Below are positions 1-64,000 of a DNA stretch of 64,000 nt, piece after piece. Numbering within the stretch: the stretch's first letter is position 1; each line of letters begins with the position of its first letter. Position numbers and translations under genes: made by a program. The DNA is taken from assembly GCA_963662445.1 (NCBI GenBank), contig OY759590.1, positions 3,520,249 to 3,584,248 of the forward strand, read 5' to 3'. Under the pieces are notes generated by a model. That model saw nothing but the letters and a program-made list of their open reading frames with translations, was not told where the DNA came from and ran no database searches. Source of the stretch: Desulfarculia bacterium (GTDB taxonomy: Bacteria > Desulfobacterota > Desulfarculia > Adiutricales > JAGVGV01).

Positions 1-1472
1 TTGTCAACGGCCCCATCACCTACACCCCGGACAGCGCCCAGCTCCTCGGCCCGGTCTACGGCCTGCGCAACTTCTACTCCATGGCCGGCTGCAACTTCGG
101 CATCACTCAGGCCGGCGGCGTCGGCAAGTATCTGGCCGAATGGATTGTCTACGGCGAACCGAGCATCGACCTGGCCTCGCTGGACCCGCGGCGTTTCGGC
201 ACCTGGACCAGCAAGAAATACACGCTGGAAAAGGTCCACGAAGCTTACCGCATGCAGTATCAGCTCAGCGCCCCGGACACCCAGCGGGAAGCTGGCCGTC
301 CCATCAAGACCACCCCGGTCTACGACCTGCAGAAACAGGCCGGAGCGATCTTCGAGTCCCGGTATGGCTGGGAACGCGCCGCCTGGTTTGTCCCGGAAGG
401 CGTCGAACCTGTGGACACCTATTCCTTCCGCCGCGACAACAGCTACTTCAAGTACGTCGGAGAAGAAGCCAAGGGCTGCCGCGACCGCGTCGGCCTGTAT
501 GAGCTCAGCTCTTTCGCCAAATACATGGTTTCCGGCCCCGGAGCCGAGGCTTACCTGAACCACCTGACCAGCGGACGCCTGCCCAAGATCGGCCGCGTCG
601 GCTACAACGTGATGTGCACCCCCAAGGGCTTCATCGGGGAAGACATGACCATCGCCAGGCTGGCCGCTGACAGGTTCTACGTGGTCACAGCCGCCGGTTC
701 CGAACACAAGTGCCTCCAGCACCTCGAAGAGCACCAGCCCAAAGACGGCTCCGTGACTGTTGAAAACGTCACCATGAAGTACGGCGTTCTGGCCGTGATC
801 GGGCCGAAGTCAAGGGACCTGCTCTCCAGAATCACCGAATCCGACCTGTCCAACCAGGCCTTCCCTTACTACTCCTACCAGGATATCCTCGTCGGCTATT
901 CTCCGGTCAAGGCTCTCCGGGTGAACTTCGCCGGCGAACTGGGCTGGGAACTCCATGTGGAAACCCAGTTCATGAGATCCGTCTATCTGGACATTCAGGA
1001 AGCCGGCAAGGAATTCGGCCTGGTCAACTGCGGTCTCCGGGCGGTCCTCAACTCCATGCGCCTGGAAAAGGGCTACCTCATGGCCGGAGATATCTGCGGC
1101 GAGGAAACCCCGCTGCAGGCCGGTCTGGACTTCTTCGTCAAATTCGACAAGGGTGATTTCGTCGGACGGGAAGCCCTGCTCAAGCAGAAGGAAGAAGGCC
1201 TTCCCAGCAAAATGGTGTTTATGACCGTTGAAGCCGACGACGCGGACGCTTACGGCGATGAAGCCATCTGGTCCGGCGGCCAGGTAGTGGGCCGGGTTAC
1301 TTCCGGCGGTTACGGCCACCGCGTGGACAAGAGTATAGCCTTCGGGTTCGTCAAACCGGAATACGCCAAGCCCGGCACGGCGTTGGAAATCGAAATCCTG
1401 AACGACCGCCGCAAAGCGACCGTACTGGAAGCTCCGGTTTACGACCCGATGAACGAAAAACTCAGGGCCTAG
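1..1472 (+). CDS. FAD-dependent oxidoreductase fused to GcvT (aminomethyltransferase/folate-binding) domain, dimethylglycine/sarcosine dehydrogenase family; 5' end outside window
   Basis: The frame is open from base 3 (VNGPITYTPDSAQLLGPVYGLRNFYSMAGCNFGITQAGG...), so the ORF-track start at 81 is internal. 'GITQAGGVGKYLAEWIVYGEPSIDL' is the end of a DAO-type FAD domain. The following ~380 aa have GcvT-fold features (YELSSFAKYMVSGPGAEAYL, NFAGELGWELHV, RLEKGY). A terminator follows. Confidence 0.8.
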   Translation, partial: VNGPITYTPDSAQLLGPVYGLRNFYSMAGCNFGITQAGGVGKYLAEWIVYGEPSIDLASLDPRRFGTWTSKKYTLEKVHEAYRMQYQLSAPDTQREAGRPIKTTPVYDLQKQAGAIFESRYGWERAAWFVPEGVEPVDTYSFRRDNSYFKYVGEEAKGCRDRVGLYELSSFAKYMVSGPGAEAYLNHLTSGRLPKIGRVGYNVMCTPKGFIGEDMTIARLAADRFYVVTAAGSEHKCLQHLEEHQPKDGSVTVENVTMKYGVLAVIGPKSRDLLSRITESDLSNQAFPYYSYQDILVGYSPVKALRVNFAGELGWELHVETQFMRSVYLDIQEAGKEFGLVNCGLRAVLNSMRLEKGYLMAGDICGEETPLQAGLDFFVKFDKGDFVGREALLKQKEEGLPSKMVFMTVEADDADAYGDEAIWSGGQVVGRVTSGGYGHRVDKSIAFGFVKPEYAKPGTALEIEILNDRRKATVLEAPVYDPMNEKLRA

Positions 1473-1526
1473 CAAACAGAAATCTCCCCCCGGCGGAGAT
1501 TCTGAACTGACGGCAGCCCCGAGATG

Positions 1527-1570
1527 GCATCCATCCGCGTTCCCCGGCGCGGGTGGATGCTTCTTTTTTT
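1527..1570 (+). terminator. Rho-independent terminator after the GcvT-fusion gene
   Basis: GCATCCATCCGCG / CGCGGGTGGATGC forms a 13-bp stem with one G-U pair, followed by TTCTTTTTTT. Confidence 0.7.
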
Positions 1571-1753
1571 ATACCCCATTATTCTCCTCGCGAGAAGTCA
1601 TAATATGTCAGGATGCATTTCCCCGGCAGCCCCGCATGATGACGCTCTTCCGCAACCGGAATGACTCAAGAGGCGTCATAAAACTACCAAGGCCAATCCC
1701 CCTCGGAAAGCCGCAAAATTCTCCACCTGCGAAAGCTACCTCTGTAGTCCGTG

Positions 1754-1782
1754 TTGAAAGCGCTCCTTGCATGTTGCATAAT
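1754..1782 (+). promoter_or_regulatory. Candidate sigma-70 promoter for the sensor kinase gene
   Basis: TTGAAA, 17 nt spacer, CATAAT. It ends only 12 nt before ATG 1794, so the real start may be GTG 1809, which is preceded by GAGG. Confidence 0.35.
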
Positions 1783-1793
1783 TAAATAAACAC

Positions 1794-4088
1794 ATGAATG
1801 AGGTAGCTGTGAAGCGCGTAACATCCTTTCAGGTTATAAAGGAATCCTGGTGGATTACCGCCGCGATAGTCTTCCTGGCCGCCGGTTTGGTCACCTTCAG
1901 CCTCATTGTCTTAGATTCATTGAAAAATGAAGCCCGAAACGATTACCAGGAAAAAAATATCAGGCTACTGGAAAAAGAACTCGACCGCCTGGTTTTCAAC
2001 CGTATCCCGGCTCAGGCGGCCAATCTGGCCCGCAATGACGAAATAGTAAACTTGGCCTTGGGTAACACCCCGCCCGACAATACACAGGCTCTGACCATAC
2101 TGGAAACAGCCAGACAAGTCTCGGAAGCCTCAATCGTCTACGTAATGAACCCAAACGGTCTCGTGGTGGGATGCAGCCCCATGGTCAGCGGTGAGACCCT
2201 GACCGGAGACGAGTATGCCTTCCGGCCCTATTTCAAAGCGGCCATCGGAGGCGAGAATCTGATCTATCCGGCCCTTGGACTCTCCACCGCTGAAAGAGGC
2301 ATCTACTTCAGCGTTCCCATTAAGGCTTTCCCCGGCAACCAGCCAATAGGCGTACTGGTTTATAAGGCTTCCCTCGCCCCAATCGACGCCTTGCTGCGGC
2401 AATTCGAGGATCCCGTGGCGCTGTTGTCCCCGGATGGGGTTGTCTTTGCCAGCAATCAGCCCGGCTGGCTCTATCATGCCGCCTTTCCCATTGAAAAAAC
2501 CAGGCTGACCGAACTGATCGCCAGCAGACAGTTCGCCGATCAGCCCTTGCCGTCCCTGCCTTTCAACCTGGCTGGCGGCCTGGTCTTCATCGATCAGGAC
2601 TTGTTTGCCGCCAGCCGCCGCCCGCTACCGGTCGCGGACTGGCTCATCTGCACCATCGTCAGCATGAGTGTTTCATATCCCGTCCCGGCCCACAGAATGC
2701 AAATATTCCTGGCCGGCCTTTTTATTTATCTGATTCTGTCCGGAATCATCCTCATCCTTCTATTCAATATTCACAAACGGAGAAGAGTGGAAAGGGAACT
2801 GCGGGTCAGTGAAAAAAAATACCGCTCCCTTTTTGAAGATTCCCCCGTCTCCCTCTGGGAAGAGGATTTCTCGGCAGTCAGAAACTTTTTTGACGAGCTA
2901 AAAAGTGCGGGTTGCGAAGACGTGCCCCGGTTTATCGAAACCGATGCCGACGAGGCCATGAAATGTGCCGGAAAAATCCAGGTGGTGGACGTAAACCGGG
3001 CCACGCTGAGGCTTTTCAAGGCCAAAACCAAGGAAGACCTCTACGGCGGCCTGGACAAAATTTTGCCCTCGTCCTCCAAGGACGCCTTCAAGGAGGAACT
3101 GCTGGCCCTCGCACGAGGAGACCAGTATTTTGAAACCGAACTGGTTAACCGGACCCTGGACGGCGAAGTCAGGGAGGTTCAAGTACGACTCTCAGTGGCT
3201 CCGGGCTTCGAAAAAAGCCTTAAAAAAGTGCTCGTTTCCATGTTGGACGTCACCAGCCGGAACCAGGCCGTCAGAGCCCTTCGGGCAAGCGATGTACGCC
3301 ATAAAAAGATTCTGAAGACCTTCCCCCATCCCGTGGCGATCTTCGAGCCGGGCGGGCGGGTCTCCCAGATCAATCCGGCCTTCACCCAGGTCTTTGGATG
3401 GACTTATGATGAATTGCCCGGCCGCCTTGCCGACTACTTCCCGGCCGAGGATTTCCCCGCTTTCCTGGAGCTGTTCAAGTGCATGCTGAGTGGGGAAAGC
3501 CGGGCTGGCAGTGAAACCCGTTGCTACAATAAAAAAGGCGCCATTCTTAATGTCAGCATCAGTTTCGCCTCTTGGCGGGACCTTGCCGGAGCGCCCGCCG
3601 GACATGTGGTGATTATCCAGGATATAACCGACAGGAAAAAACTGGAGGCCCAACTGAGGCAGGCCCAGAAGATGGAGGCCATCGGGACTTTGGCCGGTGG
3701 TTTAGCCCACGATTTCAATAACATGCTACAGGGTATCTCCGGTTATATCAGTCTGATGCTGCTAAGCAGAAAATCGGAAGACAAGGAAAGGGAATATCTT
3801 AGAACCGTGGACCACATAATCCGGCGTTCGACCGGAATGATACGCCAACTGCTGACCATCAGCCGCAATGAGGAACGCGACCTCCGGCCCTTGGATTTCA
3901 ACAAGGAGATTCAGGATACGTGCAGTCTGCTGGAAAGGGCCATCCCCCGCACGATAAGGATCGAAACTCGCCTCGACAACAAGCCGCTGTTCGTCAATGC
4001 CGATCCCACCCAATTGGAGCAAGTGATACTGAACCTGGGAACAAATGCCAGGGATGCCATGCCGGATGGTGGGGATTTGGTGTTCTAA
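1794..4088 (+). CDS. Hybrid sensor histidine kinase, N-terminal fragment (ends at in-frame TAA)
   Basis: 764-aa ORF. Two TM segments flank a ~270-aa periplasmic sensor region, followed by PAS-like repeats. H-box 'LAGGLAHDFNNML' and N-box 'NLGTNARDAMPDGG' are present. The ORF terminates at TAA 4086-4088 inside the HATPase domain. Confidence 0.8.
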   Translation: MNEVAVKRVTSFQVIKESWWITAAIVFLAAGLVTFSLIVLDSLKNEARNDYQEKNIRLLEKELDRLVFNRIPAQAANLARNDEIVNLALGNTPPDNTQALTILETARQVSEASIVYVMNPNGLVVGCSPMVSGETLTGDEYAFRPYFKAAIGGENLIYPALGLSTAERGIYFSVPIKAFPGNQPIGVLVYKASLAPIDALLRQFEDPVALLSPDGVVFASNQPGWLYHAAFPIEKTRLTELIASRQFADQPLPSLPFNLAGGLVFIDQDLFAASRRPLPVADWLICTIVSMSVSYPVPAHRMQIFLAGLFIYLILSGIILILLFNIHKRRRVERELRVSEKKYRSLFEDSPVSLWEEDFSAVRNFFDELKSAGCEDVPRFIETDADEAMKCAGKIQVVDVNRATLRLFKAKTKEDLYGGLDKILPSSSKDAFKEELLALARGDQYFETELVNRTLDGEVREVQVRLSVAPGFEKSLKKVLVSMLDVTSRNQAVRALRASDVRHKKILKTFPHPVAIFEPGGRVSQINPAFTQVFGWTYDELPGRLADYFPAEDFPAFLELFKCMLSGESRAGSETRCYNKKGAILNVSISFASWRDLAGAPAGHVVIIQDITDRKKLEAQLRQAQKMEAIGTLAGGLAHDFNNMLQGISGYISLMLLSRKSEDKEREYLRTVDHIIRRSTGMIRQLLTISRNEERDLRPLDFNKEIQDTCSLLERAIPRTIRIETRLDNKPLFVNADPTQLEQVILNLGTNARDAMPDGGDLVF

Positions 4089-4097
4089 TCGCGGCGT

Positions 4098-4796
4098 GTG
4101 GAAATCGGCGGGGAATCCAGTCAGCCGCACCTGGATCTCAATCCGGGAAGATATGCCTTGCTGAAGGTTTCGGACACGGGCTCCGGCATGTCCCCGGAGA
4201 TTGTCGAACGGATTTTCGAGCCGTTTTTCACCACCAAGGATTCGAGTCACGGCACGGGATTGGGACTGGCCATGGTTTACAACATCATAAAAAACCATAA
4301 CGGAAGAATCACCTGCTACAGTGAAACAGGCCAAGGCACAACGTTCTCCCTCTATCTGCCTCTTCTCGATAGGCAGGACACCTACCGGGAAACCACCCCC
4401 GAAAAAGAAACGGAAATAACCGGCGGCCAGGAACGCATCCTGCTGGTGGACGATGACGTGAACATTCTCGATACCAGCCAGGCCATACTGGAACAGTTCG
4501 GCTACACGGTGCTGCGGGCGGAAAGCGGCGAAGAGGCTGTGGAAATCTATCTGGACAAAGGATCTGAAATCGACATGGTCGTCCTGGACCTGAATATGCC
4601 GGGAATGGGCGGAACCAAGTGTATGCATCAGCTCCTTGAGATAAATGCAAAAAGCAAAGTGCTTGTCACCAGCGGCCTTCTGACCGAACAGCGGACCAGT
4701 GAGACTCTTTTTCCCGGCGCGGCCGGCATACTGGGCAAACCGTATCGCCTCACCGATCTCCTGGGAAATATCCGGTTAATCTTGGACTCTTCGTGA
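4098..4796 (+). CDS. Hybrid sensor histidine kinase, C-terminal fragment (rest of HATPase_c plus receiver domain)
   Basis: Same reading frame as 1794..4088, resuming 9 nt after the TAA. G1 'DTGSGM' and G2 'GTGLGLAMV' boxes are present. A receiver domain follows ('ILLVDDD', 'VVLDLNMPGMGG'). Confidence 0.75.
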   Translation: MEIGGESSQPHLDLNPGRYALLKVSDTGSGMSPEIVERIFEPFFTTKDSSHGTGLGLAMVYNIIKNHNGRITCYSETGQGTTFSLYLPLLDRQDTYRETTPEKETEITGGQERILLVDDDVNILDTSQAILEQFGYTVLRAESGEEAVEIYLDKGSEIDMVVLDLNMPGMGGTKCMHQLLEINAKSKVLVTSGLLTEQRTSETLFPGAAGILGKPYRLTDLLGNIRLILDSS

Positions 4797-4923
4797 TCCG
4801 AAGCCTCTTCAAAAGGCCGATTTGGTTTGAAACCGAGACGGGCGAGTTTTTTTACTCCAGGGAATATTGGGCCAAAGGGAACCTTTCCCCAGAGGTTGTC
4901 AAGAATAGTATCAACGTTTACGC

Positions 4924-5541
4924 CTACCCGGCCTCTGGGCTTGTAATTCGTTTCCGCATGAGGCATCTCCAGGCTCTGGGCGGGTTCTCGCGCTTCGATC
5001 CGAAGTGGCTGGATTCAAGTGAAAGTATCTCAAAATAAGGTTCCACGGCCAGGACAATATCTCCCGCTGTCCGTTGAGGCGGCCCGGGACCCAGGCGATC
5101 CTCATCGGCATTGCCGGCGAGTGTCAGCCAGAGGCCGGCTTCTCCCAGATGCGCGGCGGCATTTTGCGCGAATCTTTTTCGATCATCTTCCGAGTTGAAT
5201 GAATGGAAACATCCCCGATCAAAAATAAAACCAAAAGGCATGCCTTCAATTTTGCTTCTGAGAAAGTCAATAAGTATGAAACTGCATTCAATGCCGGCGT
5301 TGGCGGCCTTTTCCCTGGCTTTCTCCAGCGCAATGTCAGCAACATCAGTACCGGTAACCTTAAAACCTTTCCGGGCGAGCCATATGGAATTGTCTCCGGT
5401 CCCACAACCAATATCCAGGGCTTTGCAGGCCGGTACAGGCCTACCGGTTACCGTTTCGACAAGATTAAAATCCGGCTGTCCGAGGTCCCAGGGAGTATTT
5501 CCCGATTCATATCTTGCCTTGTAACCATTTTCAATGGTCAT
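4924..5541 (-). CDS. Class I SAM-dependent methyltransferase (TPMT-like)
   Basis: SAM motif I 'LDIGCGTGDNSIWLARKGFKVTGTDV'. The N-terminus 'GNTPWDLGQP' resembles thiopurine/halide methyltransferases. ATG 5541 was chosen because GGGGG lies 8 nt upstream; the ORF track extends to 5619. Confidence 0.7.
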   Translation of the reverse strand: MTIENGYKARYESGNTPWDLGQPDFNLVETVTGRPVPACKALDIGCGTGDNSIWLARKGFKVTGTDVADIALEKAREKAANAGIECSFILIDFLRSKIEGMPFGFIFDRGCFHSFNSEDDRKRFAQNAAAHLGEAGLWLTLAGNADEDRLGPGPPQRTAGDIVLAVEPYFEILSLESSHFGSKRENPPRAWRCLMRKRITSPEAG

Positions 5542-5824
5542 CTGAATGCCCCCTAAAGCGCTGTCAACGGAAATGGCACGGCAAGCACCGCCTTTGCCTT
5601 TTGCAGAGGCTTCAGGCATGGTAATTCAGAGAATCCGTCACAGTCAACCAGATATCCCTCTTTCAAACCATACTTGATACCGGCAAAATCAGGAGTGAAA
5701 GACGTTGTTATGGGAATTAGAAGCATCCGGGACCTTCCAGCTTCAGATAAAAAAACCGTCATCAGAATAAAGCACCCGGAGTGCTTCACTCGAATGACGG
5801 CTTTCTAATCCCGCCAGAATTGTT

Positions 5825-6484
5825 TCAACCTTCGCGGTAGTAGAATTTCCTGATGTATTCTTCCTGAGCGGAATAAGACCAATGTACATCCCGCATGACA
5901 TGTACCGCCCGGTCGAGGTCTTTCCTGATGATGCTGTCAATAAACTCATCATGCTCATCCGAGTTGCGCAGTTCCCATTCCTTGACAAACCGGCGCCGCG
6001 GAAAATCGTAAAGCAACTGCTTGAAAGGCATTATGACCCGGCTCAGGGACTGGTTTTCGGACAGGCTCAGAAAGGTGTCGTGGAAATTGATATTCATCTG
6101 GTAGTGAGAGCTGAAGTCATCCCTGAGCAGGGCTTCCCGCATGTCCTCATTGATTTTTCTCATCCGGCGGATATGATCTTCGGTGATTCGGTCAAAAACA
6201 GTAGCTATGATGGCGCCTTCCAGGGCTCCGACTATCTCGTAGGCGTCTTTAATATCGTTCAAAGCCACCGTCCGGACGGTCACGCCCCTTCTGGGCAGGA
6301 TGTTGACCAGGCCTTCTGTTTCAAGCTGGATAAGAGCGTCACGAAGTGGGGTTTTGCTGATTCCCAGTTCCTTGCTTATGGCGTTCAGATTGATTGAGGC
6401 CCCAGGCTTGAGCTTACCGCGTTCTATTTGGTCCCGCAGATATTCATAGACCTGTTCTCTGAGGCTTTTGACGTTCAACATCAT
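5825..6484 (-). CDS. GntR family (FadR/FCD subfamily) transcriptional regulator
   Basis: N-terminal winged HTH 'ISKELGISKTPLRDALIQLETEGLVNILPRRG'. The C-terminal ~140 aa is an all-helical FCD-type domain. Confidence 0.85.
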   Translation of the reverse strand: MMLNVKSLREQVYEYLRDQIERGKLKPGASINLNAISKELGISKTPLRDALIQLETEGLVNILPRRGVTVRTVALNDIKDAYEIVGALEGAIIATVFDRITEDHIRRMRKINEDMREALLRDDFSSHYQMNINFHDTFLSLSENQSLSRVIMPFKQLLYDFPRRRFVKEWELRNSDEHDEFIDSIIRKDLDRAVHVMRDVHWSYSAQEEYIRKFYYREG

Positions 6485-6648
6485 AGGATTTCACCAGATC
6501 CGCGGCTTCGCTGTTTTTTTTTGATATCGTCTCAATGTTCTTTTTGCGGGATAAACCTGCCCGTCAACGGCCTCAGTCCCCTTGATTGAGGTTTCACCCA
6601 CCAAGGCCGTTGCTTGCAGAAAGTCCCTTATAAAGAAAGTCTCCGCTT

Positions 6649-6690
6649 AAAAATCTGGTGGAGCCGGTGGCTTGTCACTCTGGCTCCACC
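6649..6690 (-). terminator. Terminator-like hairpin after the ABC operon
   Basis: On the minus strand GGTGGAGCC ... GGCTCCACC forms a 9-bp stem, followed by AGATTTTTA. Confidence 0.45.
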
Positions 6691-6741
6691 CCGTACCCGA
6701 TCACTTCGCGGAGTAACTTTGTAGTGATACTACATTTGAGG

Positions 6742-7515
6742 CTAAAGCGTCAACTTTGATGCGTCGGTAATTGTCTGTCTCAGTTTCAGAAAATCCATAT
6801 CAGTATGTTCCCTGGGACGGGGCAGCGGAACATCGTAGACAGAGGCCATACGCCCTGGCAGTTTATTTTCCAGGGTGACGATACGGTCGGCCAGGAAGAT
6901 GGCTTCGTCGATATTGTTGGTGACAAAAAGGACGGTGCGTTTTTCCTGTTGCCAGATCCGTTCGGTCTCTTTCTCCATGAACATTCTGGTCTGAGCGTCA
7001 AGCTGTCCGAACGGCTCGTCGAGAAGCATGACATCGGGGTTGTTGGCATAGGCCCTCGCAATGCCCACCCTTTGTTTCATACCGCCGCTGAGCTGGTGCG
7101 GGTAGTGTTTTTCGAAGCCGGTCAGTCCGACCAGGTCAATGTAATGCTGGGCGATTTCACGGCGCTTCTTTTTATCCACGCCGCGAAGCTTCGGCCCCAT
7201 TTCCACATTGCCCATAACCGTTCTCCAGGCAAAGAGCATGTAGCCCTGGAAAACTATGCCCCGGTCTGGTCCCGGGCCTGATACTTCCTTACCGTTCAGG
7301 TATACATTCCCTTCGGAAGGCGTCTCCAGGCCGGCGATTATCCGGAGCAAGGTGCTTTTGCCACATTGTCCCGGGCCCAGTATGACCACAAATTCGTTCT
7401 CCTTAACACCAACGCTGATGTTCTCGAGAACGTGGACCTGCTGAGTTCCCTTCTGGATGAACGTCTTACTGATATTCTCACAAAATATCTTGACGTTGTT
7501 CTTGTCGACAGTCAC
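6742..7515 (-). CDS. ABC transporter ATP-binding protein (NitT/TauT nitrate/sulfonate/taurine family)
   Basis: Walker A 'GPGQCGKST', canonical signature 'LSGGMKQR', Walker B 'VMLLDEP'. Confidence 0.9.
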   Translation of the reverse strand: MTVDKNNVKIFCENISKTFIQKGTQQVHVLENISVGVKENEFVVILGPGQCGKSTLLRIIAGLETPSEGNVYLNGKEVSGPGPDRGIVFQGYMLFAWRTVMGNVEMGPKLRGVDKKKRREIAQHYIDLVGLTGFEKHYPHQLSGGMKQRVGIARAYANNPDVMLLDEPFGQLDAQTRMFMEKETERIWQQEKRTVLFVTNNIDEAIFLADRIVTLENKLPGRMASVYDVPLPRPREHTDMDFLKLRQTITDASKLTL

Positions 7516-7584
7516 GATATTTCCTTTCTCACAAACTCTGTCTTCATTATTGTTCCAACGGTCCCGTTCGAACGGCTCCGTTAA

Positions 7585-8466
7585 TTACAGGTTTTCAATG
7601 GACCGGCGCCACGGGCACAGGAACTTTTCCAGATAACTTACGCCCATGGTGGTAATCCAGGCCACGATAGCTATGATAACCATGCCGCCGATAACCAGGG
7701 CCGGATCGGAAAGTTTCATACCGCGGATGATGATCCATCCCATTCCAGACCGGGCGCTGACCAGTTCGGCTGCAAGCACGCATGTCCAGGCCGAAGACAG
7801 GGATATCTGAAGACCGGCGAAGATGGCCGGAAAAGACGCGGGAAAACTCACCTGGAAAATTTCGTCCTGACGGTTGCCGCCGAGAACCCTGACAACGTCG
7901 TAAAGCTCGGGTTCAATAAGCCTGACACCGTTGTAAGCGTTGAGCAGGCAAGGCACGAACGTTCCGATAACAATGATGAAAACCTTGGAACCTTCACCGA
8001 TGCCGAACCACAGAATCGCTATGGATATCCAGGCGATAGGCGGCATGGGCTTGAATATGTCGAAAACAGGCTTGACAATGGCGTTGACGTACCGGTTCAG
8101 GGCCATGAACAATCCCAGGGGGATAGCGAAGGCCGAGGCCAGCGTGAAGCCGATGAGGATGCGGCGCGTACTGGCCCAGATATGTCCCCAGAGAGTCAGG
8201 CCGGCCAGCTTTGTGTCGGCCATGTGCTTCATCTTGTCCAGCACTTCAAAAGGCGTGGCCAACGAACTGCCAAGAATCTGAGCCTTGGCCACAATGTGCC
8301 AGATAACAAAGAAGGAAACCATGGAAACGCCATAAAGAAAATATTCGTTGCCGAGTATACGCCCTATGGTAATCGGCTTTTTCTCTTTTGTTTCCTTGAC
8401 TATTTCATTGGCGATGGAACTGTCGCCGCCGACTTTTCCCGCCGTATTCTGATCAACGGAACTCAA
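7585..8466 (-). CDS. ABC transporter permease (NitT/TauT family)
   Basis: Polytopic membrane protein of the binding-protein-dependent inner-membrane component type ('LAAELVSARSGMGWII'). Confidence 0.9.
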   Translation of the reverse strand: MSSVDQNTAGKVGGDSSIANEIVKETKEKKPITIGRILGNEYFLYGVSMVSFFVIWHIVAKAQILGSSLATPFEVLDKMKHMADTKLAGLTLWGHIWASTRRILIGFTLASAFAIPLGLFMALNRYVNAIVKPVFDIFKPMPPIAWISIAILWFGIGEGSKVFIIVIGTFVPCLLNAYNGVRLIEPELYDVVRVLGGNRQDEIFQVSFPASFPAIFAGLQISLSSAWTCVLAAELVSARSGMGWIIIRGMKLSDPALVIGGMVIIAIVAWITTMGVSYLEKFLCPWRRSIENL

Positions 8467-8471
8467 GGTCC

Positions 8472-9266
8472 TTACCTCCTTATACCGGCCAGGAGTTTTC
8501 TTTCCACCCGGTCGATGACGACGCCGATCACGGCGCCTGCGATGCCCACGCTAACCATGCCCAACACAACCATGTCAGGCAAGGCGAGCCGCCGGCCCAT
8601 GGTGATAAGGAAACCCAGACCCTGGTCAGCCGCCAAAAGTTCCGCGCCGACCAGATTGACCCAGCAATAGGCCAAGGCTATCTGAAGCGCACCGAAGACC
8701 ATGGGCAGAGACGAGGGAACACAGACCTTGGTGAATATCTGCCAGTTAGTCGCGCCGTAAGTCTTGGCCATCTGAATGAAAGTCGGGTTGGTCATTTTCA
8801 CGCCCACGTAAGCATTGATTACGCAGGGAACAATGCCAGCGATCCAGATGATGAAAATCTTTCCGGGTATACCAATTCCGAACCAGAAAATGGTCAATGG
8901 AATCCAGGCAATGGGGGGAATTGGCCGAATCATTTCAAATATAGGTCTGGTCAAGCCTCTGACGATCTTGAACCATCCCATGAACAGTCCCAAAGGCAGT
9001 CCGACCAGCAGAGCCAGCAGGTATCCGGTGAAAGCCTCCTGGACGCTGACCCAGGCGTGCTGAGCCAGCACGGCCCCGTCGGGATTCGGGTCTGTCAATT
9101 TCACGATAAATAGTTTTACCACCTGAGATGGGGCTGCCAGCATGGTGCTCGGAACAATTCCCGAATCCACCAGGAACTCCCAAATTCCGAAAAACGCCAC
9201 GACACTCAATATGGGCAGTATCTTCAAGCTCAGGGGCGTTGTTCTTTTTACTTCCTCGTACGCCAT
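8472..9266 (-). CDS. ABC transporter permease (NitT/TauT family)
   Basis: Paralogous to 7585..8466 ('LVGAELLAADQGLGFLI'). It starts 5 nt upstream of that gene on the same strand. Confidence 0.9.
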   Translation of the reverse strand: MAYEEVKRTTPLSLKILPILSVVAFFGIWEFLVDSGIVPSTMLAAPSQVVKLFIVKLTDPNPDGAVLAQHAWVSVQEAFTGYLLALLVGLPLGLFMGWFKIVRGLTRPIFEMIRPIPPIAWIPLTIFWFGIGIPGKIFIIWIAGIVPCVINAYVGVKMTNPTFIQMAKTYGATNWQIFTKVCVPSSLPMVFGALQIALAYCWVNLVGAELLAADQGLGFLITMGRRLALPDMVVLGMVSVGIAGAVIGVVIDRVERKLLAGIRR

Positions 9267-9358
9267 CTAACCTCTCCCGCCGATTGGTTAATGTTCTCGG
9301 GGCCATTCCCGGCATCACGGCCAGTCCACCGCCCCTCATCCAAAGCTGATATTTTTTT

Positions 9359-9386
9359 GTGACCGGGGCTCACAAGCCCCGGTCAC
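9359..9386 (-). other. Strong intergenic stem-loop between the binding-protein gene and the permease gene
   Basis: GTGACCGGGGC-TCACAA-GCCCCGGTCAC is a perfect 11-bp stem. A second imperfect hairpin lies at about 9405..9460. There is no U-tract on the transcribed (minus) strand, so this looks like an mRNA-stability or attenuation element rather than a terminator. Confidence 0.5.
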
Positions 9387-9493
9387 TTTAGGTTCACTTG
9401 GGTCAGGTCTGTGCCGCCCTGCCCTGTTCCCTTCAGGGAGCAGAGGCAGGACGGCCACAATTCAAAGCGTGAACCAGTTCAAAACGTCGTCAA

Positions 9494-10570
9494 TTACTTC
9501 CAGGAAGGAACTTCACCGACCATCTTGAGATACTTGTCGGTGACGTAACCGGAAGCGTTAACCTTCTTAAGCTCGTCAGCGGTCAGTTTGCCCTGGCCGG
9601 AGAAGAACTCGGCGATAAGGCGCTGCCAACGGGCGGCAGTGCTCTCACCCTTGGACGCGTCGAACAGTTCAAGCTGTTCCGGCAGAGTCCAGACGGGGTG
9701 CTTGTCGATGTCTTTCTTGGCCATGGCGTCGGTCAATTCCATACCGGCCCATTCCTGATAGAACTTCTGGTACAGTTTGACCAAACGTTCGCTGCTGCCC
9801 TCTTCCCGCAGCATGTTCACGCCGCGCAGGTAGATGCGCAGGAACTTGGCAACGGTCTCGGGATTTTCGTTACAGAATTTTTCGTCGCCAACCATGGCGA
9901 TGGTCAGAGCCGCGCCACAGTCCATGGGATCGCCGGCCTTGACCCAGCCTTTGTCTTCGGCAGTGTAGCTGTAAGGAGCCCAGATACAAGCAACGTCGCC
10001 GACGCCGGACTCAAAAGCGGCCATAATGGAAGACTGGTCCATGTGTTTCACAACCACGTCGGCGTCTTTCAGGCCCAGAACCTTGAGCCAGAGAGACATG
10101 GCGTAGTGAACGGAAGACACGGTGGTGACCAGGATGGTTTTCCCTTTGACCAGCTCGGGGGAGCCGAGAACATTCGGGAAATCTTTGTTCCAGCCCTTGA
10201 CCTTGGCGATGGGGCTGTCGGGACGGACAAATACGGTGTTGGCGATTGATTCGTTGTTGCCCTGAGCAATCATCTGGGCGTTGAAACGCAGAGCGCCCAT
10301 GGTCATAGGCACGCCGCCGGTGGCGCCGAGGACCCACTGACGGGCCGGCAGAGCTTCCAACTGGGCCATACCGGAGTCAAAATACAGCAACTCCATGTCC
10401 AGGCCTTCCTGCTTGTCCCAACCCTGCATTTTGGCGTACCAGGGCATGAAAGTTTCATGCTCGGGCATCCAGCAGGTGGGCAATTTCTCAACTGCCATGG
10501 CCGGGCCGAAACTGATCAGCGCCAAAGCGATAGCCAATACGATAACAGTAAAAAACTTAGCCCTCTTCAT
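9494..10570 (-). CDS. ABC transporter substrate-binding protein (NMT1/TauA-like)
   Basis: Signal peptide 'MKRAKFFTVIVLAIALALISFGPAMA'. AAGGAG lies 8 nt before ATG 10570. The gene sits inside the ABC operon. The ORF track extends to 10630. Confidence 0.85.
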   Translation of the reverse strand: MKRAKFFTVIVLAIALALISFGPAMAVEKLPTCWMPEHETFMPWYAKMQGWDKQEGLDMELLYFDSGMAQLEALPARQWVLGATGGVPMTMGALRFNAQMIAQGNNESIANTVFVRPDSPIAKVKGWNKDFPNVLGSPELVKGKTILVTTVSSVHYAMSLWLKVLGLKDADVVVKHMDQSSIMAAFESGVGDVACIWAPYSYTAEDKGWVKAGDPMDCGAALTIAMVGDEKFCNENPETVAKFLRIYLRGVNMLREEGSSERLVKLYQKFYQEWAGMELTDAMAKKDIDKHPVWTLPEQLELFDASKGESTAARWQRLIAEFFSGQGKLTADELKKVNASGYVTDKYLKMVGEVPSWK

Positions 10571-10750
10571 CCTTGTAGCTCCTTTTTTGGATAATGGTTC
10601 ATAAACAAACAACGCTGCTTTTACTACCAACAGGCGATCTCATCGCCTTGGGAAAAAACATAATCGCCGCCTGAACACCTCCTTCGAAATCTGCCATCAA
10701 TTAACTACAAACCACATCGGACCAATTACGCGAGAGCGGAAGATTCTATA

Positions 10751-11503
10751 CTACCACCATCTGATGAGTTCAGTGACTTGTTTACGAATCTCCACGAATT
10801 TAGGATCGATCAGATTTCTGGGCCGGGGCAGGTCCACCACCACCTCGGCTTTGATGTTTGTGGGTTTGTTGCTAAGAACAAGTATTCTCTCGGCGACGTA
10901 AACAGCTTCCTCAATATTGTGCGTGACAAACAGAACAGTACTGTTGAGCTCTTTCCAGAGGCGAACCAGTTCGTCTTCCAGGTAGTAGCGGAGTTTGACG
11001 TCCAACTGCCCGTATGGTTCATCCATGAGCAACAGGTCGGGATTGACGGCGAAAGCCCGGGCCACGGCGATACGCTGAACCATACTGGCCGAAACCTGGT
11101 TTGGGTAAAGCGTCTGGGTGCTGGTCAGGCCGACGAGCTTGAGGATGTTCTCAAGCTTTGCGTCGATTTCTTCCTTGGGCCACCCCTTGACCTCCATGCC
11201 GAAGGCCACGTTTTCCCGGACCGTCCGCCAGGGCAGACAAGTGGGCTCTTGAAATACGAAGGAAATATTGTGTTTCTTGGGATCGGCGACCTCACCGTCT
11301 ATAAAGATGTCGCCTTCGGACGTCGGCATCAATTTGGACAGACAGTTCAGGAAGGTGGTCTTGCCACACCCGGTCGGGCCGACGATGGCCAGGAATTCAC
11401 CTTTCTTGACCGTAAAATTGATTTTGTCCAGCACCACGAGGTCGCCAAACCTCTTGGTCAAGTCCTTAACCTCGATTTTGTCTCTTCTACCTGAATCGCC
11501 CAC
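10751..11503 (-). CDS. ABC transporter ATP-binding protein with degenerate signature motif
   Basis: Walker A 'GPTGCGKTT' and Walker B 'LLLMDEP' are intact. The signature position reads 'VSASMVQR' instead of LSGGxxQR. GTG start preceded by GGAGTG. Confidence 0.9.
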   Translation of the reverse strand: MGDSGRRDKIEVKDLTKRFGDLVVLDKINFTVKKGEFLAIVGPTGCGKTTFLNCLSKLMPTSEGDIFIDGEVADPKKHNISFVFQEPTCLPWRTVRENVAFGMEVKGWPKEEIDAKLENILKLVGLTSTQTLYPNQVSASMVQRIAVARAFAVNPDLLLMDEPYGQLDVKLRYYLEDELVRLWKELNSTVLFVTHNIEEAVYVAERILVLSNKPTNIKAEVVVDLPRPRNLIDPKFVEIRKQVTELIRWW

Positions 11504-11788
11504 TGTTCACTCCATAATTTTACTTAGGTGCATCCCCACGCTAAAGCAGCGGTCGCACCTTTTTTGGCAAAATGTGTTTGTTGATTATTTGATGGAAAGC
11601 AACAGACTGATCTGAGCTTGAGGGGTTTAAGCAGCGTTTGTCTGAACAATAAAAAGAATGGGAACATAGGAACAAATTTTCCGGACCGCGACACAATGGC
11701 TGTCGCGGACTTGGGCGGCCCTTTGCGGACTCTGGACCCAAAGCCCATGGAGGGCTATGTTTAACACGTTCCCGCATAGATGTTATAT

Positions 11789-11817
11789 CTGATACATTAC
11801 ACATCTGAATCTGTCAA
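11789..11817 (-). promoter_or_regulatory. Candidate sigma-70 promoter of the ABC operon (long 5' leader)
   Basis: The minus strand reads TTGACA, 17 nt, TATCAG. It lies about 285 nt upstream of GTG 11503. It shares the 10-mer ATGTATCAGA with the candidate promoter at 23718..23748. Confidence 0.35.
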
Positions 11818-12047
11818 GTGCAAAATCCGGGGTTCACTCCCCAAACATCTAACACCCTGTTTATTATCTCTATTTTCATGTCACCATAATTACACTTTGC
11901 CCAAAGCCAACCCTGCCAAAAGATGTTCAGTGCCTTCAATACTGCTTCCCCGGCCGCCAAGGCCCGCCAGCCCCGGCAAAACCTCAAACAACCAGCCAGA
12001 GAGTGCGGCGGCCAGTCGTGATAAGCGCAACTGGCCGCCGGAAAACA

Positions 12048-12524
12048 TCAACTTTCGAAAAGCAACAAAACCGAGCAGGGAGAATTGTGAACCACGTAGT
12101 TGCTCACACTGCCCAATATACAATCGGCCAGGGAACCACGGGTAGTCCGGCCTATTGCGATGAGGTCCGCCTTGGTCTGCTTGGCCACTTCGCAAATACG
12201 TTCTCCCGGATTGCCCATTTCCACCATGATCTGGACTTCCAGTCCCTTGTCCATGGCGGTTTTGGCCATGCTCTCCAGCCAGGCCTTGCGGTGGGCTATT
12301 TCCACTTCCTGGCGATGGGCCTGGGTTGAAAAAGCATCTTTTGATTCCAACTCTCCTACGGTGCCGACCCTGTTCTCCATCTCGGCGACAGTCGCCATCT
12401 TGAAACAGTTTACCATCACCAAACCCGCGCCGTCCTTTACCGCCAAATCAACCGCCTGCCGGAACAGCGGGTTTTTGCTTTTGGTTTCACTGTCCAACGC
12501 GACAACTATCTTCTCAAACTTCAT
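12048..12524 (-). CDS. Universal stress protein (UspA family)
   Basis: 'MKFEKIVVALDSE...' and the C-terminal 'IAIGRTTRGSLADCILGSVSNYVVHNSPCSVLL' Usp ATP-binding motif. GGGAGG lies 9 nt before ATG 12524. Confidence 0.8.
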   Translation of the reverse strand: MKFEKIVVALDSETKSKNPLFRQAVDLAVKDGAGLVMVNCFKMATVAEMENRVGTVGELESKDAFSTQAHRQEVEIAHRKAWLESMAKTAMDKGLEVQIMVEMGNPGERICEVAKQTKADLIAIGRTTRGSLADCILGSVSNYVVHNSPCSVLLLFES

Positions 12525-12637
12525 CAGACTCATCCTCCCTTGGAATATATTCATCACATGTTCCGGCGGGCACCGCCATCGCCGGATTTACCGACTTTAC
12601 ACAGCCTGCGGCCTCAAAAAGCCGCAAGCGATTTGCG

Positions 12638-13684
12638 TTACTCCGTGGCCCTGACCAGATAAGCCGCATTCACACCCTTCAAAAAGACATCGCGAGGCGG
12701 AGCGGATTTTATAGCACCCGCCTGAACCAGGAAATCCGCCGTCTCCTTTAGAAGAGTATACAGGCCAAAGTTCCAATATACACCCCCCAGGTGCTTGCCG
12801 GCCGACTGTTCCTTGCCCGAAACAACCATAACCTTCTTCATCTGACGGGCTGCTTCTTCCACCGACATCCCCAACTGACGGGATATGGCCTGGGCAGTTT
12901 CGTCGGGCTTGTCCCGCCAGTATTGAACCGCCCTGTCCAAGCTCTTGAGATAATCGACAACAACTCCAGGATACTTCTCTCCGAATTCCTTTCGGAGCAC
13001 GCAGATGTCTCCGGTCGGAAAGCCGCGCTCTGTAAGCTGGCGGCTGGTCAGCACCACACTGCCCCCGGAATCAAGCATTTTGGTCAGAGTAGGCTCCCAT
13101 ATGAAACCGGCGTCAATCTCGCCCTTCTGCCAGGCGGCCAGCATTGTTCTGGGCTCGAGATAGAGTATGTTCATTTCAGCCGGATTCATATGTTCCAGCC
13201 GTAACGCCACCATCAGGTGGTAATGAGTTGTCGAAGCGAAGGGAACGGCCACGGTCTTGCCGATGAGATCCTGGACCGAATTTATCCCTGAGGACTGCCT
13301 GGCCAGCAGTGCTTCATTATCCGCGATAATGTCGTGAATCCAGATGGCCTCGATGGGAAATCCCTGGGCGATGCCGGCCGCGCACGGACTTGTGCCTACC
13401 AGGCCTATGTCAACGTTGCCCGAGGCCATGACCTGGGCCACATGCATGCCGGAATCGAATTCTATCCACTTGATGGGAATACCCAAGGCGTCTTCAGCCC
13501 AGCCCTGGTCTTTGAGCAGAATTTCCGGAGTTGGAAAACCTTGATAACCTATTACCAGCTGCTTTGGTTTAGGCTCAGCCAGGCTTTCCGGGCAAAGGAG
13601 AAAAAAAGCCAGTGTTACGAAGGCCAAAGTCAACACCAGCAGGCCAACAAAACGTCTTAAAGGTCTCATGCCACCCCTCCACAT
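12638..13684 (-). CDS. tauA: Taurine/aliphatic-sulfonate ABC transporter substrate-binding protein (TauA-like)
   Basis: Signal/TM segment present. Colinear with my recollection of E. coli TauA: 'WIEFDSGMHVAQVMASGNVDIGLVGTSP', 'LIGKTVAVPFASTTHYHLMVAL', 'AWQKGEIDAGFIWEP'. Confidence 0.8.
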   Translation of the reverse strand: MWRGGMRPLRRFVGLLVLTLAFVTLAFFLLCPESLAEPKPKQLVIGYQGFPTPEILLKDQGWAEDALGIPIKWIEFDSGMHVAQVMASGNVDIGLVGTSPCAAGIAQGFPIEAIWIHDIIADNEALLARQSSGINSVQDLIGKTVAVPFASTTHYHLMVALRLEHMNPAEMNILYLEPRTMLAAWQKGEIDAGFIWEPTLTKMLDSGGSVVLTSRQLTERGFPTGDICVLRKEFGEKYPGVVVDYLKSLDRAVQYWRDKPDETAQAISRQLGMSVEEAARQMKKVMVVSGKEQSAGKHLGGVYWNFGLYTLLKETADFLVQAGAIKSAPPRDVFLKGVNAAYLVRATE

Positions 13685-13745
13685 ATCCGCGTCACTTGAC
13701 GCAATTTTCTGGCTATGGTGGTCAAGACGGCCTTAGGTGGCTGGC

Positions 13746-13774
13746 GGCGTCCGGTCCATTCAGGACCGGACGTC
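13746..13774 (-). other. Intergenic 12-bp hairpin downstream of the aldehyde dehydrogenase gene
   Basis: The plus strand reads GGCGTCCGGTCC-ATTCA-GGACCGGACGTC. The arms are related to those of the hairpin at 15384..15408. Confidence 0.5.
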
Positions 13775-13793
13775 ACCCGCATTTTCTTCAGTT

Positions 13794-15353
13794 CTAGCTG
13801 GCTACGCAGCTTCTAACCGCTTGAGGCTTTGTTTCCTTTTTGGCAGTTTTCTGCCCCGATCCGCCGGAGAAAATTCCGGTCGGCGGGTGGAACCGAACTG
13901 TCGCTACCTTGTTCTGAGTAAAGAAGTCAATGCCGTCTTTACCCTGGACCTTGTCGGTGCCCAGGTGCGAATCCTTGATGCCGCCGAAAGGCAGGTACGG
14001 ATGCGGCGCGCAGATGCCCACATTCACTCCCACCATGCCCACGTTGGCTTCACTGATGAAATGCTCCGTGTAATACTGGTTCTGGGTGAAGATACAAGCA
14101 CCATTGCCGAAATTCTGGGCCTTGATAAGGTTCAGGGCGTCATCAATGTCCTGTATTTTCATGACCGAAACAACCGGCCCGAATATTTCCTCTTTGGCAA
14201 TGGTCCGGCAGGGCGTCACTTCGGCAAAAATCGTGGGCCCGACATAGTAGCCGTTCTTGCAGTCTTCCTTGACCTTGGGATTACGGCCGTCGAGAACCAG
14301 CCTGGAGCCTTCGGCAATACCGATTTCAATGTAACGTTCGATCTTGCTCTTGGCGTCGGCCGAAATCACGGGTCCCATATATACATCCGGGTCCATGGCG
14401 CTGCCGACCTTGACGTTCTTGGACGCCTCGACCATCTTGGCCAGGATTTCGTCGTAAACCTCCGGCACAATGGCCACGATGGAGCCGGCCAGGCAACGCT
14501 GACCCGCTGAACCGTAGCAGGAGTTCAGGAAGTTATCTATAAAGACGTCATGGTCGGCGTCTTCCATGACCACCAGCATGTTCTTGGCTCCGCCCAGAAG
14601 CATGCTTCTCTTGCCGCCGCGTCCACAGGCTTCGGCCATCTTCTTGGCCGTCGGAGTAGACCCGACCAGGCAGACGCCGGACATTTTGGGACTTTCGTAC
14701 CAGGTTCCGGGAACCGACCTGTTGCCGTGGATTATATTGATAACGCCTTTGGGCAGGCCGACATCGTTGAATATATCGCCCATCTTCTGCATGAAAAGAG
14801 GCGACTGAGTCGAAGGCTTATAGATGAAGGTGTTGCCTACGCCTATGGCGAAAGGAATGAACCAGCCGAAGACCAGAGCGGGAAAGTTGAAAGGCGCAAC
14901 TCCGCCGAAAACACCCAAGGGCTGCTTGACCACGCGGCCGTTGATGCCGTTGGCGATGCCCTCCAGGGTTTCACCCTGGATCAGGGTCGGAATACCACAA
15001 GCGGTCTCCAGAATCTGGATGACGCGCTGAACTTCGCCCCTGGCTTCGCTTATGTGCTTGGCCTGATCGATGGCAATGGAAAAGGCCAGTTCCTCGGTCT
15101 TGTCGATCATGGCCTGCCGAATGGCGAACAGGTAGCCGACCCTCTTGTTTACAGAGAGTCTCCGCCAGGAATCATAGGCGGCATGGGCCGAATCAATGCA
15201 GGCCTGAGAGGTCTCATCCGAAGACAGGGGGACTTCCCCTATCTGCTCCCCCGTGGAGGGATTGAAAAGAGGCACGTATTTGACGCCTGTTTCCTCAACC
15301 CACTGTCCATCGATAAAATTTTTGATCCTGTAAAATTCCCCGGTCGTACTCAT
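13794..15353 (-). CDS. Aldehyde dehydrogenase, CoA-acylating methylmalonate/malonate-semialdehyde dehydrogenase (MmsA/IolA) type
   Basis: 519 aa. ALDH fold ('FNFPA', 'GSTPTAKKM', catalytic Cys in 'GQRCLAGS', 'EEIFGPV'). The GQRC(M/L)A context is typical of the MmsA family. It has a ~30-aa Lys/Gly-rich C-terminal tail. Confidence 0.8.
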   Translation of the reverse strand: MSTTGEFYRIKNFIDGQWVEETGVKYVPLFNPSTGEQIGEVPLSSDETSQACIDSAHAAYDSWRRLSVNKRVGYLFAIRQAMIDKTEELAFSIAIDQAKHISEARGEVQRVIQILETACGIPTLIQGETLEGIANGINGRVVKQPLGVFGGVAPFNFPALVFGWFIPFAIGVGNTFIYKPSTQSPLFMQKMGDIFNDVGLPKGVINIIHGNRSVPGTWYESPKMSGVCLVGSTPTAKKMAEACGRGGKRSMLLGGAKNMLVVMEDADHDVFIDNFLNSCYGSAGQRCLAGSIVAIVPEVYDEILAKMVEASKNVKVGSAMDPDVYMGPVISADAKSKIERYIEIGIAEGSRLVLDGRNPKVKEDCKNGYYVGPTIFAEVTPCRTIAKEEIFGPVVSVMKIQDIDDALNLIKAQNFGNGACIFTQNQYYTEHFISEANVGMVGVNVGICAPHPYLPFGGIKDSHLGTDKVQGKDGIDFFTQNKVATVRFHPPTGIFSGGSGQKTAKKETKPQAVRSCVAS

Positions 15354-15383
15354 ATACCACTCCTAAACGAAAACTTGCTAGGA

Positions 15384-15408
15384 GGTCCGGACGCGAGGCG
15401 TCCGGACC
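15384..15408 (-). other. Intergenic perfect 11-bp hairpin between the aminotransferase and aldehyde dehydrogenase genes
   Basis: GGTCCGGACGC-GAG-GCGTCCGGACC. Confidence 0.5.
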
Positions 15409-15441
15409 ATACCTCTTCAAAAACAGCCGTCTTGTGCCCGG

Positions 15442-16809
15442 CTACTTGGCGTACTTGTCGGTTACTTCGAGGGCCTTGTCCAGAATGGCGATACCCTCGT
15501 CTATCTCACTCTTGGTCACGATCAGCGCAGGGGCCAGCGAGATGCAGTTGCTCGGGTTGCCGGCCATGGCCATCATGCCCAGTTCGCCCAGTTTGGCGGC
15601 CAGTTCCAGTTTCGGGTTCACACCACGAACGATCTTGTCCTTAACAGTGATGATCGGTTCCCTGGTCTTCTTGTCCTTGACCAGTTCCACACCGATAAAC
15701 AGGCCCTTGCCGCGGACATCGCCCACACTGGGATGCTTGTCTTTCAGTTCCAATGTCTTGTCCAGAAGGTAGGCACCCATCTTGGCCGCGTTCTCGATCA
15801 GGTTGTCTTCCTGATAGATCTGGATGGCCCGGATGGCGGCGGCGCAGCAGAGGGCGTGACCCGCAAAAGTGGCGCCGTGGCTGAAATAATGCTCCTTGAA
15901 GAAGTCGCCGATGTGCTTGCGCACGATGGTGGCACCCATGGGCAGATAAGAACCGGTGATGCCCTTGGCCATGGTCATGATGTCAGGCACCACATTCCAA
16001 TGTTCCATAGCAAACCATTTGCCGGTACGACCGAAGCCGGTCATGACTTCATCGGCGATCAGCAGGATGCCGTATTTGTCCAGGACTTTCTTCAGTTCGG
16101 GGAAGTAATCATCCGGGGGAACGATAACGCCGTTCGCGCCGGTGATAGGCTCACAGATCATGGCCGCAATCATATCGCTGCCGCCTTCCAGTTCCAGAAC
16201 CTCGTCCACATGCTTGACGCACTGCATGTTGCAGGTGGGGTATTCCAGGCCGAAGGAGCAGCGGTAGCAATAAGGCTGATGCACTTTGACGATTTCCGCG
16301 CCGCCGGGGACCTGAGCCCACTGGCGAGGGTCACCGATGGAAAGGCTCATGGGAGCGGTGGTGGCGCCGTGGTAAGTGCGGTAACGGGCGACGATCTTCC
16401 GTTTGCCGGTGAACTGGTGAGCGATTTTGATGGCCGTTTCGTTGGCTTCAGCGCCGCCCAGATGGACAAAGCTGCGGGACAGATCGCCCGGAGTTACCTC
16501 GGACAGCATCTTGACCAGCATGGAACGGACCTTGGTGGAATTCGAAGGCGCGAAGGAACAAAGCTCGTTGGCCTGCTTGCAGATAGCGTCAACTATGCGC
16601 TGGTCCTGGTGTCCCAGGTTGTGGCTGACAAAACAGGAGCTGAAGTCCAGGCGCTCACGTCCGTCTTCGGTGGTGAAGCGCATTCCCTTGGCCGACAGCA
16701 CACGAAGAGGCGCTTTGGCCGGCTGATAGGACCAGGAAGCAAAATTGTTTTCAACTTCGTAGCGGTCCAGGTCTTCCTTGGAAGCCGGAATGTTTTTAAG
16801 ATCGATCAT
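15442..16809 (-). CDS. Class-III (omega) aminotransferase, taurine:2-oxoacid / beta-alanine:pyruvate aminotransferase-like
   Basis: The product is 455 aa from ATG 16809, with GGAGG 8 nt upstream. PLP-enzyme motifs 'LIADEVMTGFGRTGKWFA' and 'DIMTMAKGITGSY' (Lys). Located between the xsc-like and ALDH genes. The ORF track extends to 16995. Confidence 0.85.
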   Translation of the reverse strand: MIDLKNIPASKEDLDRYEVENNFASWSYQPAKAPLRVLSAKGMRFTTEDGRERLDFSSCFVSHNLGHQDQRIVDAICKQANELCSFAPSNSTKVRSMLVKMLSEVTPGDLSRSFVHLGGAEANETAIKIAHQFTGKRKIVARYRTYHGATTAPMSLSIGDPRQWAQVPGGAEIVKVHQPYCYRCSFGLEYPTCNMQCVKHVDEVLELEGGSDMIAAMICEPITGANGVIVPPDDYFPELKKVLDKYGILLIADEVMTGFGRTGKWFAMEHWNVVPDIMTMAKGITGSYLPMGATIVRKHIGDFFKEHYFSHGATFAGHALCCAAAIRAIQIYQEDNLIENAAKMGAYLLDKTLELKDKHPSVGDVRGKGLFIGVELVKDKKTREPIITVKDKIVRGVNPKLELAAKLGELGMMAMAGNPSNCISLAPALIVTKSEIDEGIAILDKALEVTDKYAK

Positions 16810-17096
16810 TGAAAAAACCTCCATATGATAATTCATCGTTGAAGTCTTGGGCCGATAAAGGCCGGCAGCAAAGCTGCATTTCTCATTAAACCCCCGATTA
16901 CCATCTGGCAGGCATGGCCACGGAGAAGATGCCCGGCGAGTGCCGGGTGTGCGGTCTCTTCGCCTCTTCCTTCGGCCATACTTCCCAGATAACAACCATC
17001 TCTCTTCCGCCCGCTTTCCTTCTTTTGAAGTCGCCGCATGGCGAGGCCCGTTTGAGCCCCGCTATGCGGCTTTTCATATAGGCCTAACTCAAACGC

Positions 17097-18827
17097 TTAC
17101 TTGGCGTTGAGATGGGCGTACTTGGGCAGGTAGCGGACGGGCATTTTGAGCGCGTCGCGCCGGAAGGGCTCGGCCAGAACTTCCTCGCCGCCCTGGATGA
17201 TGGCGTTGATGACGCAAGGCCTGTTGGAGGCGATGGCGTCCTTGACCACATCCTGAACGTCGCGGTAGTCTTCCACGCGGTAACCCTTGGCGCCCATGTC
17301 CTCGGCCAGCTTGGCGTAGTCGGGATTGCTGAGCAGGTTTGCACCGACGAAGCGGTTGTCGTAGTAGTCGATCTGGTTCTTCTTCTCAGCGCCCCACTCG
17401 TAGTTGCAGGCAACCACGGCGATGACCGGGATGTTCTCGCGAACAGCGGTCATGACTTCGGCGATGCCGCTGATGCCGTAAGCGCCGTCACCCTGGAAGG
17501 CGAAGACGGGGGCATCGGGATTGCCCAGCTTGGCGCCCATGGCCGCGCCGTAAGCGAAGCCGCAGTTGCCCCAGCTCAGAGCCGAGATGTGCTGGCGGGC
17601 GCCCGCGAACTTGAAGTAAGCGTTGCACATGGACGAGTTGTTGCCGATGTCCGTGGCCATAATCGAATTGTCGGGCATGGCCAGGCTCAGCTCGCGCAGG
17701 AAGCGGCGGGGATGCATCAGCTTGTTGGTGGAGGTGCTCCACTGCTCAAGCTCGTCGCCCCAGGTCTTCTTCTCTTTCGCCACGTCGGCCATACGGTCTT
17801 TGTTCACTTCCATGGAGGGCTTCAGGGCCTTGATGGCCTTGAACAGCTCGACGGAGAACTCTTTCACGTCGGCCATGGCCACAACGTCGGCACGCTTGGC
17901 CAAGCCAAGGACCTTACCGTTGCTGTCGCACTGGATCAGTTTCGCCTGGGCCGGCCAGTAGGTCATGTCGTACTGGGGCAGGGTCCCGAAAGGTCCAAGG
18001 CGGGAGCCCAGGGCCAGAACAACGTCGGCCTTGGCGATGGTGCGCATGGCCGCCTTGGAACCGCAGTAGCCGATCGGGCCGCAACCCAGCGGATGGCTCT
18101 GCGGGAAGGTGTCGTTGTGCAGGTAGCTGTTGCAGACAGGAGCGGTCAGGTATTCGGCCAGAGCCTTCACTTCGGCCAGAGCCTCGGCCTGGGAAACGCC
18201 GCCGCCGGACAGAATCACGGGGTACTTGGCGTTGACCAGCAACTTGGCCGCTTCTTCGATGGACTTACGCGGACCGGCGCCCATGGTCACCACGGGGGTC
18301 TCGTAAATCTCGTCCTCGCAGACACCGTAGAAGTAGTCGCGGGGAATGTTCAACTGGGTCGGACCGTTTTCCAGTTTGGCCATGTAGAAAGCACGACGGG
18401 CCAACTCGGCCATACGCTCGGGACGGTTCACGCGCACCTGGTACACAGTCTGCTTCTCGAACATGGGCATCTGGTCCAATTCCTGGAAACCGCCCGTGCC
18501 GATACCCATGGTGCCCGTCTCAGGGGTGAGAGCCACCACCGGGGAATGAGCCCAGTAAGCCGCAACCATAGCCGAAACAAAGTTCGCAGCGCCGGGGCCG
18601 TTCTGAGCTATACAGCACTGGGGCTTGCCGGTCACACGGGCCAGACCGTCGGCCGCGTGGCAAGCAGCCTGCTCGTGGGCCACGGGAATGAAACGAATGC
18701 CCGCATCCGGGAACAGATCCAGAGCGTCCATGTAAGCCGAACCAACGATACCGAAGACGTTCTTTACGCCCTCGGCTACCATCGTTTCGACCAGAGCCTC
18801 GCTAGGGGTCATCTTCTGTTTAGCCAT
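17097..18827 (-). CDS. xsc: ThDP-dependent sulfoacetaldehyde acetyltransferase (Xsc)-like enzyme
   Basis: 576 aa from ATG 18827, with AAGGAG 7 nt upstream. Xsc-type motifs as I recall them: 'DLFPDAGIRF', 'AQNGPGAANFVSAMVAAYWAHSP', 'GGFQELDQMPMFE', 'LNIPRDY'. ThDP motif 'GDGAYG...NYEWG'. Confidence 0.75.
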   Translation of the reverse strand: MAKQKMTPSEALVETMVAEGVKNVFGIVGSAYMDALDLFPDAGIRFIPVAHEQAACHAADGLARVTGKPQCCIAQNGPGAANFVSAMVAAYWAHSPVVALTPETGTMGIGTGGFQELDQMPMFEKQTVYQVRVNRPERMAELARRAFYMAKLENGPTQLNIPRDYFYGVCEDEIYETPVVTMGAGPRKSIEEAAKLLVNAKYPVILSGGGVSQAEALAEVKALAEYLTAPVCNSYLHNDTFPQSHPLGCGPIGYCGSKAAMRTIAKADVVLALGSRLGPFGTLPQYDMTYWPAQAKLIQCDSNGKVLGLAKRADVVAMADVKEFSVELFKAIKALKPSMEVNKDRMADVAKEKKTWGDELEQWSTSTNKLMHPRRFLRELSLAMPDNSIMATDIGNNSSMCNAYFKFAGARQHISALSWGNCGFAYGAAMGAKLGNPDAPVFAFQGDGAYGISGIAEVMTAVRENIPVIAVVACNYEWGAEKKNQIDYYDNRFVGANLLSNPDYAKLAEDMGAKGYRVEDYRDVQDVVKDAIASNRPCVINAIIQGGEEVLAEPFRRDALKMPVRYLPKYAHLNAK

Positions 18828-18963
18828 TTTGTAACTCCTTCCATCTGACTTCGCGCCCCCGAAGGGGTGTGTTTTTGATTTTCCGGAAACAATTTCCCCT
18901 TGTCGGGAAATCACAGCTTTTGTTCGAGGCCGCCAGCGGAAGGCCGGCGGCCTTAATTTATGA

Positions 18964-20295
18964 TTAGACCACGCCCTGGTCGAGCATGGCGTTGACTACT
19001 TTGATGAAGCCGGCGCAGTTGGCGCCTCTCATGTAGTTTCCGGGATCGCCAGCCTGTTCGGCCGCGTCCAGACAGGTCTTGTGAATGCCCTTCATGATCT
19101 GCAGCAGGCGGGCGTCAACTTCATCTCTCGTCCAGTTGAAACGCATGCTGTTCTGAGACATTTCCAGACCGGAAACCGACACGCCGCCAGCGTTGGCCGC
19201 CTTGCCGGGAGCATACATAATCCCATGCTCCAGGAAGGTGTCGATGGCTTCGGGGGTACAAGGCATGTTTGCCGCTTCGCAGACGCAGATACAGCCGTTG
19301 TCCACCAGAGCCTTGGCAGACTTGCCATCAAGCTCGTTCTCCATGGCCGTCGGGATGGCGATGTCGCACTTGACTTCCCAAGGCCGCTTGCCCGGAATCC
19401 ACTCGCAACCGAACTTGTCCGCGTATTCCTTGGCGGACTTGCGGTAGACGGTCCACAGGGTGGACAGGTACTCAAGCTTCTCGCCCTTGATGCCATCCGG
19501 GTCGTACACGCAGCCATACTCGTCGCCGATGGTGACAACCTTGCCGCCCAGCTCGTTGGCCTTTTCCACGACAAAGGTTCCGACGTTGCCGTAGCCGGAA
19601 ATGGCAATGGTCTTGCCTTCCAGGGTTATGCCCTTGGTGGCCAGCATTTCGGCCAGAAAATAGACCACGCCGTAGCCGGTGGCCTCGGGACGGACCAGAC
19701 TGCCGCCCCAGTTCAGACCCTTGCCCGTCAGAACGCCCGTAAACTCATTACGGATTTTCTTGTACTGACCGAACATGAAGCCGATTTCCCGAGCGCCGAC
19801 ACCAAGGTCGCCAGCAGGAACGTCGGTGTTGGGACCGATGTACTTGCAGAGTTCGGTCATGAAAGCCTGGCAGAAACGCATGACTTCCCTGTCCGACTTG
19901 CCCTTGGGATCGAAATCGGAACCGCCTTTACCGCCGCCCATGGGCAGGGTGGTCAGGGCGTTCTTGAAGGTCTGCTCGAAACCCAGAAACTTCAGGGTGC
20001 TCAAAGTGACCGAGGGATGGAAGCGAATCCCGCCCTTGTAAGGTCCTATTGCGCTGTTGAACTGCACACGGTAAGCGCGGTTAACCCGCACCTCGCCCTG
20101 GTCGTCTACCCAAGGCACCCTGAAAGTGATGGTTCTTTCAGGTTCAACTAGTCTCTCCAGAATTCTTGATTGCCGGTAAATGGGATTCCGGTCCAGAATA
20201 GGCTGAACCGAACCGAGAACTTCACCGACAGCCTGCTGGAATTCCTTCTCATGAGGATCCCGCGCCTTTACGATGTCCATAATGTCCAAGGACAT
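18964..20295 (-). CDS. gdhA: Glutamate dehydrogenase
   Basis: 443 aa. Hallmark motifs 'GPYKGGIRFHP' and 'LPMGGGKGGSDFDPKGKS'. Confidence 0.95.
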   Translation of the reverse strand: MSLDIMDIVKARDPHEKEFQQAVGEVLGSVQPILDRNPIYRQSRILERLVEPERTITFRVPWVDDQGEVRVNRAYRVQFNSAIGPYKGGIRFHPSVTLSTLKFLGFEQTFKNALTTLPMGGGKGGSDFDPKGKSDREVMRFCQAFMTELCKYIGPNTDVPAGDLGVGAREIGFMFGQYKKIRNEFTGVLTGKGLNWGGSLVRPEATGYGVVYFLAEMLATKGITLEGKTIAISGYGNVGTFVVEKANELGGKVVTIGDEYGCVYDPDGIKGEKLEYLSTLWTVYRKSAKEYADKFGCEWIPGKRPWEVKCDIAIPTAMENELDGKSAKALVDNGCICVCEAANMPCTPEAIDTFLEHGIMYAPGKAANAGGVSVSGLEMSQNSMRFNWTRDEVDARLLQIMKGIHKTCLDAAEQAGDPGNYMRGANCAGFIKVVNAMLDQGVV

Positions 20296-20391
20296 AATTA
20301 CTTCTCCTTAGAGAACTGTTTTGTATTTACCCGCTTATATCCGGCCCGGTCTCAAAGTACCGGACCATACCCACCAGGTCCTTACTTCCTG

Positions 20392-23385
20392 TCACTCGCC
20401 TTTTGACCGCAACCACCCGTTCGCGGCTGTAATCGCTCCAAGAGACTTCCGCCCATCGACTTTCAGATTGAATGGTTTTTCCAGGGCCACATGGGCCACA
20501 TGACGGGTTTCCTCGGCCAAAGGCAATGAGGTCAGCCAATCCCAGTCCAGAATGTCTTCACCATTTTCAGTCACCGTAAAATAATTGATCCCCAACGTGG
20601 TGACATTGTGGAAAAAATGCGAACCCTGGGACGGCTCGACTTTTGCTTCCGGCATGGCGGCCTCCACCACGGCTCCAACTCCGTGTATATCCGCCCACTT
20701 TACCGGTATTCCCAACCAACGGTCGGCCGACCCCCACCTGCCGGGACCAATCAGCAGATAGGGTCGATCAGCTTCAAACAATTTCGCGTTCAACAAACTT
20801 ATTTCCCTGGCGATATCAACTGTACGGCTCTTGTCGAAAACATCGGGCTTTACGTAAATAATATCGAGCATATCGTCTCGGGAAGTATTGCCAAGAGCGC
20901 TGTGAGAAACGCAGAAGGACTGCTTCAATTCTTCGTCAGATATATAGACCTCAATCAACTCAGCCCTGGCGCTCATCGGCCTGAGTTGAAGAAATGCAAA
21001 TTCCGGAATCTGGTCGGCTTGCTGAGGCATATGCACCGAAAACTCCAGTTCCACCGGACAGGCCATTCCGTCCTGGGCTGTCCGCAGAACGTCCTGAAGT
21101 ATTTCCGCCAGCGGAAAGCTCTTGTATTTCAGCACTTGGGCAAAAGTGACGATCTTATGCCCCGGCACGAAGCCGTCGTCACGGATACGCTTTTCCGCGG
21201 GAATATAGGTGCTGGTCAGGAGTCTGACCGGATGTTCGTCCAGAGCGTCCACTACCTGCCTTTTTTCCAGCGTACAATCCTCGCTGAAGCTGACCAGGCG
21301 GCACTCCTGACTCATGTTTAGGGCGTAAAAAGACTGCTGTGAATTCTTCAGCATATCTTCCACCACGGAAAACTGGGGCAGCAATTGCGGATATTTGGGC
21401 GAAAAACGAAGGGTTTGCTCACCTTCCATGACCATGCGTCCCAGGCCCAGAGCAATGGTGGCTATGCCCTCTTCAGGCTTCATGCGGTCAAAAGGATAGT
21501 AATTGTGAGACTGCGCCACGCCGGATATGGCCGGATAAAAGGAATCGCCGAACCGTTCCCCGATCAACTGCTGGACTATGACGGCCATCTTCTCGTCTTC
21601 GGTCCGCAAGCCGACCCGTTTCCCGAAGGCCTTGGGGCTACGGAAATAGGTAGAAGCGTAAACCAGCTTAATGGCCGTGACCAGATCGTCCAGGCGCTCA
21701 TCCAGGCTGGACGAGTTGTTGGGAATCATATAAGTGCTGTACAGTCCGGCATAGGCTCTGAACTTCGCGTCTTCCAGCAACCCTGAAGAACGGATGGCCA
21801 GGGGATAGTTTACCTGTTCAAGGTAAGCCCTGAGATTGTCCCTGACCCAGATGGGAAAGTCGGCCTTCAGAAAAACATCGGCTATTTCTTCGTCCGACAA
21901 ATCCACTTTGGCGAAAGACCGCAGATCGTTGGCGTCGATGAAGGAGTTGAAAGCCTCTGTTGTCAGCACCAGGGTCTTGGGAACAATAATGTTGACCGAA
22001 GCAAATTTCTTATGCAGTTCGGGGTTACGCTGCAACAGAGTAGCCACAAAAGCCAGCCCTCTGGCTTTCCCTCCCAGTGAACCCTGACCTATCTTGAGAA
22101 AATCGGTTTCCGGATCGAATTCCCTTGCGTCAAAATCGGCCACGACCCCCTTCTGACGCCATTTGCGGCGGGCTTTCAGATTTCCGATGAGGAAATCCCT
22201 CATGCTGTCCACCTGCCCGGAAAAATCGGCGTCGCTCAAGGGCCGCATGATGGAAGCCAGCAGCGTCTCGGTTCTGGCGAAGAGCCACCGGGAAAAATCG
22301 TTCCGGCTCCAATGATAATAGAAAGATTCGTTGGGGATGCCGGGCAGTATCTGTTCCAGCGCCCGGACATTGGACACGCGGGCCACTTCGCTGCCGTTGG
22401 GGAGGCGGAAAACAAAATCTCCGAACCCGAGATGATTGATAAAAAAGGCCTTTATCTCGGTCAGCAGTGAAGGAGAATTCTTGTCGCTGAACAGGGCCGG
22501 GATAGCGTCCGCCTTTTCACGATTGGCCGGCTCGGAGCTGGTCAGAAGGATCGGCAGGTCCGGAACTTCGCGCTTGGCCTTGGTCAGAAACTCAACACCG
22601 GCGTTCTCGTCCAGTTCGCCTCCGTGGGGAAAGCGGACGTCGGAGATTATGCCCAGCAGATAGGGTTTATATCTTTCGAACAGCTCAAGGGCCTGCTCGT
22701 AATTCTCAGCCACCAGTATCTTGGGGCGGGCCCGCATGGTCAGGAGACGGTGCTCTTCATTGAGCCCCTCTTCCATAAGGGCCTGGGTCTGAGTGACCAC
22801 TTGACGATAAAGTATGGGCAATATGGCCGAACGGTAAAGGGGGGAGTCCTCAATAAGCAGAATGACCCTGACACCGGATGTTTCAGTATCATGAGTCACG
22901 TTCATTGCGTCTTCCGTACTTTTGACAATGGCCAGAAGGAGTTCGGAATCGCCGGACCAGACAAAAACACGATCAATGCCCGCATCCTGAGCCATTCGCA
23001 GACTGAAATCAGGCGGCAGGGCGTTATGCCCGAGCAGTATGACCGGAAGGTCGGGCTTTCTTTTCTTTATCTCCCGGCCAAAGGCAAAGGCATCCATGTC
23101 GGCAAGGTGCAACATGGTTATAACCATGTCAAATTTCTGCTTGTCCAAAGTTTCCAGGGCTTCCTCGGCGGAAGACACCCAGGTCAGGCGAGGGGGCTGG
23201 CTGAGGTTAAGGCCTCGATATTCGTTTATTATCCTCTCGGCAAGCCGACAGTCCTCTTCCAGGATGCAGGCGTCGTACAGGCTGGACACCAAAAGAATTT
23301 CCCTGACCTTGCGCGCCATCAGTTCATGAAAGTTCTTGAAATGAGGCCCGAAATCATCGGGAAAATTTTGTATCTCCAGAGCCAA
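20392..23385 (-). CDS. Pseudo-receiver + receiver + PEP/pyruvate-binding (PPDK_N, ATP-grasp) domain protein
   Basis: 997 aa. REC-like domain 1 has 'LLVSS' and 'VITM' where the acidic pair and the phospho-Asp are expected. Domain 2 keeps 'LLIED' and 'IISDVRFP'. The central region 'GQGSLGGKARGLAF' resembles the PpsA/PPDK N-terminal nucleotide-binding domain. I saw no phospho-His swivel motif (TSHAA). Confidence 0.8.
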   Translation of the reverse strand: MALEIQNFPDDFGPHFKNFHELMARKVREILLVSSLYDACILEEDCRLAERIINEYRGLNLSQPPRLTWVSSAEEALETLDKQKFDMVITMLHLADMDAFAFGREIKKRKPDLPVILLGHNALPPDFSLRMAQDAGIDRVFVWSGDSELLLAIVKSTEDAMNVTHDTETSGVRVILLIEDSPLYRSAILPILYRQVVTQTQALMEEGLNEEHRLLTMRARPKILVAENYEQALELFERYKPYLLGIISDVRFPHGGELDENAGVEFLTKAKREVPDLPILLTSSEPANREKADAIPALFSDKNSPSLLTEIKAFFINHLGFGDFVFRLPNGSEVARVSNVRALEQILPGIPNESFYYHWSRNDFSRWLFARTETLLASIMRPLSDADFSGQVDSMRDFLIGNLKARRKWRQKGVVADFDAREFDPETDFLKIGQGSLGGKARGLAFVATLLQRNPELHKKFASVNIIVPKTLVLTTEAFNSFIDANDLRSFAKVDLSDEEIADVFLKADFPIWVRDNLRAYLEQVNYPLAIRSSGLLEDAKFRAYAGLYSTYMIPNNSSSLDERLDDLVTAIKLVYASTYFRSPKAFGKRVGLRTEDEKMAVIVQQLIGERFGDSFYPAISGVAQSHNYYPFDRMKPEEGIATIALGLGRMVMEGEQTLRFSPKYPQLLPQFSVVEDMLKNSQQSFYALNMSQECRLVSFSEDCTLEKRQVVDALDEHPVRLLTSTYIPAEKRIRDDGFVPGHKIVTFAQVLKYKSFPLAEILQDVLRTAQDGMACPVELEFSVHMPQQADQIPEFAFLQLRPMSARAELIEVYISDEELKQSFCVSHSALGNTSRDDMLDIIYVKPDVFDKSRTVDIAREISLLNAKLFEADRPYLLIGPGRWGSADRWLGIPVKWADIHGVGAVVEAAMPEAKVEPSQGSHFFHNVTTLGINYFTVTENGEDILDWDWLTSLPLAEETRHVAHVALEKPFNLKVDGRKSLGAITAANGWLRSKGE

Positions 23386-23558
23386 GCTACCCCATCCTAC
23401 TCATGGAAGCTGAAGCAGTTGTATCCGCCGCGGCGTACAGCCCCGTGCGCCCGAGTGCAGCGGACCGAACACTCACAACTCCCCGTTGCAGTTGAATGTT
23501 GGCTAAAGATAAAATAAGCCGATATTGTGTGACCGTCCCGGAATATCCCGCCATAGTT

Positions 23559-23574
23559 TGCAAGGCCTCTGCCA
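23559..23574 (-). promoter_or_regulatory. Candidate sigma-54 (-24/-12) promoter upstream of the receiver-PPDK_N gene
   Basis: The minus strand reads TGGCAG-AGGCC-TTGCA, against the consensus TGGCAC-N5-TTGCW. It lies about 175 nt upstream of ATG 23385. Confidence 0.45.
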
Positions 23575-23717
23575 ATCTCCTTTGGCGTTTTAGGAATCCG
23601 TAACCCACAATATAACTGGTTCGCCCTGTCCCGACCGGCCTGGGCCGGACCGATCTGACCCTATTCACAAGCATGCGGCCTCTGCCTTTTCCCGTGGAAA
23701 ACGCCGGCTCACGATGT

Positions 23718-23748
23718 CTGATACATCAGATTTCAGTGTCGGTGTCAA
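23718..23748 (-). promoter_or_regulatory. Candidate sigma-70 promoter
   Basis: The minus strand reads TTGACA, 19 nt, TATCAG. It contains the same ATGTATCAGA 10-mer as 11789..11817. Confidence 0.3.
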
Positions 23749-24301
23749 GTAAAAAAATCCCCCCTCCGGGGTCTCGATTAATTATCTAATTAATTAAGGA
23801 TGTTTCGTCTGGCCTGTTCTGAAGAGTTTTCCAGGGTCGCCGAGGCCAAACACAGTAATTCGTCTTTTTTGCTTCCAGGAGTAAACCTCCATTACGTCCG
23901 GTCATTTCCATTGACCGCCAATTTACCAGGACGAATCGACAATCTAACGTTCCGTGTCTGTTACCTTGTTTCCCTGCGAAGTCCGGATAGGGGCAACGGC
24001 TGGCTCAATTGGAACAAGAACGCTTTTTCTAATTATATCCCATTCGGGAAAAATCGCTTTTTTTTTCGCACCTGATTAGGAATCTGCAAAAAATGCGGGT
24101 ATGGCTTCCCTGGCCTTGGGCTTCCCGGACCTTGGGGACCGAAACTGTAACTAAGCGCGGCATTGTCTGCGCACTGATTTAAGTCCCGGGCAAGTTGCCA
24201 TCCCTTAACATGGGACCATTTGAATATATTGCACTTCCGGTATTATGACGGCGCGGCAACCTGGCGGTTATGGGCGAATCAACCTGAGGCCTGCCGCGAT
24301 A

Positions 24302-24330
24302 TTGTCCTTGACAAACACTTGGTATACAAT
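24302..24330 (+). promoter_or_regulatory. Candidate sigma-70 promoter of the thiamine transporter operon
   Basis: TTGTCC, 17 nt, TACAAT, about 25 nt upstream of the riboswitch. Confidence 0.45.
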
Positions 24331-24351
24331 TAGTTAGATAGTGAAAATTGA

Positions 24352-24466
24352 ATAGCAGGCCTGTCGGGAGCTCGGAGTAACCGGGCTGAGAGGGACTCTT
24401 TACCATGTAGCGAGTCCGACCGTTGAACCTGATCCGGATAATGCCGGTGGAGGAAACCTGAGGCAT
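24352..24466 (+). promoter_or_regulatory. TPP (THI-box) riboswitch
   Basis: Contains the conserved THI-box elements GGGAGC...CTGAGA...ACC.TTGAACCTGATCCGGATAATGCCGGTGGAGGAA. It lies directly upstream of a thiamine-binding-protein gene and is followed by an intrinsic terminator. The boundaries are approximate. Confidence 0.9.
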
Positions 24467-24472
24467 CACATA

Positions 24473-24505
24473 AGCCGTCCTCTATTGGGCGGCTTTTTTT
24501 GTTTT
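24473..24505 (+). terminator. Riboswitch expression-platform terminator
   Basis: AGCCGTCC-TCTATT-GGGCGGCT stem followed by TTTTTTGTTTT. Confidence 0.8.
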
Positions 24506-24569
24506 CGCGGGAATGAATAAAAGCAGGCGTGGCGCTCCGCTGTTCCGGCGGAACGCCCGGGAGGTAACC

Positions 24570-25625
24570 ATGAAAGGACGTTTGTTTCTGATTTTGCTTT
24601 TGATGACCGGAATCATGGCCTGGGGCCAGGTCTCGCCCCTGGCCGCGGACGAGAACACGGTCACCCTGATGACTCACGACAGCTTCAACGTCAGCAAGGA
24701 AGTCATGGCCGGTTTTGAGTCCAGAACGGGAATAAAGGTTCAGTTTCTGAAAGCCGGGGACTCCGGCGCGGCCCTGAACCAGGCCATTCTCTCCAAAAAC
24801 AATCCCATGGCCGACGTTTTCTTCGGGGTTGACAATACCTTCATGAGCCGCGCCCTGAAGGCCGGTATTTTCGAACCTTACGCCTCCCCTCTTCTGGCCG
24901 AGATTCCGGATTCGCTGAAACTGGACACCCAGAACCGGCTTCTGCCCGTCGATTTCGGCGATGTCTGCCTCAACTACGATAAGAAATGGTTCGCGGACAA
25001 GGGGTTGACTCCTCCGTCCAGCCTGGAAGACCTGCTCAAACCCGAATACAAGGGCCTGACAGTGGTGGAGAATCCGGCTACTTCTTCTCCCGGACTGGCT
25101 TTCCTGCTGGCCACTATCGGACGTTTCGGGGAAAGCGGCTATCTCGATTACTGGAAGAAGCTCAGGGCCAACGACGTGCTGGTTTCCGACGGCTGGGAAG
25201 ACGCCTACTGGGGACAGTTCAGCGTGGGCTCCAAGGGCAAGGGCAGCCGCCCCATTGTGGTCAGCTACGCCAGCAGCCCGCCGGTGGAAGTCGTCTTTGC
25301 CGAAACACCCCTCGATGATTCTCCCACCGCGCCGGTAGTAACCAACAGCAGTTGTTTCCGCCAGATCGAATTCGTGGGCATCATCAAGGGAACGAAAAAA
25401 ACCGAACAGGCCCGCAAGCTGGTGGATTTTCTCCTCGGCCGTGAATTCCAGGAGGACGTGCCTTTGCAGATGTATGTCTTCCCGGCCAACAAAACGGCCA
25501 AACTGCCCGAGGTTTTTGTCAAGTATTCCAGCGTGGCCGAACAGACATCCGAGGTTTCCTCCGAGGACATCGCGGCCAAGCGCGAACAATGGATAGAAGC
25601 CTGGACGGAAGCAGTCTTAAGGTGA
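24570..25625 (+). CDS. thiB: Thiamine ABC transporter substrate-binding protein
   Basis: GGGAGG before ATG 24570. Signal peptide 'MKGRLFLILLLMTGIMAWG'. TbpA-like 'VTLMTHDSFNVS...ADVFFGVDN'. It is under the TPP riboswitch. Confidence 0.85.
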   Translation: MKGRLFLILLLMTGIMAWGQVSPLAADENTVTLMTHDSFNVSKEVMAGFESRTGIKVQFLKAGDSGAALNQAILSKNNPMADVFFGVDNTFMSRALKAGIFEPYASPLLAEIPDSLKLDTQNRLLPVDFGDVCLNYDKKWFADKGLTPPSSLEDLLKPEYKGLTVVENPATSSPGLAFLLATIGRFGESGYLDYWKKLRANDVLVSDGWEDAYWGQFSVGSKGKGSRPIVVSYASSPPVEVVFAETPLDDSPTAPVVTNSSCFRQIEFVGIIKGTKKTEQARKLVDFLLGREFQEDVPLQMYVFPANKTAKLPEVFVKYSSVAEQTSEVSSEDIAAKREQWIEAWTEAVLR

Positions 25626-27292
25626 TTCGTCTCATTTCCAGAAAGGGAATCCTGCTGGTCGGGATTCCCTTGCTTTTTCTGGCGGTCTTCTACTTCTATC
25701 CGCTGCTGAGGATATTTGTCCTCAGTTTCAGGCCCGAGGGCGCCTGGGACCCGGCCAGCTTGAGCAAACTGGTCGGTTCCAGTTATTACGTCCGGACACT
25801 GTGGTTCACCACCTGGCAGGCGGCGGCCTCCACACTTCTGACTCTGGCCGCAGCCCTGCCCGGAGCTTACGTTTTTGCCCGGTATTCATTTCCAGGTAAA
25901 AAACTGCTTCAGTCCATAACGGCGGTCCCTTTCGTTCTGCCCACGGTGGTGGTTGCGGCGGCCTTTCAGGCGCTTCTGGGGCCTCGCGGTCTGGTCAACA
26001 CCTGGCTGACGGAATGGTTCGGCCTGGATTCCCCGCCGTTCAATCTGGACCGCACTTTCTGGTTCTTTCTGCTGGCCCACGTATTTTACAACTACACAAT
26101 AGTGGTGCGCATTGTCGGCGGATTCTGGGCCACCCTGGAACCGGCCCTTAATGAAGCCGCCCAGATGCTGGGAGCTTCGGCCTGGCAGGCCTTCCGCAAG
26201 ATCACCCTGCCCCTGCTCCGTCCGGCCGTGGTTGCCTCGGCCCTGCTGATCTTCATTTTCTGTTTCAGCAGTTTCGGCATCATTCTCATCCTGGGCGGCC
26301 CCCGGTTTGCCACCATCGAAGTGGAGATTTACCGGCAGGCGGTTCATATCTTCAATCTGCCCATGGCCGCGGCTCTTTCCATCATCCAGATTATTTTCAC
26401 CTTTGCCCTGATGTATGTCTTCACGTGGATACAGCGCCGGACCTCCGTGGCCCTGAATCCGGTAAGCCGGTCGGTCATGGAGAGGCGTCCGGTAAGTCTC
26501 AAGGACAAGCTCCTGGTGGGCGGGAACGCGGTTTTCATTTTACTTCTTCTCGGCGCGCCAATGCTGGCCCTGGTTCTGCGTTCCTTCACCACAGACTCAG
26601 GTTTTTCTACCGTTTTTTACCAGAGCCTGTTTGAAAACAGGACGCAGTCCCTGTTCTTCGTTCCGCCCCTGGAAGCTGTGACCAATTCCCTGCTTTTCGG
26701 CCTGGCCACACTGGTCATGGCCTCTATTCTGGGGCTGCTGGCGGCCGCCTACCTGGCCAAACCGTCATCCCGTTTGACCTCTTGGCTGGACCCGCTGTTC
26801 ATGCTGCCTCTGTCCACTTCGGCGGTCACCCTGGGCTTTGGTTTCATCATCGCTCTGGACCAGCCGCCGCTCAACCTGAGGACTTCCATCCTGCTGGTGC
26901 CGCTGGCTCATACCCTGGTGGCTTTTCCCTTTGTGGTCAGAAGCCTGCTGCCTGCCTTACGCAGCATCCCCAGAAGCCTGAAGGAAGCGGCGGCCCTGCT
27001 GGGGGCTTCGCCTTGGCAGGTCTGGAAGAACGTGGACATGCCCATAGTCGGCCGGGCCCTGCTGGTGGGCGCGGTCTTCGCCCTGACCGTCAGCCTGGGT
27101 GAATTCGGGGCCACGGTCTTTGTGGCCAGACCCCAGACTCCCACCATGCCTTTGGCTATATACCGCTTCCTGGGGCAGCCGGGAGCACTGAATTACGGCC
27201 AAGCCATGGCCATGAGCAGCCTGCTGATGCTGGTGACGGCGGCAGGCTTTCTGTTTCTGGAAAAGATGAGGATAGGCCGGGGGGAATTCTGA
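25589..27292 (+). CDS. thiP: Thiamine/iron-type ABC transporter permease (duplicated two-module permease)
   Basis: 567 aa with two tandem permease modules. The start is uncertain: ATG 25589, or GTG 25622 overlapping the thiB stop (GTGA). Confidence 0.85.
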   Translation: MDRSLDGSSLKVIRLISRKGILLVGIPLLFLAVFYFYPLLRIFVLSFRPEGAWDPASLSKLVGSSYYVRTLWFTTWQAAASTLLTLAAALPGAYVFARYSFPGKKLLQSITAVPFVLPTVVVAAAFQALLGPRGLVNTWLTEWFGLDSPPFNLDRTFWFFLLAHVFYNYTIVVRIVGGFWATLEPALNEAAQMLGASAWQAFRKITLPLLRPAVVASALLIFIFCFSSFGIILILGGPRFATIEVEIYRQAVHIFNLPMAAALSIIQIIFTFALMYVFTWIQRRTSVALNPVSRSVMERRPVSLKDKLLVGGNAVFILLLLGAPMLALVLRSFTTDSGFSTVFYQSLFENRTQSLFFVPPLEAVTNSLLFGLATLVMASILGLLAAAYLAKPSSRLTSWLDPLFMLPLSTSAVTLGFGFIIALDQPPLNLRTSILLVPLAHTLVAFPFVVRSLLPALRSIPRSLKEAAALLGASPWQVWKNVDMPIVGRALLVGAVFALTVSLGEFGATVFVARPQTPTMPLAIYRFLGQPGALNYGQAMAMSSLLMLVTAAGFLFLEKMRIGRGEF

Positions 27293-27293
27293 A

Positions 27294-28358
27294 ATGGCCC
27301 TGTTGGAAATCAGAGATATTATCAAATCATTTGTCGGCGATCCGGGTTTGTACGGGGTTAGTCTCGACCTGGAACGAGGCTGCATTCTGTGTCTGCTGGG
27401 GCCTTCGGGCTGCGGCAAGACAACTCTGTTGAGGATCGTCGCGGGTCTGGAGCAAGCCGATTCCGGACGGGTTCTTTTCGATGGGCGAGACATGTCCGCC
27501 GTCCCGCCGCATCAGCGCAACTTCGGCATGATGTTCCAGGAATTCGCCCTGTTTCCGCACAAGGATGTTTTCGAAAACGTGGCCTTCGGCCTGCGCATGC
27601 AGAAAGAATCGGCTGAAACCATAGCCCGCCGCACGGCTGACGCCCTGGCCCTGGTGGGTCTGGAAGGTTTCGCCGCCCGCAATGTCGGCGAACTGTCCGG
27701 CGGGGAACGCCAAAGGGTGGCATTGGCCCGCAGTCTGGCCCCTCAGCCCAGGCTGCTCATGCTGGACGAACCCATGGGCGCACTGGACCGGGCACTGCGT
27801 GAACGGCTGATGGTGGACATCCGCAGGATATTGAAGCGCGTGGGTATGACCAGCATCTTCGTCACCCACGACCAGGCCGAGGCCTTCGCCATCGCCGACG
27901 TCATCGCGGTGATGAATCAGGGGCGGGTGGAACAGGTTGCTCCGCCGGAGGAACTCTACCGGCGTCCGGCTAATGCGACGGTGGCCAGATTCCTCGGCTT
28001 CCACAACCTGCTGGACGGGTTGACCTCCAATGACGGCATTGTGGAAACATCCTGTGGATCGTTCCGGACATTGGACGAGGCTCCGGCGTCCGGAAACAAG
28101 GCCGTGCTTCTTCTGCGCCCGGACGCAGCCCGTCTGCCGAACGGTTCACCACCTGAACCAGGCGATACAGTTCTGGAGGGGATTCTGCGGGACCGGACCT
28201 TTCTCGGCCGTAACTACCAGATCGGACTGGAAACTTCTTCCGGGTGTTTTCTGCTGTTCGAATTGCCCAATGAACCCCGCCCGCCTCAACCAGGGGAAAA
28301 GATACGCCTGCTCATACGCCCTACCGGGCTGACCCTTATGCCCGGAAACGGGAAATAA
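27294..28358 (+). CDS. ABC transporter ATP-binding protein with C-terminal TOBE-like domain
   Basis: Walker A 'GPSGCGKTT', signature 'LSGGERQR', Walker B 'LLMLDEP'. A ~120-aa C-terminal extension resembles those of PotA/FbpC-type ATPases. Confidence 0.85.
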   Translation: MALLEIRDIIKSFVGDPGLYGVSLDLERGCILCLLGPSGCGKTTLLRIVAGLEQADSGRVLFDGRDMSAVPPHQRNFGMMFQEFALFPHKDVFENVAFGLRMQKESAETIARRTADALALVGLEGFAARNVGELSGGERQRVALARSLAPQPRLLMLDEPMGALDRALRERLMVDIRRILKRVGMTSIFVTHDQAEAFAIADVIAVMNQGRVEQVAPPEELYRRPANATVARFLGFHNLLDGLTSNDGIVETSCGSFRTLDEAPASGNKAVLLLRPDAARLPNGSPPEPGDTVLEGILRDRTFLGRNYQIGLETSSGCFLLFELPNEPRPPQPGEKIRLLIRPTGLTLMPGNGK

Positions 28359-28387
28359 AAACCCCGCCAGGAATCGGCGGGGTTTAT
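28358..28387 (+). terminator. Rho-independent terminator after the thiamine operon
   Basis: AAAACCCCGCC-AGGAATC-GGCGGGGTTTAT. Confidence 0.75.
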
Positions 28388-28399
28388 CGGAAGAATGAG

Positions 28400-28425
28400 G
28401 GCGGGGCCGGACGGCCCCGCCTTTT
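28400..28425. terminator. Second hairpin between convergent genes
   Basis: GGCGGGGCC-GGAC-GGCCCCGCC followed by TTTTCTG on the plus strand. It lies 18 nt beyond the stop of the minus-strand gene. Confidence 0.55.
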
Positions 28426-28442
28426 CTGTCAGGTTATGGTTG

Positions 28443-30947
28443 TCAGTCCAGCAGGCTGGAGATAAAGCAGCCGGCGAAGCTGTTGCCGGTGCCGCCGGTC
28501 GAATCGGACTGCACGAAGGCCGGGCCGGACGGGTCGACAATAATGCCGTTGGCCACGCCGTCGGCATCGCCGTACCCACCGTCCTTCAGTTCGAGAGTCA
28601 CCGACTTGCGGTCTTCACTGAAGGTTGCGTGAGCCGAAAAGTCCTGCCAGCCGTTGATCGAATCGTACTTGTACCAGCCGTAGCCTTCCGGAGCGGCTTC
28701 GGACAGGTAGATGGTCACCCTGGCCGTATCGCCGGGATTGGCCACCTGGAGCCTGAAGCTGATGACGCCGAAAGGCAGTTCATCCGGCCGGTTATCAGTA
28801 TCATCGATGGTCGCCGGGTCGATGGCCGCCATCTCGTCGATGGAAGTCACGTTTTCCCCGATCAGTACGGCTATCTGGCCTTCGCCCACGGCGGTGTTGA
28901 CCGCGCCCATGCCCGCCTGGCTGTTGTCAGGGGTGCCGTCGCCGTCCAGGTCCACGTCGTCGTCCACTTCCTGTTCGTCCGCAATGCCGTTGGCGTTGGC
29001 GTCCACCGGAGCCGCGCCCGTGGTGAAGGAGAACGGATCGGACCAGTAAGAAGCATTACCGGCCGCGTCGAAGAACCTGACCCGCCAGTAGTAGGTCGTG
29101 TTGGGCAGCAGAGTGGCCGTGGGTACGACCAGGGAGGTCAGCTTGGAGGCGCTGGTGATGTCCAGCTTGACATTGCTGAACGCCGCATCCAGGCTGATCT
29201 GCCAACGGGTTCCGCCATGGGTGTCGCCCTCGTCCGGATCGGAAAACTCTTCCGTTTCCAGGGCCGGGGTCAGGGAGACGCCGGAGGCGTTGTTGTCCGG
29301 ATCGTCCAGGACCGGCTTGTACGGACTGTGGATGTTGAACATGGGGTCGTAACCCGGATCGCCCAGTTCACCTTGGGCGTTGATGCCCTGCATATGGATA
29401 TTCCAGTCCGGCATGTCCTTGGGGGCGATTTCATCCGTATACAGGAGTTCCTCGGTGGTCACGAAAACCGCCACGGCTCCGCCCTGGCCGTTGGAAGCCA
29501 GGTGGGGCGCAGTCGAAAACTTCGTCGATAGGGCAGCCCCGCCCTCTTCCCAGAGCACCTCGCCCTGGGCGTCGATCCTCTGGGCCATCGTCCGGTAAAG
29601 CACAGCTGTTTTCGGGAGCAGCGCATCGGACGGCATATTATTGGTCTCGGTCCAGGCCGTGATCACGCCGCCAGAACCATCCTCGATGGTGAAACGGGGA
29701 TAAATATTGGGTGCACGCCAAAGACTATCGCCGTCTTCGGTCAGGCAGACGGGTTCATCCCAGGACAGCGAACCATCGGCGTCGACTTTCTGGACATACC
29801 TCTCGCCGTCGTCCCGGTTGCCGTAGGTGATATAGCCGCCGCCAGCCCCGTCATTGGCGAAATCAGCCGAATAACGCTCCAGTGCCACGTTGACCATCTC
29901 CGTGGGTTCGGCCCAGAGGGCATTGCCGTCGGCGTCCAGACGCTGGACCGTGATGATATCTGCCGACCAGCTGCGGGCGTCGTCAACATCTTCAGGATAA
30001 CGGCTCCAGCCGACCAGATAGCCGCCCGCGCCGTCGGGAAGCACTAACGGCGCATCGCCCCGGCCGGTATCGTCGACCACCAACGGCTCGCCGCCGTTCC
30101 AGGCCGCCTGGCCCTGGGCGTTGATCCTTTGCACCACGATGGTCGAGTCTCTGTCTTTCGGCGCATCCCAGTCCATGGACTCATATTCCCAGGCGACCAC
30201 AGCTCCGCCCTGGCCGTCAGGGGCAAAAAGCCTCACCGGGTCCTCAACATCGAACTTGATGGGGTTTTCGGCCGTTCCCCAGGCCAAAGTGCCGTCGGCC
30301 TTGATCCGGTTCAGCTCGCCGCCCATGGCGGCCATGATCACGCCGCCGTCTCCGTCGGACACGGCCCAGCCCAGGTTCGGCATTTCCGAAGAGACAATGG
30401 CCAGCACGCCGCCCTCGGCCCACTGCTTGCTGCCGTCGGCGGCCAGCTTCTGGGCTTTGAACGAATAAGAGTCGATTTCCCGGCCGGAGGCGTCTCTGCT
30501 CATACCCGTAATCGGGCTCCAGGCCACGATCAGGCCGCCCTCGCCGTCGGCCACCGCCACGGAGAGTCCCTGTTCATCCGCGTCGGTGCAGACAACAATA
30601 CCGTTCTCGGTCCACTGGGCCACGCCCAGCGAGTTGAAATGCTGGGCATATATATCATAGGAAGTAAAAGCCCGGTCGCCGGGAGCTTCGGAGTACGACC
30701 GGCCGTCGGTCCAGACCACGTAGTACCCGCCCAGTCCGTCATAAACAATGCGGGAGTCCATCTGCATATAGGAAAACGTGCAGACCGGGGTGTTGACCGC
30801 CGGGTCGGAACTCCACTGGGCCCGGGCCGAAGCCGGAGCCAGGGTGATGAGGCTGGTGATTGTCAGAAGAAAAACGATGGTGATTGAAATAAAGCCTATG
30901 AAAGTTCGAAGTTTCCTGCAGAAATCAGCTTGGGTTTGCAAAAACAT
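28443..30947 (-). CDS. Large secreted repeat protein (eight propeller-like repeats, FN3-like domain, TSP3-type Ca-binding Asp repeats, C-terminal anchor-like domain)
   Basis: 834 aa. N-terminal signal/TM segment 'FIGFISITIVFLLTITSLITLAPASARA'. Eight copies of the pattern DG.GG.(I/V/Y)(V/I).W ... Q(R/K)(I/L)(N/D)A.G...W. Also 'YYWRVRFFDAAGNASYWS', 'DANANGIADEQEVDDDVDLDGDGTPD' and 'DGGYGDADGVANGIIVDPSGP'. Confidence 0.7.
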   Translation of the reverse strand: MFLQTQADFCRKLRTFIGFISITIVFLLTITSLITLAPASARAQWSSDPAVNTPVCTFSYMQMDSRIVYDGLGGYYVVWTDGRSYSEAPGDRAFTSYDIYAQHFNSLGVAQWTENGIVVCTDADEQGLSVAVADGEGGLIVAWSPITGMSRDASGREIDSYSFKAQKLAADGSKQWAEGGVLAIVSSEMPNLGWAVSDGDGGVIMAAMGGELNRIKADGTLAWGTAENPIKFDVEDPVRLFAPDGQGGAVVAWEYESMDWDAPKDRDSTIVVQRINAQGQAAWNGGEPLVVDDTGRGDAPLVLPDGAGGYLVGWSRYPEDVDDARSWSADIITVQRLDADGNALWAEPTEMVNVALERYSADFANDGAGGGYITYGNRDDGERYVQKVDADGSLSWDEPVCLTEDGDSLWRAPNIYPRFTIEDGSGGVITAWTETNNMPSDALLPKTAVLYRTMAQRIDAQGEVLWEEGGAALSTKFSTAPHLASNGQGGAVAVFVTTEELLYTDEIAPKDMPDWNIHMQGINAQGELGDPGYDPMFNIHSPYKPVLDDPDNNASGVSLTPALETEEFSDPDEGDTHGGTRWQISLDAAFSNVKLDITSASKLTSLVVPTATLLPNTTYYWRVRFFDAAGNASYWSDPFSFTTGAAPVDANANGIADEQEVDDDVDLDGDGTPDNSQAGMGAVNTAVGEGQIAVLIGENVTSIDEMAAIDPATIDDTDNRPDELPFGVISFRLQVANPGDTARVTIYLSEAAPEGYGWYKYDSINGWQDFSAHATFSEDRKSVTLELKDGGYGDADGVANGIIVDPSGPAFVQSDSTGGTGNSFAGCFISSLLD

Positions 30948-31464
30948 AAATAAGTCTTCCCTCCAGATTAGTTGTGTCCATCATGGGTCAGATCGGCGCA
31001 ACACCCAGGCCATCCATTGTCCGCATTTCTCCGGAAAAAGCCATCAGGCTTCATGCCCCTGAATATACTGGACGAGATTCCATTTGACAGATCTGGTTGC
31101 ACGGTCTGTTAACTACCCAATCTAGTCAGCAATACCGATCAGTTGTCACATCAGTTACGCTTTTTTCACTTGCTCCCAGAAGATGGAATCAAGCTGTATT
31201 AGTCGGGTATCCTTATATTACTGATTAAACAGAGTCAAGCACTATCGGCCCACTTGTCAGGGTAATCGCATTTGAGCGCGGTTTCTGAAAGAAAAATATA
31301 GACAATGGCGATTACATATTGTATCTGACTGATATTTAATACAAAAAGGCTACGAGCTGGATAGGACAACCAATTCCTCGCCACCGTTATTCAGGCATGA
31401 TTCCCAAATACGATTACCCTGGCCTGCCCCCGCAGATCACTTGCCTTGACCGGCAAAACCAGTC

Positions 31465-31492
31465 TTGATCGCCCCATATTTTGTGGCATAAT
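31465..31492 (+). promoter_or_regulatory. Candidate sigma-70 promoter
   Basis: TTGATC, 16 nt, (TGG)CATAAT with a TG-extended -10. It lies 47 nt upstream of ATG 31539. Confidence 0.4.
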
Positions 31493-31538
31493 GAAAAAAT
31501 CTCAGCTATCGGAATTTCATAAAAAAAGGTGATCCGCC

Positions 31539-32078
31539 ATGCCGGGAAAACACGCCCCTGGTTTCCGTGAAACCGTCGACGCCCTGGTCCACGAATTATC
31601 CCGCACCGCCGTCAGGGACGTGGGAGGTGAAGCGGAAAGACAGTCCTGGCTGAGGACCTTGTACACCGCGTACAACCAGCGTTTTCTGGCCGACAACAGC
31701 CATATCTGGCACGGGGCCTCCATCATGCTGCCCCTGGCCTATGGTCTCATCGCCGCCGTGCCCTCGGCCATGCAGCACGGTCTGCCGCTGATCTTCCCGG
31801 CCCTGGCCTCCACGGTCATCGGAACGGCCAATCTCATCATCGTGGAAAATCATCGGGCCTTTCAGGACAAGAACCTTGCCCGGCTCAAGGCCATCGAACA
31901 AGTCCTCGGGGTGACCCAACCCGAAGCCGACAAGATCAGCGGTCACGGCCTGCTGGACAGACTCATCACCGCTCCGGCCATAATCCGGCGCCTCTTCCGG
32001 ATGCTCACCCTAATCCTGATCCTGTCCTGGCTGCTGCTGGCCTGGAAATACCCGCTGCAATTCTGGGGCTGCGCCTGA
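31539..32078 (+). CDS. Hypothetical membrane protein
   Basis: 179-aa ORF with about three hydrophobic helices. 'AAAAAGGTGATCCGCC' precedes the ATG. I recognised no family. Confidence 0.5.
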   Translation: MPGKHAPGFRETVDALVHELSRTAVRDVGGEAERQSWLRTLYTAYNQRFLADNSHIWHGASIMLPLAYGLIAAVPSAMQHGLPLIFPALASTVIGTANLIIVENHRAFQDKNLARLKAIEQVLGVTQPEADKISGHGLLDRLITAPAIIRRLFRMLTLILILSWLLLAWKYPLQFWGCA

Positions 32079-32182
32079 GGCAAGAAACAGGCGGCGGTTG
32101 AATGAAGGTGACCAATGAGGTGGACCGTTTTGCCGGAGGTTGTGTTATAAAAGGCCAATCATGTTATGGGGAGACGGGGGCA

Positions 32183-32950
32183 ATGCCTGGAACCGCCAAA
32201 GATAAGCGCTCTTTTGTCATGATCGGAATTCCGGCCGGCGGCTTTGTCATGGGCACAAGGCCGGGACACGGCGAAGAGGACGAGTTTCCCCAGCACGAGG
32301 TCTGGGTGGACGAATTCCTCATGGGAAGGGATCTGGTCACGGCGGCGGAATGGGCCGTTTTTCTCAATGCGGCGGGCAATCCCGGACGCAGATATTTCGA
32401 ACCATCCAGCCAGACCACGGTGGTTCTGGTTTCCGGGCTTTACTATCCGAAGAAAGGCTGTTCCGGCCATCCGGCCAACGGCGTGAACTGGTACGGGGCC
32501 TCGGCCTATTGCCAGTGGCTTGCCGACCGGACAGGCAAGCCTTACCGCCTGCCGACCGAAGCGGAATGGGAAAAAGCCGCCCGTGGCGGGCTGGAAAACA
32601 GACGCTATCCCTGGGGGGACCACGCGGCCCGGGGCCTGGCCCAGTTCAACCAGACCTGGGTCGATCCCAAACACACCATCAGTCCTGTCGGCGCCTATCC
32701 CCCCAACCGTTTCGGCCTGAACGATCTTGTCGGCAACCTCTGGGAATGGTGCGCCGACTGGTACGACGCGGGATACTACCAGACCTCCCCGCCAACCAAT
32801 CCCCAAGGCCCGGAATCCGGCGCAACCAAGGTGCTGCGCGGAGGCTCCTGGGGCAGCCTGGATTTTCAGGTGCGCTGCGGCATCAGGCTGGGTGAATTTC
32901 CCGGCGTTTCCGATTCCGGCATAGGTTTCCGCCTGGCCCGCACACCCTGA
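32183..32950 (+). CDS. Formylglycine-generating enzyme (SUMF1/EgtB/PvdO) family protein
   Basis: 'HEVWVDEFLMGRDLVT', 'HPANGVNWYGASAYCQWL', 'YRLPTEAEWEKAARGG', 'VGNLWEWCADWY', 'VLRGGSW'. The start was chosen at ATG 32183; the ORF track starts at 32102. Confidence 0.8.
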   Translation: MPGTAKDKRSFVMIGIPAGGFVMGTRPGHGEEDEFPQHEVWVDEFLMGRDLVTAAEWAVFLNAAGNPGRRYFEPSSQTTVVLVSGLYYPKKGCSGHPANGVNWYGASAYCQWLADRTGKPYRLPTEAEWEKAARGGLENRRYPWGDHAARGLAQFNQTWVDPKHTISPVGAYPPNRFGLNDLVGNLWEWCADWYDAGYYQTSPPTNPQGPESGATKVLRGGSWGSLDFQVRCGIRLGEFPGVSDSGIGFRLARTP

Positions 32951-33040
32951 AAGGGCTTCGGCAGTCTCCTTTTCCAGCCGCCTTTCTCCATCCACGGCCA
33001 ATTATATAAAAGTCCTTGCCCTCCCCATCTCTTTCCTGTA

Positions 33041-33061
33041 TGTTTGAACATATGCTCATAT
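33041..33061 (+). promoter_or_regulatory. Candidate ArsR operator (overlapping short inverted repeats)
   Basis: TGTT-TG-AACA is immediately followed by ATATG-CT-CATAT. It lies 14 nt upstream of the arsR-family start. Confidence 0.3.
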
Positions 33062-33074
33062 ATGGAGGAATGCT

Positions 33075-33449
33075 TTGACTCAAAATAAAGCCTCGTTCAT
33101 ACATAAGGATGGCTGTCAGGTCAGAGTCGTTCATCTCGAACGAGTAGCCGCAGCCCGACAGCAGGCGCTGCCTCAGCAGGAACTGGACCGGCTGGCCTTG
33201 ACCTATAAGGTCCTCGGCGACCAGACCAGGCTGAAGATGGTCATGGCCCTGGCGGGCGGAGAGATGTGTGTCTGCGACCTGGCCGCCTTCCTCGACCTGA
33301 GTGAATCGGCGGTCTCCCACCAGCTTCGCCGCCTCAAGGAACAAGCCCTGGTAAAAAACCGCCGTGACGGACAGGTACTTTTTTACAGCCTCGATGACGA
33401 TCACGTGGCCGATCTGCTGAAAACCGGACTGGAACACATAAGAGAGTAG
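33075..33449 (+). CDS. ArsR/SmtB family metalloregulatory transcriptional repressor
   Basis: 'LGDQTRLKMVMALAGGEMCVCDLAAFLDLSESAVSHQLRRLKEQALV', including the CVC metal site. TTG start with GGAGG 6 nt upstream. Confidence 0.85.
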   Translation: MTQNKASFIHKDGCQVRVVHLERVAAARQQALPQQELDRLALTYKVLGDQTRLKMVMALAGGEMCVCDLAAFLDLSESAVSHQLRRLKEQALVKNRRDGQVLFYSLDDDHVADLLKTGLEHIRE

Positions 33450-33456
33450 AAATCAG

Positions 33457-34599
33457 ATGAACGTTATCACCTACGCGGCGGAAGCGCTCGCGCAAAGCTG
33501 GCATATTTTTCTGGAATCTTCAGTCTATATCATTTTCGGCCTGCTGGCCGGCGGTTTGCTGAGGGCCTTTCTCGACCCGGACGCTGTTTCCCGGCACCTG
33601 GGACAGGGGCGGTTCAAATCGGTGTTCAAGGCGGCCTTGCTGGGCATTCCCATACCCCTCTGCTCCTGCGGAGTCCTCCCGGCGGCGGCGGCCATGAAAA
33701 AACAGGGCGCCAACAACGGGGCGACCACAGCCTTTCTTATTTCCACTCCGGAATCGGGAGTGGATTCCATTGCCATGACCTACGCCCTCATGGACCCGGT
33801 CATGACCGTGGCCCGGCCCGTGGCCGCCTTTGCCGCGGCGGCCGCCGCCGGAGTGGCGGAAAACCTTTTCACCCGGCCGGCCCCGGCTTCCGGCCTGTCC
33901 AGCCCGGAGGCGTCCGCTGGCCGGCAGGACCCGGCGATAGCCCTTCTTCCCCCATCCAGGGCAAAAACAAGCCCGAGTTTCGGCCGCAAGATAAAATCCG
34001 GCCTGTTCTACGCCGTGAATGAAATATGGAACGACATGGTTCTGTGGTTTCTGGCCGGATTGTTGCTGGCCGGAATCATCACAGCTTTGACCCCGGACGA
34101 ATTCATGGCCCGTTTTCTGGGCGGCGGCATGAGTTCCATGCTGGTCATGCTGGTGGTCGGCATCCCCCTGTATATCTGCGCCACGGCCTCGACACCCGTG
34201 GCGGCGGCCCTGATTCTCAAGGGCGTCAGCCCCGGCGCGGCCCTAGTCTTCCTTCTGGCCGGACCGGCCACCAACCTGACTTCCCTGACGGTCATCCTGA
34301 AGCTGCTCGGACGCAGAGCCACGGCCATCTATCTTGCTGCGGTGGCTGTTGTCTCGGTATTGGCCGGGCTGGCGGTGGATCAGGTCTACGCCGGACTGGG
34401 CCTGTCGGCCAGAGCCGTGGCCGGGCAGGCCGCCGAACTGGTTCCGGCCTGGGCCGAACTGGCCGGAGCCGCCATTCTCATAATACTTTCAATCAGACCG
34501 CTTTGGCGGCGGCTGAAGGCTTTGCCTTCCAGCCTCGGCGCCACCTTCAAGGGGGACAGCGGCCATGCTTCAAAAACCTGCTCGACGGGAGCAGGCTGA
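33457..34599 (+). CDS. Permease of the YraQ/ArsP (DUF318) type, possibly a metal efflux transporter
   Basis: 380-aa polytopic membrane protein with a duplicated architecture and the 'PLCSCGVLP' motif. It lies immediately after the arsR-family gene. Confidence 0.75.
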   Translation: MNVITYAAEALAQSWHIFLESSVYIIFGLLAGGLLRAFLDPDAVSRHLGQGRFKSVFKAALLGIPIPLCSCGVLPAAAAMKKQGANNGATTAFLISTPESGVDSIAMTYALMDPVMTVARPVAAFAAAAAAGVAENLFTRPAPASGLSSPEASAGRQDPAIALLPPSRAKTSPSFGRKIKSGLFYAVNEIWNDMVLWFLAGLLLAGIITALTPDEFMARFLGGGMSSMLVMLVVGIPLYICATASTPVAAALILKGVSPGAALVFLLAGPATNLTSLTVILKLLGRRATAIYLAAVAVVSVLAGLAVDQVYAGLGLSARAVAGQAAELVPAWAELAGAAILIILSIRPLWRRLKALPSSLGATFKGDSGHASKTCSTGAG

Positions 34600-34703
34600 G
34601 GCTGCTCATAGGGCCGGTGCGGCTCTGATGTTGACAAAACGATACTCGTGCGCAAGACTGGTGTTTCAGAGCGGATTCTGGGTTGCCAAGGAAGGGGAAA
34701 ACC

Positions 34704-35459
34704 ATGGAGCAGCCGGCCAGGCGGCGTCTTCTGGAAAGAGTTGAGGATTCGGCTCCCGCTTTTACCATAGACGATGTGCAACTGGGGGCCAAATACTGCG
34801 GAGTCAGGCTGGATGACGGATCGGCGGGCGTGGCCTTCAACTTCGGTGAAACACCGCCGGATGACAGGCCTCTTTTCGGAGGCATAACCGATTTTCAGGG
34901 ACTTCCGGCCACCGAACTTTTGAAATTCGTTGAATCCTCCCAAACTCTGGAAGCGGCCGTGGGCCTGGCCGCGCTCAATGCCCTGCTGAACAGGCACCGG
35001 CCCGAATTCTTCGGCGGCGATGTCCTGGAACTCGCCCAGATTCGCCAAACCGACCGGGTGGGCATGGTCGGCTACTTCGCGCCCATAATGGAACGCCTTA
35101 ACAAGATGTCCGGCGAGGTTCTGGTTTTCGAAAAGAACCTGGCCAGGGCCGACGGACTTCTGCCCGAGTCCGAAGCGGCCAAGCTGCTGCCTGAATGCCA
35201 AGTGACCTTACTGACGGCTACATCCCTGATTAACCATACTTTCGAAGGGTTGCTGGAAGGCGTCCGGCTCTGCCGGGAAGTGGTCATTCTGGGGTCTTCA
35301 ACGCCCATGTGCCGAAGGGCATTCGCCGATACGCCGGTGACCCTTCTGTCGGGAATTGTCATTGATGAGCCGGATAAGTTGATGCGCGTGGTCGGGGAAG
35401 GCGGAGGGACCAGGAGGTTCAAGGGCCTGGTCAGCAAGGTCAATTGCCGCCTGAAATAA
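34704..35459 (+). CDS. DUF4213/DUF364 (putative heavy-metal chelation, Rossmann-like) domain protein
   Basis: 'AKYCGVRLDDGSAGVAFNF' N-domain and 'VGMVGYFAPI ... LLTATSLINHT' C-domain, as I recall these families. ATG 34704 is preceded by AAGGAAGGGG. Confidence 0.65.
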   Translation: MEQPARRRLLERVEDSAPAFTIDDVQLGAKYCGVRLDDGSAGVAFNFGETPPDDRPLFGGITDFQGLPATELLKFVESSQTLEAAVGLAALNALLNRHRPEFFGGDVLELAQIRQTDRVGMVGYFAPIMERLNKMSGEVLVFEKNLARADGLLPESEAAKLLPECQVTLLTATSLINHTFEGLLEGVRLCREVVILGSSTPMCRRAFADTPVTLLSGIVIDEPDKLMRVVGEGGGTRRFKGLVSKVNCRLK

Positions 35460-35625
35460 TCCTCCAGGTGTCGAAGCCCTGAAAAAGGATGAAGGTGGAA
35501 GCCAGGAAGGGGCCGGAGCATCCACGTCGGCAATCACCCCTTTACTGCTTGCGCCAGCCCCACACCATGTATAACCCTACCAGAAACAGTATCGAACCCA
35601 CGCCCGCGGGTGATCCCTTGGACAC

Positions 35626-35769
35626 TCAGAGCAGAGGCACGAATTCATTGGCCGTTGGAACAGGGCAGGACGCCGCTTGCGGAGACCATAACAGGCGGTA
35701 AACCCACAACCCGATGGCCGAGGCTATCAGCCCCCAGCCCATCCAGAAGACAACCGGCCTTTTTTTCAT
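35626..35769 (-). CDS. Small (47 aa) hypothetical membrane protein, below the ORF-track cutoff
   Basis: GGAGGTGGTTGTTG precedes the ATG. The product is 'MKKRPVVFWMGWGLIASAIGLWVYRLLWSPQAASCPVPTANEFVPLL', with one TM helix. Confidence 0.35.
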   Translation of the reverse strand: MKKRPVVFWMGWGLIASAIGLWVYRLLWSPQAASCPVPTANEFVPLL

Positions 35770-35801
35770 CAACAACCACCTCCGCCGCCCGGAGCCGCTC
35801 T

Positions 35802-36035
35802 TTATTCCTCGGACGTTTCCGCCAGGGAAATCATGTCCAGGGTGAGATCGGTTTTCAGAGCCTCCAGGTAGCCGATCAGTTCGGGCAGATTTTCCGTGAA
35901 AGTCATATAGGAAAACCTGACGCCGCTTTTTTTCTTGCCGATGACCAGAGCTTCGACGACTTCGTCCTTTTCGTCCTGCAGACAGTCGATTATTTCCTGA
36001 ACTATATTGAGGCGCTTGAACGGAAGCACTTTCAT
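35802..36035 (-). CDS. Small (77 aa) acidic hypothetical protein
   Basis: ATG 36035 is preceded by AGGAAGAAG. The product begins 'MKVLPFKRLNIVQEIIDCLQDEKDEVVEALVIGKKKSG...'. I recognised no family. Confidence 0.4.
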   Translation of the reverse strand: MKVLPFKRLNIVQEIIDCLQDEKDEVVEALVIGKKKSGVRFSYMTFTENLPELIGYLEALKTDLTLDMISLAETSEE

Positions 36036-36263
36036 GATCGCTTCTTCCTCTCGTGGCGGTATGTCGCCGGCGTTTCGCCCGGCCGGATTTCGTCGGTCAG
36101 GCCGACTGCTCCGCGCATTCATACTGCAAATCGGCTTATTAGGCAAACCATATATCATCCGGTTTTGCCCAAAAGCATACAGGGGTTTGTCTCTTTGTCA
36201 AGCCGAGTCCGGCGGGCAGGCCGGACAGGCCTGTCCGCAGGCAATGTTTCACGTTGAAGCCAT

Positions 36264-36288
36264 AAAAAAAGCCCCTGCATGAGGGGCC
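36264..36288 (-). terminator. Rho-independent terminator after the TetR gene
   Basis: The minus strand reads GGCCCCTCATGCAGGGGC followed by TTTTTTT. Confidence 0.7.
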
Positions 36289-36317
36289 TTGTGTCCGGCC
36301 GGGAAGCCGGAACCGGT

Positions 36318-36929
36318 TCAGATGGAAACGGCCTTTAAAAAGAAGGCGGTTTGCAGCCGCAGATAGTCGGGCAGGGGCAGGCGCTTTTTGTAATGCCAGT
36401 TTTTGAGAGCCCAGGTGTGTCCGGCGATTATCATGTTATGGGCGATCAGGTCAGTGTCCATGGAAGAAAACCTTCCCTGGGCGATACCCTCTTCGAGTAT
36501 CTGCTGGAAAATCTTGACGTGCTCCATCTCCGCCGCCATTATCTTCTTCCGGCCATCCTTGTCCAGGGTGCGCGACTCCCGATAAACCAGGATGACCTTG
36601 ATCATGCATTCATCAACCAGGTTAAAGAAGACCTCCAGGGCTTTTTTCAGCTTGTCGGCCGGGTCTTTCAACTGGTCCAGCTGGGGCAGAATCCTCTCCT
36701 GGAATTTCCGTGTAAAGGCCTCCATTATCAGAAGCATGATATCGGATTTACGGCGGACGTAATGGTAGGTAACCGGGACGCTGATTCCGGCATCGGCGGC
36801 TATTTCCTCAACCGATGTCTGATGCAGACCTTTCTTTTCGTACAGTCCGCTGGCTGCTTCGATGATAAGATGCTTGATACTGTCGGCTTCAGCCTCCGAG
36901 ACGACACGGGTCTGGGCGTCTTGACTCAT
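36318..36929 (-). CDS. TetR/AcrR family transcriptional regulator
   Basis: N-terminal HTH 'KKGLHQTSVEEIAADAGISVPVTYHYVRRKSDI'. Confidence 0.85.
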   Translation of the reverse strand: MSQDAQTRVVSEAEADSIKHLIIEAASGLYEKKGLHQTSVEEIAADAGISVPVTYHYVRRKSDIMLLIMEAFTRKFQERILPQLDQLKDPADKLKKALEVFFNLVDECMIKVILVYRESRTLDKDGRKKIMAAEMEHVKIFQQILEEGIAQGRFSSMDTDLIAHNMIIAGHTWALKNWHYKKRLPLPDYLRLQTAFFLKAVSI

Positions 36930-37171
36930 GGCCTCCTCCGTAAGCTGAGTGTTGGTTCACGAACAAATTGTCTGTATGATTAGATTTTCAACCCAACCTG
37001 CCTGCCTGTCAACCGTTTTCTGTTATTTGGCCTTGTGGAAGATTTCTCTTCCATGCCCCGCTCCCGGCAGTCAGTCTTTTGATGATAAGGATGGATACGC
37101 CGCCGGACCGGTATCGGCCTGTGTCAGGCTGAGCATACCGGCCGGGCGGACTGCTGCGGACGAGCCGTTTC

Positions 37172-37702
37172 TCAGGCTCCCAGGCGGTAGCCGTTATTGA
37201 CCAGGAAGTTTATGACCTTTTCATTCTTGTCCAGAAAGCTCTGGGCGCTTTTGGCCAGCCCCTGCAACTCTTCGTCATCCTCCGGCGTAACCGGAATGCC
37301 CGAAGAACTGCCCATATAGAGCAGCGGCTGTTTTTCCAGCGCATCGGCCAGTTTCTTGCGGGTATCCTCGTCAACCCGCTCCAGCAGTTCCTCCCGGCGA
37401 AAAGCCCGTGCTTCCCGGCCCGAAGAGCCGTCCACGATGACCAGCACGTAATCGTCGGCCAGGTCGGGATGGTCCTGCAGATAAGCAGCCGTCTCTCCGG
37501 CCAGGTCAATGGTCACCCGGTCGCAGATGTTCTGCATGGAAAAAGAAACCATCATCTCGGCCCGGTTGGACAGAAAATCCAGCATGCCCGAGCTTTTATC
37601 CGATCCGGTATTCCCGGCCCACCAGGGGCTGCTGGCCTGTTGCGAAAGCCACGTGGAAACCGAACTGCTGTAGGAACTGTAAGGATTTATCGTGGAACTC
37701 AT
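37172..37702 (-). CDS. Hypothetical protein (176 aa)
   Basis: ATG 37702 was chosen (GAGGGAAAGG upstream). The N-terminus is Ser-rich. I recognised no family. The ORF track extends to 37957. Confidence 0.45.
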   Translation of the reverse strand: MSSTINPYSSYSSSVSTWLSQQASSPWWAGNTGSDKSSGMLDFLSNRAEMMVSFSMQNICDRVTIDLAGETAAYLQDHPDLADDYVLVIVDGSSGREARAFRREELLERVDEDTRKKLADALEKQPLLYMGSSSGIPVTPEDDEELQGLAKSAQSFLDKNEKVINFLVNNGYRLGA

Positions 37703-37969
37703 TGTCAATACCGCCTTTCCCTCATGTTCACCCGGATACCCATTGCAAACGCCTTGCCAGTCCATTTTCCTTCTCAATGTTTGAAAAATCCGCGCCGATT
37801 GGCTATGTTGGAGATGCGGCTCTGGGGAGGCGAGGCCTCTTTTGCCCGGCAAACACCGAAAAACCGGCATAATTTGCCTCCCGGACCACTCTGCGGGGCC
37901 GCGGACATATGGAGAAAAATAACCGACCCCGTGGCTTTCCGGAAAAAAGGTCGGCACAAGGCGGAGAAT

Positions 37970-38703
37970 ATGGCGCTCATGGAAGAAAAGCTGGCTCTAC
38001 TGTCCACCATCGAACGGGTCTTCGAAGACTTCATCCTCAGCCGCAACCGGCTCGCCTGCAAGCCCGGCTGCGCGGTCTGCTGCACCAGGCATCTGGCCGG
38101 CACCACCCTGGAAGCCTACCGGCTCTTACAGGGGCTCAGAACAATCGGCCGTCAGGACCTCATCGACCTCCTGCCGGAAATAACCGCTTCGGACATCTTC
38201 CGGCCCAGAATCACCACCAACGGGCTGGCCATGGCCTGCATGACTCAGCACGAGCCCCCGGAAGAAACTCCCGGCACGGACGACCGTCCCTGCCCTTTTC
38301 TGGAAAACAATCTCTGCCTGGTCTACGACCAGCGTCCCTGACCTGCCGGTCCATGTTCTCGCGGGAAACATGCCAGCCGGGAGGAGAAGGCGAAGTCCCG
38401 CCGGAAATCGTCACCATCAGCACGGTCTGCGCCCAGATAGTCGAACACCTGGATGTGGACGGCTACTACGGCAGCATCCACGACCTGCTACAGACCCTCA
38501 CCGACGACTCCCTGTTCCAAAAGTACGCCTCCGGCGGAAAAATTAGGATAAAGTCCTATCCGACCAAGCCCCTGCCGGGACTCCCGGTCCCGCCGGAACA
38601 ACAAGAAATCGTCCAGGAATTCCTGGAACGCCTGTTCAAAACAGACTGCGAAGGCATGACCTTCCGCGAAAAAATGGCCGCGATACGCGACGCACCCTTC
38701 TGA
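37970..38703 (+). pseudogene. YkgJ-type (CxxCxxCC) Cys-cluster zinc/iron-chelating protein, interrupted by a 1-nt frameshift near 38338
   Basis: The frame-A product is 'CKPGCAVCC...CPFLENNLCLVYDQRP*'. The family motif continues as 'LTCRSMFS' in the overlapping frame (ORF 37909..38703). One extra C in the CCC run at 38336-38338 would restore 'YDQRPLTCRSMF'. Confidence 0.6.
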
Positions 38704-38709
38704 GGAGGA

Positions 38710-39060
38710 TTGAAATTGATCAAAGGAAACCAGAAAGACGTTCAACCCATACCGGCAACCATGCCGGGAGCCAAAGGCGCGGGCATCCAGTGGTTGATAG
38801 CCAAACCCGAAGGCGCTCCGAACTTCTACATGCGCCGAGTCATAGTTGAGGAAGGCGGGCTGATACCCGTGCACCAGCACCCCGAAGAGCACGAAATGTA
38901 TATACTTTCCGGGCAGGGGCGGGCCGAGCAGGAAGGCGAATCAACCGACATCGGACCGGGAGACTTCCTCTTTGTCCCCAGCGGCATCAAGCACTCCGTG
39001 ACCAATACCGGCCCAGGGCAACTGACCTTCATCTGCTGCATCAACGTGGTAGGGGAGTAA
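38710..39060 (+). CDS. Cupin domain protein
   Basis: 'GGLIPVHQHPEEHEMYILSGQG ... GDFLFVPSGIKHSVTNTG' are the cupin motifs. TTG start; TTG 38716 is also possible. Confidence 0.75.
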   Translation: MKLIKGNQKDVQPIPATMPGAKGAGIQWLIAKPEGAPNFYMRRVIVEEGGLIPVHQHPEEHEMYILSGQGRAEQEGESTDIGPGDFLFVPSGIKHSVTNTGPGQLTFICCINVVGE

Positions 39061-39064
39061 TAAA

Positions 39065-40282
39065 ATGGCGGCGGGCGTTTCCGCTCAGGGTTGGCCATCA
39101 AAAAGCGAACTGAACCGGCGCACCCGCCGCCTCCAGCGCCTCCTGGCTTCGGACGGCCTGGACGGAGCCCTGATGCTCCAGAACGTCGATCTCATCTATC
39201 TGGCCGGCACCACCCAGGCCGAAGCGGTCTTCGTTCCCCGGCAAGGCGCTCCGCTGGTTCTGGCCCGGCCGCCCCTGGACCGGCTGAACGCCGAATGCCC
39301 CCTGCCGGACCAGGACGTTATGCCTCCCTGGCCCCAGCTCCGCGCCAGACTGGAACAGCATACCGGCCGGAACATCGGACGGCTCGGCCTGGAACTTGAT
39401 GTGCTGCCCGTGGCCTTCTACCGGAAGCTCACCGAAAAGGCCCTAGCCGGACTGGATATCGCCGACGCCTCTCCCTTCATCCGACAAACCAGGGCCGTCA
39501 AATCCAAATTCGAACTGGCCCGGATGAACAGGGCGGCCCGGGAAATAGACCACGTCTTCCGGGCCATTCCCCGGCTCCTGAAACCCGGCCGGACCGAACT
39601 CCAAGTCGAGGCCGGACTCATGGCCCGCGCCCGCGCCCGAGGCCATCAGGGACTCATCCGCACACGCGGCTTCAATCAGGAAATTTATTTCGGCCACCTG
39701 CTCTCCGGACCGAACGGACTGGTCCCCGCCAAGGTCAATTCGCCCACCGGCGGACAGGGCGTCGGCCCCGGCCTGGGGCAGGGCGCGGGTCCCCGCGTCA
39801 TCGGACCGGGCGAACTGGTCAGCGCCGACCTCTGCGGAACCAGCGGCGGGTACATTGTCGATCAGACCCGCCTCTACTTTACCGGCCGGGCGCCGGACCG
39901 CCTCCGCCGCGCCTCGGACGGTCTGAACGAACTCATGGACCGGCTGGCCGATTTCATCCGGCCAGGCATAACCGGCGGACAGATCTATGAGCAGGCCTTC
40001 AAAACAGCCTCCGCCCTCGGCCTGGAACAGGGCTTCATGGGGCTTGGCCGCGATATCTGCCCTTTTGTGGGGCACGGTATCGGCCTTGAACTCGACGAGT
40101 GGCCCATCCTTGCCCGAGGCGTGGGACAGGTTCTGGAAAAAGATATGACCTTCGCCCTGGAACCCAGGATATTCATGCCCGAATTCGGCGTCGTCGGTAT
40201 CGAAGACACCTTCCACCTCACCGAAGACGGCCCCGTCCCCCTCAACCTCACCCCTCGCGGACTCTGTGAAGTCGAAAAATAG
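39065..40282 (+). CDS. M24 family metallopeptidase (Xaa-Pro aminopeptidase/creatinase-like)
   Basis: 405 aa. N-terminal creatinase/prolidase domain and C-terminal pita-bread fold ('DLCGTSGGYIVDQTR', 'VGHGIGLELDEWP', 'FALEPRIF'). Confidence 0.85.
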   Translation: MAAGVSAQGWPSKSELNRRTRRLQRLLASDGLDGALMLQNVDLIYLAGTTQAEAVFVPRQGAPLVLARPPLDRLNAECPLPDQDVMPPWPQLRARLEQHTGRNIGRLGLELDVLPVAFYRKLTEKALAGLDIADASPFIRQTRAVKSKFELARMNRAAREIDHVFRAIPRLLKPGRTELQVEAGLMARARARGHQGLIRTRGFNQEIYFGHLLSGPNGLVPAKVNSPTGGQGVGPGLGQGAGPRVIGPGELVSADLCGTSGGYIVDQTRLYFTGRAPDRLRRASDGLNELMDRLADFIRPGITGGQIYEQAFKTASALGLEQGFMGLGRDICPFVGHGIGLELDEWPILARGVGQVLEKDMTFALEPRIFMPEFGVVGIEDTFHLTEDGPVPLNLTPRGLCEVEK

Positions 40283-40350
40283 TATTGCCTTGAGCCGTCC
40301 TCCGGGGTGTAGAATATGAAGTGATGACGCCTTGTCTGCGGGAGGGAAAC

Positions 40351-40713
40351 ATGCCCTGGGTGGATGAAGATACCTGTTACGGTTGCGGCGACTGCCTCGA
40401 AACCTGTCCGGTTGAAGCCATAACCCTGTCCGGCCATGTGGCCTTCGTGGATCAGGACCTCTGCATATGCTGCGGCCGGTGCCTCGATTCCTGCGCCAAC
40501 AACTCCCTGCGTGAAGAAGAAGCCCGGATTCAAGCCCTGGTCGCCGCCAATGTCGAATTCACCGAATTCTGCCTGGAAGCCTGCGCCCGTAACTTCGACG
40601 GCGACCCGGCCGTCAAAGCCGCCTGCCTGCAAAGGCTCTTAAACAGATTCGAGCAGGAAAAAACCGTGGCCGAACTGACACTGGAAAGACTCCGGCATCT
40701 GTACCAGGCCTGA
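40351..40713 (+). CDS. 4Fe-4S dicluster ferredoxin-domain protein with helical C-terminal extension
   Basis: 'CYGCGDCLETCP' and 'CICCGRCLDSC'. GGGAGGGAAAC precedes ATG 40351. Confidence 0.7.
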   Translation: MPWVDEDTCYGCGDCLETCPVEAITLSGHVAFVDQDLCICCGRCLDSCANNSLREEEARIQALVAANVEFTEFCLEACARNFDGDPAVKAACLQRLLNRFEQEKTVAELTLERLRHLYQA

Positions 40714-40746
40714 TGCCCCCCGGCGAGGCCTATCTTCCTTATAGCC

Positions 40747-41553
40747 TTAAACAAACCCGTGGGTCTGGGACAGCTTGACAAACATTTGTGCCAGCCCCGC
40801 CCCCAGCATGAAAGCCGAGTCCACATCGCTGTTCACGTCCATGGTCTCGTCAAAATAGACGCCCAGGGTCGATTCCATCCCGTCTTCGGGCAACCAGTAG
40901 CAGATCATGACCGGAACCAGAGGCAAGGGGTGCAGCACCACGGACACATCCGACTCGAACTGCTTTTCCACTTCCCGGCCGCTGAACATGTGGATGATGG
41001 CGTCGAACAGGTCGGTTTCTATGTCGGCCGCCCGCTTCATGGATTCTTCACAGCGCTTGCGGAAAAGCGGATACAGTTCCCGGCCGTTTTTCAGGTCCCT
41101 CAGGGAAACCCATTTGCCCGACGGAGGCCGTCCCTGCCCATACAACACGTGTTTGAGGAAAGGGACAACCACCCAGGGGTTGACATGTATGTCGGAAAAA
41201 AGCTTCCCCGTTGAGTCAATACTGAAATCCTTGCCCAGCACCTTGAGCGTCAGCCGGTTTCCGGTACAGGTCCCGCCCAGCCTGGCTGCGGCCTCCGCGA
41301 AATCGGCCCGTGCCGCCTCGCCGACCAGACCGGCCATCAAGGCTTCCCGGCTGGCCTGCTCATTGTCCGAAACAACAGGACCGCCGCTTAGGCGTTCAAC
41401 TGTCCCGCCGTCCAGCCGGGGGCAGTCGCTCAAAGCCCGGCGATCCTGAAAAACAGCCCCGGCAAAAGCCAGGCAGGTCTTTTCCCCGCACTCCCGGCAG
41501 TTGGATTTTTCCAGCAGCTTGAATACTTCCATGGCATTTCTGAACTGGCTCAT
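40747..41553 (-). CDS. Fe-S-binding N-terminal domain + DUF3786-like protein
   Basis: GGAGG before ATG 41553. The N-terminus 'NCRECGEKTCLAFAGAV' resembles the CFeSP-type putative Fe-S cluster domain. My assignment of the remainder to DUF3786 is tentative. Confidence 0.55.
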   Translation of the reverse strand: MSQFRNAMEVFKLLEKSNCRECGEKTCLAFAGAVFQDRRALSDCPRLDGGTVERLSGGPVVSDNEQASREALMAGLVGEAARADFAEAAARLGGTCTGNRLTLKVLGKDFSIDSTGKLFSDIHVNPWVVVPFLKHVLYGQGRPPSGKWVSLRDLKNGRELYPLFRKRCEESMKRAADIETDLFDAIIHMFSGREVEKQFESDVSVVLHPLPLVPVMICYWLPEDGMESTLGVYFDETMDVNSDVDSAFMLGAGLAQMFVKLSQTHGFV

Positions 41554-41763
41554 GAGGCAGACCTCCTTCGATTTTTTATTATAAGCATATCGGGGCGCCG
41601 GGCAACCACTTCTCCACAAGGAAAAGAGTTGATAAAAAATAACGGCTGAGCAAAGATAGGCATAATAATGCATTGTCCCAGCTTTGACCGGCCGATTTAC
41701 CGGCTGGTAATCCTCCTTCGTCATGCGGTTGGAACGCAGCCCGCCTCAAAAACGGTGAAAAAA

Positions 41764-42651
41764 ATGACGAAAAAAAGGATTGAGACCAAGATATCGAGAA
41801 CTGCGGAGTGGACTTGTTTGTCCAGGGCGGCTTCTTCGCTCGAAAAGAACAGCCATTACCGCAGCAATGACCACCTGGCTCTCTTGCTCGTTCCGACCCT
41901 TCTGAGCCTTTCTTTGCGCATTTCCCTGTTCAGGAAAATATTCAGCCGTTTTATGGCACCCAAGGGTATTTACGAGTACACGACCGCCAGGACCAGGTAC
42001 ATCGATTCGGTTTTCCGCCAGGTTTTGGCCGATGGTTTTGAGCAGGTGCTGATTTTCGGCGCGGGATTCGACACCAGGGCTCTGCGTTTTGAGGCCGAAG
42101 CCGGAAGGACCAGAATATTCGAACTGGATGTCCCGACGACTCAACAGGCCAAAATCAAGCAATATAAAAAACGGGGATTGCCTACACCGGCCAACCTTGA
42201 GTTCGTTCCGGTCGATTTCGACCGGGAATCGCTTCCATCCGTTCTGGCCGAAGCGGGGTTCCGCTGCGGAGCCAAAAGCTTCTTTCTGTTGGAAGGCTTG
42301 CTGATGTACCTGCAACAGGAATCGGTGGATGAAACCTTCAGGGTCATTGCGGAGCTGTCGGGCCGGGACAGTATCGTCGCCTTTGATTATATCCGGATGT
42401 CGGCCATCCGGCGTCCTGAATCCTGCTATGGTGGAACAGAACTGTTCAGGGCCGTGGAAAAGGTCGGCGAAACATACAGTTTCGGGATTGAAGACGGAGA
42501 GTTGGAACTATTCCTGCGCAAATATGGTTTGAGCCTGAGTGAAAAATTGCGGGCCATGGATCTGGAACAGCGATATTTCACCGATTCCTCGGGACGGACA
42601 GTGGGGCGGGTCAACGAAACCCATTGCATAGTAAAGGCGTCGAAAACCTGA
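41764..42651 (+). CDS. Class I SAM-dependent methyltransferase (Ppm1/LCMT-like, TIGR00027-type)
   Basis: 'RTAEWTCLSRA', 'ARTRYID', 'QVLIFGAGFDTR' and 'FLLEGLLMYL' are typical of this O-methyltransferase family. Confidence 0.75.
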   Translation: MTKKRIETKISRTAEWTCLSRAASSLEKNSHYRSNDHLALLLVPTLLSLSLRISLFRKIFSRFMAPKGIYEYTTARTRYIDSVFRQVLADGFEQVLIFGAGFDTRALRFEAEAGRTRIFELDVPTTQQAKIKQYKKRGLPTPANLEFVPVDFDRESLPSVLAEAGFRCGAKSFFLLEGLLMYLQQESVDETFRVIAELSGRDSIVAFDYIRMSAIRRPESCYGGTELFRAVEKVGETYSFGIEDGELELFLRKYGLSLSEKLRAMDLEQRYFTDSSGRTVGRVNETHCIVKASKT

Positions 42652-42672
42652 AAAAATGCTGGAGGAGCCAGG

Positions 42673-43035
42673 ATGAATTGCGAAAAATGCGGCGACGCCA
42701 TACCCACAAATGAAGAAAGGGACTTCCACGGACGAAAACTCTGCGAGGACTGTTACATGGACGCCCTTTCCCCGGCCCGCACCTGCGACCCCTGGGCCGC
42801 TCACAGCGCCAAAAATCTCCGGGATGCGGGGACGGGGGCCGGGCCGGAAGTAAGTCCCCGCCAGCAGAGCATCCTGGACGTCCTGCGGGAAACCGGCGGC
42901 TGCACCCTGCCCGAACTGGCCGAACGTCTCCAGATCAAACCCACCGACCTTGAACGGGAAATCGCCGCCCTGCGCCACGGCGAAAAGGTCCGGGGACAAC
43001 TCCGCAACGGCGTCCGCTACCTGCTGCTCTGGTAA
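42673..43035 (+). CDS. Zinc-ribbon + winged-helix-like small protein
   Basis: 'CEKCGDAI...CEDCY' is a CxxC...CxxC pattern. The C-terminal 'LPELAERLQIKPTDLEREIAALRHGEKV' looks HTH-like. Confidence 0.5.
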   Translation: MNCEKCGDAIPTNEERDFHGRKLCEDCYMDALSPARTCDPWAAHSAKNLRDAGTGAGPEVSPRQQSILDVLRETGGCTLPELAERLQIKPTDLEREIAALRHGEKVRGQLRNGVRYLLLW

Positions 43036-43049
43036 CCCGGCCGCCGGGA

Positions 43050-45626
43050 CTAAATTCTGAACTGGCCGATCAGCCCGTGCAGTTCGTCGGCCATATGGGA
43101 CAGGTCCTGGGACGCGGCCTTGATCTGGGCCGCCCCGGCCGCCGTGCTCTCCGCCGCACGGGAAACCTCGCTTATCTGCACGGCCATTTCCCGGCTCACC
43201 TCGGCCGTCTCCGATGTCCCCCCGGAAACCTGAAGGGCCGCCGCGGCCGCCTGCCCCACGTTCTCAGCTATTTCATTGGCCGTGGCGCTCTGCTGCTCCA
43301 CCGCCGCCGCGATGTCCTGGGCCAGTTCGTTGGACCTGCCCACGACGGCCACAATCTCGTCAATGGCCGCCACAGCCTCGCCGATGCTGGACCGGATGGC
43401 CTCGATCCTGGCCTGGATGCTGTCCGTGGAAGCAGCCGTCTGATTGGCCAGAGCCTTGACCTCGCCGGCCACCACGGCAAATCCCTTGCCCGCCTCCCCG
43501 GCCCGGGCCGCCTCGATAGTGGCGTTCAAAGCCAGCAGCTTCGTCTGGTCGGCGATGTTCAGAATCACCTCAACCACGGCCCCGATCTCCTCGGCACTCT
43601 TATGCAGGCCCTTCACGGCCCGGCCCGCCTCAGCAGCCTTATCCGCCGCCTCCTGGGCCGTACCGGCAGAACCGGCCGCATGCCGGGCTATTTCGGACAC
43701 CGAAGCCGTCATCTCCTCCAATGCCGAAGCCATCCCGGCCACGCTCGAACTCAGTTCCGCCGTCGAAGCGGCCACCGTCTGCATATTCCCCCGGACCTCC
43801 GACGCATTGAACGCCGCCCCGGAAGATTGGGCCGACATCTCCTCGGCCCCGGAAGCCATCTGCTCGGATACCGCCGCCATCTCCGTGGAGGCCGCCGTCA
43901 GATGCTCCATATTGCCCGAAACCTGCCCTACCAGAAGCCGTATTTTTTCCACAAAAGTGTTGAACCAATGGGCCAGTTCACCCATCTCGTCCCGTCCCGA
44001 AAAATCCAGACGGCGCGTCAGGTCGCCTTCACCTTGGGCAATGTCCTTCAGTATATGCACGGCCACGGCCAGAGGACGGGCAATGGAGCGCCCTATCAGG
44101 TAGATAAGCGGCCCGAATACCGCCAGCGTAATCAGAAAAATCAGCAGCCCCACCACGGTGGAACCGGTCATCAAACGATGCGCAGCCCCTTCGGCCTCGG
44201 CCTGCGCCGCCTGCATCACCCCCTGCATCCCCTCAAGGCCGCGCCCCATGCGTTCGCTCAAGGCCAGGAGCCGCCCTTCCAGTTCGGCCGCTTCGCGCTC
44301 GATCCGCGCCGCCTCGGTGGCGCTCTCTCCTATCAGCCTGACCAGCCGTGTCTGGAGCCCGGCCCCCAACTGCCCCAGCTTGCCCCTTATATCTTCGGCC
44401 AAGGCACGGTCCTGATCCGTCTCCACTATTCCTCCCAGCACCCCCAGACTGCTCTCCAGGTAATTCAAGCCAGCCCGTATGGCGGCCCGGCGCACCCCGC
44501 TGATCTCCCCGCCGGAGCGTTCGACAATCGCCTCGGACGCAGCCAGACGCACGCTCAGAAGGCTCCGGCGCGATTCGTTGACTATCCCCAGATTCTGCCG
44601 CAAAACCTCATCCTGCAAGCGCCACTGCTTAAGCCTCTCCTGAATTATCTCCTCCAGCAGAGCCAGACTGGACTCGACAGAATAGGCATACCCGTCCAGA
44701 AGGCCGTGAATGCGGGCCGATTCCACCATCCCTTCGGACCCGCCTCCGGCACTCTTTTTTATCCCGGCAGGCAAATCCGACAGCATCAGTTTCTCCAGGT
44801 CCGGCAAAACCTCCAACACCGAAGCCACCAACTCCCGTTCGTCGCCGTCCACGGCCGACTCCGCCAACCGGGTCTGCCGCTCCGTCAGATATTGCAGGTT
44901 TTCCTGCATAAGCCCGGCCCGCTCATCGGACACAAACCCCTGATTCTTTTCCAACAGGGCGTTCAAGGCCCCGTTCATCATCTTCAACAGGGCGTTGCGC
45001 AGATAGTTGACTTCATCCGCCCTGCTCTTGGACAAGTTAATCGCCTCGGCCGTCCGGGACAGCCGCGACTGCAAAGACTCTTCCAGCGAAGCCAGAGAGT
45101 CGTCAAGGCCAACGCCCAAGGAAGTCAGTTCGGAGGCCAGGCCAGCGAACTCGGCGTCCACCTGCCGGATGGTCTGGGCCCCGTTCCTGACAAGCTCCAC
45201 CAGATCGGTCTGTACGGCCAGCGACAGCTCCCTGACCGCTGAGGCCAGTTCATCCACCGCCCGCCGCTCCTCATCGGTCGCCGCCCCGCCGGCCAGTCCA
45301 TTCAGTTCCCGCCCCAGAGCCTCCACGCTCTCATTTATGGTCGCCAGACGATCTTCCGGCAGGCCTCCCTCGCCGCGGCTGATAAGGGAACTCTCCGCAG
45401 TCAGCATGAGGCGCAGGTAAGCCCTGGTCATGCGGTTGACCATCTCCAACTGCTCCCGGCGCGCATCGGCCTGAGCCGACGCCCGCTGGATGGACAGGTT
45501 GGTCCATAGAGTGTTGCCCGCCAGCAGAGCCAGGGCGAACACCGAAATGAACCCGGTCAGATAGAGTTTTTGGCGGACGGTAAGTCTGTTCAGGGCGGAT
45601 TGCAGGCGTACGAAACTCACAGGCAT
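43050..45626 (-). CDS. Methyl-accepting chemotaxis protein with very large helical periplasmic domain
   Basis: 858 aa. TM1 at about aa 22-42, a ~440-aa Ala/Leu/Glu-rich region, TM2, HAMP, and a conserved MCP signalling hairpin ('[34 protein letters not shown]'). Confidence 0.9.
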
Positions 45627-45831
45627 GGCGCTCCCCTTCCACGGTAAGTTCGGGATGTGCGGCTCACCTTCCCCCGAGGCCCTCCGGTTTATGCCCCGGG
45701 TTACCGGCGGAACCGCCGTCCCGTCACTGTCGGACCGGCTACAATTTTCAGGCTACGTATGGAATTTCTGATTCCCCCAGCCTACAACAGAATTGATCGC
45801 CGAGTCAAAGCGCCAGATAAAAAAAACGGAA

Positions 45832-46743
45832 TCACACGGTCTTGCCGTTTTGCTTCCGCCTGGTTCCGGGGTCCTGACTCCAGAAGACACCGGCGAAAAC
45901 CAGCAGACAGGCCATGTACTGGCCCACTGTCAGAGTCTCCCCCAGAACCGCCCAGCCCATGGCGATGCTGAAAACCGGAATGAGGTTCACAAAGGCCGAA
46001 GCCTGGCTGGCCGGAATCTTGGTCACTCCGTAGTTGTAGCAGGCGTAACCGCCCAGGGTCACAACAACACCCAGGTAGAGGATCGCCAGCACCGGCGTCA
46101 TTTCGAAAGCGGTTGGCAGATCGGTGGGAGGCAGAAACATAAGCGGGAAGAAAAATACCGTCCCGACCCAGGCCTGAACCGCCGTGATGAACAGGGCCGA
46201 ATAACGGTGGCTCAGCCGCTTGACCAGGATAGTGTAGCCCGTGGCGCAGAGCATGGCCACGAACTCCAGAAAATTACCCAGCGCCGGGTTGGGCGCGTCC
46301 GCCGTGGCCTCCCCCGCCATGGAAAGCCAGATGGTCCCGGCAATGGCCGTCAGGAAGCCCGCAACCGTCCGGCGGCTGGTCCTTTCGCCCAGAAAAAACC
46401 AGGCCGCCATGGCCACCAGCAGAGGCAGTATCGAAGTGATCATACCCGCTTGAGACGCCGTCGTATTCACCAGCGCCCAGCTCTCGAATATGAAATACAT
46501 GCAGGGCTCGCAAGCGGCCAGCAGCAGCAGAGGCTTCCAGTCCCCGGCCTGATAACGGACCGCCCCGAACTTATGCCGCAGAAAAAGAAAACACAGGCCG
46601 CCCACGAACATACGCCCGAATATAACCACCATCGGATCATAGGTCCGGAAAGCCACCTTCAAGGCCACAAAGGAACTGCCCCAGACCACCATGGCTGTCA
46701 GAAGGGCTATTATCGGCAGCCAGTTCGCCCGTTTCTCGTTCAA
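45832..46743 (-). CDS. DMT superfamily (EamA) transporter
   Basis: 303 aa, about 10 TM helices, duplicated EamA pattern. Confidence 0.85.
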   Translation of the reverse strand: MNEKRANWLPIIALLTAMVVWGSSFVALKVAFRTYDPMVVIFGRMFVGGLCFLFLRHKFGAVRYQAGDWKPLLLLAACEPCMYFIFESWALVNTTASQAGMITSILPLLVAMAAWFFLGERTSRRTVAGFLTAIAGTIWLSMAGEATADAPNPALGNFLEFVAMLCATGYTILVKRLSHRYSALFITAVQAWVGTVFFFPLMFLPPTDLPTAFEMTPVLAILYLGVVVTLGGYACYNYGVTKIPASQASAFVNLIPVFSIAMGWAVLGETLTVGQYMACLLVFAGVFWSQDPGTRRKQNGKTV

Positions 46744-47008
46744 AAACGAATCTCCTTAAAAAAACGCTCCCCGTCGCCGGGGAGTCCCGTGATTAATCAT
46801 CCCGATAAACAAAAGTGAGCCTGAATCGAAACCGGCCGTCATCCGGCCGCGATTGGCTCACCCGGCCGCCTCGACGGACCTTCTGCATATATTCAACACC
46901 CCGCGGACTAACGCAAGAGAAATCTTCATCCGGGCCCGCGCCACGGAATTCGTGACCGGGAGGCCTCTTCCCGGCCAAGACTGGCTGCATGAGGCCGGAC
47001 GCGGCCGC

Positions 47009-47064
47009 TTTAACATTTAAAAGTTAAATATCCGGTTGACCATCCTTGGCCCACAGGATATTAT
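47009..47064 (+). promoter_or_regulatory. Inverted repeat plus sigma-70 promoter upstream of sufC
   Basis: TTTAAC-N8-GTTAAA (47009..47028) is followed by TTGACC (47036), 17 nt, TATTAT (47059). Confidence 0.45.
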
Positions 47065-47166
47065 TTACCGGATGGGATGGTTTTCACGAATTGAATGCTT
47101 AACTTTGTTCAAATATGATGAGCCGTCCGGCGGACGGCCGCCCCAAAGATATGTGGAGGTCTTGAC

Positions 47167-47928
47167 ATGCTGGAACTGAAAAACCTGGTTTTCGAAGTCA
47201 CCACCCCGGGAAGGAACGGACAAGAAACGACCAGAACCATCATCAACGGTCTTAACCATACCTTCCAGGAAGGCAAAATGTACGCCGTGACCGGTCCCAA
47301 CGGCAGCGGCAAAAGCACCGTCTCCAAGCTGGTCATGGGCATCAACGTTGCGACCAGCGGGAGCATCCTTCTGGACGGGGAAGACATCTCCGGGCTCTCC
47401 GTGTCGGAAAGGGCCAACCGGGGCATAACTTACGCCTTTCAGACCCCGGCCCGCTTCAAGGGCGTCACGTTCCGGGATCTTCTGAGCATTGCCATGGGCA
47501 AGGACGACGACGAATCAGTGTCCACTCTTCTTTCGAGAGTGGGCATATGCTCCATGGATTTTCTGGACAAGCCTGTGGACGCCACGCTTTCCGGCGGTGA
47601 GATCAAGAAAATCGAACTGGCCACCGTCATCGCCAGGAACCCCAGAATAGCCATTTACGACGAGCCGGACACGGGCATAGACCTGTGGACCATAGGCCCC
47701 ATGGTGGAACTGCTGAAAAAGGAACAGCAGGAACACAAAACCACCACCATCGTGGTCAGCCACAACAAGACTTTCCTGCGGGCCGCCGACGAAATCATCC
47801 TGATCCGGGACGGGCGGGTGGCCTTCACCGGGAAATACGAGGAAGCCGCTCCGTTGTTGAGCGACCTCAGTCTCTGCGGTTTTTCCGATGTCTGCGAAGG
47901 AGAAGGCAATGCTGGATGTTTTAGATAA
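47167..47928 (+). CDS. sufC: Fe-S cluster assembly ATPase SufC-like
   Basis: Walker A 'GPNGSGKST', 'LSGGEIKK', 'IAIYDEPDTGID'. It has an unusual Cys-rich tail 'LCGFSDVCEGEGNAGCF'. Confidence 0.8.
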   Translation: MLELKNLVFEVTTPGRNGQETTRTIINGLNHTFQEGKMYAVTGPNGSGKSTVSKLVMGINVATSGSILLDGEDISGLSVSERANRGITYAFQTPARFKGVTFRDLLSIAMGKDDDESVSTLLSRVGICSMDFLDKPVDATLSGGEIKKIELATVIARNPRIAIYDEPDTGIDLWTIGPMVELLKKEQQEHKTTTIVVSHNKTFLRAADEIILIRDGRVAFTGKYEEAAPLLSDLSLCGFSDVCEGEGNAGCFR

Positions 47929-48829
47929 GGATCTGCTGAAAGCGGTCGCCGACCTGGAAGGCCTGCCCAAGGGGGCTTACAACATCCGCAAGAACGGCCA
48001 GCTTCTGGGCCGCCAGGTGTCCGCCAATATCAATATAGAATCCAACAGCGACGGGACGGGCATAATTGTCTCCATCAAACCCGGCACTGTCGGCGAATCC
48101 GTACATATCCCGGTCATCCTGTCCCAGGCTGGCCTGCATGACGTGGTCTACAACACCTTTATCATCGGCGAAGGTTCGGACGTGACCATCGTGGCCGGGT
48201 GCGGCATCCACTGCGGGACTTCCCGGGCGGAAGGCCATGAAGGCATTCACGAGTTCAAGGTCGGCCGCAACGCCACGGTCAAATACGTCGAAAAACACTT
48301 CGCCACGGGCGAGGGCAAGGGCAAGCGCACCCTGAATCCCACTACCAAGGTCTTTCTGGACAAAGGCGCACGGGCGGAGATGGAACTGACCCAGATCGGC
48401 GGAGTGGACGAAGCCGACCGGCTCAACGAAGCGGTTCTGGGACCGGGGAGTTCCCTGCTGATCTCGGAAAGGGTCCTGACCGAATTCAAACAGAGGGCCG
48501 TATCCAGGAACCTGATAACCCTGGCCGGAGACAACAGCCGGGCCGAAATGATTTCACGGTCCGTCATCCGGGGCGACTCCAACCAGGATTTTTACGCCAC
48601 AGTCGAGGCCCGGGCCAGGAGTTTCGGCCATATCGAATGCGACGCCATCATCATGGACAACGGTACCAACAACACCGTGCCCTCCCTGAAAGCCCTGCAT
48701 CCGGAAGCCGAACTGACCCATGAGGCCTCCATCGGCAAAATCGCCAACGACCAGTTGATGAAACTGATGAGCCTAGGACTGAACTACGACGAAGCGGTCA
48801 GCCGGATAATCAAGGGATTTCTGCAATAG
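47909..48829 (+). CDS. SufB/SufD family Fe-S assembly protein
   Basis: GAAGGAGAAGG precedes ATG 47909. Beta-helix SufBD core ('IVAGCGIHCG', 'ISRSVIRGDS', 'VEARARSFGHIECDAII'). It overlaps the sufC end. Confidence 0.8.
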   Translation: MLDVLDKDLLKAVADLEGLPKGAYNIRKNGQLLGRQVSANINIESNSDGTGIIVSIKPGTVGESVHIPVILSQAGLHDVVYNTFIIGEGSDVTIVAGCGIHCGTSRAEGHEGIHEFKVGRNATVKYVEKHFATGEGKGKRTLNPTTKVFLDKGARAEMELTQIGGVDEADRLNEAVLGPGSSLLISERVLTEFKQRAVSRNLITLAGDNSRAEMISRSVIRGDSNQDFYATVEARARSFGHIECDAIIMDNGTNNTVPSLKALHPEAELTHEASIGKIANDQLMKLMSLGLNYDEAVSRIIKGFLQ

Positions 48830-48882
48830 TATAACGAACGAAAAACCGCCGGAGAAACTGGCCGGCGGCGGGACTGCTGTGA

Positions 48883-48910
48883 AAAAGGGCCAGGCATTTC
48901 CGGCCCTTTT
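48883..48910. terminator. Bidirectional terminator-like hairpin
   Basis: AAAAGGGCC-AGGCATTTCC-GGCCCTTTT. Confidence 0.6.
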
Positions 48911-49132
48911 CAGACTGTTGACAAACCTCTTTGTTGTCTTTACCAACCTGACCTGCACCACAAAAACCCAAACGTCGATCTTCCGGTTTCCCCATTCTTT
49001 GGCGAACATGAACGTTCGCCCCCGGCGAAAGGCTGATTTGGGGCAACGACTAACGGGAGCGCTGGGGGCGGGCAGCCCCCAGAGTGGGTCCAGGCGACAG
49101 CCTGGGGCCGGGACCATCCCGGCCCTTTCTGT

Positions 49133-50056
49133 TCAGTGGGTTTCGAGCCGTCCCACAAGGGCGGACAGGTCGGGCAGGCCGTTTTCCGCGAAATACTTTT
49201 CCACCCCCGCCAGTATGTCCATGGCCGCCCGAGGGTTGATGAAATTGGCCGTGCCCACCTGGATGGCGGAAGCTCCGGCGAGAAGAAATTCCAGGGCGTC
49301 CTGAGCGGTCATGATGCCGCCTATGCCGACCACGGGAACTTTCACGCTGCGGGCCACCTGCCAGACCAGACGCAGGGCCACGGGCTTGATGGCCGGTCCG
49401 GACAGGCCGCCGATGGTGTTGGCCAGCACCGGCTTGCGCGTCTTCAGGTCCACGGCCATGGCCGGGATGGTGTTGATGAGGGACAACACATCCGCTCCGG
49501 CCGCCACCGCCGCCCTGGCCACGGAGACTATATCCGCGACCATGGGCGTCAGCTTGCACATGAGAGGCAGCCCGGTCGCTTTCCGGACGGCCCGGACCAC
49601 CGCCGCGGTGGCCTCGGGGTCGGTGCCGAAGGCCAGCCCTCCGGCGGCCACGTTGGGACAGGAGACATTGATCTCGATCATGTCCACGCCGCCCGAGTGG
49701 TCGAGTCCTTCGGCCAGGGCCGAGTATTCATCAACCTGATCGCCCAGGATATTGGCCACCACCACCGCGCCCTGTTCTTTCAGCCAGGGCAGCTTGTCCC
49801 GGACAAAGGCCTCCAGGCCCACGTTTTCCAACCCGATGGAATTGAGCATGCCGGCCGGGGTTTCGCAGATGCGCGGAGGCGGGTTGCCGTGGCGTGGTTT
49901 GAGCGAAATGCCCTTGGTGACCACGGCCCCCATCATGGCCGGAGGCACGTATTCAGCGAATTCCTGCCCGTAGCCGAAGGTGCCGGAAGCCGACATGACG
50001 GGATTCTTCAGAGTCAGGCCGCCCAGTTTGACGCTGAGGTCCGGTTTTTTCACCAT
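49133..50056 (-). CDS. pyrD: Dihydroorotate dehydrogenase B, catalytic subunit
   Basis: 307 aa. 'LKNPVMSASGTFGYG', 'NVSCPN' and 'GGLSGPAIKPVALR' are class 1B PyrD motifs. Paired with pyrK. Confidence 0.9.
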   Translation of the reverse strand: MVKKPDLSVKLGGLTLKNPVMSASGTFGYGQEFAEYVPPAMMGAVVTKGISLKPRHGNPPPRICETPAGMLNSIGLENVGLEAFVRDKLPWLKEQGAVVVANILGDQVDEYSALAEGLDHSGGVDMIEINVSCPNVAAGGLAFGTDPEATAAVVRAVRKATGLPLMCKLTPMVADIVSVARAAVAAGADVLSLINTIPAMAVDLKTRKPVLANTIGGLSGPAIKPVALRLVWQVARSVKVPVVGIGGIMTAQDALEFLLAGASAIQVGTANFINPRAAMDILAGVEKYFAENGLPDLSALVGRLETH

Positions 50057-50838
50057 TTTATCTCCTCCGCCTCGAACACGGGGCCTTCCACGCAGACGCG
50101 GCGGTACCCGCCCTGAGCATGACTGGTCACGCAGCCCAGACAGGCGCCCATGCCGCAGGCCATACTGGCTTCCAAAGAAACTTGGCAGGGAACGCAGAAT
50201 TCGTTGGCAATTCCAGCCACGGCGGCCAGCATGGGCTTCGGGCCGCAGGCCAGGACCGGAGCCGCTTGGGCGGCCAGGGCTTCGGCCAGGGGCGCTGTAA
50301 CCAAGCCTTGCCGCCCGGCCGCGCCGTCTTCGGTGGTCACCACCATCCGGCCGGGGAAAAGGGCCAGATGGTCCTCGGCCAGGACGTACGCGCCTTCTCT
50401 CTCCCCATAAAAGACCGTGACCTCGACACCCCGGCGGTGCAGGTCTTCAGCCAGGGCCAGCAGAGGGGCCAGTCCCATGCCCCCGCCCACCAGATAAGCT
50501 GACGCCGCTTTGACATCCGTGTCGAAACCGTGCCCCAGGGGGCCGAGAATCTCCAGTTTTTCACCCGGCCGCACCTGCGAAAGCAGACCGGTTCCCACGC
50601 CGACCACCCGGTAAAGCAGGGAAACTTCTCCGTCCGGACCGATCCTGTGCAGGCCGAAGGGCCTTTTGAGCAGAGGGCTTCCGCCTTTTTCCGGGTCAGG
50701 CCCCGTACGCACCATGACGAACATGCCCGGACGGCCTCCCGCAGCCAGTTCGGACGCGGCCAACCTGAGCAGATAAGTGTCCCGGGCCAGCTTGCGGTTT
50801 TCCAGGACGGAACAGTCTCCCATGAATGTCGCCGACAC
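50050..50838 (-). CDS. pyrK: Dihydroorotate dehydrogenase B, electron-transfer subunit
   Basis: FAD/NAD-binding fold and a C-terminal 2Fe-2S motif 'CGMGACLGC'. GTG 50838 has AGGAG 8 nt upstream; ATG 50823 is the alternative. It overlaps the pyrD start by 7 nt. Confidence 0.85.
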   Translation of the reverse strand: MSATFMGDCSVLENRKLARDTYLLRLAASELAAGGRPGMFVMVRTGPDPEKGGSPLLKRPFGLHRIGPDGEVSLLYRVVGVGTGLLSQVRPGEKLEILGPLGHGFDTDVKAASAYLVGGGMGLAPLLALAEDLHRRGVEVTVFYGEREGAYVLAEDHLALFPGRMVVTTEDGAAGRQGLVTAPLAEALAAQAAPVLACGPKPMLAAVAGIANEFCVPCQVSLEASMACGMGACLGCVTSHAQGGYRRVCVEGPVFEAEEIKW

Positions 50839-51623
50839 TATTGTTGCTCCTTCTGCAGACCGGCCACCAGGCCGAAACGTCCGGTGACCTTCTCGCGGCG
50901 GTAGGAAAAGAATCCTTCCGAGCCGCAGACCGTACACATGCCCGCCGTCTCCACATTCTCCGGCCGGACTCCGGCCTCGGCCAGTTGCGCCCGGCTGATG
51001 GCCCAGAAATCGAAATGATTTTCACTGACCCGGAAATCATGGAACTCCGCTGGCAGTTCGTCCCGGAAATTGACGAATTCCGCGCAGCAGGGTCCCAGCG
51101 ACGGGCCGACTCCGGCCAGCAGGTCCGCCGGATCCACCCCCAGGTCTCTTTCCAGGCGGGCCACGGTCTTGCCCAGGATATTGGCCACGCTGCCCCGCCA
51201 ACCCGAATGAACCGCAGCCACCACCTGTCTTTTCGGGTCGTAAAGGATCACTCCCTGGCAGTCGGCCAGCTTGATGAGCAGGCCGATCCCCCTTTCACGG
51301 GTCATCAGGGCGTCGTACCCGCGAACCACTTCATCCCTGTTCGCCGGTGCTGGCTTGCCGTTGCCGGTCACCAGCAGGGCCTGGTCGCCATGGACCTGAC
51401 CGGCAAAGGCCAGATGATCGAAGTTGAGGGCTTCCGCCGCCAGATTCATATTGGTCCGGACGTTGCCGTCTGCGTCTTCAGGCATGAAAGCCAGGTTCAG
51501 CCCCGCGCAAGGCGGTCGGCTGACGCCTCCGTGCCGAGTAAAGACGCCGTGGACCAACTCCGGGCAGGATTCGAAAATATCGAAACGGTAATAGACAAGT
51601 CCGTTATGCTGACAACGTTTCAT
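50838..51623 (-). CDS. pgeF: Peptidoglycan editing factor / polyphenol oxidase-like (YfiH/PgeF, DUF152)
   Basis: 'QVHGD', 'ADCQGVILYDP' and 'HSGWRGS' are the conserved His/Cys/His pattern of the family. Confidence 0.85.
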   Translation of the reverse strand: MKRCQHNGLVYYRFDIFESCPELVHGVFTRHGGVSRPPCAGLNLAFMPEDADGNVRTNMNLAAEALNFDHLAFAGQVHGDQALLVTGNGKPAPANRDEVVRGYDALMTRERGIGLLIKLADCQGVILYDPKRQVVAAVHSGWRGSVANILGKTVARLERDLGVDPADLLAGVGPSLGPCCAEFVNFRDELPAEFHDFRVSENHFDFWAISRAQLAEAGVRPENVETAGMCTVCGSEGFFSYRREKVTGRFGLVAGLQKEQQ

Positions 51624-51672
51624 GGCTCCACTTTAACATTCCTGAAAGAAAAAAACACCGCGCCCGATTGGT

Positions 51673-52353
51673 TCACCCACGCAAAGCGGCTCTGATCTTG
51701 TCGCTGGTCAATTCCCGCCAGGCGTCGCGGGCCACCCAGCGGGTGGTTTTATCCGGGCTGGCCGACATTCCTTCCGCCAGTTCCACGGCCATCATGTTCA
51801 AGCGGCGGTTTCGCTTGCCGATCTGCCGTAAAGCCCAGTTGACCGCTTTTTTGACGAAATTCCTTTCGTCCGAAGCGTCCCGGGCCACCAGTTTCAGGAA
51901 GGCTTCAAACGGTTCATCCGGGGCCTGTTTGTCGGATTGAGCCAGTTTGGCCATAAGCACGAAACCGGCCCGCTTGACGAATTCCTCTTCCCGTCCGCTC
52001 CACTCAACGGCCTTTTCATAAGCAAAGGGAGTGAACGTGAAAAGGTTCTGGCAGCATTGATCGCAGACTTCCCAGTCGTAAAAATCCAGCACCCAGGCTT
52101 CCATCTGGTCTTCGCCGACCTCCTCCGGCCGGTCGACCAGGGTGGCCAGTATGTAAGTCTCCCGGTACCCCGCCTCCCAAAGCTCCGCCGCCAGGCGGTG
52201 GTCCCGTCCCAAGGTCCGGCCCATCTTGCGCAGGACCGGCATGGGCACGCCGAAGCCCTTGGGCGGACGTATGCCGAAGCGGGCCATACCGGCCAGATTT
52301 TTCTCATCAGCCAGCGTTTCCAGTTCGGCCAGAATGCCGCTCAGTTTCATCAT
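51673..52353 (-). CDS. DNA alkylation repair (AlkD-like HEAT repeat) protein
   Basis: 'NLAGMARFGIRP', 'LWEAGYRETYILA', 'WVARDAWRELT'. GGAGG lies 5 nt before ATG 52353. The start overlaps the upstream stop (TGATG). Confidence 0.7.
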   Translation of the reverse strand: MMKLSGILAELETLADEKNLAGMARFGIRPPKGFGVPMPVLRKMGRTLGRDHRLAAELWEAGYRETYILATLVDRPEEVGEDQMEAWVLDFYDWEVCDQCCQNLFTFTPFAYEKAVEWSGREEEFVKRAGFVLMAKLAQSDKQAPDEPFEAFLKLVARDASDERNFVKKAVNWALRQIGKRNRRLNMMAVELAEGMSASPDKTTRWVARDAWRELTSDKIRAALRG

Positions 52354-53207
52354 CAATCCTCCAGGGCCGCCCGATGCCGTTCCGCCAAAGCCAGACAGGT
52401 CTCCCCTTCCCTCTTCCGGCCCCTTTTCAGGCACCCCTGCCCGTAAATCCCGGCCTTGCCGATCAGTTCCCGGCGGGCGGCCTGCTCTTGTTCATGAGTC
52501 AGGCTCCCCGAAGAGATTATCTTCTCCAGGGCGCGCACGCGGTACCAGTCCAGCCCCACAGTAGTCCGGGAAAGCTGGTCTTCGTGACCGCCGTATTTGA
52601 TTATGAGGCTTTCATCTATCAGGTGGACCGGGTAGCGGGCTGAAACACGCAGCCAGAGGTCGTAGTCTTCGCAGGCAGGCAGGTCCTCGTCGAACAGGCC
52701 TACCTTCTCGAAAAGCTCCCGCCGCATCATCACGGCCGAAGGACTGACCAGGCAGAGCTTGAGTGACGGCAGAAAAATGTCTCCGGAGGGTTTGAGGTGC
52801 CGGTAACGTGGATTGACTCTTTTGCCGTTACGAATCCAGGTTTCCTCGGTCTGGCAGATGAGGACTTCCTGATGCTCCTGAAAAAAGGCCGTCTGCACCG
52901 CCAGTTTTTCCGGCTTCCAGGCGTCGTCGGAATCCAGGAAGGCCAGCAGATATCCCGATGACCGGGCAATGCCCCGGTTGCGGGCGGCGCTGACCCCGGC
53001 CCGCTCCTGGCGCACAGGAATAACCTTACGCCCGTATGCCTCCAGAACCTGCGGCGTATTGTCGGTGGAACCGTCATCCACCACTATGAGTTCGAAATCC
53101 CGGAAAGTCTGAGCCAGCACGGAGTCCACGGCGCGTCGGACCGTTTCGGCGCGGTTGTAAGTCGGGATGATGACGCTGACCAGGGGCACGCTGTCCGCCG
53201 TTATCAA
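52353..53207 (-). CDS. Glycosyltransferase family 2
   Basis: 'VSVIIPTYNRAETV', 'ELIVVDDGSTDNT', 'FLDSDD'. Confidence 0.85.
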   Translation of the reverse strand: MITADSVPLVSVIIPTYNRAETVRRAVDSVLAQTFRDFELIVVDDGSTDNTPQVLEAYGRKVIPVRQERAGVSAARNRGIARSSGYLLAFLDSDDAWKPEKLAVQTAFFQEHQEVLICQTEETWIRNGKRVNPRYRHLKPSGDIFLPSLKLCLVSPSAVMMRRELFEKVGLFDEDLPACEDYDLWLRVSARYPVHLIDESLIIKYGGHEDQLSRTTVGLDWYRVRALEKIISSGSLTHEQEQAARRELIGKAGIYGQGCLKRGRKREGETCLALAERHRAALED

Positions 53208-53779
53208 AGCTTGTTGACGAACATGACCTCGTCCAGCGGCTTCTTGGGCACAAAATGCCTTCCCTGTTCATCCCGCCAGTATCTCACCGTGTCGCCCCGG
53301 TCCACGTAAAGCGGTTCTTCATCCGGGTAGCCCAGGGCCACCACCAGGTCGGGACGCAGGTAATCCGGGAGATGGAAGGTCTCGGTCACGGTCTGCGGAT
53401 TGAAGGAAAGAAGCACGCAGGAAGCCACGCCTTCGGCCAGACCGGCTATGAGCATGTTTTCCACGCTGAAGCCGACGTCGTATTTATAATGCGTGGCCTT
53501 GGCCCTTTCATCGACCAGCACGATGACATAGGCCGCCGGTTCCCGCCCGGCCGGAGGATTACCGGCCGGATTGATGTAGGCCGCCCACCTGAGGGTGGGA
53601 AAGATGATGCCGCGAAGTTCCGGCTCGGTGACCACCAGGTAGCGGAGAGGCTGGAGATTGGCCCCGGTGGGAGCCAGGCGGGCCGCGTCGACCATGCGTT
53701 CCAGCACATCCAGCGGTACCGGTTTGGGCTGAAAACTGCGTACCGAACGGCGGTTCTTCATCAGTTCATGAACATTCAT
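53204..53779 (-). CDS. Nitroreductase family protein
   Basis: 'MKNRRSVRSF' and 'APTGANLQPLRYLVV'. Start ATG 53779 overlaps the upstream stop (ATGA). Confidence 0.8.
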   Translation of the reverse strand: MNVHELMKNRRSVRSFQPKPVPLDVLERMVDAARLAPTGANLQPLRYLVVTEPELRGIIFPTLRWAAYINPAGNPPAGREPAAYVIVLVDERAKATHYKYDVGFSVENMLIAGLAEGVASCVLLSFNPQTVTETFHLPDYLRPDLVVALGYPDEEPLYVDRGDTVRYWRDEQGRHFVPKKPLDEVMFVNKL

Positions 53780-55533
53780 GACATACCTCCCTGAAAAACG
53801 GCCCACAAAAGAGACAGGATTCCGGCCAGGATGAAATTGGCGTCTATCATGGCCTCGGATATGGTCCCCCCGACAATCTGGTCGCGCCGGAACAGGAAAA
53901 GATGAAGGCCGGCGTAAGCGGCGCAGACCAGCAGGACCAGAGCCAGCGACGTGAGCAGCCCGGCGGCCCAGCCGGCGGTCAGGGCCACGGCCAGCACAAG
54001 GACCACCAGCTTGAGCAGATTTATGGTCTTGGCCTCGCCGATGATGATGGGGATGGTTTCCCGCCCGGCTATGCGGTCTCCCTGTATTTCAAAAATATCG
54101 CCAAAGGCGCTGCGGATGAACACCAGCAGAAAACAGATCAGACCGACCACGGCCGTGGACCAGGTCAACTCGCCTTCGGGGGAAAGGGCCGGCACGCAGC
54201 TCAGGGCCAGAGCCCAGCCGCCGGAAAGAAAAAGAGTCTTGGAACTGGGGATGTCCTTCAGACGGCGCAGCCTGATGCGCTTCGCCAGGGAGTGAGGCAC
54301 CAGGGGCACGGCGTACAACAGGCCGAGGGTGCTCATGAAAGCCAGCAGGCTGAAGACTCCCCACCCCAGGGTCAGGCCCAGCAGCAGACCGGCCAGGGCC
54401 GAAAAAATTCCGGAGCTGATAAGAATGTGCCGATAAGTTTCCAGAAACAGGGCCCGGTCCGGGTCGTTGTACTGGCTGGCTTCCTTGTCCAGAAACATAT
54501 TGAGCATATGCATGGCGTGAACATAGAAGAAGGCTACGCCGAAAAAGGCCGGGCGGGGTTCGATCCCCTGAAGCATGGCTGCAGCCAGACAGAGAATACC
54601 GGCCCCCAGGGCCACGAAAAAATTGCTCAGGACCATGTTGCGGAGCAGACGGTGCGCCTTGCCCTTGATGGAAGGATCGCCTTTCTGGGCAAAACGTTCC
54701 AGAGCCCGAAAGAGGCGGATAATCATCCAGTTGGGCGTTGACGCCCCGGCCGTGATGCCCACGGTGCCGACCCCGGCCAGCCAGGCCTGGTCCAGTTCGT
54801 CCTCGGTCTCCACGTGGATGGTCTTGGCCCCTTCCTCCTCGGCCACCGCCGCCAGCCTGGTCGTATTTCCGCTGTTGTGGCCGCCGACTATGACCATGGC
54901 GTCCACTTCACGGGCCAGCCGCCGGGCCTCTTCCTGACGGCGCTGAGTGGCTCCGCAGATGGTGTCGAAAACCAGAGCCTCCGGCCATCGGGTCGTAACA
55001 GCCTTGACGACATCCTCCCACATCTGCTGGTTCTGGGTAGTCTGGGCGACCAGAATGACCTTGTCCCGGTCAGGCAGGGCGGCCACGTCTTCCGGCTTGT
55101 TGAAAGTCAGACCTTTTCCTTCTGAATACCCCAGCAGCCCGACCACTTCGGGGTGATCTGGATTTCCCCAGATTACGGGCGTGTATCCCTTCTCGGCATG
55201 CCTCTTGATAATCATCTGAACCCGGATGACCCGGGGGCAGGTGGCGTCTATAATATCCAGCCCGGTCTCTTCCAGCCTCCGTCTTTCCTCGGGCGGCACG
55301 CCATGGGCGCGAATGATGACCGTGCCCTTTTCCAGGTCATGCAGGTCGGAAGCGCCCGACTGCAGAACGCGCAGACCTTTGTTGCGCAGCAGGTCCAGGG
55401 CCTGGGGGTTGTGGATCAGCGGACCGTAGGAATAGATGGCCCCCGGCCGGTTGTTGACCGCTTCCAGGGCCAGTTCCATGGCCCGGCGGACCCCCATGCA
55501 GAAACCCGAGCTTTTGGCCAGAACGACTTTCAT
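53776..55533 (-). CDS. ispH: 4-hydroxy-3-methylbut-2-enyl diphosphate reductase (IspH/LytB) fused to a C-terminal UbiA-like polytopic membrane domain
   Basis: aa 1-~285 are IspH ('GFCMGVRRA', 'GPLIHNP', 'DATCPRV', 'GGHNSGNT', 'TAGASTP'). aa ~300-585 hold about 8 TM helices with 'FGDIFEIQGDRIAGRETIPI', resembling the second Asp-rich motif of UbiA prenyltransferases. Confidence 0.85.
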   Translation of the reverse strand: MKVVLAKSSGFCMGVRRAMELALEAVNNRPGAIYSYGPLIHNPQALDLLRNKGLRVLQSGASDLHDLEKGTVIIRAHGVPPEERRRLEETGLDIIDATCPRVIRVQMIIKRHAEKGYTPVIWGNPDHPEVVGLLGYSEGKGLTFNKPEDVAALPDRDKVILVAQTTQNQQMWEDVVKAVTTRWPEALVFDTICGATQRRQEEARRLAREVDAMVIVGGHNSGNTTRLAAVAEEEGAKTIHVETEDELDQAWLAGVGTVGITAGASTPNWMIIRLFRALERFAQKGDPSIKGKAHRLLRNMVLSNFFVALGAGILCLAAAMLQGIEPRPAFFGVAFFYVHAMHMLNMFLDKEASQYNDPDRALFLETYRHILISSGIFSALAGLLLGLTLGWGVFSLLAFMSTLGLLYAVPLVPHSLAKRIRLRRLKDIPSSKTLFLSGGWALALSCVPALSPEGELTWSTAVVGLICFLLVFIRSAFGDIFEIQGDRIAGRETIPIIIGEAKTINLLKLVVLVLAVALTAGWAAGLLTSLALVLLVCAAYAGLHLFLFRRDQIVGGTISEAMIDANFILAGILSLLWAVFQGGMS

Positions 55534-56555
55534 GCCACAGCCGCCTTTTCCTCCTGAAAATCGGCCAGCCAGGCGAAGTATTCTTCCAGCTTGGCCACCA
55601 GGACATCAAAATCCTTGACCTGGTTGATCGACTGCCGGAAGGCCGTTGAATTGGGCAGGCCCTTGGTGTACCACATCATGACGCCGCGCAGCATATACAG
55701 AGCCTTGGGCAGGCCGTAGAAATCCCTGAGGGTGAGCGCATGGGTCAGGGCTGTGCGGTATCTCTCTTCCAGCGCCGGTTCGGGAGCCGGGCGTCCGTCC
55801 AGCATGGCCAGAGCCCGCGAAAAAATCCAGGGGTCGCCCATGGCTCCCCGCCCGATCATGATGCCCGCGCACCCCGTCTCCTTGAGCCGGGTCAGGACGT
55901 GCTGAGGCCTGGTCACGTCGCCGCTGCCGATGACGGGCTTCGGGAAGACCTCGGCCAGCCGGGCGACAAAGCTCCAATCAGCCTCGCCGCTGAACGACTG
56001 CACCGCGTACCGGGGATGCAGGGTGACCGCATCCACGCCGCACCCGGCCAGTATGGGAGCCAGTTCCATGATCTCGCCCTCGCCAGGCCGCCAGCCGCAG
56101 CGGGTCTTGACGGTCAGAGGCACGGTCACTTCGCGGCGCACGGCAGTGACGATTTCCTCGATCAGTTTGAAGTCCTTCAGCAAAGCCGCCCCGGCCCCGT
56201 GACGGACGACCTTGCGCGCCGGACAGCCCATGTTCAGGTCGATAACGTCCGCCCCGGCCTCCTGGGCTATGGCCGCTCCACGCACCAGCCAGGAAGGATT
56301 GGCGCCGAAAAGCTGAACCGCCAAGGGGCGTTCCACCGGGTCGGAAGCCATGAGCTTCATGGTCTTGGGACCGCGCTGGCCCATTCCGGCCGCGCTGACC
56401 ATTTCGGTGAAAACCAGGGCCGCGCCCTGTTCCTTGGCCAACAGGCGGAAAGGCAGATTGGTGATGCCGGCCATGGGAGCCAGAATCAACGGATTGTCCA
56501 GGCGCAATGCGCCGATATTGAAACCTGTATCAGTCATATTCCTCAAATCAATCAA
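55530..56555 (-). CDS. dusB: tRNA-dihydrouridine synthase
   Basis: 'LAPMAGITNLPFR', 'DLNMGCP' and 'TVKTRCGW' are Dus motifs. The start is TTG 56555 or ATG 56537. Confidence 0.9.
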   Translation of the reverse strand: MIDLRNMTDTGFNIGALRLDNPLILAPMAGITNLPFRLLAKEQGAALVFTEMVSAAGMGQRGPKTMKLMASDPVERPLAVQLFGANPSWLVRGAAIAQEAGADVIDLNMGCPARKVVRHGAGAALLKDFKLIEEIVTAVRREVTVPLTVKTRCGWRPGEGEIMELAPILAGCGVDAVTLHPRYAVQSFSGEADWSFVARLAEVFPKPVIGSGDVTRPQHVLTRLKETGCAGIMIGRGAMGDPWIFSRALAMLDGRPAPEPALEERYRTALTHALTLRDFYGLPKALYMLRGVMMWYTKGLPNSTAFRQSINQVKDFDVLVAKLEEYFAWLADFQEEKAAVA

Positions 56556-56735
56556 TATTAGACCATCGGGACGCCCAATTCAATCCCGGTCCCGAAAGTC
56601 CTCCCTTCCCCCCGCGGCAGTGCGGGAGCGACATGGTTATATACACCATAAATTCAGGCGGGGCGCGCTAAAAATGCAGGAACGGAGTCTACGCCATTGA
56701 CAAAACCTATGGGGCTTGTCATCATGTGCTTCAAG

Positions 56736-56833
56736 GGAAGTGCCTAGTCACCTGGTGGGGCTCCTGGACTTCAAATCCAGTGGCGGGCGCTGGAAACGTC
56801 CGCGGTGGGTTCGATTCCCATGCACTTCCGCCA
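56736..56833 (+). tRNA. selC: tRNA-Sec (anticodon UCA)
   Basis: 98 nt. 8-bp acceptor stem GGAAGTGC/GCACTTCC. Anticodon stem-loop CTGGA-CTTCAAA-TCCAG. Long variable arm, T-arm GGTTCGATTCC, encoded CCA. Near-colinear with my recollection of E. coli selC. Confidence 0.92.
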
Positions 56834-57322
56834 CAATGATTTCAAGGGGTTAGCCGTCGCTTAACCAATCTAAGCCAAATCGCTCTTTAGCTTATATAAG
56901 TTAAATATCTGGCGAAATCCGGCTTCAAAAGTATCGCAAAAGTATAGCATCCGCCGGACTTACTCCCCTCCCCTTTTCACTCACCATGGACAGGCTATCG
57001 CTCTCCCTGCCCCGCCCAAATATATAAAGAGAAAGCCTTGGCATTTAGGGATCTAATTTAACCCTGTTATCATGAAATTAAGATTGACGGCCTGAAGCCA
57101 GCCAATGCCTTGAACCATCTCCAAAAGCAAGCCACGTTCAAGCCATACTCCGGCACCAGAACGCCTTAACAACAACTCGTTACCTGCATAACCTGCGTGG
57201 GATTAGAGCGTGTCTCAACGAGGTGTTCTCGTACCCCGGATTTAACTGCGCCCCAAAACCACAAGAAGCCGAAATAAGCCCGAAAATCGGCCCCAAATCG
57301 CCCTCTGAATGGTGTAAAAAGC

Positions 57323-57334
57323 TTGACATATAAT
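57323..57334 (+). promoter_or_regulatory. Promoter elements upstream of the AbiEi-like gene
   Basis: TTGACATATAAT is a perfect -35 hexamer abutting a perfect -10 hexamer, so only one can be used with a partner elsewhere. No SD precedes ATG 57358, so the leader may be short or absent. Confidence 0.3.
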
Positions 57335-57357
57335 CCTGATTGTGCACCATATTACAC

Positions 57358-57966
57358 ATGACGGAAAAGCAAACAGAAGAGGACAGGCTTCTTGCTCTGG
57401 CCAAAGAGAAGGGCGTCATCCGGGTGAAGGACCTCAAGGCCGAGGGGATTCACCCGGAGCACCTACGACGCCTAACCAGAAGAGGCTGGCTCACAAAGGT
57501 GGGGAGAGGGCTTTATGTCGACGCTGACAAGGACCTGACGGCCAGCCACTCCCTTGCTCTGGCGAGCAAATGGCTTCCGGATGGAGTGATTTGCCTTCTG
57601 TCAGCTCTTCGTTTCCACGAGCTCGGCACCCAAAACCCTTTTGAAGTGTGGATTGCGCTCGACCGGCGGGCAGCGAAGCCCAAGATTGACCTTCCACCAC
57701 TACGGGTGATGAGGTTTTCCGGCGCTGCACTGACGGAAGGTATTGAGGAGCAGATCATTGAAGGCGTTTCGGTCAAAATGTACACCTCGGCCAAAACCGT
57801 GGCTGACTGCTTCAAATATCGCAACAAAATCGGTCTGGACGTGGCCATAGAGGCTCTGCGGGATTGCCTTCGTCAGCGCAAATGCTCCAATGACGACCTT
57901 TACCGCTTCGCCAAGGTTTGCAGGGTCTGGAATGTGATGCGGCCATACATGGAGGCCCTTGCCTGA
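57358..57966 (+). CDS. AbiEi-family (type IV TA antitoxin-like) transcriptional regulator
   Basis: 'LLALAKEKGVIRVKDLKAEGIHPEHLRRLTRRGWLTKVGRGLYV' is the AbiEi_4-type N-terminal wHTH. The C-terminal 'SALRFHELGTQNPFEVWIAL...' is typical of the family. Confidence 0.75.
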   Translation: MTEKQTEEDRLLALAKEKGVIRVKDLKAEGIHPEHLRRLTRRGWLTKVGRGLYVDADKDLTASHSLALASKWLPDGVICLLSALRFHELGTQNPFEVWIALDRRAAKPKIDLPPLRVMRFSGAALTEGIEEQIIEGVSVKMYTSAKTVADCFKYRNKIGLDVAIEALRDCLRQRKCSNDDLYRFAKVCRVWNVMRPYMEALA

Positions 57967-58059
57967 AGTGGGGGACAGATACTACCAGCCAATTACAGCA
58001 CTCGCCTTGTTCACCCTCTATACATAGCAGCGTAATGTCTTGAAAAAACAACACATTTA

Positions 58060-58088
58060 TTGACAGATTGATTGCTGATGTAATAAAA
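58060..58088 (+). promoter_or_regulatory. Candidate promoter for the DUF3800 gene in an AT-rich spacer
   Basis: TTGACA, 15-17 nt, TAATAAAA. Confidence 0.3.
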
Positions 58089-58156
58089 TAAAGTGTTTTT
58101 CGTGGGGAAGATCTTTTCTGAACAATCGTATACAAGGGGTATTCGTAATAAATATT

Positions 58157-59083
58157 ATGCCTTACGTATACCAACAGATGGGGCCGGATACAGAAAAACC
58201 GCGGCAAGATGCGCCATATCTTGCCTATGCTGATGAGTCTTCCTGGAACACAGGCCGATTCAGAAGTATCGCCCTTGCTACTCTTCAATCGACTGATGCC
58301 GAAGATCTGAGGAACGAGCTTGTCGCTCTCTTGGATGAGTCAAATGTCCAAGAGTTCAAGTGGCAGAAGCTGAAGAAGGCGAAATACAGGTTTCCGGCTA
58401 AAAAACTGGTTGATTTCACTTTCAAGTATTCAGATACAAAACAACTTCGGCTTGACGTACTCACCTGGGATACGCACGACTCTCGACATGAAATCATTGG
58501 ACGTGATGACAATGCCAACCTTGGTCGAATGTACTACCACCTGTTCAGGAGTGTCCTAACAAGGCGGTGGCCGGAAGGAGCGTGTTGGTATCTGTATCCT
58601 GACGAGCACACATCCCTTGATTGGCCCGCAATCAGGCAATGCCTGGAATACAAGGGCATCCAGTTCGACTTGGCAGGCGAACAACAGCAATCCTGGTTTC
58701 GACTGGAAGGAATGAAAGAGCTTTTCAACATTCACGACCTTTGCGAGTGTCGGTCTCATGAAGAGCCCTTCATCCAACTAGCTGACCTTTTCAGTGGTTT
58801 GGCTGCCTACTCATATGAAAGTTATGAGAAATGGTGTTCATGGCGGGATGATTCCCAGATGTGTCTCCCTGGATTTGGCGAGGCTGTAAAGATGAGTAAT
58901 GCGGACTGGGAAAGATGCTGCATACTGAACTACCTGAATAAAAAATGTAAGGCAAGAAGGCTTGGGGTTGCGTTGAACTCCGAAAAAGGCTTATTTTCGC
59001 ATAATCCAGACCAATCACCGAACTTTTGGCGATACGAACCGCAGCACGAGTTGGATAGGGCTCCAACGAAATTTTCTGAATGA
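58157..59083 (+). CDS. DUF3800-like protein
   Basis: 308 aa with lower G+C than its neighbours. The N-terminal 'YLAYADESS' and C-terminal 'FIQLADLFSGLAAY' match the DES / QxAD motif pair I recall for DUF3800. The stop overlaps ATG 59080 of hsdR (ATGA). Confidence 0.6.
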   Translation: MPYVYQQMGPDTEKPRQDAPYLAYADESSWNTGRFRSIALATLQSTDAEDLRNELVALLDESNVQEFKWQKLKKAKYRFPAKKLVDFTFKYSDTKQLRLDVLTWDTHDSRHEIIGRDDNANLGRMYYHLFRSVLTRRWPEGACWYLYPDEHTSLDWPAIRQCLEYKGIQFDLAGEQQQSWFRLEGMKELFNIHDLCECRSHEEPFIQLADLFSGLAAYSYESYEKWCSWRDDSQMCLPGFGEAVKMSNADWERCCILNYLNKKCKARRLGVALNSEKGLFSHNPDQSPNFWRYEPQHELDRAPTKFSE

Positions 59084-61878
59084 ACCATGAGGGCTGGGGG
59101 TATGAGATGACGCCGGAGCAAAAGGCCAGAGCGGCTATTGACCAGCAGCTTGAGCAGTGCGGGTGGCAGGTCCAGGACCACAAATCCATGAACATCATGG
59201 CCGGCCGGGGGGTGGCCATTCGGGAGTTCCCCCTGAAAACCGGTTTCGCCGACTACATGCTTTATGTGGACGGCAAGGCCATCGGCGTGATCGAAGCCAA
59301 ACCCCAAGGCCATACCCTGGTCGGCGTGGAAGCCCAATCCGCCAAATACACATCTGGTCTGCCGGACATGCTGCCGCATTATCATTTGCCCCTACCGTTC
59401 GCCTACGAGTCCACCGGAACCATCACCCAGTTCACCAACGGCCTGGACCCGGCCCCGCGCAGCCGGGAGGTTTTCACCTTCCATCGGCCGGAAGAACTCC
59501 TCCGCCTGGTCAAGCTCGACGGACAGCTCCGGGCCAAGCTCAAGGAACTGCCGCCCCTGAACGAGGAAGGACTCTGGCGGGTCCAGGTGGAGACCATTCT
59601 CAACCTGGAAAAGTCCCTGGCCGAGGCACGGCCCAGAGCCCTCATCCAGATGGCCACCGGCAGCGGCAAGACGTTCACCGCCTGTTCCTTCTGCTACCGG
59701 CTCATCAAGTTCGCCAAGGCCAAGCGTATCCTCTTCCTGGTCGACCGCAACAACCTCGGCAAGCAAGCCTTGACCGAGTTTCAGCAGTACGTCAGCCCTT
59801 ACACCAACTACAAGTTCAGCGAGGAATACAACGTCCAGCGCCTCACCTCGAACGCCATAGACCCGGCCAGCAAGCTGGTCATCACCACGGTTCAGCGGCT
59901 CTATTCCATCCTCAAGGGCGAACCGGCCTTTGAGGAAGAGGCGGAAGAGCGCTCCATGTTCGAAGTCGACTCCCCATTGGCCAAGAAACCCTTGCCGGTG
60001 GTGTACAGCGAGCGCATCCCCATCGAGCATTTCGACTTCATCGTGGTGGACGAATGCCACCGCTCGATTTACAACCTTTGGCGTCAGGTCCTGGAATACT
60101 TCGACGCCGTCCTCATCGGCCTGACCGCCACACCCAGCACCCAGACCATCGGCTTTTTCAACGGCAACGTGGTTCAGGACTACTCCCACGAAAAGGCTGT
60201 GGTCGACGGCGTGAACGTCGGATACGACGTATACGGCATCCGCACGGAAGTCGGCTCGGACGGCGCTACGCTGCTGAAAAAGGCCGGGCGATACGTGCCG
60301 CGCCGGGACCGGCGCACCCGCAAGAAACGCCTGGCCGAACTGGACGACGACCTGACCTATACCGCCAGCCAGCTCGACCGGGACGTGGTCAACCCCAGCC
60401 AAATCCGGTTGGTGATACAGACCTTCCGGGACAAGCTCTTTACCGAAATATTCCCCGGCCGCACCGAAGTCCCCAAAACTCTGGTTTTCGCCAAGACCGA
60501 CCTTCATGCCGACGACATCGTCAAGGTCATCCGGGAGGAGTTCGGCAAAGGCAACGAGTTCTGTCAGAAAATCACCTATCGCACCACCGGCAGGAAGCCG
60601 GACGAACTGCTGAACGAGTTTCGGAACTCCTACCATCCCCGCATCGCCGTGAGCGTGGACATGATTGCCACGGGCACGGACGTCAAGCCCCTGGAATGCC
60701 TGCTGTTCATGCGCAACATCCAATCCGCCTCGTATTTCGAACAGATGAAGGGCCGAGGGACAAGGGTCATCAGCTCCGACGACCTTGGGGCCGTCACGCC
60801 GGACAACAAGCACAAAGTCCGCTTTGTCATCGTGGATGCCGTGGGAGTCTGCGAAAACGACAAGACCAACTCCAAGCCGCTCGACCGCAAGCCGTCCTTT
60901 TCCCTGGACAAGCTGCTCCAGATGGTGGCTCAAGGCGTCGTGCACGCCGATGTGGTTTCGACTCTGGCCGCCAGGCTGGCCCGCCTGAACCAGGAAATAG
61001 ACGAGAAGGACGAAAAGGACATCGCTTCCGAGGCCGGTGGGCGCTCGCTGGCCGATTTGACGGCTAGTTTGCTCGGCAGCATCGACCCGGACAAGACCGA
61101 GGCCAAGGCTCGGGAGATGTATTTCCTTTCGCCCGCTGATGAGCCGGCCGCTGAGCAGCTTGACCAGGCCGAGCAAGCCAACATGACCGAGGCTTTGAAG
61201 CCGTTTCACAACCCCAGGCTCCGGGACCTGCTGGTCAAAATCAAGGCTTCTCTGGAACAGGTCATCGACGAAATCACCCAGGACAAGCTGCTGGCCGCCG
61301 AATTCGACGCCGCAGCCAAAGAGCAGGCCCGTTCCAAGCTGAGCGATTTCCGCAAGTTTCTGGACGATAACAGGGATGAAATCGAGGCCCTTCAGGTCCT
61401 TTACAGCAAGCCGTATCGGCACGGACTGCGCTACGGCCAGCTCAAGGAACTGGCCGCCGCCATCGAACGGCCCCCGCTATCCATTCCCCAGCCGGAAGAC
61501 CGCCTCTGGCGGCTGTACGAGGCCGTGGAGCCGGAAAAGGTCAAGGGGCCGGGCGGCAAAGCTCTGGTTGACTTGATCGCCATCGTGCGGCATGCTCTGA
61601 ATCCCGCCCACCCCCTCACCCCCGTGGCCATGACCGTGGCCGAGCGGTACGAAGAGTGGCTGGCGGAAAAGGAAGCGGAGGGAATCGTGTTCACCCTGGA
61701 GCAGCGCAAATGGCTGGACGCCATCAAAGACCATATCGCCAGCAGCCTGGAAATCAAAACAGACGACTTCGAATACGCGCCGTTCAACAACATGGGCGGC
61801 CTGGGCAAGGTCCATCAGCTTTTTGGCGACCAACTGCCGGCCATCATAGATGAACTGAATGTGAGGTTGGCGGCGTGA
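59080..61878 (+). CDS. hsdR: Type I restriction enzyme R subunit (EcoEI/type IB-like C-terminus)
   Basis: N-terminal 'IDQQLEQCGWQV...ADYMLYVDGKAIGVIEAK'. Helicase motifs 'QMATGSGKTFTA', 'VVDECHRS', 'GLTATP'. EcoEI_R_C-like tail. ATG 59107 is an alternative start. Confidence 0.9.
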   Translation: MNHEGWGYEMTPEQKARAAIDQQLEQCGWQVQDHKSMNIMAGRGVAIREFPLKTGFADYMLYVDGKAIGVIEAKPQGHTLVGVEAQSAKYTSGLPDMLPHYHLPLPFAYESTGTITQFTNGLDPAPRSREVFTFHRPEELLRLVKLDGQLRAKLKELPPLNEEGLWRVQVETILNLEKSLAEARPRALIQMATGSGKTFTACSFCYRLIKFAKAKRILFLVDRNNLGKQALTEFQQYVSPYTNYKFSEEYNVQRLTSNAIDPASKLVITTVQRLYSILKGEPAFEEEAEERSMFEVDSPLAKKPLPVVYSERIPIEHFDFIVVDECHRSIYNLWRQVLEYFDAVLIGLTATPSTQTIGFFNGNVVQDYSHEKAVVDGVNVGYDVYGIRTEVGSDGATLLKKAGRYVPRRDRRTRKKRLAELDDDLTYTASQLDRDVVNPSQIRLVIQTFRDKLFTEIFPGRTEVPKTLVFAKTDLHADDIVKVIREEFGKGNEFCQKITYRTTGRKPDELLNEFRNSYHPRIAVSVDMIATGTDVKPLECLLFMRNIQSASYFEQMKGRGTRVISSDDLGAVTPDNKHKVRFVIVDAVGVCENDKTNSKPLDRKPSFSLDKLLQMVAQGVVHADVVSTLAARLARLNQEIDEKDEKDIASEAGGRSLADLTASLLGSIDPDKTEAKAREMYFLSPADEPAAEQLDQAEQANMTEALKPFHNPRLRDLLVKIKASLEQVIDEITQDKLLAAEFDAAAKEQARSKLSDFRKFLDDNRDEIEALQVLYSKPYRHGLRYGQLKELAAAIERPPLSIPQPEDRLWRLYEAVEPEKVKGPGGKALVDLIAIVRHALNPAHPLTPVAMTVAERYEEWLAEKEAEGIVFTLEQRKWLDAIKDHIASSLEIKTDDFEYAPFNNMGGLGKVHQLFGDQLPAIIDELNVRLAA

Positions 61879-63473
61879 GTAAAATCGGAAGCATTCCCGG
61901 TAGCTGGGAAACACCATGTGTTGAGGATGTTTGTGAAATCATTTCTGGTTATGGGTTCCCCAAAAAACTCCAAGGAAAATCAGTTGGCGACATTCCATTT
62001 TTCAAAGTTGGAGATATCTCGGAAGCGTGGCAAAAGAATAAAGTCGGGCTGGATATAGCAAACCATTACCTCAATTGGCAGGAAATGAAATCATTGAAAG
62101 CCCAGCCTCTACCACCAAACACTGTGGTATTTGCTAAAATCGGCGCTGCTATCGGCCTAAACAGACGAGCCATATTGAAACAACCTTCGTTAGTAGACAA
62201 CAACGTTATGGGTGTTTGGGCAGAATCGAGGTTTCTCAATACGTTTTTTTTGTTCCACTTTTTCTGTACTCTACGATTCGGAGAAAACTCCAGAGCTTCG
62301 ATAGTCCCATCGATACGAAAATCTGATGTTGGCAATGTTCAACTGCCGCTTCCACCTCTGAACGAACAACATCGCATCGTCTCCAAAATCGAAGAGCTCT
62401 TTTCCAAGCTGGATGCGGGAGTGGCCGCCTTGGAGCGGGTCAAGGCCAACCTGAAGCGGTATCGGGCTTCCGTGCTCAAGGCCGCCGTGGAAGGCAAGCT
62501 GACCGAGAAATGGCGGGCCGAGAACCCGGACCGGGAACCGGCTTCCAGGCTTCTCGAACGCATCCTGATTGAGCGCCGCCATAAATGGGAAGAAGAACAA
62601 CTGGCCAACTACCAGGCCAAGGGCCAGAAACCGCCCAAGGACTGGCGCTTCAAATACAAGGAGCCCGCCAAGCCGGACACCGCCGACCTGCCGGACTTGC
62701 CGGAGGGGTGGTGTTGGGCGACTGTGGACCAGATTTCCTGTTTCGTGACAAGCGGGTCTAGAGGTTGGGCTAAGTACTACTCCGAATCCGGCCCACTATT
62801 CATACGAGCCCAGGATATAAATAAAGATTGGCTGGACCTCACCAATATAGCCCACGTAAATGTCCCTGAATCGTCTGAAAAATTCAGAACCAGAACCCAA
62901 CAAGGAGACCTGCTTATTACCATCACGGGAGCGAATGTAACGAAGTCGGCGCTGGTGAGAGACGAAATAGGAGAGGCCTATGTGAGTCAGCACGTGGCGT
63001 TAGTTCATCCCGTAACGAGTATTCTTTTTGACTATGTTTTTCACTGGGTCATTTGTCCATCAAAAGGTCGTAATGAGCTTGAAAAACTGGCTTATGGAGC
63101 GGGAAAACCAGGACTAAACCTCGATAACGTCAGAACCTTATGCGTTGCTTTGCCGCCTAATGAGGAGGCAATAGAAATCGTCAACAGTTTGACCTCCTCG
63201 TTAGAAACGATTGAAAAGACCGAAATAGAAATTCGAAGGAATGCCCTGCGAGCTGCCCGCCTCCGTCAAGCCATCCTCAAACATGCCTTTGAAGGCAAGC
63301 TCGTTCCCCAGGACCCGAGCGACGAACCGGCCGCAAAACTATTGGAGCGCATCCGGGCGGAAAGAGCCAAAGCCGAAGACGCTCCCCAAACTGTAACCCG
63401 CAAGCCCCGCCGCCAAACGGCCCGGGCGAAGACAAGCCGCAACACCGCTGCGGGCCGGAATCCCGTGGAGTAA
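61875..63473 (+). CDS. hsdS: Type I restriction-modification specificity subunit
   Basis: Two lower-G+C target-recognition domains. Each is followed by a conserved helical spacer ('LPPLNEQHRIVSKIEELFSKLD...' and 'LPPNEEAIEIVNSLTSSLE...RQAILKHAFEGKLV'). It overlaps the hsdR stop (GTGA). Confidence 0.9.
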   Translation: MSKIGSIPGSWETPCVEDVCEIISGYGFPKKLQGKSVGDIPFFKVGDISEAWQKNKVGLDIANHYLNWQEMKSLKAQPLPPNTVVFAKIGAAIGLNRRAILKQPSLVDNNVMGVWAESRFLNTFFLFHFFCTLRFGENSRASIVPSIRKSDVGNVQLPLPPLNEQHRIVSKIEELFSKLDAGVAALERVKANLKRYRASVLKAAVEGKLTEKWRAENPDREPASRLLERILIERRHKWEEEQLANYQAKGQKPPKDWRFKYKEPAKPDTADLPDLPEGWCWATVDQISCFVTSGSRGWAKYYSESGPLFIRAQDINKDWLDLTNIAHVNVPESSEKFRTRTQQGDLLITITGANVTKSALVRDEIGEAYVSQHVALVHPVTSILFDYVFHWVICPSKGRNELEKLAYGAGKPGLNLDNVRTLCVALPPNEEAIEIVNSLTSSLETIEKTEIEIRRNALRAARLRQAILKHAFEGKLVPQDPSDEPAAKLLERIRAERAKAEDAPQTVTRKPRRQTARAKTSRNTAAGRNPVE

Positions 63474-63479
63474 TCAATC

Positions 63480-64000
63480 TTGAGCGCCGAAACTCAGAAC
63501 ATAGTCAACCGGGCCTGGAACTTCGCCCACGTCCTGCGGGACGACGGGCTGTCGTACATGGCGTACACCGAACAGATCACCTTTCTGCTGTTTCTGAAGA
63601 TGGCCCACGAACAGACCCAAACGCCCTACAACCGCCAGCCGATTGTGCCGCCGGAGCTGGGCTGGCCGAGTTTATTGGAAAAGGACGGCCAGGAACTTGA
63701 AGTGCATTACCGCCACATTCTGGAAACCCTGGGCCGGGAAAAGGGGATGCTGGGGGAAATCTTCAAGCGGGCCAAGCCGGAGATTCAGAATCCGGCCATC
63801 CTGAAAAAGCTGATCGTGGACCTGATCGACACGGAAAACTGGATGATGATGGAGGCCGACGTCAAGGGCGACATCTATGAAGGGCTGCTGGCCAAGAGCG
63901 CGGCGGAGTCGTCCAAGGGAGCCGGCCAATACTTCACCCCGCGTGAGCTCATCAAGGCCGTCGTGGAGGTCATGCGGCCCGGCCCGGAAGAAACCATCTG
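63480..64000 (+). CDS. hsdM: Type I restriction-modification methyltransferase subunit, N-terminal part (3' end outside window)
   Basis: TTG 63480 opens a frame that runs to the window edge. HsdM_N motifs 'LRDDGLSYMAYTEQITFLLFLKM' and 'GDIYEGLL', then 'GQYFTPRELI'. It is absent from the ORF track because no stop falls within the window. Confidence 0.85.
   Translation, partial: MSAETQNIVNRAWNFAHVLRDDGLSYMAYTEQITFLLFLKMAHEQTQTPYNRQPIVPPELGWPSLLEKDGQELEVHYRHILETLGREKGMLGEIFKRAKPEIQNPAILKKLIVDLIDTENWMMMEADVKGDIYEGLLAKSAAESSKGAGQYFTPRELIKAVVEVMRPGPEETI

Follow-up and report, generated by a model that had tools for sequence, protein, structure and literature searches.

The window, the whole 64,000-nucleotide stretch of DNA analyzed here, contains five co-directional minus-strand genes between 12638 and 20295 that had been singled out in the initial annotation. 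The observation holds: the open reading frames are present where that annotation had placed them and encode an NADP-type GdhA, an Xsc, a class-III aminotransferase, an MSDH-like aldehyde dehydrogenase (ALDH) and a TauA-like binding protein, with a Usp gene just downstream. The spacers described as short measure 80-287 bp, and none of the genes overlap. The limits of the unit were drawn too narrowly: it spans from approximately position 23726 down to a GntR gene at 5825, which adds a response-regulator/PPDK_N gene on the upstream side and, downstream, a GntR/FCD regulator and a five-gene ABC importer. An identical gene order is found in five other contigs (L078, L166, L167, L168 and L169), with 56-86% identity between the core-gene proteins of the window and theirs. 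Since this order recurs, the grouping of the genes is not due to chance, and the cluster is a genuine set of predicted taurine-degrading genes of a sulfate-reducing-type bacterium.

The conserved first large gene of the operon (20392..23385, minus strand) codes for a 997-aa protein, RR-PPDK_N, with a response-regulator receiver domain (PF00072) and a PEP-utilising, ATP-grasp PPDK_N domain (PF01326). Orthologs with 61-63% identity occupy the equal position in L078, L166 and L167, and homologs also lie near the ALDH in L013, L017, L049 and L069; the protein is presumed to be a regulatory or kinase component. A 95-aa frame in the ORF list (23387..23674, minus strand), situated between the first operator site described below and the RR-PPDK_N gene, is possibly not a real gene. 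The Usp (universal stress protein) gene (12048..12557, minus strand; PF00582, 96 bits) has a counterpart at the corresponding place in canonical-type loci as well as in L078, L166, L167 and L169, and its product is poorly conserved, with 39-40% identity to the Usp proteins in the contigs with matching order.

The TauA-like periplasmic solute-binding protein (12638..13684, minus strand) matches the Pfam NMT1 and OpuAC models and scores 225 bits on TIGR01729, under the cutoff of 304. Its orthologs, 52-60% identical, were found only in L004, L166 and L169, and it is predicted to be an additional binding protein of the ABC importer. The latter (6742..11503, minus strand throughout), recognized by Pfam and NCBIfam models, holds two ATPases (10751-11503 and 6742-7515), an NMT1-type binding protein (9494-10630) and two permeases (8472-9266 and 7585-8466). 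The importer's second binding protein reaches 39 bits on the TauA equivalog model TIGR01729, and an importer ATPase 188 bits on the TauB model against a cutoff of 357. Of 80 genome loci, 22 have the importer together with the ALDH, with protein identities of 54-86%.

Two putative operator/promoter sites in the window match the motif AT[AG]TCTGATA[CT]AT exactly, each preceded by a CTTGACA box. Site 1 (23714..23726, unstranded; palindrome TCTGAT-GT-ATCAGA inside ATGTCTGATACAT) probably marks where the long transcription unit begins; the RR-PPDK_N genes of L078, L166 and L167 are likewise preceded by the motif, at a distance of 62-78 bp. Site 2 (11785..11797, unstranded; ATATCTGATACAT) lies upstream of the ABC importer genes, and a syntenic motif is found between the Usp and ABC ATPase genes in L078, L166, L167 and L169. 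Across 1.42 Mb of ALDH loci the motif occurs 136 times as against 1-9 times in randomised controls. It is situated at fixed distances upstream of the genes for the ALDH (37 sites) and Xsc (31), and likewise of transporter, aminotransferase and GntR genes (9 cases for the last). Among metagenome loci with a canonical Xsc only 11 of 80 carry it, and those of the motif-bearing loci that could be checked resemble Desulfobacterota clusters. The regulator at the end of the unit (5825..6484, minus strand; Pfam GntR and FCD domains), with homologs in 53 ALDH loci, presumably binds this conserved palindromic operator.

Xsc, the aminotransferase and glutamate dehydrogenase

The 576-aa ThDP enzyme (17097..18827, minus strand; length from public gene calls) had been read as Xsc, and model scores bear this out: it passes both sulfoacetaldehyde acetyltransferase models, NF005713 (846 bits, cutoff 620) and TIGR03457 (746 bits, cutoff 676), whereas the best acetolactate synthase model reaches just 330 bits and no glyoxylate carboligase model is among its best 25 model matches. 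It carries the N, M and C domains of ThDP enzymes (PF02776, PF00205 and PF02775). The protein belongs to a second, divergent clade, which we name XscW; the identity between it and the canonical Xsc encoded in related clusters is about 41%. Homologs with 78-84% identity occur widely among Desulfobacterota, where NCBI records annotate them as Xsc, and we know of no characterised member of the clade. AckA (acetate kinase) is encoded next to related clusters, and next to XscW-clade members in L084 and L085, which supports acetyl phosphate as the predicted product. The earlier remark that the region lacks pta/ack and a sulfite exporter also stands, in that AckA was not found in the window and neither pta nor a sulfite exporter was seen among its annotated ORFs; the relatives belong to sulfate-reducer lineages.

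In the window and the five other contigs Xsc adjoins a Toa-type aminotransferase (15442..16809, minus strand; 455 aa, Pfam Aminotran_3). Its top NCBIfam family is PRK06062, on which it scores 453.6 bits, under the cutoff of 472 and about 108 bits above the next family; the characterised Toa of Bifidobacterium, BkToa (PDB 6jix), has the same top family, with 510 bits, over that cutoff. The same structure is its best PDB match (2.2e-88), and it is 39.9% identical to BkToa as against 35-38% to Tpa-like enzymes. Homologs carry the JGI label taurine--2-oxoglutarate transaminase. The gene just upstream of xsc encodes GdhA (18964..20295, minus strand), which scores 720 bits on the NADP-specific glutamate dehydrogenase model NF006929 (cutoff 536), and orthologs with 64-65% identity hold the equal position in L078, L166 and L167. 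The Toa-type aminotransferase pairs with GdhA, whereas the Tpa-type clusters have alanine dehydrogenase instead. The top family common with BkToa and the conserved GdhA support the 2-oxoglutarate/glutamate shuttle proposed at the outset, and, as far as sequence can indicate, place the aminotransferase in the Toa subfamily, predicted to be of the taurine:2-oxoglutarate type.

The aldehyde dehydrogenase clade and its genomic contexts

The predicted CoA-acylating, MSDH-like ALDH (13794..15353, minus strand) bears a GQRCLA motif and passes the MMSDH model TIGR01722 marginally, with 452.3 bits against a cutoff of 448.5, where typical MSDHs score 610-717 bits; its 63% relative P0241 fails the cutoff at 431.7 bits. 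The best PDB match is the B. subtilis MSDH (1t90, 1.9e-122), and the best relatives in the PDB are all MSDHs; a close characterised homolog is not known, the nearest MSDH being matched with 412 bits. Cys287, Arg110 and Arg286 do not vary within the clade, a Leu stands in place of Glu268, and LLGGAKN aligns with the (S/A)L(T/G)GAKN of MSDHs. Taking the roles of these positions from B. subtilis MSDH, we presume that Cys287 is catalytic, that Arg110 and Arg286 bind the carboxylate and that Glu268 is the position of the hydrolytic base, which is missing here as it is in MSDH.

Other features are peculiar to the clade. All five solved MSDHs aligned have KPSER(T/D)P where the clade has an invariant KPSTQSP (KPSMESP in P0241), Glu195 is replaced by Thr in a clade-specific manner, and a C-terminal extension of 25-35 residues ends in an invariant VRSCVA. 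KPSTQSP suggests use of NADP, as does the Thr in place of Glu195; the latter and the C-terminal Cys tail, which is conserved, might point to another substrate or cofactor. The clade is isolated, with the nearest relative at 63% identity and the next at 42% or less. It is confined to sulfate-reducer lineages of two phyla, many of the carriers being Desulfocapsaceae or Desulfobulbaceae.

Judged by its sequence, the ALDH is a peripheral MSDH and not SauS. The initial suggestion of a SauS-like enzyme does not fit, given that the ALDH belongs to another ALDH subfamily and that the SauS model NF047625 is not among its best 25 of 41 model matches. In L018 that model is matched by another protein (525.6 bits), and true SauS-like genes sit beside the aminotransferase and the ALDH in L018 and L051. 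Nor was an AMP- or ADP-forming CoA ligase found in the window or among the conserved neighbour families of the 80 loci.

The ALDH had also been regarded as a non-canonical, unexplained component; it is instead a conserved and co-regulated member of Desulfobacterota Xsc clusters and not an accidental neighbour. Thirty-four genome loci extend for 8 kb or more to both sides of the ALDH ortholog; within 10 kb of it, Xsc is encoded in 23 of them, a Tpa- or Toa-type aminotransferase in 26 and a TRAP or ABC transporter in 27. Orthologs with 70-83% identity are neighbours of Xsc and an aminotransferase in roughly two-thirds of the fully flanked Desulfobacterota loci. Most of the relatives are in Xsc-Tpa-Ald-transporter clusters. 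Firmicute sulfate reducers have self-contained ALDH operons that lack Xsc. The Xsc-less operon of L040 comprises a sigma-54 activator, an amino-acid permease, Ald, a Tpa-like aminotransferase and the ALDH; in L079, also without Xsc, a deacylase, a symporter, the ALDH, Ald and an aminotransferase are found. These two would be complete routes from an omega-amino acid to an acyl-CoA only if no additional dedicated enzyme is required to process the ALDH product.

A predicted regulon and the candidate substrates of the dehydrogenase

The reading to which we lean, and which we hold to be about evenly balanced between right and wrong, is that a sulfate/sulfite reducer of Desulfobacterota type here has a GntR-controlled regulon for the catabolism of taurine and similar small omega-amines, in which the ALDH takes a second aldehyde. 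The regulon would be read from the two operator-bearing promoters. The ABC system with its two binding proteins would import the amine, and the Toa-type aminotransferase would move the amino group to 2-oxoglutarate, yielding sulfoacetaldehyde, with NADP-GdhA restoring 2-oxoglutarate and freeing ammonium. Xsc would then split sulfoacetaldehyde with phosphate into acetyl phosphate and sulfite, the latter presumably being respired by the host. The ALDH would take a second beta-anionic aldehyde from the same aminotransferase, most likely malonate semialdehyde from beta-alanine, which would be converted to acetyl-CoA, CO2 and NAD(P)H, the operon then serving taurine and beta-alanine together. What the analysis itself establishes is which genes are present, their conserved order, the operator they have in common and the family traits of the ALDH; substrates, flux direction, the regulator and what becomes of the sulfite are inferred.

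A malonate-semialdehyde dehydrogenase in a dual taurine/beta-alanine operon is, though unproven, the best supported of the three options originally put forward for this enzyme. It is favoured by the Xsc-less operons with their permease, Ald, aminotransferase and ALDH; use of beta-alanine by these aminotransferases is assumed from the activity of Tpa. Several observations pull the other way. The ALDH lies at the edge of the MSDH family and carries clade-specific changes, and the aminotransferase has just 40% identity to BkToa and falls under the PRK06062 cutoff. An operator common to the ALDH and Xsc genes is more readily understood if the role of the ALDH is in taurine metabolism itself, and a plain beta-alanine enzyme does not predict the confinement of the clade to sulfate-reducer lineages.

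One alternative that takes account of the shared operator, though we consider it improbable, is that the enzyme is an acylating sulfoacetaldehyde dehydrogenase, with a SauS-like function and an origin in the MSDH lineage. With a sulfonate in place of the carboxylate, sulfoacetaldehyde is analogous to malonate semialdehyde, both anion-binding arginines are kept, and the ALDH gene also adjoins that of the aminotransferase. Desulfocapsaceae and Desulfobulbaceae, to which many carriers belong, are incomplete oxidisers. Running from sulfoacetaldehyde through sulfoacetyl-CoA to sulfoacetate, the oxidation would supply the four extra electrons that an incomplete oxidiser needs per sulfite reduced, with a balance of 2 taurine -> acetate + sulfoacetate + H2S + 2 NH3; in the other direction sulfoacetate would be fed into Xsc. 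The NADP use suggested by the Glu195 replacement would be as in SauS (PMC10413351). Yet the ALDH lies outside the SauS subfamily (PMC10413351), the CoA ligase partner of the known enzymes is not conserved at ALDH loci, SauS-like genes co-occur with the ALDH in the two loci named above, and the product would be a dead end in operons without Xsc, as in L040.

The same aminotransferase could also make sulfinoacetaldehyde, the sulfinate analogue of malonate semialdehyde, from hypotaurine. Tpa transaminates hypotaurine, and beta-sulfinyl carbonyls lose SO2 spontaneously. An ALDH converting sulfinoacetaldehyde (or its decay product acetaldehyde) to acetyl-CoA and sulfite would perform an oxidative beta-desulfination mirroring the beta-decarboxylation of MSDH, so that a single regulon would handle taurine via Xsc and hypotaurine via the ALDH. 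This would fit every context without an extra enzyme, both the co-regulation with Xsc and the Xsc-less Firmicute operons. It would also agree with the retention of MSDH-type chemistry features and the arginine pair, and with the limitation of the clade to sulfite-reducing lineages, for which sulfite is an electron acceptor. Against it, a direct sequence signature for sulfinate binding is absent, and beta-alanine accounts for the same contexts by a known activity; to our knowledge no desulfinating acylating dehydrogenase of this kind has been described. We regard hypotaurine as an unlikely substrate, and give a similarly low probability to the broader proposal that the clade represents a new sulfur-releasing, CoA-acetylating desulfinating dehydrogenase, or has some other unprecedented sulfo-aldehyde activity, in sulfite-respiring anaerobes. 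A role in such chemistry is conceivable for the conserved Cys tail at the C-terminus.

Less probable still is the conversion of 3-sulfopropanal (from homotaurine or DHPS) to 3-sulfopropionyl-CoA, to which a handful of neighbourhoods point. In L052 and L068 the DHPS sulfolyase genes (HpsG, HpsH) are no more than 10 kb from the ALDH, and the end of the L065 contig carries an HpsG fragment. A histidinol-dehydrogenase-like gene (the family includes HpsN) lies near the ALDH in L048, and a family III CoA-transferase adjoins it in L035. Such neighbours are limited to these few loci, the HpsG product is hydroxyacetone and not an aldehyde (PMC13450708), the known 3-sulfopropanal dehydrogenase, HpfX, pairs with a CoA ligase (PMC11489063) that is absent here, and there is no conserved desulfonating enzyme for the product.

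Significance and comparison with known systems

Among the major organic sources of sulfur and nitrogen in marine sediments are taurine and related osmolytes, and what is known of their use by sulfate reducers comes mainly from a small number of gut and fermenting isolates. The clusters described here point to a widespread Desulfobacterota taurine regulon with two versions of the module, Xsc/Tpa/Ald and Xsc/Toa/GdhA, which have in common the operator and the conserved, uncharacterised MSDH-like dehydrogenase. If the substrate of the latter is malonate semialdehyde, the regulon would couple the use of taurine and beta-alanine; if it is a sulfur-bearing aldehyde, the enzyme would represent a new step in anaerobic organosulfur cycling. 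Either outcome is directly testable, as several cultured carriers exist, among them Desulfopila sp. IMCC35008, Desulfofustis glycolicus and Desulfogranum marinum.

The known acylating sulfo-aldehyde dehydrogenases SauS, SqwD and HpfX are all paired with a CoA ligase (PMC10413351, PMC11489063), and SauS belongs to a SucD/EutE-like acylating ALDH subfamily (PMC10413351). These enzymes are CoA-acylating members of the ALDH superfamily acting on a sulfonated aldehyde and encoded beside Xsc or other sulfonate genes; the window ALDH differs from them in its subfamily and in the absence of the CoA ligase. It is closest by sequence to MmsA, IolA, BauC and DddC (1t90, 5tjr, 4e4g, 4zz7), with which it shares the Cys with its preceding Arg, the second Arg and the lack of Glu268. 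It is distinguished from them by its score of 452 bits as against 610-717, the KPSTQSP motif, the VRSCVA tail and its co-regulation with the Xsc cluster. As in beta-alanine catabolism, where the gene pair is bauA-bauC, it follows an omega-aminotransferase.

The aminotransferase resembles the Toa of Bifidobacterium kashiwanohense (6jix) in its PRK06062 affinity, and the adjacent GdhA fits the use of 2-oxoglutarate. Unlike that enzyme it lies under the PRK06062 cutoff, at 39.9% identity, and would feed Xsc, whereas the sulfoacetaldehyde made by Toa in gut bacteria passes to a reductase and a glycyl-radical lyase. The canonical taurine pathway, as in Rhodobacterales, Desulfonispora and systems with the Bilophila-type Tpa, comprises TauABC or TauKLM, Tpa, Ald, Xsc and Pta. 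The predicted route in the window follows the same logic of import, transamination, recycling of the acceptor by a dehydrogenase and ThDP-dependent cleavage to acetyl phosphate and sulfite. It departs from the canonical pathway in having a Toa-subfamily aminotransferase, NADP-GdhA, a divergent Xsc (about 41% identity) and no Pta. It also adds the MSDH-like ALDH, Usp, the RR-PPDK_N protein and a regulator of the GntR/FCD type; TauR of Rhodobacterales is a MocR-type regulator.

Composition and conservation of the taurine unit

All five minus-strand genes claimed in the initial annotation were recovered in place by ORF listing and family searches. They encode GdhA (18964-20295; 443 aa; NADP-specific glutamate dehydrogenase, 720 bits versus a model cutoff of 536), the ThDP enzyme Xsc (17097-18827; 576 aa according to public gene calls), a class-III aminotransferase (15442-16809; 455 aa), an aldehyde dehydrogenase (ALDH; 13794-15353; 519 aa), which narrowly passes the CoA-acylating methylmalonate-semialdehyde dehydrogenase model (452.3 bits, cutoff 448.5), and a TauA-like binding protein (12638-13684; 225 bits, under the cutoff of 304), followed by the Usp gene. 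Intergenic spacers among the core genes are 80-287 bp. ORF and domain annotation further showed that the unit extends beyond these limits on both sides. Upstream lies a minus-strand gene (20392-23385) for a 997-aa protein combining a response-regulator receiver with a PPDK_N domain (RR-PPDK_N), and downstream lie a five-gene ABC importer (6742-11503; two ATPases, two permeases and an NMT1-type binding protein) and, at the end, a GntR/FCD regulator (5825-6484). In agreement with the initial annotation, the window contains no AckA, and neither pta nor a sulfite exporter occurs among those of its ORFs that were annotated, where no dsr genes were seen either.

The window is identical to a second NCBI assembly, GCA_053527175.1, and the order RR-PPDK_N, GdhA, Xsc, aminotransferase, ALDH, (TauA-like protein), Usp, ABC importer, GntR recurs in a genome contig (L078) and three metagenome contigs (L166, L167 and L169), with a reduced version comprising Xsc, aminotransferase, ALDH and GntR in L168; genes in these related loci were called by a simple longest-ORF rule. 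Protein identities across the related contigs are 56-86%, with the exception of Usp (39-40%). In this operon type the first large gene is consistently RR-PPDK_N (about 1000 aa), with orthologs in L078, L166 and L167 and homologs near other ALDH loci (L013, L017, L049 and L069), and may be a phosphotransfer-based regulator. In L166 the aminotransferase and ALDH are separated by an additional gene (11447-13867) for a dimethylglycine-dehydrogenase-like protein with DAO, FAO_M and GCV_T domains. This gene type recurs around the regulon described below: in L052 and L068 (cluster c68) it adjoins the ABC importer, and a partial copy lies at the start of the window (1-1472, plus strand). Possible substrates for demethylation by the enzyme are N-methylated taurine and other methylated amines.

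Elsewhere in the window, the region 25589-32950 carries a second ABC importer, with a fused two-domain permease and a TOBE-domain ATPase, adjoined by a gene of the formylglycine-generating-enzyme (sulfatase-modifying) family (32102-32950), and may be another organosulfur-related locus. The window also carries a tRNA-Sec gene (56736-56829, plus strand; Rfam RF01852, 73.6 bits), a 585-aa ORF that looks like an unusual fusion of LytB/IspH and UbiA prenyltransferase domains (53776-55533, minus strand) and type I restriction-modification genes (59080-63473, plus strand) that encode the specificity subunit HsdS and a helicase/nuclease resembling HsdR.

A divergent Xsc and a probable 2-oxoglutarate-linked aminotransferase

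The assignment of the ThDP enzyme as Xsc proved sound: it passes two Xsc-specific models (846 bits versus 620 and 746 versus 676), and these HMM scores rule out an acetolactate synthase or carboligase, the best acetolactate synthase match reaching 330 bits. It shares only about 41% identity with the Xsc of most related clusters, a commoner form with an NF005713 score of 1027 bits and 74-82% identity to the Xsc genes of 80 marine-metagenome contigs. The clade of the window enzyme is itself widespread in Desulfobacterota (78-84% identity), and its members are called Xsc in NCBI records. In two genomes it adjoins acetate kinase, which fits acetyl phosphate as the product. On these two large Desulfobacterota contigs (L084, 7403-12015; L085, 7362-11941) the divergent Xsc is flanked by a short acetate kinase and a SerC-like class-V aminotransferase, with no Toa, GdhA or ALDH nearby, a setting unlike that in the window; being SerC-like, the class-V enzyme of L084 was rejected as a taurine aminotransferase.

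The aminotransferase of the window has PRK06062 as its clear top family, which it shares with the taurine:2-oxoglutarate aminotransferase (Toa) of Bifidobacterium kashiwanohense; it scores 453.6 bits, short of the cutoff of 472, with the next family at 345. The B. kashiwanohense enzyme is also its best solved relative (6jix; 2.2e-88, 39.9% identity), and JGI annotates the homologs as taurine--2-oxoglutarate transaminase. In the common clusters the aminotransferases are Tpa-like members of PRK07678, 35-38% identical to the window enzyme, and alanine dehydrogenase accompanies them (Ald in 37 loci, Tpa in 40). GdhA is present in every Toa-type operon whose upstream region is intact. Family placement and GdhA context together thus support, at the sequence level, the 2-oxoglutarate/glutamate shuttle suggested at the outset from the presence of gdhA.

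The ALDH as a conserved member of taurine clusters

Orthologs of the ALDH (70-83% identity) are abundant in Desulfobacterota, including the taurine fermenter Desulforhopalus singaporensis, and are also found in Firmicute sulfate reducers, namely Desulfocucumis palustris and a Peptococcaceae metagenome-assembled genome. Clustering of neighbor proteins over 80 genome loci revealed three common layouts: Xsc, Tpa, Ald, GntR, TRAP transporter, ALDH, GntR; GntR, Xsc, ALDH, Usp, ABC importer, Tpa, Ald; and beta-hydroxyacid dehydrogenase, aldehyde:ferredoxin oxidoreductase and GabT divergent from ALDH, with TRAP ... Ald, Tpa, Xsc. Thirty-four loci extend for 8 kb or more on each side of the ALDH; within 10 kb of it, 23 of them contain Xsc, 26 a Tpa- or Toa-type aminotransferase and 27 a TRAP or ABC transporter. 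In the reverse direction, metagenome loci seeded with the commoner Xsc include the ALDH in only 2 of 80 cases, both with neighbors closely matching Desulfobacterota clusters.

A repeat search uncovered the same palindrome, with the core TCTGAT-N2-ATCAGA, at 23714-23726 and 11785-11797, preceded at both sites by a CTTGACA box. One site lies upstream of the RR-PPDK_N unit and the other upstream of the ABC importer, which suggests two transcription units; neither Xsc nor the ALDH is directly preceded by an operator in the window. Allowing up to one mismatch, the motif occurs 136 times in 87 ALDH loci (1.42 Mb), versus 1-9 times in random sequence from a Markov-1 model, a control distinct from matched intergenic background. 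Grouped by the gene that follows, the sites number 37 for ALDH, 31 for Xsc, 11 for the ABC ATPase, 10 for Tpa, 9 for GntR, 7 for GabT, 5 for TRAP, 4 for RR-PPDK_N and 2 for Toa. Their spacing is fixed: they mostly precede the commoner Xsc by about 85-105 bp, and for the ALDH the commonest distance is about 125-140 bp. Only 11 of the 80 metagenome loci with the commoner Xsc have the motif, and those that could be checked resemble Desulfobacterota clusters. A shared operator at fixed distance upstream of both genes places the ALDH and Xsc in one predicted regulon, and together with synteny rules out the ALDH as a chance neighbor. Given that the GntR/FCD family is the commonest ALDH neighbor (53 loci) and is apparently autoregulated, we predict it to be the regulator acting at this operator.

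Rfam detected no regulatory RNA in the cluster, its only hit in the window being the tRNA-Sec gene, promoter and terminator counts between 5500 and 24500 were near shuffle expectation, and sigma-54 consensus matches were rarer than in shuffles, with one sigma-54-like site (one mismatch) at 23560-23574. The RR-PPDK_N gene is separated from its operator/promoter by a 95-aa ORF (23387-23674, minus strand). In L078, L166 and L167 the operator and the gene are only 62-78 bp apart, so the added ORF, or inserted sequence, is peculiar to the window genome.

Potential substrates of the ALDH and relation to known systems

The best solved relatives of the ALDH are all CoA-acylating (methyl)malonate-semialdehyde dehydrogenases (MSDHs; 412-335 bits), with other ALDH families at 229 bits and below. 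It conserves the catalytic Cys287, the preceding Arg286 and a second arginine, Arg110; the two arginines correspond to the substrate-carboxylate ligands of Bacillus subtilis MSDH. The position of the general base Glu268 is a leucine, as in MSDHs, which supports CoA-dependent deacylation. The clade is nevertheless isolated at 50% clustering, its nearest relatives being 63% identical and the next at most 42%, and it scores at the family edge of the MSDH model (452 and 432 bits versus 610-717 for typical MSDHs). KPSTQSP replaces KPSE(R), with loss of the glutamate typical of NAD-specific ALDHs; a threonine in its place is characteristic of ALDHs that use NADP. All 20 members in the clade alignment end in an invariant VRSCVA tail after a hydrophilic, variable linker about 12-22 residues long (13794-13895 in the window). 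The tail is GVRSCIAS in the 63% relative P0241 and absent from solved MSDHs and the 40-42% relatives. Such a flexible tail bearing a conserved cysteine is unusual in an ALDH, and an AlphaFold2 model from the 20 sequences (mean pLDDT 64, tail below 50) could not place it.

We rank conversion of malonate semialdehyde, derived from beta-alanine, to acetyl-CoA first among the candidate reactions, because this is the known activity of the MSDH family. The most telling contexts are operons that lack Xsc: in D. palustris (L040) a sigma-54 activator, amino-acid permease, Ald, Tpa-like aminotransferase and ALDH, and in the Peptococcaceae genome (L079) an ArgE/DapE-type deacylase, sodium:solute symporter, ALDH, Ald, aminotransferase and second deacylase. 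For either operon to be a complete pathway, the ALDH product must be a central metabolite, as acetyl-CoA from malonate semialdehyde would be. Tpa-type aminotransferases may also accept beta-alanine and hypotaurine, and the same operons fit equally well an ALDH that converts the hypotaurine-derived aldehyde to acetyl-CoA and sulfite. A sulfur-linked role is kept open by co-regulation with Xsc, by confinement to sulfite-reducing lineages of two phyla and by the clade-specific features.

A link to C3-sulfonates is sporadic. The DHPS sulfolyase HpsG (1564 bits, NF048011) and its activase HpsH are encoded near the ALDH in L068 (1076-4590) and L052 (744-4394), and a family III CoA-transferase adjoins the ALDH in L035, but the HpsG product, hydroxyacetone, is a ketone and not an aldehyde, and we rejected HpsG as a supplier of the ALDH substrate. 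In L068 and L052 their neighbors include the ALDH as well as a TRAP transporter and a sigma-54 regulator, the whole making up an organosulfonate catabolic island; a further HpsG fragment lies at the contig end of L065 (19927-21540).

The case for a SauS-like acylating sulfoacetaldehyde dehydrogenase, raised in the initial annotation, is weak: PMC10413351 assigns SauS to the SucD/EutE-like acylating group, and the SauS model is not among the ALDH matches listed; SauS, SqwD and HpfX are each paired with a CoA ligase (PMC10413351, PMC11489063), a partner not conserved among ALDH neighbors; and a distinct protein with SauS as top family (NF047625; 525.6 bits, short of the cutoff of 600) is encoded directly upstream of the aminotransferase and ALDH in L018 (6461-7861), with a cluster-mate in the same position in L051 (321-1727). 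Family search and this separate protein led us to reject the ALDH as a SauS homolog. In L018 a 2-oxoacid:ferredoxin oxidoreductase precedes the SauS-like gene.

Our literature search returned no report linking taurine or Xsc with methylmalonate- or malonate-semialdehyde dehydrogenase or with sulfate reducers. Within the scope of our searches, four features appear to be without a previous description: a Toa/GdhA/divergent-Xsc module conserved as an operon in Desulfobacterota, a distinct MSDH-like ALDH that systematically accompanies both module types, the common operator, and the RR-PPDK_N gene heading the operon. The underlying pathway logic, in which taurine is converted to sulfoacetaldehyde and then to acetyl phosphate and sulfite, is already known, and each gene is recognized by automated annotation.

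What the first reader, a model, noticed from the sequence alone, without database searches (positions are those of the whole stretch)
57358..59083. Orphan AbiEi-type antitoxin with no AbiEii toxin; a DUF3800 gene occupies the toxin position
Seen: the 57358..57966 product has the AbiEi N-terminal wHTH and the family-typical C-terminal domain. The next gene on the same strand lacks AbiEii nucleotidyltransferase features; I find no GGTAL-like or DxD NTase motif.

Established: abiEi/abiEii are normally adjacent, often overlapping, and AbiEi autoregulates its operon.

Inference, two options:
- The toxin was lost and AbiEi persists as a regulator of the island.
- AbiEi is re-paired with a non-canonical partner (DUF3800), which would be a new type IV-like TA or Abi pairing.

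The 190-nt gap argues for separate transcription, which weakens the second option.
Basis: partly seen in the sequence, partly recalled or inferred. Interest (0 to 1): 0.6.

Follow-up and report, generated by a model that had tools for sequence, protein, structure and literature searches.

The report
Orphan AbiEi beside DUF3800-led restriction operon
An antitoxin gene that has lost its toxin sits next to, but is not partnered with, a predicted RNase H-like nuclease gene that leads a type I restriction-modification operon, so this is ordinary gene shuffling in a defence island and not a new toxin-antitoxin pair.

Summary
Gene 57358-57966 is a full-length AbiEi and 58157-59083 is a DUF3800 protein. 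They are separated by 190 nt, and no AbiEii is detectable anywhere in the 64-kb window.

The proposed new pairing does not hold:
- None of 79 DUF3800-clade loci analysed has an AbiEi directly upstream.
- None of 84 AbiEi-clade loci has a DUF3800 homologue.
- 73 of the 80 AbiEi loci that can be judged carry a canonical AbiEii.

Its stop overlaps the hsdR start, and a near-consensus promoter lies in the gap. The operon sits in a low-GC island directly after tRNA-Sec.

This DUF3800 clade is recurrent type I restriction-modification (RM) cargo:
- Typical order is hsdM-hsdS-DUF3800-hsdR, often with 4-bp overlaps.
- RM subunits flank it in 30 of 79 loci and in 11 of the 12 closest relatives, across bacteria and archaea.
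- It models as an RNase HII-like fold with conserved carboxylates.

DNA homology to the closest canonical abiE operon stops about 9 nt before the abiEi stop, so abiEii was replaced or deleted. The AbiEi protein and its clade-typical operator are intact, and that operator is absent from the RM promoter.

Verdict: an orphaned antitoxin/autorepressor next to an RM-associated nuclease candidate. Low-to-moderate interest.

The parts
56736..56833 (+). tRNA-Sec (anticodon TCA). Likely integration site and left boundary of the low-GC defence island.
   Evidence: ARAGORN. Rfam RF01852 at 73.6 bits, E 1.5e-14. GC drops directly downstream. No repeat of the tRNA 3' end occurs inside the window, so the far end of the island lies beyond 64000.
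57312..57357 (+). abiEi promoter and operator. Inverted repeat GTGTAAA (57312-57318) and ATTACAC (57351-57357) flanks a TTGACA -35 hexamer (57323-57328). The right arm abuts the ATG.
   Evidence: The same architecture (TGTGTAAA - TTGACA - TTTTACAC-ATG) is conserved upstream of the closest AbiEi homologues, and the arms co-vary in other sub-clades. Within the island this is the only such pair; the 64-kb window has one other, unrelated match at 36710-36753. DNA homology to L081 starts at 57312. Binding by AbiEi is inferred, not shown.
57358..57966 (+). abiEi: full-length AbiEi antitoxin/autorepressor (202 aa) without a cognate abiEii.
   Evidence: Pfam AbiEi_4 and PADLOC AbiEi, full length. 58-76% identical to 21 homologues and carries every residue that is invariant among them. 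No AbiEii in the window.
57967..58156 (+). 190-nt AT-rich spacer. It holds a near-consensus sigma-70-like promoter (TTGACA-18-TAAAAT, 58060-58089) for the downstream operon.
   Evidence: The promoter scan gives 11 of 12 matches, and no + strand terminator is called in the gap. No Rfam family, including the DUF3800 RNA motifs, matches. The RNA fold is no more stable than shuffles (z = +1.37). No AbiEi-operator half-site with one mismatch or fewer is present.
58157..59083 (+). DUF3800 gene (308 aa, or 301 aa from ATG 58178). Predicted RNase HII-like nuclease and first cistron of the RM operon.
   Evidence: Pfam PF12686 and a partial PADLOC PDC-M04A hit at 4.1e-11. Conserved D26-E27, D100, D105, D108, D149 and Q207xxD210. 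AF2 model pLDDT 86.6, pTM 0.86. Best PDB matches are RNase HII 1eke and RNase H2A 3puf.
59080..61878 (+). hsdR: type I restriction subunit R, most similar to the EcoAI/EcoEI type. It starts either at the ATG that overlaps the DUF3800 stop (ATGA) or at ATG 59107, 23 nt after it and behind a GGGGG.
   Evidence: Pfam ResIII, EcoEI_R_C and SWI2_SNF2. PADLOC REase_I. The NCBIfam PRK11448 and EcoAI models hit below their cut-offs. Sequence read.
61875..63473 (+). hsdS: specificity subunit. Its GTG start overlaps the hsdR stop by 4 nt.
   Evidence: Pfam Methylase_S with two stretches. PADLOC Specificity_I at 9.1e-96. Sequence.
63480..64000 (+). hsdM: 5' part only, cut off by the end of the window. 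TTG start 6 nt after the hsdS stop.
   Evidence: Pfam HsdM_N and N6_Mtase on 63489-63998. The only open frame and start are identified.

Best explanation
The finding covers two independent units placed side by side in a defence island that begins at tRNA-Sec.

Unit 1 is a remnant of a type IV AbiE toxin-antitoxin/abortive-infection module. The toxin gene abiEii was removed or replaced at the 3' end of abiEi. What remains is an intact AbiEi that most likely still binds the inverted repeat over its own promoter and represses itself. It has no toxin to neutralise in cis. It may still neutralise AbiEii toxins arriving in trans (anti-addiction), which is inference.

Unit 2 is a four-gene operon, DUF3800-hsdR-hsdS-hsdM, driven by its own promoter in the 190-nt gap. 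Its cistrons overlap or nearly touch. The DUF3800 protein is a metal-dependent RNase HII-like nuclease from a clade that travels as accessory cargo of type I RM operons.

My most likely mechanism for the DUF3800 protein is inferred, with about 0.3 probability. It would be a second-line effector coupled to the RM enzyme, in the way PrrC is coupled to EcoprrI. It would be silent while the RM complex is intact and would cleave nucleic acid (RNA or RNA/DNA hybrids) when a phage disables restriction. The alternative is that it is an independent defence nuclease that merely shares the operon.

Shown: gene identities, operon compactness, recurrence of the DUF3800-RM linkage, non-recurrence of AbiEi-DUF3800, the homology breakpoint, the fold.

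Inferred: loss rather than never-had, autorepression, nuclease activity, coupling to RM.
For: Operon compactness:
- ATGA overlap at 59080-59083.
- GTGA overlap at 61875-61878.
- 6-nt spacer before hsdM.
- Promoter TTGACA-18-TAAAAT in the gap.

DUF3800-RM linkage, from 80 genome loci fetched, of which 79 were usable for neighbour analysis:
- The three largest neighbour families are HsdR (23 loci, downstream, same strand), HsdS (21 loci, at position -1 or -2) and HsdM (12 loci).
- Pfam census: Methylase_S is the top upstream family (19 members) and HSDR_N the top downstream family (16 members).
- 30 of 79 loci overall have an RM subunit nearby, and 19 of 37 loci with at least 4 kb on both flanks do.
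- 11 of the 12 closest relatives have one (loci L001-L012, read from the lists).
- 4-bp overlaps occur with hsdS in 11 loci and with hsdR in 5 loci.

AbiE side:
- Closest homologue loci L081-L084 carry abiEi-abiEii with a 4-bp overlap.
- Of the 80 loci that can be judged, 72 were paired by tblastn. L160 adds one more with a divergent AbiEii, giving 73.
- Homology breaks at 57957.
- The operator is conserved and unique to the abiEi promoter.
- The AbiEi sequence is undegraded.

Parallel cases:
- L144 has abiEi-abiEii embedded between hsdS and hsdR.
- L143 and L150 have an orphan abiEi followed by a HicA-HicB fusion in that same slot.

Fold: consistent with PMC7736814 and PMC10910872.

PrrC precedent and the 'guilt-by-embedding' origin of PADLOC PDC models: bioRxiv 10.1101/2024.01.29.577857.
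Against: - Only the window could be searched, so an AbiEii elsewhere in the 4.8-Mb genome is not excluded.
- No + strand terminator is predicted after abiEi. Read-through from the abiEi promoter into the RM operon is therefore possible, and AbiEi could influence it indirectly.
- About half of the well-flanked DUF3800 loci show no type I RM subunit nearby, so the protein does not strictly need RM.
- In the window the gene heads the operon, whereas relatives sit between hsdS and hsdR. The window's HsdR is also of a different family from those next to relatives: tblastn with it found none of them.
- A weak terminator-like hairpin lies at 59050-59067 inside the DUF3800 3' end. The scan's count is within chance (5 found against 3.0 +/- 2.0 expected).
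- Nothing here tests activity, toxicity or protein-protein contact.
Confidence: 0.72

Rival explanations
1. AbiEi has been re-paired with the DUF3800 nuclease as a new type IV-like toxin-antitoxin or Abi pair.
For: The two genes are on the same strand and adjacent, with DUF3800 in the position abiEii normally holds. DUF3800 is a plausible toxic nuclease. AbiEi is intact.
Against: - The adjacency is not recurrent. Of the 79 DUF3800 loci analysed, none has AbiEi directly upstream. The single AbiEi nearby (L071) is on the opposite strand, 2.5 kb away, and has its own AbiEii.
- None of 84 AbiEi loci has a DUF3800 homologue.
- A 190-nt gap with its own strong promoter separates the genes, where canonical pairs overlap by 4 bp.
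- DUF3800 is translationally linked to hsdR instead.
- No AbiEi operator is present at the DUF3800 promoter.
Confidence: 0.04
2. The orphan AbiEi has been co-opted as a transcriptional controller of the DUF3800-hsdRSM operon. It would play the role of a C-protein or of RptR (a repressor of RM operons), either through read-through from its autoregulated promoter or through a second, divergent operator.
For: - No terminator is predicted between abiEi and DUF3800.
- An imperfect inverted repeat (AACAACAC ... GTGTTTTT) brackets the 58060-58089 promoter (read from the sequence).
- Small repressors that control type I RM islands exist, such as RptR (PMC12255303).
- A second orphan AbiEi sits inside a type I RM operon in L143/L150.
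Against: - The clade-typical half-site GTGTAAA does not occur in the gap with one mismatch or fewer.
- The repeat in the gap has the opposite half-site orientation and lies in AT-rich DNA, where such matches are cheap.
- Only 3 of 27 AbiEi loci of at least 6 kb are near type I RM genes, so there is no general association.
- L143 and L150 carry the same sequence from two samples, so they are one event.
Confidence: 0.08
3. The system is not orphaned. The cognate AbiEii is encoded elsewhere in the genome (outside the window) and works with this AbiEi in trans.
For: AbiEi shows no decay and keeps its operator, which suggests ongoing selection. Only 64 kb of a 4.8-Mb contig could be searched.
Against: In 73 of 80 clade loci that can be judged, the toxin is immediately downstream and usually overlapping. 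Split abiE systems were not seen in this sample. The homology breakpoint at the abiEi 3' end indicates a local replacement.
Confidence: 0.1

Closest known systems
AbiE type IV toxin-antitoxin / abortive infection system (AbiEi wHTH antitoxin-autorepressor plus AbiEii nucleotidyltransferase toxin)
   Same: Full-length AbiEi of a clade that is normally paired with AbiEii. An inverted-repeat operator lies over the promoter, as described for AbiEi autoregulation (established knowledge; conserved architecture shown).
   Different: The defining toxin gene is absent, so this is a remnant and not a functioning AbiE system. Orphan antitoxin loci in general are widely reported in TA surveys (PMC6504116).
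PrrC / EcoprrI: a latent anticodon nuclease embedded between hsdS and hsdR of a type I RM operon and activated when phage Stp inhibits restriction
   Same: A nuclease gene is tightly linked to hsdR within a type I RM operon. Relatives of the window gene sit in the same hsdS-X-hsdR slot. PrrC is almost exclusively RM-embedded (10.1101/2024.01.29.577857).
   Different: The protein is unrelated. DUF3800 has an RNase HII-like fold, not an ABC-ATPase plus anticodon-nuclease architecture. Coupling to RM and a trigger are untested. Only 38-51% of the clade is RM-linked.
PADLOC phage defence candidate PDC-M04 (a two-gene cassette found embedded in BREX, DISARM or type I RM systems)
   Same: The window protein hits the PDC-M04A model (E 4.1e-11). 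PDC models were derived from genes embedded in RM-type systems.
   Different: The hit covers only residues 24-135 (half of the profile). No PDC-M04B partner is found among the neighbouring genes scanned. The candidate itself is not experimentally validated.
Other DUF3800 contexts: retron type VII effectors, the Cas12a2-associated TPR-DUF3800 protein, and DUF3800-associated ncRNA motifs I-XI
   Same: The same Pfam family with the DE and QxxD motifs and an RNase H2-like fold (PMC7736814, PMC10910872, PMC5737381).
   Different: There is no reverse transcriptase, Cas12 or TPR here. No DUF3800 RNA motif is found in the window or in 20 clade loci. This clade has an extra conserved C-terminal region of about 90 aa (NFW.Y.PQ...D.AP).

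Membership tests
AbiE (type IV TA / Abi) | AbiEi with N-terminal wHTH and C-terminal neutralisation domain | tested here: met
   Pfam AbiEi_4 at 4.6e-15. PADLOC AbiEi at 2.2e-85, covering residues 6-201.
AbiE (type IV TA / Abi) | Adjacent AbiEii nucleotidyltransferase toxin (PF08843) | tested here: not met
   The downstream gene has only a DUF3800 hit. tblastn with a clade AbiEii finds nothing in the window (best E 0.16).
AbiE (type IV TA / Abi) | Inverted repeats in the promoter for AbiEi autoregulation | tested here: met
   GTGTAAA and ATTACAC flank the -35 hexamer. The architecture is conserved and co-varies among homologues. This is sequence-level evidence only; binding was not tested.
AbiE (type IV TA / Abi) | Toxin toxicity neutralised by the antitoxin without direct binding | not testable with these tools
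   Needs expression experiments.
DUF3800 (PF12686), RNase H-like | Pfam model above the gathering score | tested here: met
   30.8 bits against a cut-off of 21, residues 22-218.
DUF3800 (PF12686), RNase H-like | N-terminal DE motif and C-terminal QxxD motif | tested here: met
   D26 and E27 are nearly invariant. Q207 and D210 are invariant across 29 sequences. The motifs are as described in PMC7736814.
DUF3800 (PF12686), RNase H-like | RNase H / RNase HII-like fold | tested here: met
   AF2 model with pLDDT 86.6. Foldseek top hits are 1eke (E 6.6e-5, probability 1.0, TM 0.53-0.56 normalised to the target) and 3puf. The TM scores are moderate.
DUF3800 (PF12686), RNase H-like | Nuclease activity | not testable with these tools
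   Needs biochemistry.
Type I restriction-modification operon | HsdR, HsdS and HsdM genes together | tested here: met
   ResIII plus EcoEI_R_C; Methylase_S with two stretches; HsdM_N plus N6_Mtase. hsdM is cut off by the window end.
PrrC-like RM-embedded latent nuclease | Gene embedded in or fused to a type I RM operon next to hsdR | tested here: met
   ATGA overlap with hsdR in the window. Relatives sit in the hsdS-X-hsdR slot.
PrrC-like RM-embedded latent nuclease | ABC-ATPase N-domain plus anticodon-nuclease C-domain | tested here: not met
   The only Pfam hit is DUF3800, and the fold is RNase HII-like. It is not a PrrC family member; the resemblance is in context only.
PrrC-like RM-embedded latent nuclease | Silenced by the RM complex and activated by an anti-restriction protein | not testable with these tools
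   Needs genetics and biochemistry.
PADLOC PDC-M04 | Both cassette genes (M04A and M04B) present | tested here: not met
   Only a partial M04A hit (E 4.1e-11). There is no M04B hit among AbiEi, HsdR and HsdS.
DUF3800-associated structured RNAs (Rfam DUF3800-I to XI) | A matching RNA motif next to the DUF3800 gene | tested here: not met
   No hit at E up to 10 in 56500-59300. None at gathering score in 20 clade loci. The gap folds no better than shuffles.

The most novel reading that the evidence does not exclude
The DUF3800 clade found here would be a widespread, uncharacterised, RM-coupled effector, present in more than 20 bacterial phyla and several archaeal orders. It would be an RNase HII-like nuclease that is translationally linked to hsdR and acts as a PrrC-like back-up, or as a helper that clears RNA/DNA hybrids or RNA when type I restriction is engaged or inhibited. 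The conserved clade-specific C-terminal region would be the docking or sensing part.
Probability: 0.25. Interest if true: 0.6.

Novelty: new member of a known kind. Interest (0 to 1): 0.3.

Why it matters
As proposed (a new AbiEi-DUF3800 toxin-antitoxin pairing), the finding does not stand, and an orphan antitoxin is ordinary.

The useful by-product is a clean, recurrent association between one DUF3800 clade (a predicted RNase HII-like nuclease) and type I RM operons of different families, across bacteria and archaea. Only a related family appears in PADLOC's list of untested 'embedded' defence candidates. If this nuclease is functionally coupled to restriction, it would be a second, structurally unrelated example of the PrrC principle: defence that watches over defence. 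It would also give DUF3800, a domain that recurs in retron and Cas12 contexts, a testable role.

The locus also illustrates how cargo slots next to hsdR turn over. The same slot holds abiEi-abiEii in L144, abiEi plus a HicA-HicB fusion in L143, and abiEi next to DUF3800 here.

Tried and rejected
1. Known DUF3800 RNA motifs in the 190-nt gap. An Rfam scan at E up to 10 found none, 20 related loci had none, and the gap RNA is not unusually stable. Rejected.
2. An AbiEii remnant or a distant copy in the window. tblastn gives only noise.
3. A shared operator between the abiEi promoter and the RM promoter. The repeat search found nothing convincing. The clade half-site is absent from the gap.
4. 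An att repeat of the tRNA-Sec 3' end, to delimit the island. None occurs in the window.
5. Identifying the source organism and reading beyond the window. The look-up of encoding contigs failed for HsdS, P0001 and P0121. The cluster look-up gave no name or accession.
7. The supplement of the PADLOC paper gives only family numbers for PDC-M04 (FAM_00014>>FAM_00043) and no description.
8. 'PDC-M04' is not mentioned in any paper of the library.
Full report
**What is there**

The region after the dihydrouridine synthase gene (55530-56555, minus strand; Pfam Dus) opens with a tRNA-Sec gene at 56736-56833. Directly after it, GC falls from 0.60-0.67 to 0.43-0.55.

Every gene from there to the end of the window is a defence-type gene on the + strand:
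- abiEi: 57358-57966.
- A DUF3800 gene: 58157-59083.
- hsdR: 59080-61878.
- hsdS: 61875-63473.
- The 5' part of hsdM: from 63480.

This is the usual picture of a genomic island at a tRNA gene. Its far end lies beyond the window, because no repeat of the tRNA 3' end is present.

**Check of the observation**

- The 202-aa product of 57358-57966 matches Pfam AbiEi_4 (E 4.6e-15). It matches PADLOC AbiEi profiles from end to end (E 2.2e-85).
- The next gene matches Pfam DUF3800 above the gathering score and nothing resembling AbiEii.
- The spacer is exactly 190 nt.
- I took the AbiEii of the closest canonical operon (L081) and searched the whole window by tblastn. The best hit has E = 0.16, which is noise.

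**Is AbiEi normally paired, and what happened here?**

The closest AbiEi homologue (P0122, 76% identity) lies in four metagenome contigs. Each has a 304-aa AbiEii (PF08843) overlapping its stop by 4 bp.

I judged 84 AbiEi-clade loci in all: 80 fetched by a metagenome scan plus the four P0122 loci.
- 72 had an AbiEii hit directly downstream, 4 had no room on the contig, and 8 had none.
- Of those 8, L160 carries a divergent AbiEii (PF08843, E 2.6e-28).
- That makes 73 of 80 paired and 7 unpaired: L086, L095 (which has what looks by eye like a transposase gene downstream, not checked against any profile), L121, L126, L143 and L150 (the same sequence), and L156.
- Orphans therefore exist in this clade but are the minority. 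Some loci are copies of one sequence, so these are counts of loci, not of independent events.

At the DNA level the window aligns with L081 from 57312 to 57957 at 76% identity. The alignment stops about 9 nt before the abiEi stop. In L081 the sequence continues ...GCCATGTCATGAGCAGG, where the abiEii ATG sits. The window has ...GCCCTTGCCTGAAGTGG, followed by unrelated AT-rich DNA. This is the signature of a replacement or deletion whose left edge is the abiEi/abiEii junction.

AbiEi itself is not decaying. It carries every residue that is invariant in 21 homologues.

**The AbiEi operator**

I lined up the 70 nt upstream of the start codons. The closest relatives share one architecture: TGTGTAAA, about 5 nt, TTGACA, about 24 nt, then TTTTACAC followed directly by ATG. 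In more distant sub-clades the two arms change together and stay complementary.
- The window has GTGTAAA (57312-57318), TTGACA (57323-57328) and ATTACAC (57351-57357).
- This fits what is established for AbiEi, which represses its own operon through inverted repeats.
- A search for the half-site with up to one mismatch finds the two arms at the abiEi promoter. It finds none in the 190-nt gap and none in the tRNA-abiEi spacer.
- There is therefore no sequence evidence that AbiEi acts on the next promoter.

**The DUF3800 gene belongs to the restriction operon**
- Its stop codon overlaps the first ATG of hsdR (ATGA at 59080-59083). If hsdR instead starts at ATG 59107, behind a GGGGG, the spacer is 23 nt.
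- hsdR and hsdS overlap by 4 nt, and hsdM follows 6 nt later.
- The gap upstream holds the best promoter-like site of the region: TTGACA-18-TAAAAT at 58060-58089, with 11 of 12 matches.
- The scan as a whole is at chance level (3 sites against 2.8 expected), so this is a plausible promoter, not a proven one.
- The gap has no Rfam match, including the eleven DUF3800-associated RNA motifs of Weinberg et al. (PMC5737381).
- It folds no better than shuffled sequence (z = +1.37).

**Relatives of the DUF3800 protein**

The protein search returned 172 proteins of about 300 aa. Apart from the identical self-match, the listed relatives are 36-49% identical. The alignment shows D26-E27, E66, D100, D105, D108, D149 and Q207xxD210. 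It also shows a conserved C-terminal stretch (NFW.Y.PQ...D.AP) outside the Pfam domain.

A genome scan gave 80 loci from more than 20 bacterial phyla and from Methanothrix, Methanoregula, Methanospirillum, Methanobacterium and Hadesarchaea. I called genes with a simple longest-ORF rule and clustered all neighbours within four genes of the DUF3800 gene. One locus (L028) was dropped, leaving 79.
- The three largest neighbour families are a protein of about 1024 aa downstream on the same strand (23 loci), a protein of about 415 aa directly upstream (21 loci), and a protein of about 530 aa further upstream (12 loci).
- Pfam identifies these as HsdR (HSDR_N, SWI2_SNF2, T1RH-like_C), HsdS (Methylase_S) and HsdM (HsdM_N, N6_Mtase).
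- An independent Pfam census of the two upstream and two downstream genes gives Methylase_S as the commonest upstream family (19 members) and HSDR_N as the commonest downstream family (16 members).
- 30 of 79 loci have at least one subunit nearby. Among loci with at least 4 kb on both sides the figure is 19 of 37. Among the 12 closest relatives (L001-L012) it is 11 (read from the lists).
- The typical order is hsdM-hsdS-DUF3800-hsdR. 4-bp overlaps occur with hsdS in 11 loci and with hsdR in 5.
- Other neighbours include type ISP enzymes, other methylases, BrxL, Abi_C, Fic and ORF6N proteins, which is a defence-island context.
- The HsdR proteins next to relatives belong to a different family from the window's EcoAI/EcoEI-like HsdR: tblastn with the window HsdR found none of them. 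The DUF3800 gene therefore moves between different type I systems.

**Test of the proposed pairing**

tblastn with the window AbiEi against the 80 DUF3800 loci found one hit, in L071. It is on the opposite strand, 2.5 kb downstream, and is followed by its own AbiEii. No AbiEi family appears among the 25 commonest upstream Pfam families; families seen only once may be missing from that list. None of the 84 AbiEi loci contains a DUF3800 homologue.

**What the DUF3800 protein is likely to do**

The AlphaFold2 model from the 29-sequence alignment is confident (pLDDT 86.6, pTM 0.86). Its best PDB matches are archaeal RNase HII (1eke, E 6.6e-5, probability 1.0) and human RNase H2A (3puf). This agrees with published predictions for other DUF3800 proteins (PMC7736814, PMC10910872).

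The conserved carboxylates lie where an RNase H-type active site is expected: D26-E27 on strand 1, D100/D105 on strand 3, D149 at the end of strand 4, and D210 on the following helix.

The protein weakly matches PADLOC PDC-M04A. That model was built from genes found embedded in BREX, DISARM or type I RM systems and proposed as untested defence candidates (bioRxiv 10.1101/2024.01.29.577857).

The best-known gene in the hsdS-X-hsdR slot is prrC. Its product is held inactive by EcoprrI and released by the T4 anti-restriction peptide Stp (as summarised in the same preprint). By analogy, I rank 'RM-coupled second-line nuclease' as the most likely role (about 0.3). Next comes 'independent defence nuclease sharing the operon'. 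Both are inference. About half of the clade is not next to RM genes, so coupling cannot be obligatory.

**Parallel cases**

Three AbiEi loci lie in type I RM operons.
- L144 has hsdS ... abiEi-abiEii-hsdR.
- L143 and L150 (one sequence, two samples) have hsdM-hsdS-ParE-x-abiEi, then a 158-aa HicA-HicB fusion overlapping abiEi by 4 bp, then hsdR.

The slot next to hsdR therefore collects toxin-antitoxin and Abi cargo and turns it over, sometimes leaving abiEi without abiEii. The window looks like another outcome of the same process.

**Verdict**

The 'toxin lost' reading is right. The 'new pairing' reading is not supported. The locus is an orphaned AbiEi autorepressor next to a DUF3800-led type I RM operon in a tRNA-Sec island.

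It counts as a new member of known kinds: an orphan antitoxin, and RM-embedded accessory candidates. The recurrent DUF3800-type I RM linkage is a worthwhile lead, but it is partly anticipated by PADLOC's candidate list.

Noticed in passing
window 53776-55533 (-): A 585-aa protein fuses IspH/LytB (PF02401, residues 3-278) to a UbiA-type membrane prenyltransferase domain (PF01040, residues 315-550).
   Followed up: no
window 57312-57357; L081-L164 upstream regions: The AbiEi clade operator is GTGTAAA...TTGACA...TTTACAC, with the right arm touching the ATG. That leaves no room for a Shine-Dalgarno sequence and suggests a leaderless mRNA. The arms co-vary between sub-clades, for example TTGCAAAT/ATTACGCAA and GTTACAAT/ATTGTAAC.
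   Followed up: partly
L143 3974-8596 (the same sequence as L150): An orphan AbiEi sits inside a type I RM operon. It is followed, with a 4-bp overlap, by a 158-aa single-chain HicA-HicB fusion, then hsdR carrying a C-terminal Schlafen/AlbA_2 domain. A ParE-type pair lies upstream.
   Followed up: partly
window 58830-59083 (DUF3800 residues about 225-308): A clade-specific C-terminal extension lies outside the Pfam DUF3800 model. It carries invariant F290, W291, Y293, Q296, D300, A302 and P303. Its function is unknown; it could be an interaction surface.
   Followed up: no
L001, L003, L005, L020 (between hsdS and hsdR): The DUF3800 gene shares the RM cargo slot with further accessory genes: Fic/DOC (L001), ORF6N (L001) and Abi_C proteins (L003, L005, L020).
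   Followed up: no
L021 4105-4337: A group II intron (RF02005, 152 bits) lies 1.6 kb downstream of the DUF3800 gene. The only HsdR-like ORF in that locus is a 94-aa fragment, which suggests a disrupted RM operon.
   Followed up: no
window 56834-57311: About 480 nt of non-coding, roughly 50% GC DNA lies between tRNA-Sec and the abiEi promoter. It has no integrase and no homology to the AbiEi loci. It includes a tandem CAAAAGTAT[C/A]G repeat at 56926-56947.
   Followed up: no
window 58047-58100: An imperfect inverted repeat (AACAACAC ... GTGTTTTT) brackets the predicted promoter of the DUF3800-hsdRSM operon. It could be an operator for an unknown regulator or a chance match in AT-rich DNA.
   Followed up: partly

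Follow-up and report, generated by a model that had tools for sequence, protein, structure and literature searches.

A DUF3800-subfamily gene coding for a predicted RNase H2-like nuclease precedes the type I restriction-modification genes of a Desulfarculia bacterium: a credible candidate for an extra anti-phage gene

The DUF3800 domain is the effector domain of type VII retrons (PMC7736814), and it is found as an accessory nuclease of RNase H fold in type V-A2 and VI-F CRISPR loci (PMC10910872, PMC12669027). DE and QxxD motifs have been described for DUF3800 proteins (PMC7736814), and published analyses describe their catalytic site as rearranged (PMC10910872). Genes embedded in type I restriction-modification (R-M), BREX and DISARM systems are frequently defence genes (bioRxiv 10.1101/2024.01.29.577857), and the PDC candidates come from a 'guilt-by-embedding' screen of genes embedded in these same three kinds of system (Payne et al. 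2024). The embedding of PrrC in an hsd locus has also been described (PMC12707154). PrrC consists of an ABC-ATPase and an anticodon-nuclease domain, and is almost exclusively embedded. The first-pass annotation of the DNA studied here had held that DUF3800 was assigned to no defence system, which the retron and CRISPR examples, together with a partial match to PDC-M04A given below, contradict. In the EcoprrI locus, prrC lies between hsdS and hsdR. In 2017, Weinberg et al. reportedly described a set of DUF3800-associated RNA motifs, DUF3800-I to -XI.

The window, ie the whole stretch of DNA that was analysed, is 64,000 nucleotides long. The features needed here are as follows.

56736-56829, plus strand: tRNA-Sec gene (Rfam RF01852, 73.6 bits, E 3e-13)
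57340-57966, plus strand: orphan abiEi, AbiE antitoxin/transcription regulator (Pfam AbiEi_4, E 4.9e-15; PADLOC AbiEi, E 2.4e-85, full length)
57967-58156, plus strand: AT-rich intergenic spacer, 190 nt, G+C 0.368; likely operon promoter, hexamers within 58060-58089
58157-59083, plus strand: DUF3800-subfamily gene, 308 aa (301 aa from ATG 58178); predicted RNase H2-like nuclease, acidic motifs intact
59107-61878, plus strand: hsdR, restriction subunit (type I, EcoAI/EcoEI type), within an ORF open from ATG 59080
61875-63473, plus strand: hsdS, specificity subunit; GTG start, 4-nt overlap with the hsdR stop
63480-64000, plus strand: hsdM, 5' part (the window ends inside the gene); likely start TTG 63480

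The 308-aa ORF reported at first pass is present, and both members of its motif pair, YADES...IQLADLFSG, were located, at residues 21-30 (YLAYADESSW) and 205-215 (FIQLADLFSGL). Its start may be 58157 or 58178, and appears ambiguous because a 100% identical database copy of 301 aa (P0001) opens at ATG 58178. The proposed assignment to DUF3800 was confirmed with Pfam PF12686, which scored 30.8 bits against a gathering cut-off of 21 (residues 22-218, profile positions 1-148 of 149); the Pfam search of the DUF3800 proteins matched no other family, and no ATPase or sensor domain. There are 172 homologues at 36-49% identity. D26, E27, E66, D100, D149, Q207 and D210 are conserved positions, and the motifs D26-E27 (DE) and Q207-x-x-D210 (QxxD) are kept in at least 90% of 120 homologues, the window protein included. 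Past the end of the Pfam domain, near residue 218, there is a C-terminal extension, NFWxYxPQxxxDxAP, which is conserved in the subfamily. PF12686 is matched by 24 of 29 subfamily members, and at E<=1e-30 the subfamily comprises about 490 clusters of 50% identity. The window protein is an intact member of this distinct DUF3800 subfamily of about 300 aa. Its gene is, as had been noted, poorer in G+C than those downstream: 0.478 (GC3 0.51), against 0.602 (GC3 0.81) for hsdR, 0.588 for the hsdM fragment and 0.571 for the whole window.

The AF2 model of the protein has a mean pLDDT of 90.8. Foldseek against the PDB gave RNase HII (1eke, E 6.7e-5) as the best match, then human RNase H2A (3puf), then RNase HI entries; the TM-scores of the RNase H2 fold matches are modest, about 0.41-0.54. 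The predicted fold is RNase H2-like and the model confident, in answer to the suggestion at first pass that a nuclease fold be looked for. The top structural match in BFVD was a DUF3800 protein from a phage metagenome. For this predicted nuclease we infer the activity, the substrate and the role in defence; in the literature we found no experiment on any member of the 300-aa subfamily and no demonstrated activity for any DUF3800 protein.

The DUF3800 proteins of retron and CRISPR loci likewise have the DE and QxxD motifs and an RNase H2-like predicted fold, and are coded inside a defence locus; the retron-linked proteins of Mestre et al. share the PDB templates 1eke and 3puf with the window protein (PMC7736814). 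The window subfamily differs in that its QxxD retains the Q, a residue missing from the retron-linked proteins (PMC7736814), and is marked off from both groups by its C-terminal extension. The window gene is accompanied by no reverse transcriptase, ncRNA, Cas gene or TPR domain, its partner being an R-M operon. A type VII retron was ruled out, as the neighbours are AbiEi, HsdR, HsdS and HsdM, and tRNA-Sec is the only RNA family found in the window.

The PADLOC profile PDC-M04A matches the window protein only in part (40.7 bits, E 4e-11; residues 24-135, profile positions 8-120 of 232), and is matched weakly by 27 of the 29 subfamily members, in the N-terminal half (best E 1.4e-12). The embedding context from which the PDC candidates were defined is also that of the subfamily, but the candidate PDC-M04 is a two-gene cassette (FAM_00014>>FAM_00043), whereas the subfamily has no conserved second gene. 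No match to PDC-M04B was obtained among the neighbours scanned, and the window gene is flanked by AbiEi and HsdR only. With component A partial and the second component absent, membership of PDC-M04 was rejected.

PrrC is the precedent for a gene of latent-nuclease type embedded in a type I hsd operon, and the DUF3800 gene is placed likewise: it is contiguous with the hsd genes, as the first of DUF3800-hsdR-hsdS-hsdM. The usual place of the subfamily, between hsdS and hsdR, is that of prrC; the window gene instead precedes hsdR-hsdS-hsdM. The two proteins have unrelated folds, the window protein being RNase H-like, and neither the ABC-ATPase N-domain nor the anticodon-nuclease C-domain of PrrC was found in it by Pfam or Foldseek. 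PrrC is nearly always embedded, whereas for 14 of the 53 subfamily loci no R-M neighbour was found. The DUF3800 RNA motifs are likewise tied to DUF3800 genes, and the window gene also has an intergenic region on its 5' side. A covariance search of 56500-59400 gave none of these motifs at gathering score or at E<=10, and none were found in 20 related loci. In most relatives the gene overlaps hsdS, so that a leader RNA would have no room.

The AT-rich spacer was as first described, and its TTGACA element belongs to a promoter-like site, TTGACA-18 nt-TAAAAT at 58060-58089, which has 11 of 12 consensus positions in a simple sigma-70 scan; the number of such sites in the region, three, is not above the 2.4 expected from shuffles. 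The spacer is not a structured RNA, because its fold z-score is +1.37, ie its stability is no greater than that of shuffles, and Rfam, with the DUF3800-associated motifs included, has no match in it. The first-pass annotation had also proposed translational coupling of the DUF3800 gene to hsdR through an ATGA overlap. That overlap exists at 59080-59083, where the DUF3800 TGA (59081-59083) overlaps an ATG (59080-59082), but 59080 is probably the wrong start for hsdR. In tblastn with HsdR homologues, nine of the 12 alignments listed, out of 62 matching records, open at residues 11-13 of the 932-aa ORF. The NCBIfam EcoAI-type model has profile position 8 on residue 17, which puts position 1 at residue 10, ie at ATG 59107. 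A GGGGG run lies 6 nt 5' of ATG 59107, and no Shine-Dalgarno-like sequence was seen before ATG 59080. As the homology start, the NCBIfam alignment and the GGGGG run all favour it, the true start is probably ATG 59107, 23 nt past the DUF3800 stop, with a gap rather than an ATGA overlap. A start at 59107 combined with a promoter of its own had been named as evidence that would separate hsdR from the DUF3800 gene; the start is probable, but the simple sigma-70 scan gave no promoter-like site between the two genes.

Linkage to the hsd genes is supported: the DUF3800 gene is on the same strand as hsdR-hsdS-hsdM, is tightly packed with them, and has a single promoter-like site upstream. The junctions are a 23-nt gap (or 4-nt overlap) for DUF3800/hsdR, a 4-nt overlap for hsdR/hsdS and 6 nt for hsdS/hsdM. 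Because no promoter-like site separates DUF3800 from hsdR, the four genes are probably one operon with DUF3800 promoter-proximal, judging from spacing and the simple sigma-70 scan only. Among the type I R-M genes, hsdR and hsdS are present, and hsdM as an N-terminal fragment up to the window end. HsdR matches ResIII (E 2e-37), EcoEI_R_C (E 1e-32) and Helicase_C in Pfam, while its matches to the NCBIfam PRK11448 and EcoAI-type models are under the curated cut-offs. Two stretches of HsdS match Pfam Methylase_S, and PADLOC Specificity_I gave E 9e-96. The translated hsdM fragment (SILSAETQNIVNRAWNFAHVLRDDG...) matches an HsdM profile from related loci (E 3e-11), and its likely start at 63480 is 6 nt past the hsdS stop.

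Neighbourhoods of the subfamily were surveyed in 53 genome loci. In 26 of them hsdS, hsdM or hsdR stands beside the homologue on the same strand, and in about nine more the homologue flanks another R-M or BREX system, so that the enrichment beside hsd genes proposed as a check at first pass is strongly positive. The usual order in the hsd-linked loci is hsdM-hsdS-DUF3800-hsdR, with neighbours of the HsdS cluster (n=17) mostly at position -1 and those of the HsdR cluster (n=13) mostly at +1 or +2. Representatives of the neighbour clusters were checked with Pfam and gave Methylase_S, N6_Mtase+HsdM_N and HSDR_N+SWI2_SNF2+T1RH-like_C. Independent gene calls for Chloroflexus aggregans give hsdM-MNT-HepT-hsdS-DUF3800-...-hsdR, with a 4-nt hsdS/DUF3800 overlap, and at many loci the gene has such start/stop overlaps, with hsdS and with hsdR. 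Further copies come straight after type ISP enzymes, BREX BrxL, type IIG methylase-nucleases and SNF2+methylase+ResIII clusters, or adjoin an Hma-like cluster, and type III-like systems are also flanked. The remaining cargo of these R-M operons is varied (Fic, Mrr_cat, ORF6N, Abi_C, OLD-like, Schlafen), and no conserved partner gene was found among the neighbourhoods. In both bacteria and archaea the subfamily recurs as a passenger, or 'embedded', gene in defence operons based on methylation, most often between hsdS and hsdR. The window order, DUF3800-hsdR-hsdS-hsdM, is absent from the 53 comparison loci, and the window HsdR, of EcoEI_R_C type, is of a family unlike that of the usual neighbours; the subfamily is paired with two HsdR families. 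In the 14 loci (about a quarter) where no R-M gene was found nearby, the flanks are mostly housekeeping genes. These apparently solitary copies lie mostly outside defence islands, which would also fit a selfish role or one unrelated to defence.

The reading to which we give slightly better than an even chance is that the protein is an autonomous nuclease carried as cargo. It would be a self-contained, single-protein effector cutting RNA or RNA/DNA-hybrid substrates; its gene would be expressed and transferred together with the hsdRSM restriction system, and the protein would give the host a further, independent layer of defence against phages. The family, the predicted fold, the acidic residues, the operon packing and the association with R-M genes across phyla form the basis of this reading, together with the retron, CRISPR and embedded-gene precedents, and the solitary copies and lack of a conserved partner gene were counted for autonomy. 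Against it count the modest fold match and the rearranged catalytic site, the position of most solitary copies among housekeeping genes, and the unusual gene order and HsdR family of the window. In Mantel tests DUF3800 divergence is correlated with that of its HsdR (r 0.59, p 0.002) and HsdM (r 0.64, p 0.0002) neighbours, which argues for long-term linkage. That partial co-divergence, the prrC-like place between hsdS and hsdR, and the many overlaps with both genes would also suit a guardian of the PrrC kind, whose nuclease is kept latent by the restriction complex, or by that complex's activity, until a phage anti-restriction protein (a DNA mimic or Stp-like peptide disabling the complex) frees it, leading to abortive infection. 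Type I R-M and BREX are both inhibited by Ocr, an anti-restriction protein that mimics DNA, and could conceivably share a trigger. The subfamily, however, is found beside no fewer than six methylation-based systems of differing mechanism and with two unrelated families of HsdR, which argues against one specific protein-protein contact; the copies without R-M neighbours and the lack of a PrrC-like ATPase or sensor domain also count against a guardian, and we think it unlikely. Less likely again is its most general form, in which the subfamily would be a fold-unrelated PrrC analogue, a pan-R-M 'guardian' nuclease in bacteria and archaea that monitors type I, ISP, IIG, BREX and Hma complexes and whose RNase H-like activity is released when anti-restriction proteins disable them. 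On that view DUF3800 nucleases in general would be one effector chassis restrained by different partners, whether structured RNAs, retron msDNA, Cas effectors or R-M complexes.

The gene might instead be a selfish or neutral hitch-hiker, a low-G+C cassette gene, possibly of toxin/addiction type, which enters R-M operons by insertion or recombination, gains co-transfer and has no part in phage defence. Its G+C is below that of hsdR in 21/21 loci (mean -10.5 points) and below that of hsdM in 16/16, copies adjoin tRNA-Sec (the window) and tmRNA (locus L013), which are classic island integration sites, solitary copies stand among housekeeping genes, and in L015, L025, L050-L053 and L057 the DUF3800 copy or the neighbouring hsdR is pseudogenised. 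We consider it quite unlikely, given that no transposase, inverted repeats or integrase is consistently linked to the gene and that the catalytic residues are strongly conserved across the 490 or so clusters; moreover, its divergence tracks that of the adjacent hsd genes and is similar in size, which fits long-term retention under selection. Very unlikely, in our judgement, is an auxiliary restriction enzyme, which would clear away R-loops or RNA/DNA hybrids that stand in the way of HsdR translocation, or degrade phage replication intermediates, RNA-primed or hybrid, that resist cleavage by the R-M enzyme. The RNase H2-like predicted fold, the partial co-divergence and the tight linkage directly 5' of hsdR in the window and in L004, L007, L009, L021 and L022 would suit such a function, but to our knowledge most type I R-M systems do without a DUF3800-like gene, which is therefore not required for the enzyme. 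The subfamily also occurs alone or with non-translocating or unrelated systems, and in retron and CRISPR loci related DUF3800 proteins serve as effectors or accessories and do not assist a DNA translocase (PMC7736814, PMC12669027).

R-M operons were already known to carry extra defence genes, and DUF3800 had been described as a defence-linked nuclease of RNase H fold; the window gene is a credible candidate for an extra anti-phage gene, not a new kind of system. What is added is a single-gene subfamily, well delimited and not yet catalogued, of about 490 clusters, with a confident model, intact catalytic residues and an hsdS-DUF3800-hsdR placement that recurs in many phyla of bacteria and archaea, which makes it a clean experimental candidate. 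The target of a DUF3800 nuclease, and its switch, would be most simply learnt from a small single-gene member whose neighbour is an R-M system already well understood.

Upstream, the tRNA-Sec gene is the edge of a lower-G+C island that holds abiEi, the DUF3800 gene and hsdRSM; just 3' of it the G+C drops from about 0.65 to about 0.50. A complete AbiE toxin-antitoxin was ruled out, as abiEi is full length but without its abiEii nucleotidyltransferase gene: 56830-58156 has no ORF of AbiEii size, and the gene that follows abiEi is DUF3800. No AbiEi homologue was found beside the 53 related loci, and abiEi belongs to the setting rather than being a conserved partner of DUF3800. A promoter-like sequence, TTGACA-17-CATCAT, is present before the tRNA-Sec gene at 56697-56725.

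The DUF3800 gene is the second protein-coding gene of a defence block that begins directly downstream of a tRNA-Sec gene, arranged as follows.

Features of the defence block and its upstream edge.
56697-56725: promoter-like site of tRNA-Sec
56736-56829, + strand: tRNA-Sec, directly upstream of the abiEi/DUF3800/hsdRSM block
57340-57966, + strand: abiEi, full length (PADLOC E 2e-85)
58157-59083, + strand: DUF3800 ORF, 308 aa
59080-61878, + strand: hsdR ORF
61875-63473, + strand: hsdS
about 63480 to window end, + strand: hsdM, 5' part

The motifs YADES and IQLADLFSG claimed for the ORF were both found. Its G+C content is indeed lower than that of its neighbours (0.478, compared with 0.602 for hsdR and 0.588 for the hsdM fragment), and its GC3 is 0.51 compared with 0.81 for hsdR. 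The 190-nt AT-rich spacer (G+C 0.368) carries the promoter-like element ascribed to it, TTGACA-18-TAAAAT at 58060-58089, which matches at 11 of 12 positions. A structured RNA or riboswitch in the spacer was ruled out, there being no Rfam match and a fold z-score of +1.37, with most relatives lacking a spacer altogether. Eleven orphan RNA motifs have been linked to DUF3800 (PMC5737381); neither the window nor 20 related loci contained any of the Rfam DUF3800 RNA motifs.

The first-pass annotation had the stop codon of the ORF overlapping the hsdR start. The TGA at 59081-59083 does overlap the ATG at 59080, but that ATG is probably not where hsdR begins. In nine of the 12 matches listed, out of 62 matching plasmid records, the long ORF shows homology to HsdR from residues 11-13 onward, and the first position of the EcoAI-type NCBIfam profile falls on residue 10, corresponding to ATG 59107. 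A GGGGG run lies 6 nt upstream of 59107, while no Shine-Dalgarno-like sequence precedes 59080. Judged from the sequence, the junction is likely to be a 23-nt gap; of the remaining junctions, one overlaps by 4 nt and the other leaves 6 nt between the genes. A simple scan found no sigma-70-like promoter for hsdR within the DUF3800 gene or between the two genes, and a weak terminator-like hairpin at 59050-59067 was not above shuffle expectation. Given the tight packing of the other junctions and the lack of a promoter-like site between DUF3800 and hsdR, the simplest reading is that one operon would be run from the spacer promoter.

Membership of the family was confirmed by the Pfam DUF3800 profile, which scored 30.8 bits against a gathering score of 21. 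A search of 5.8 billion proteins gave 172 homologues, about 300 aa long and sharing 36-49% identity, and one identical copy, whose start is ATG 58178. Among 1.84 billion cluster representatives, a profile search picked out 921 at E<=1e-3, of which 490 reached E<=1e-30, and the ORF's subfamily is, by these sequence comparisons, distinct and moderately sized. In 120 sequences the (nearly) invariant residues are D26, E27, E66, D100, D105, D108, R110, H111, D117, D118, D149, Q207 and D210, together with a conserved C-terminal NFWxYxPQxxxDxAP motif past the Pfam domain, and all of these are retained in the window protein. AlphaFold2 with the family alignment gave a confident model (mean pLDDT 90.8, pTM 0.88). 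Foldseek placed the model first with RNase HII (1eke, E 6.7e-5) and human RNase H2A (3puf) and then with RNase HI entries; among viral models the best match was a DUF3800 protein from a phage metagenome, with RNase H and resolvase folds ranking next. A PDB sequence search with the family profile and a tblastn search of phage genomes gave no match. The predicted fold agrees with PMC7736814, PMC10910872 and PMC12669027, in which DUF3800 is given an RNase H/RNase H2-like fold whose catalytic set is modified.

The genomic setting of the subfamily was determined in a scan that took one genome for each GTDB species and gave 53 loci. Their lineages include Chloroflexota, Acidobacteriota, Nitrospirota, Planctomycetota, Cyanobacteria and Actinomycetota, the CPR groups Saccharibacteria and Gracilibacteria, and the archaeal Methanothrix, Methanoregula and Hadesarchaea. 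Neighbouring ORFs were called and clustered, and HMMs from the three largest clusters were run on six-frame translations; by Pfam these clusters were HsdS (Methylase_S), HsdM (HsdM_N+N6_Mtase) and HsdR (HSDR_N+SWI2_SNF2+T1RH-like_C). The anticipated enrichment beside hsd genes was borne out, at least one same-strand hsd gene adjoining the homologue in 26/53 loci. By rough estimate, well under 2% of random genes would have an hsd gene within a few kb, and judged against that figure the association is far beyond chance. The commonest order is hsdM-(cargo)-hsdS-DUF3800-(cargo)-hsdR, cargo being additional genes carried within the operon. A 4-nt overlap between hsdS and the DUF3800 start is frequent; at the other end of the gene, several loci have hsdR overlapping or immediately adjoining the DUF3800 stop. 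The same order was seen with independent gene calls in the complete genome of Chloroflexus aggregans (hsdM-MNT-HepT-hsdS-DUF3800-small ORFs-hsdR, with the 4-nt overlap). Linkage of the subfamily to R-M systems is strongly supported by this comparative genomics of sequenced loci.

Some of these loci have peculiarities of their own. In C. aggregans (CP001337, 4479-13695) the MNT-HepT toxin-antitoxin pair lies between hsdM and hsdS, and an IS110 transposase gene splits hsdR; in a Logan assembly of a related sample the IS110 gene is absent, yet hsdR is called as three consecutive ORFs. A Syntrophales MAG (L021) and a Planctomycetes MAG (L022) share the arrangement hsdM-cargo-hsdS-DUF3800-hsdR with equal gene lengths and spacing, a 39-nt offset and identical HMM E-values, a likeness across phyla that reflects either very recent transfer or a binning or contamination artefact.

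The low G+C content of the DUF3800 gene is a family trait and no sign of a recent event in the window genome, because the gene is below the adjacent hsdR in 21/21 loci, by a mean of 10.5 points, and below hsdM in 16/16. Frequent exchange, selection for low expression and silencing are possible causes. Pairwise divergence of the DUF3800 proteins was correlated with the divergence of each neighbouring Hsd subunit (Mantel r 0.59, p 0.002 for HsdR; r 0.64, p 0.0002 for HsdM; r 0.52, p 0.0008 for HsdS), values which may be raised by shared organismal phylogeny, while HsdR against HsdM gave r 0.99; mean divergence was alike for DUF3800, HsdR and HsdM. Divergence that is correlated, but more weakly than between the core subunits, therefore points to a long-term operon traveller exchanged more often than they are.

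Methylation-based systems of other kinds also have the homologue as a neighbour. It lies directly 3' of type ISP enzymes in three loci (L032, L034 and L035), directly follows brxL of a PglX-PglZ-BrxL BREX cluster (L027), and comes after SNF2-methylase-ResIII clusters in L043, L051 and a Leptolyngbya locus (L059). It is found after type IIG-like methylase-nucleases in L048 and on the Methanothermobacter plasmid pRMAS01, where the homologue (8282-9052) comes immediately after a 956-aa N-6 DNA methylase gene. Plasmid pFZ1 (NC_001337) encodes a homologue at 2101-2955 and a type II R-M pair on the same record, and related Methanothermobacter plasmid records, including NC_001336, encode one as well; these small-plasmid homologues show 35-38% identity. 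In L041 the homologue adjoins an Mrr-type nuclease, and in Thermomicrobium roseum it adjoins a DUF499/DUF1156/PLD cluster annotated as anti-phage, which we take to be Hma-like. In 14 of the 53 loci there were no R-M genes nearby, and the flanks were mostly housekeeping genes.

The cargo beside DUF3800 in the R-M operons, other than MNT-HepT, lies between hsdM, hsdS, DUF3800 and hsdR (L001, L002/L003, L016, L024, L025 and L036). It comprises Fic/SoFic, the PADLOC candidates PDC-S04, PDC-S02 (Mrr_cat) and PDC-S05 (ORF6N), Abi_C, an OLD/Gabija-like ATPase-TOPRIM and a Schlafen/AlbA-HATPase-wHTH protein. These operons are multi-cargo defence platforms. Such heterogeneity of the adjoining genes ruled out a conserved second gene of the kind represented by PDC-M04B.

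Apart from the hsdR start, the original observation is real. The belief that DUF3800 is unassigned to any named defence system was wrong, and a wholly undescribed link to defence is not correct either: it serves as the effector domain of retron type VII (PMC7736814), and CRISPR V-A2 and VI-F loci carry it as an accessory nuclease with an RNase H fold (PMC10910872, PMC12669027, bioRxiv 10.64898/2026.01.16.699850). PDC-M04 is a candidate cassette of two genes that came out of a 'guilt-by-embedding' screen in type I R-M, BREX and DISARM operons (bioRxiv 10.1101/2024.01.29.577857). The window protein and 27/29 relatives gave a weak, half-length match to its component PDC-M04A, whereas the subfamily described here is single-gene and only remotely related. 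By membership tests the window subfamily fell outside PDC-M04, retron type VII and PrrC. In 15 of the 18 papers that a full-text search for DUF3800 found, neither title nor abstract described an R-M-embedded subfamily or an activity assay. What is new is a member, not catalogued before, of two groups that are themselves known: defence-linked nucleases of the DUF3800 family, and genes carried as cargo inside R-M operons. It is well suited to experiments, yet will not surprise specialists.

What was demonstrated is the family and the fold, the conservation of acidic residues, the close packing of the operon and a link across phyla to methylation-based defence operons; beyond this, the protein would be a metal-dependent nuclease that has RNA or RNA/DNA hybrids as its substrate and contributes to phage defence. 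We lean towards an autonomous single-gene effector, co-expressed and co-transferred with the R-M system, because there is no fixed partner, the host operons are of many kinds and some copies stand alone. Those solitary copies and the variety of partner systems would need explaining if the protein were a guardian like PrrC, the anticodon nuclease embedded in the EcoprrI hsd locus, a role which matches the hsdS-X-hsdR position and the co-divergence with the Hsd subunits and which we consider unlikely. A common trigger, for example DNA-mimic anti-restriction proteins, would reconcile a guardian with both, as pure speculation. A selfish hitch-hiker is less probable again, and an activity that helps restriction itself is the least probable of the four.

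The window is not typical of its relatives. Its HsdR is of the EcoAI/EcoEI type (ResIII + EcoEI_R_C) and did not match the HsdR profile built from the other loci, and the DUF3800 gene stands nearest the promoter, in the order DUF3800-hsdR-hsdS-hsdM; placement directly upstream of hsdR is common to the window and many relatives. The abiEii toxin gene is absent after abiEi, and the spacer and the DUF3800 gene occupy its usual place. AbiEi was ruled out as a conserved partner or antitoxin, since no AbiEi homologue was found among the 53 related loci, and because it does not recur beside other family members the orphan abiEi looks like local loss or replacement.

As the G+C content falls from about 0.65 to about 0.50 at tRNA-Sec, the defence block resembles an island that integrated at this gene, with its far end beyond the window. 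Genes for tmRNA and tRNA-Sec are classic island integration sites, and a parallel setting was seen in a Zixibacteria MAG (L013), where a homologue (9980-10909) with no R-M neighbour follows a tmRNA gene (9550-9906) at a distance of about 70 nt. Elsewhere in the window, a 585-aa ORF at 53776-55533 on the - strand has an IspH/LytB-like beginning (MKVVLAKSSGFCMGVRRA...) followed by a long hydrophobic, membrane-like C-terminal half, and appears to be an unusual fusion.
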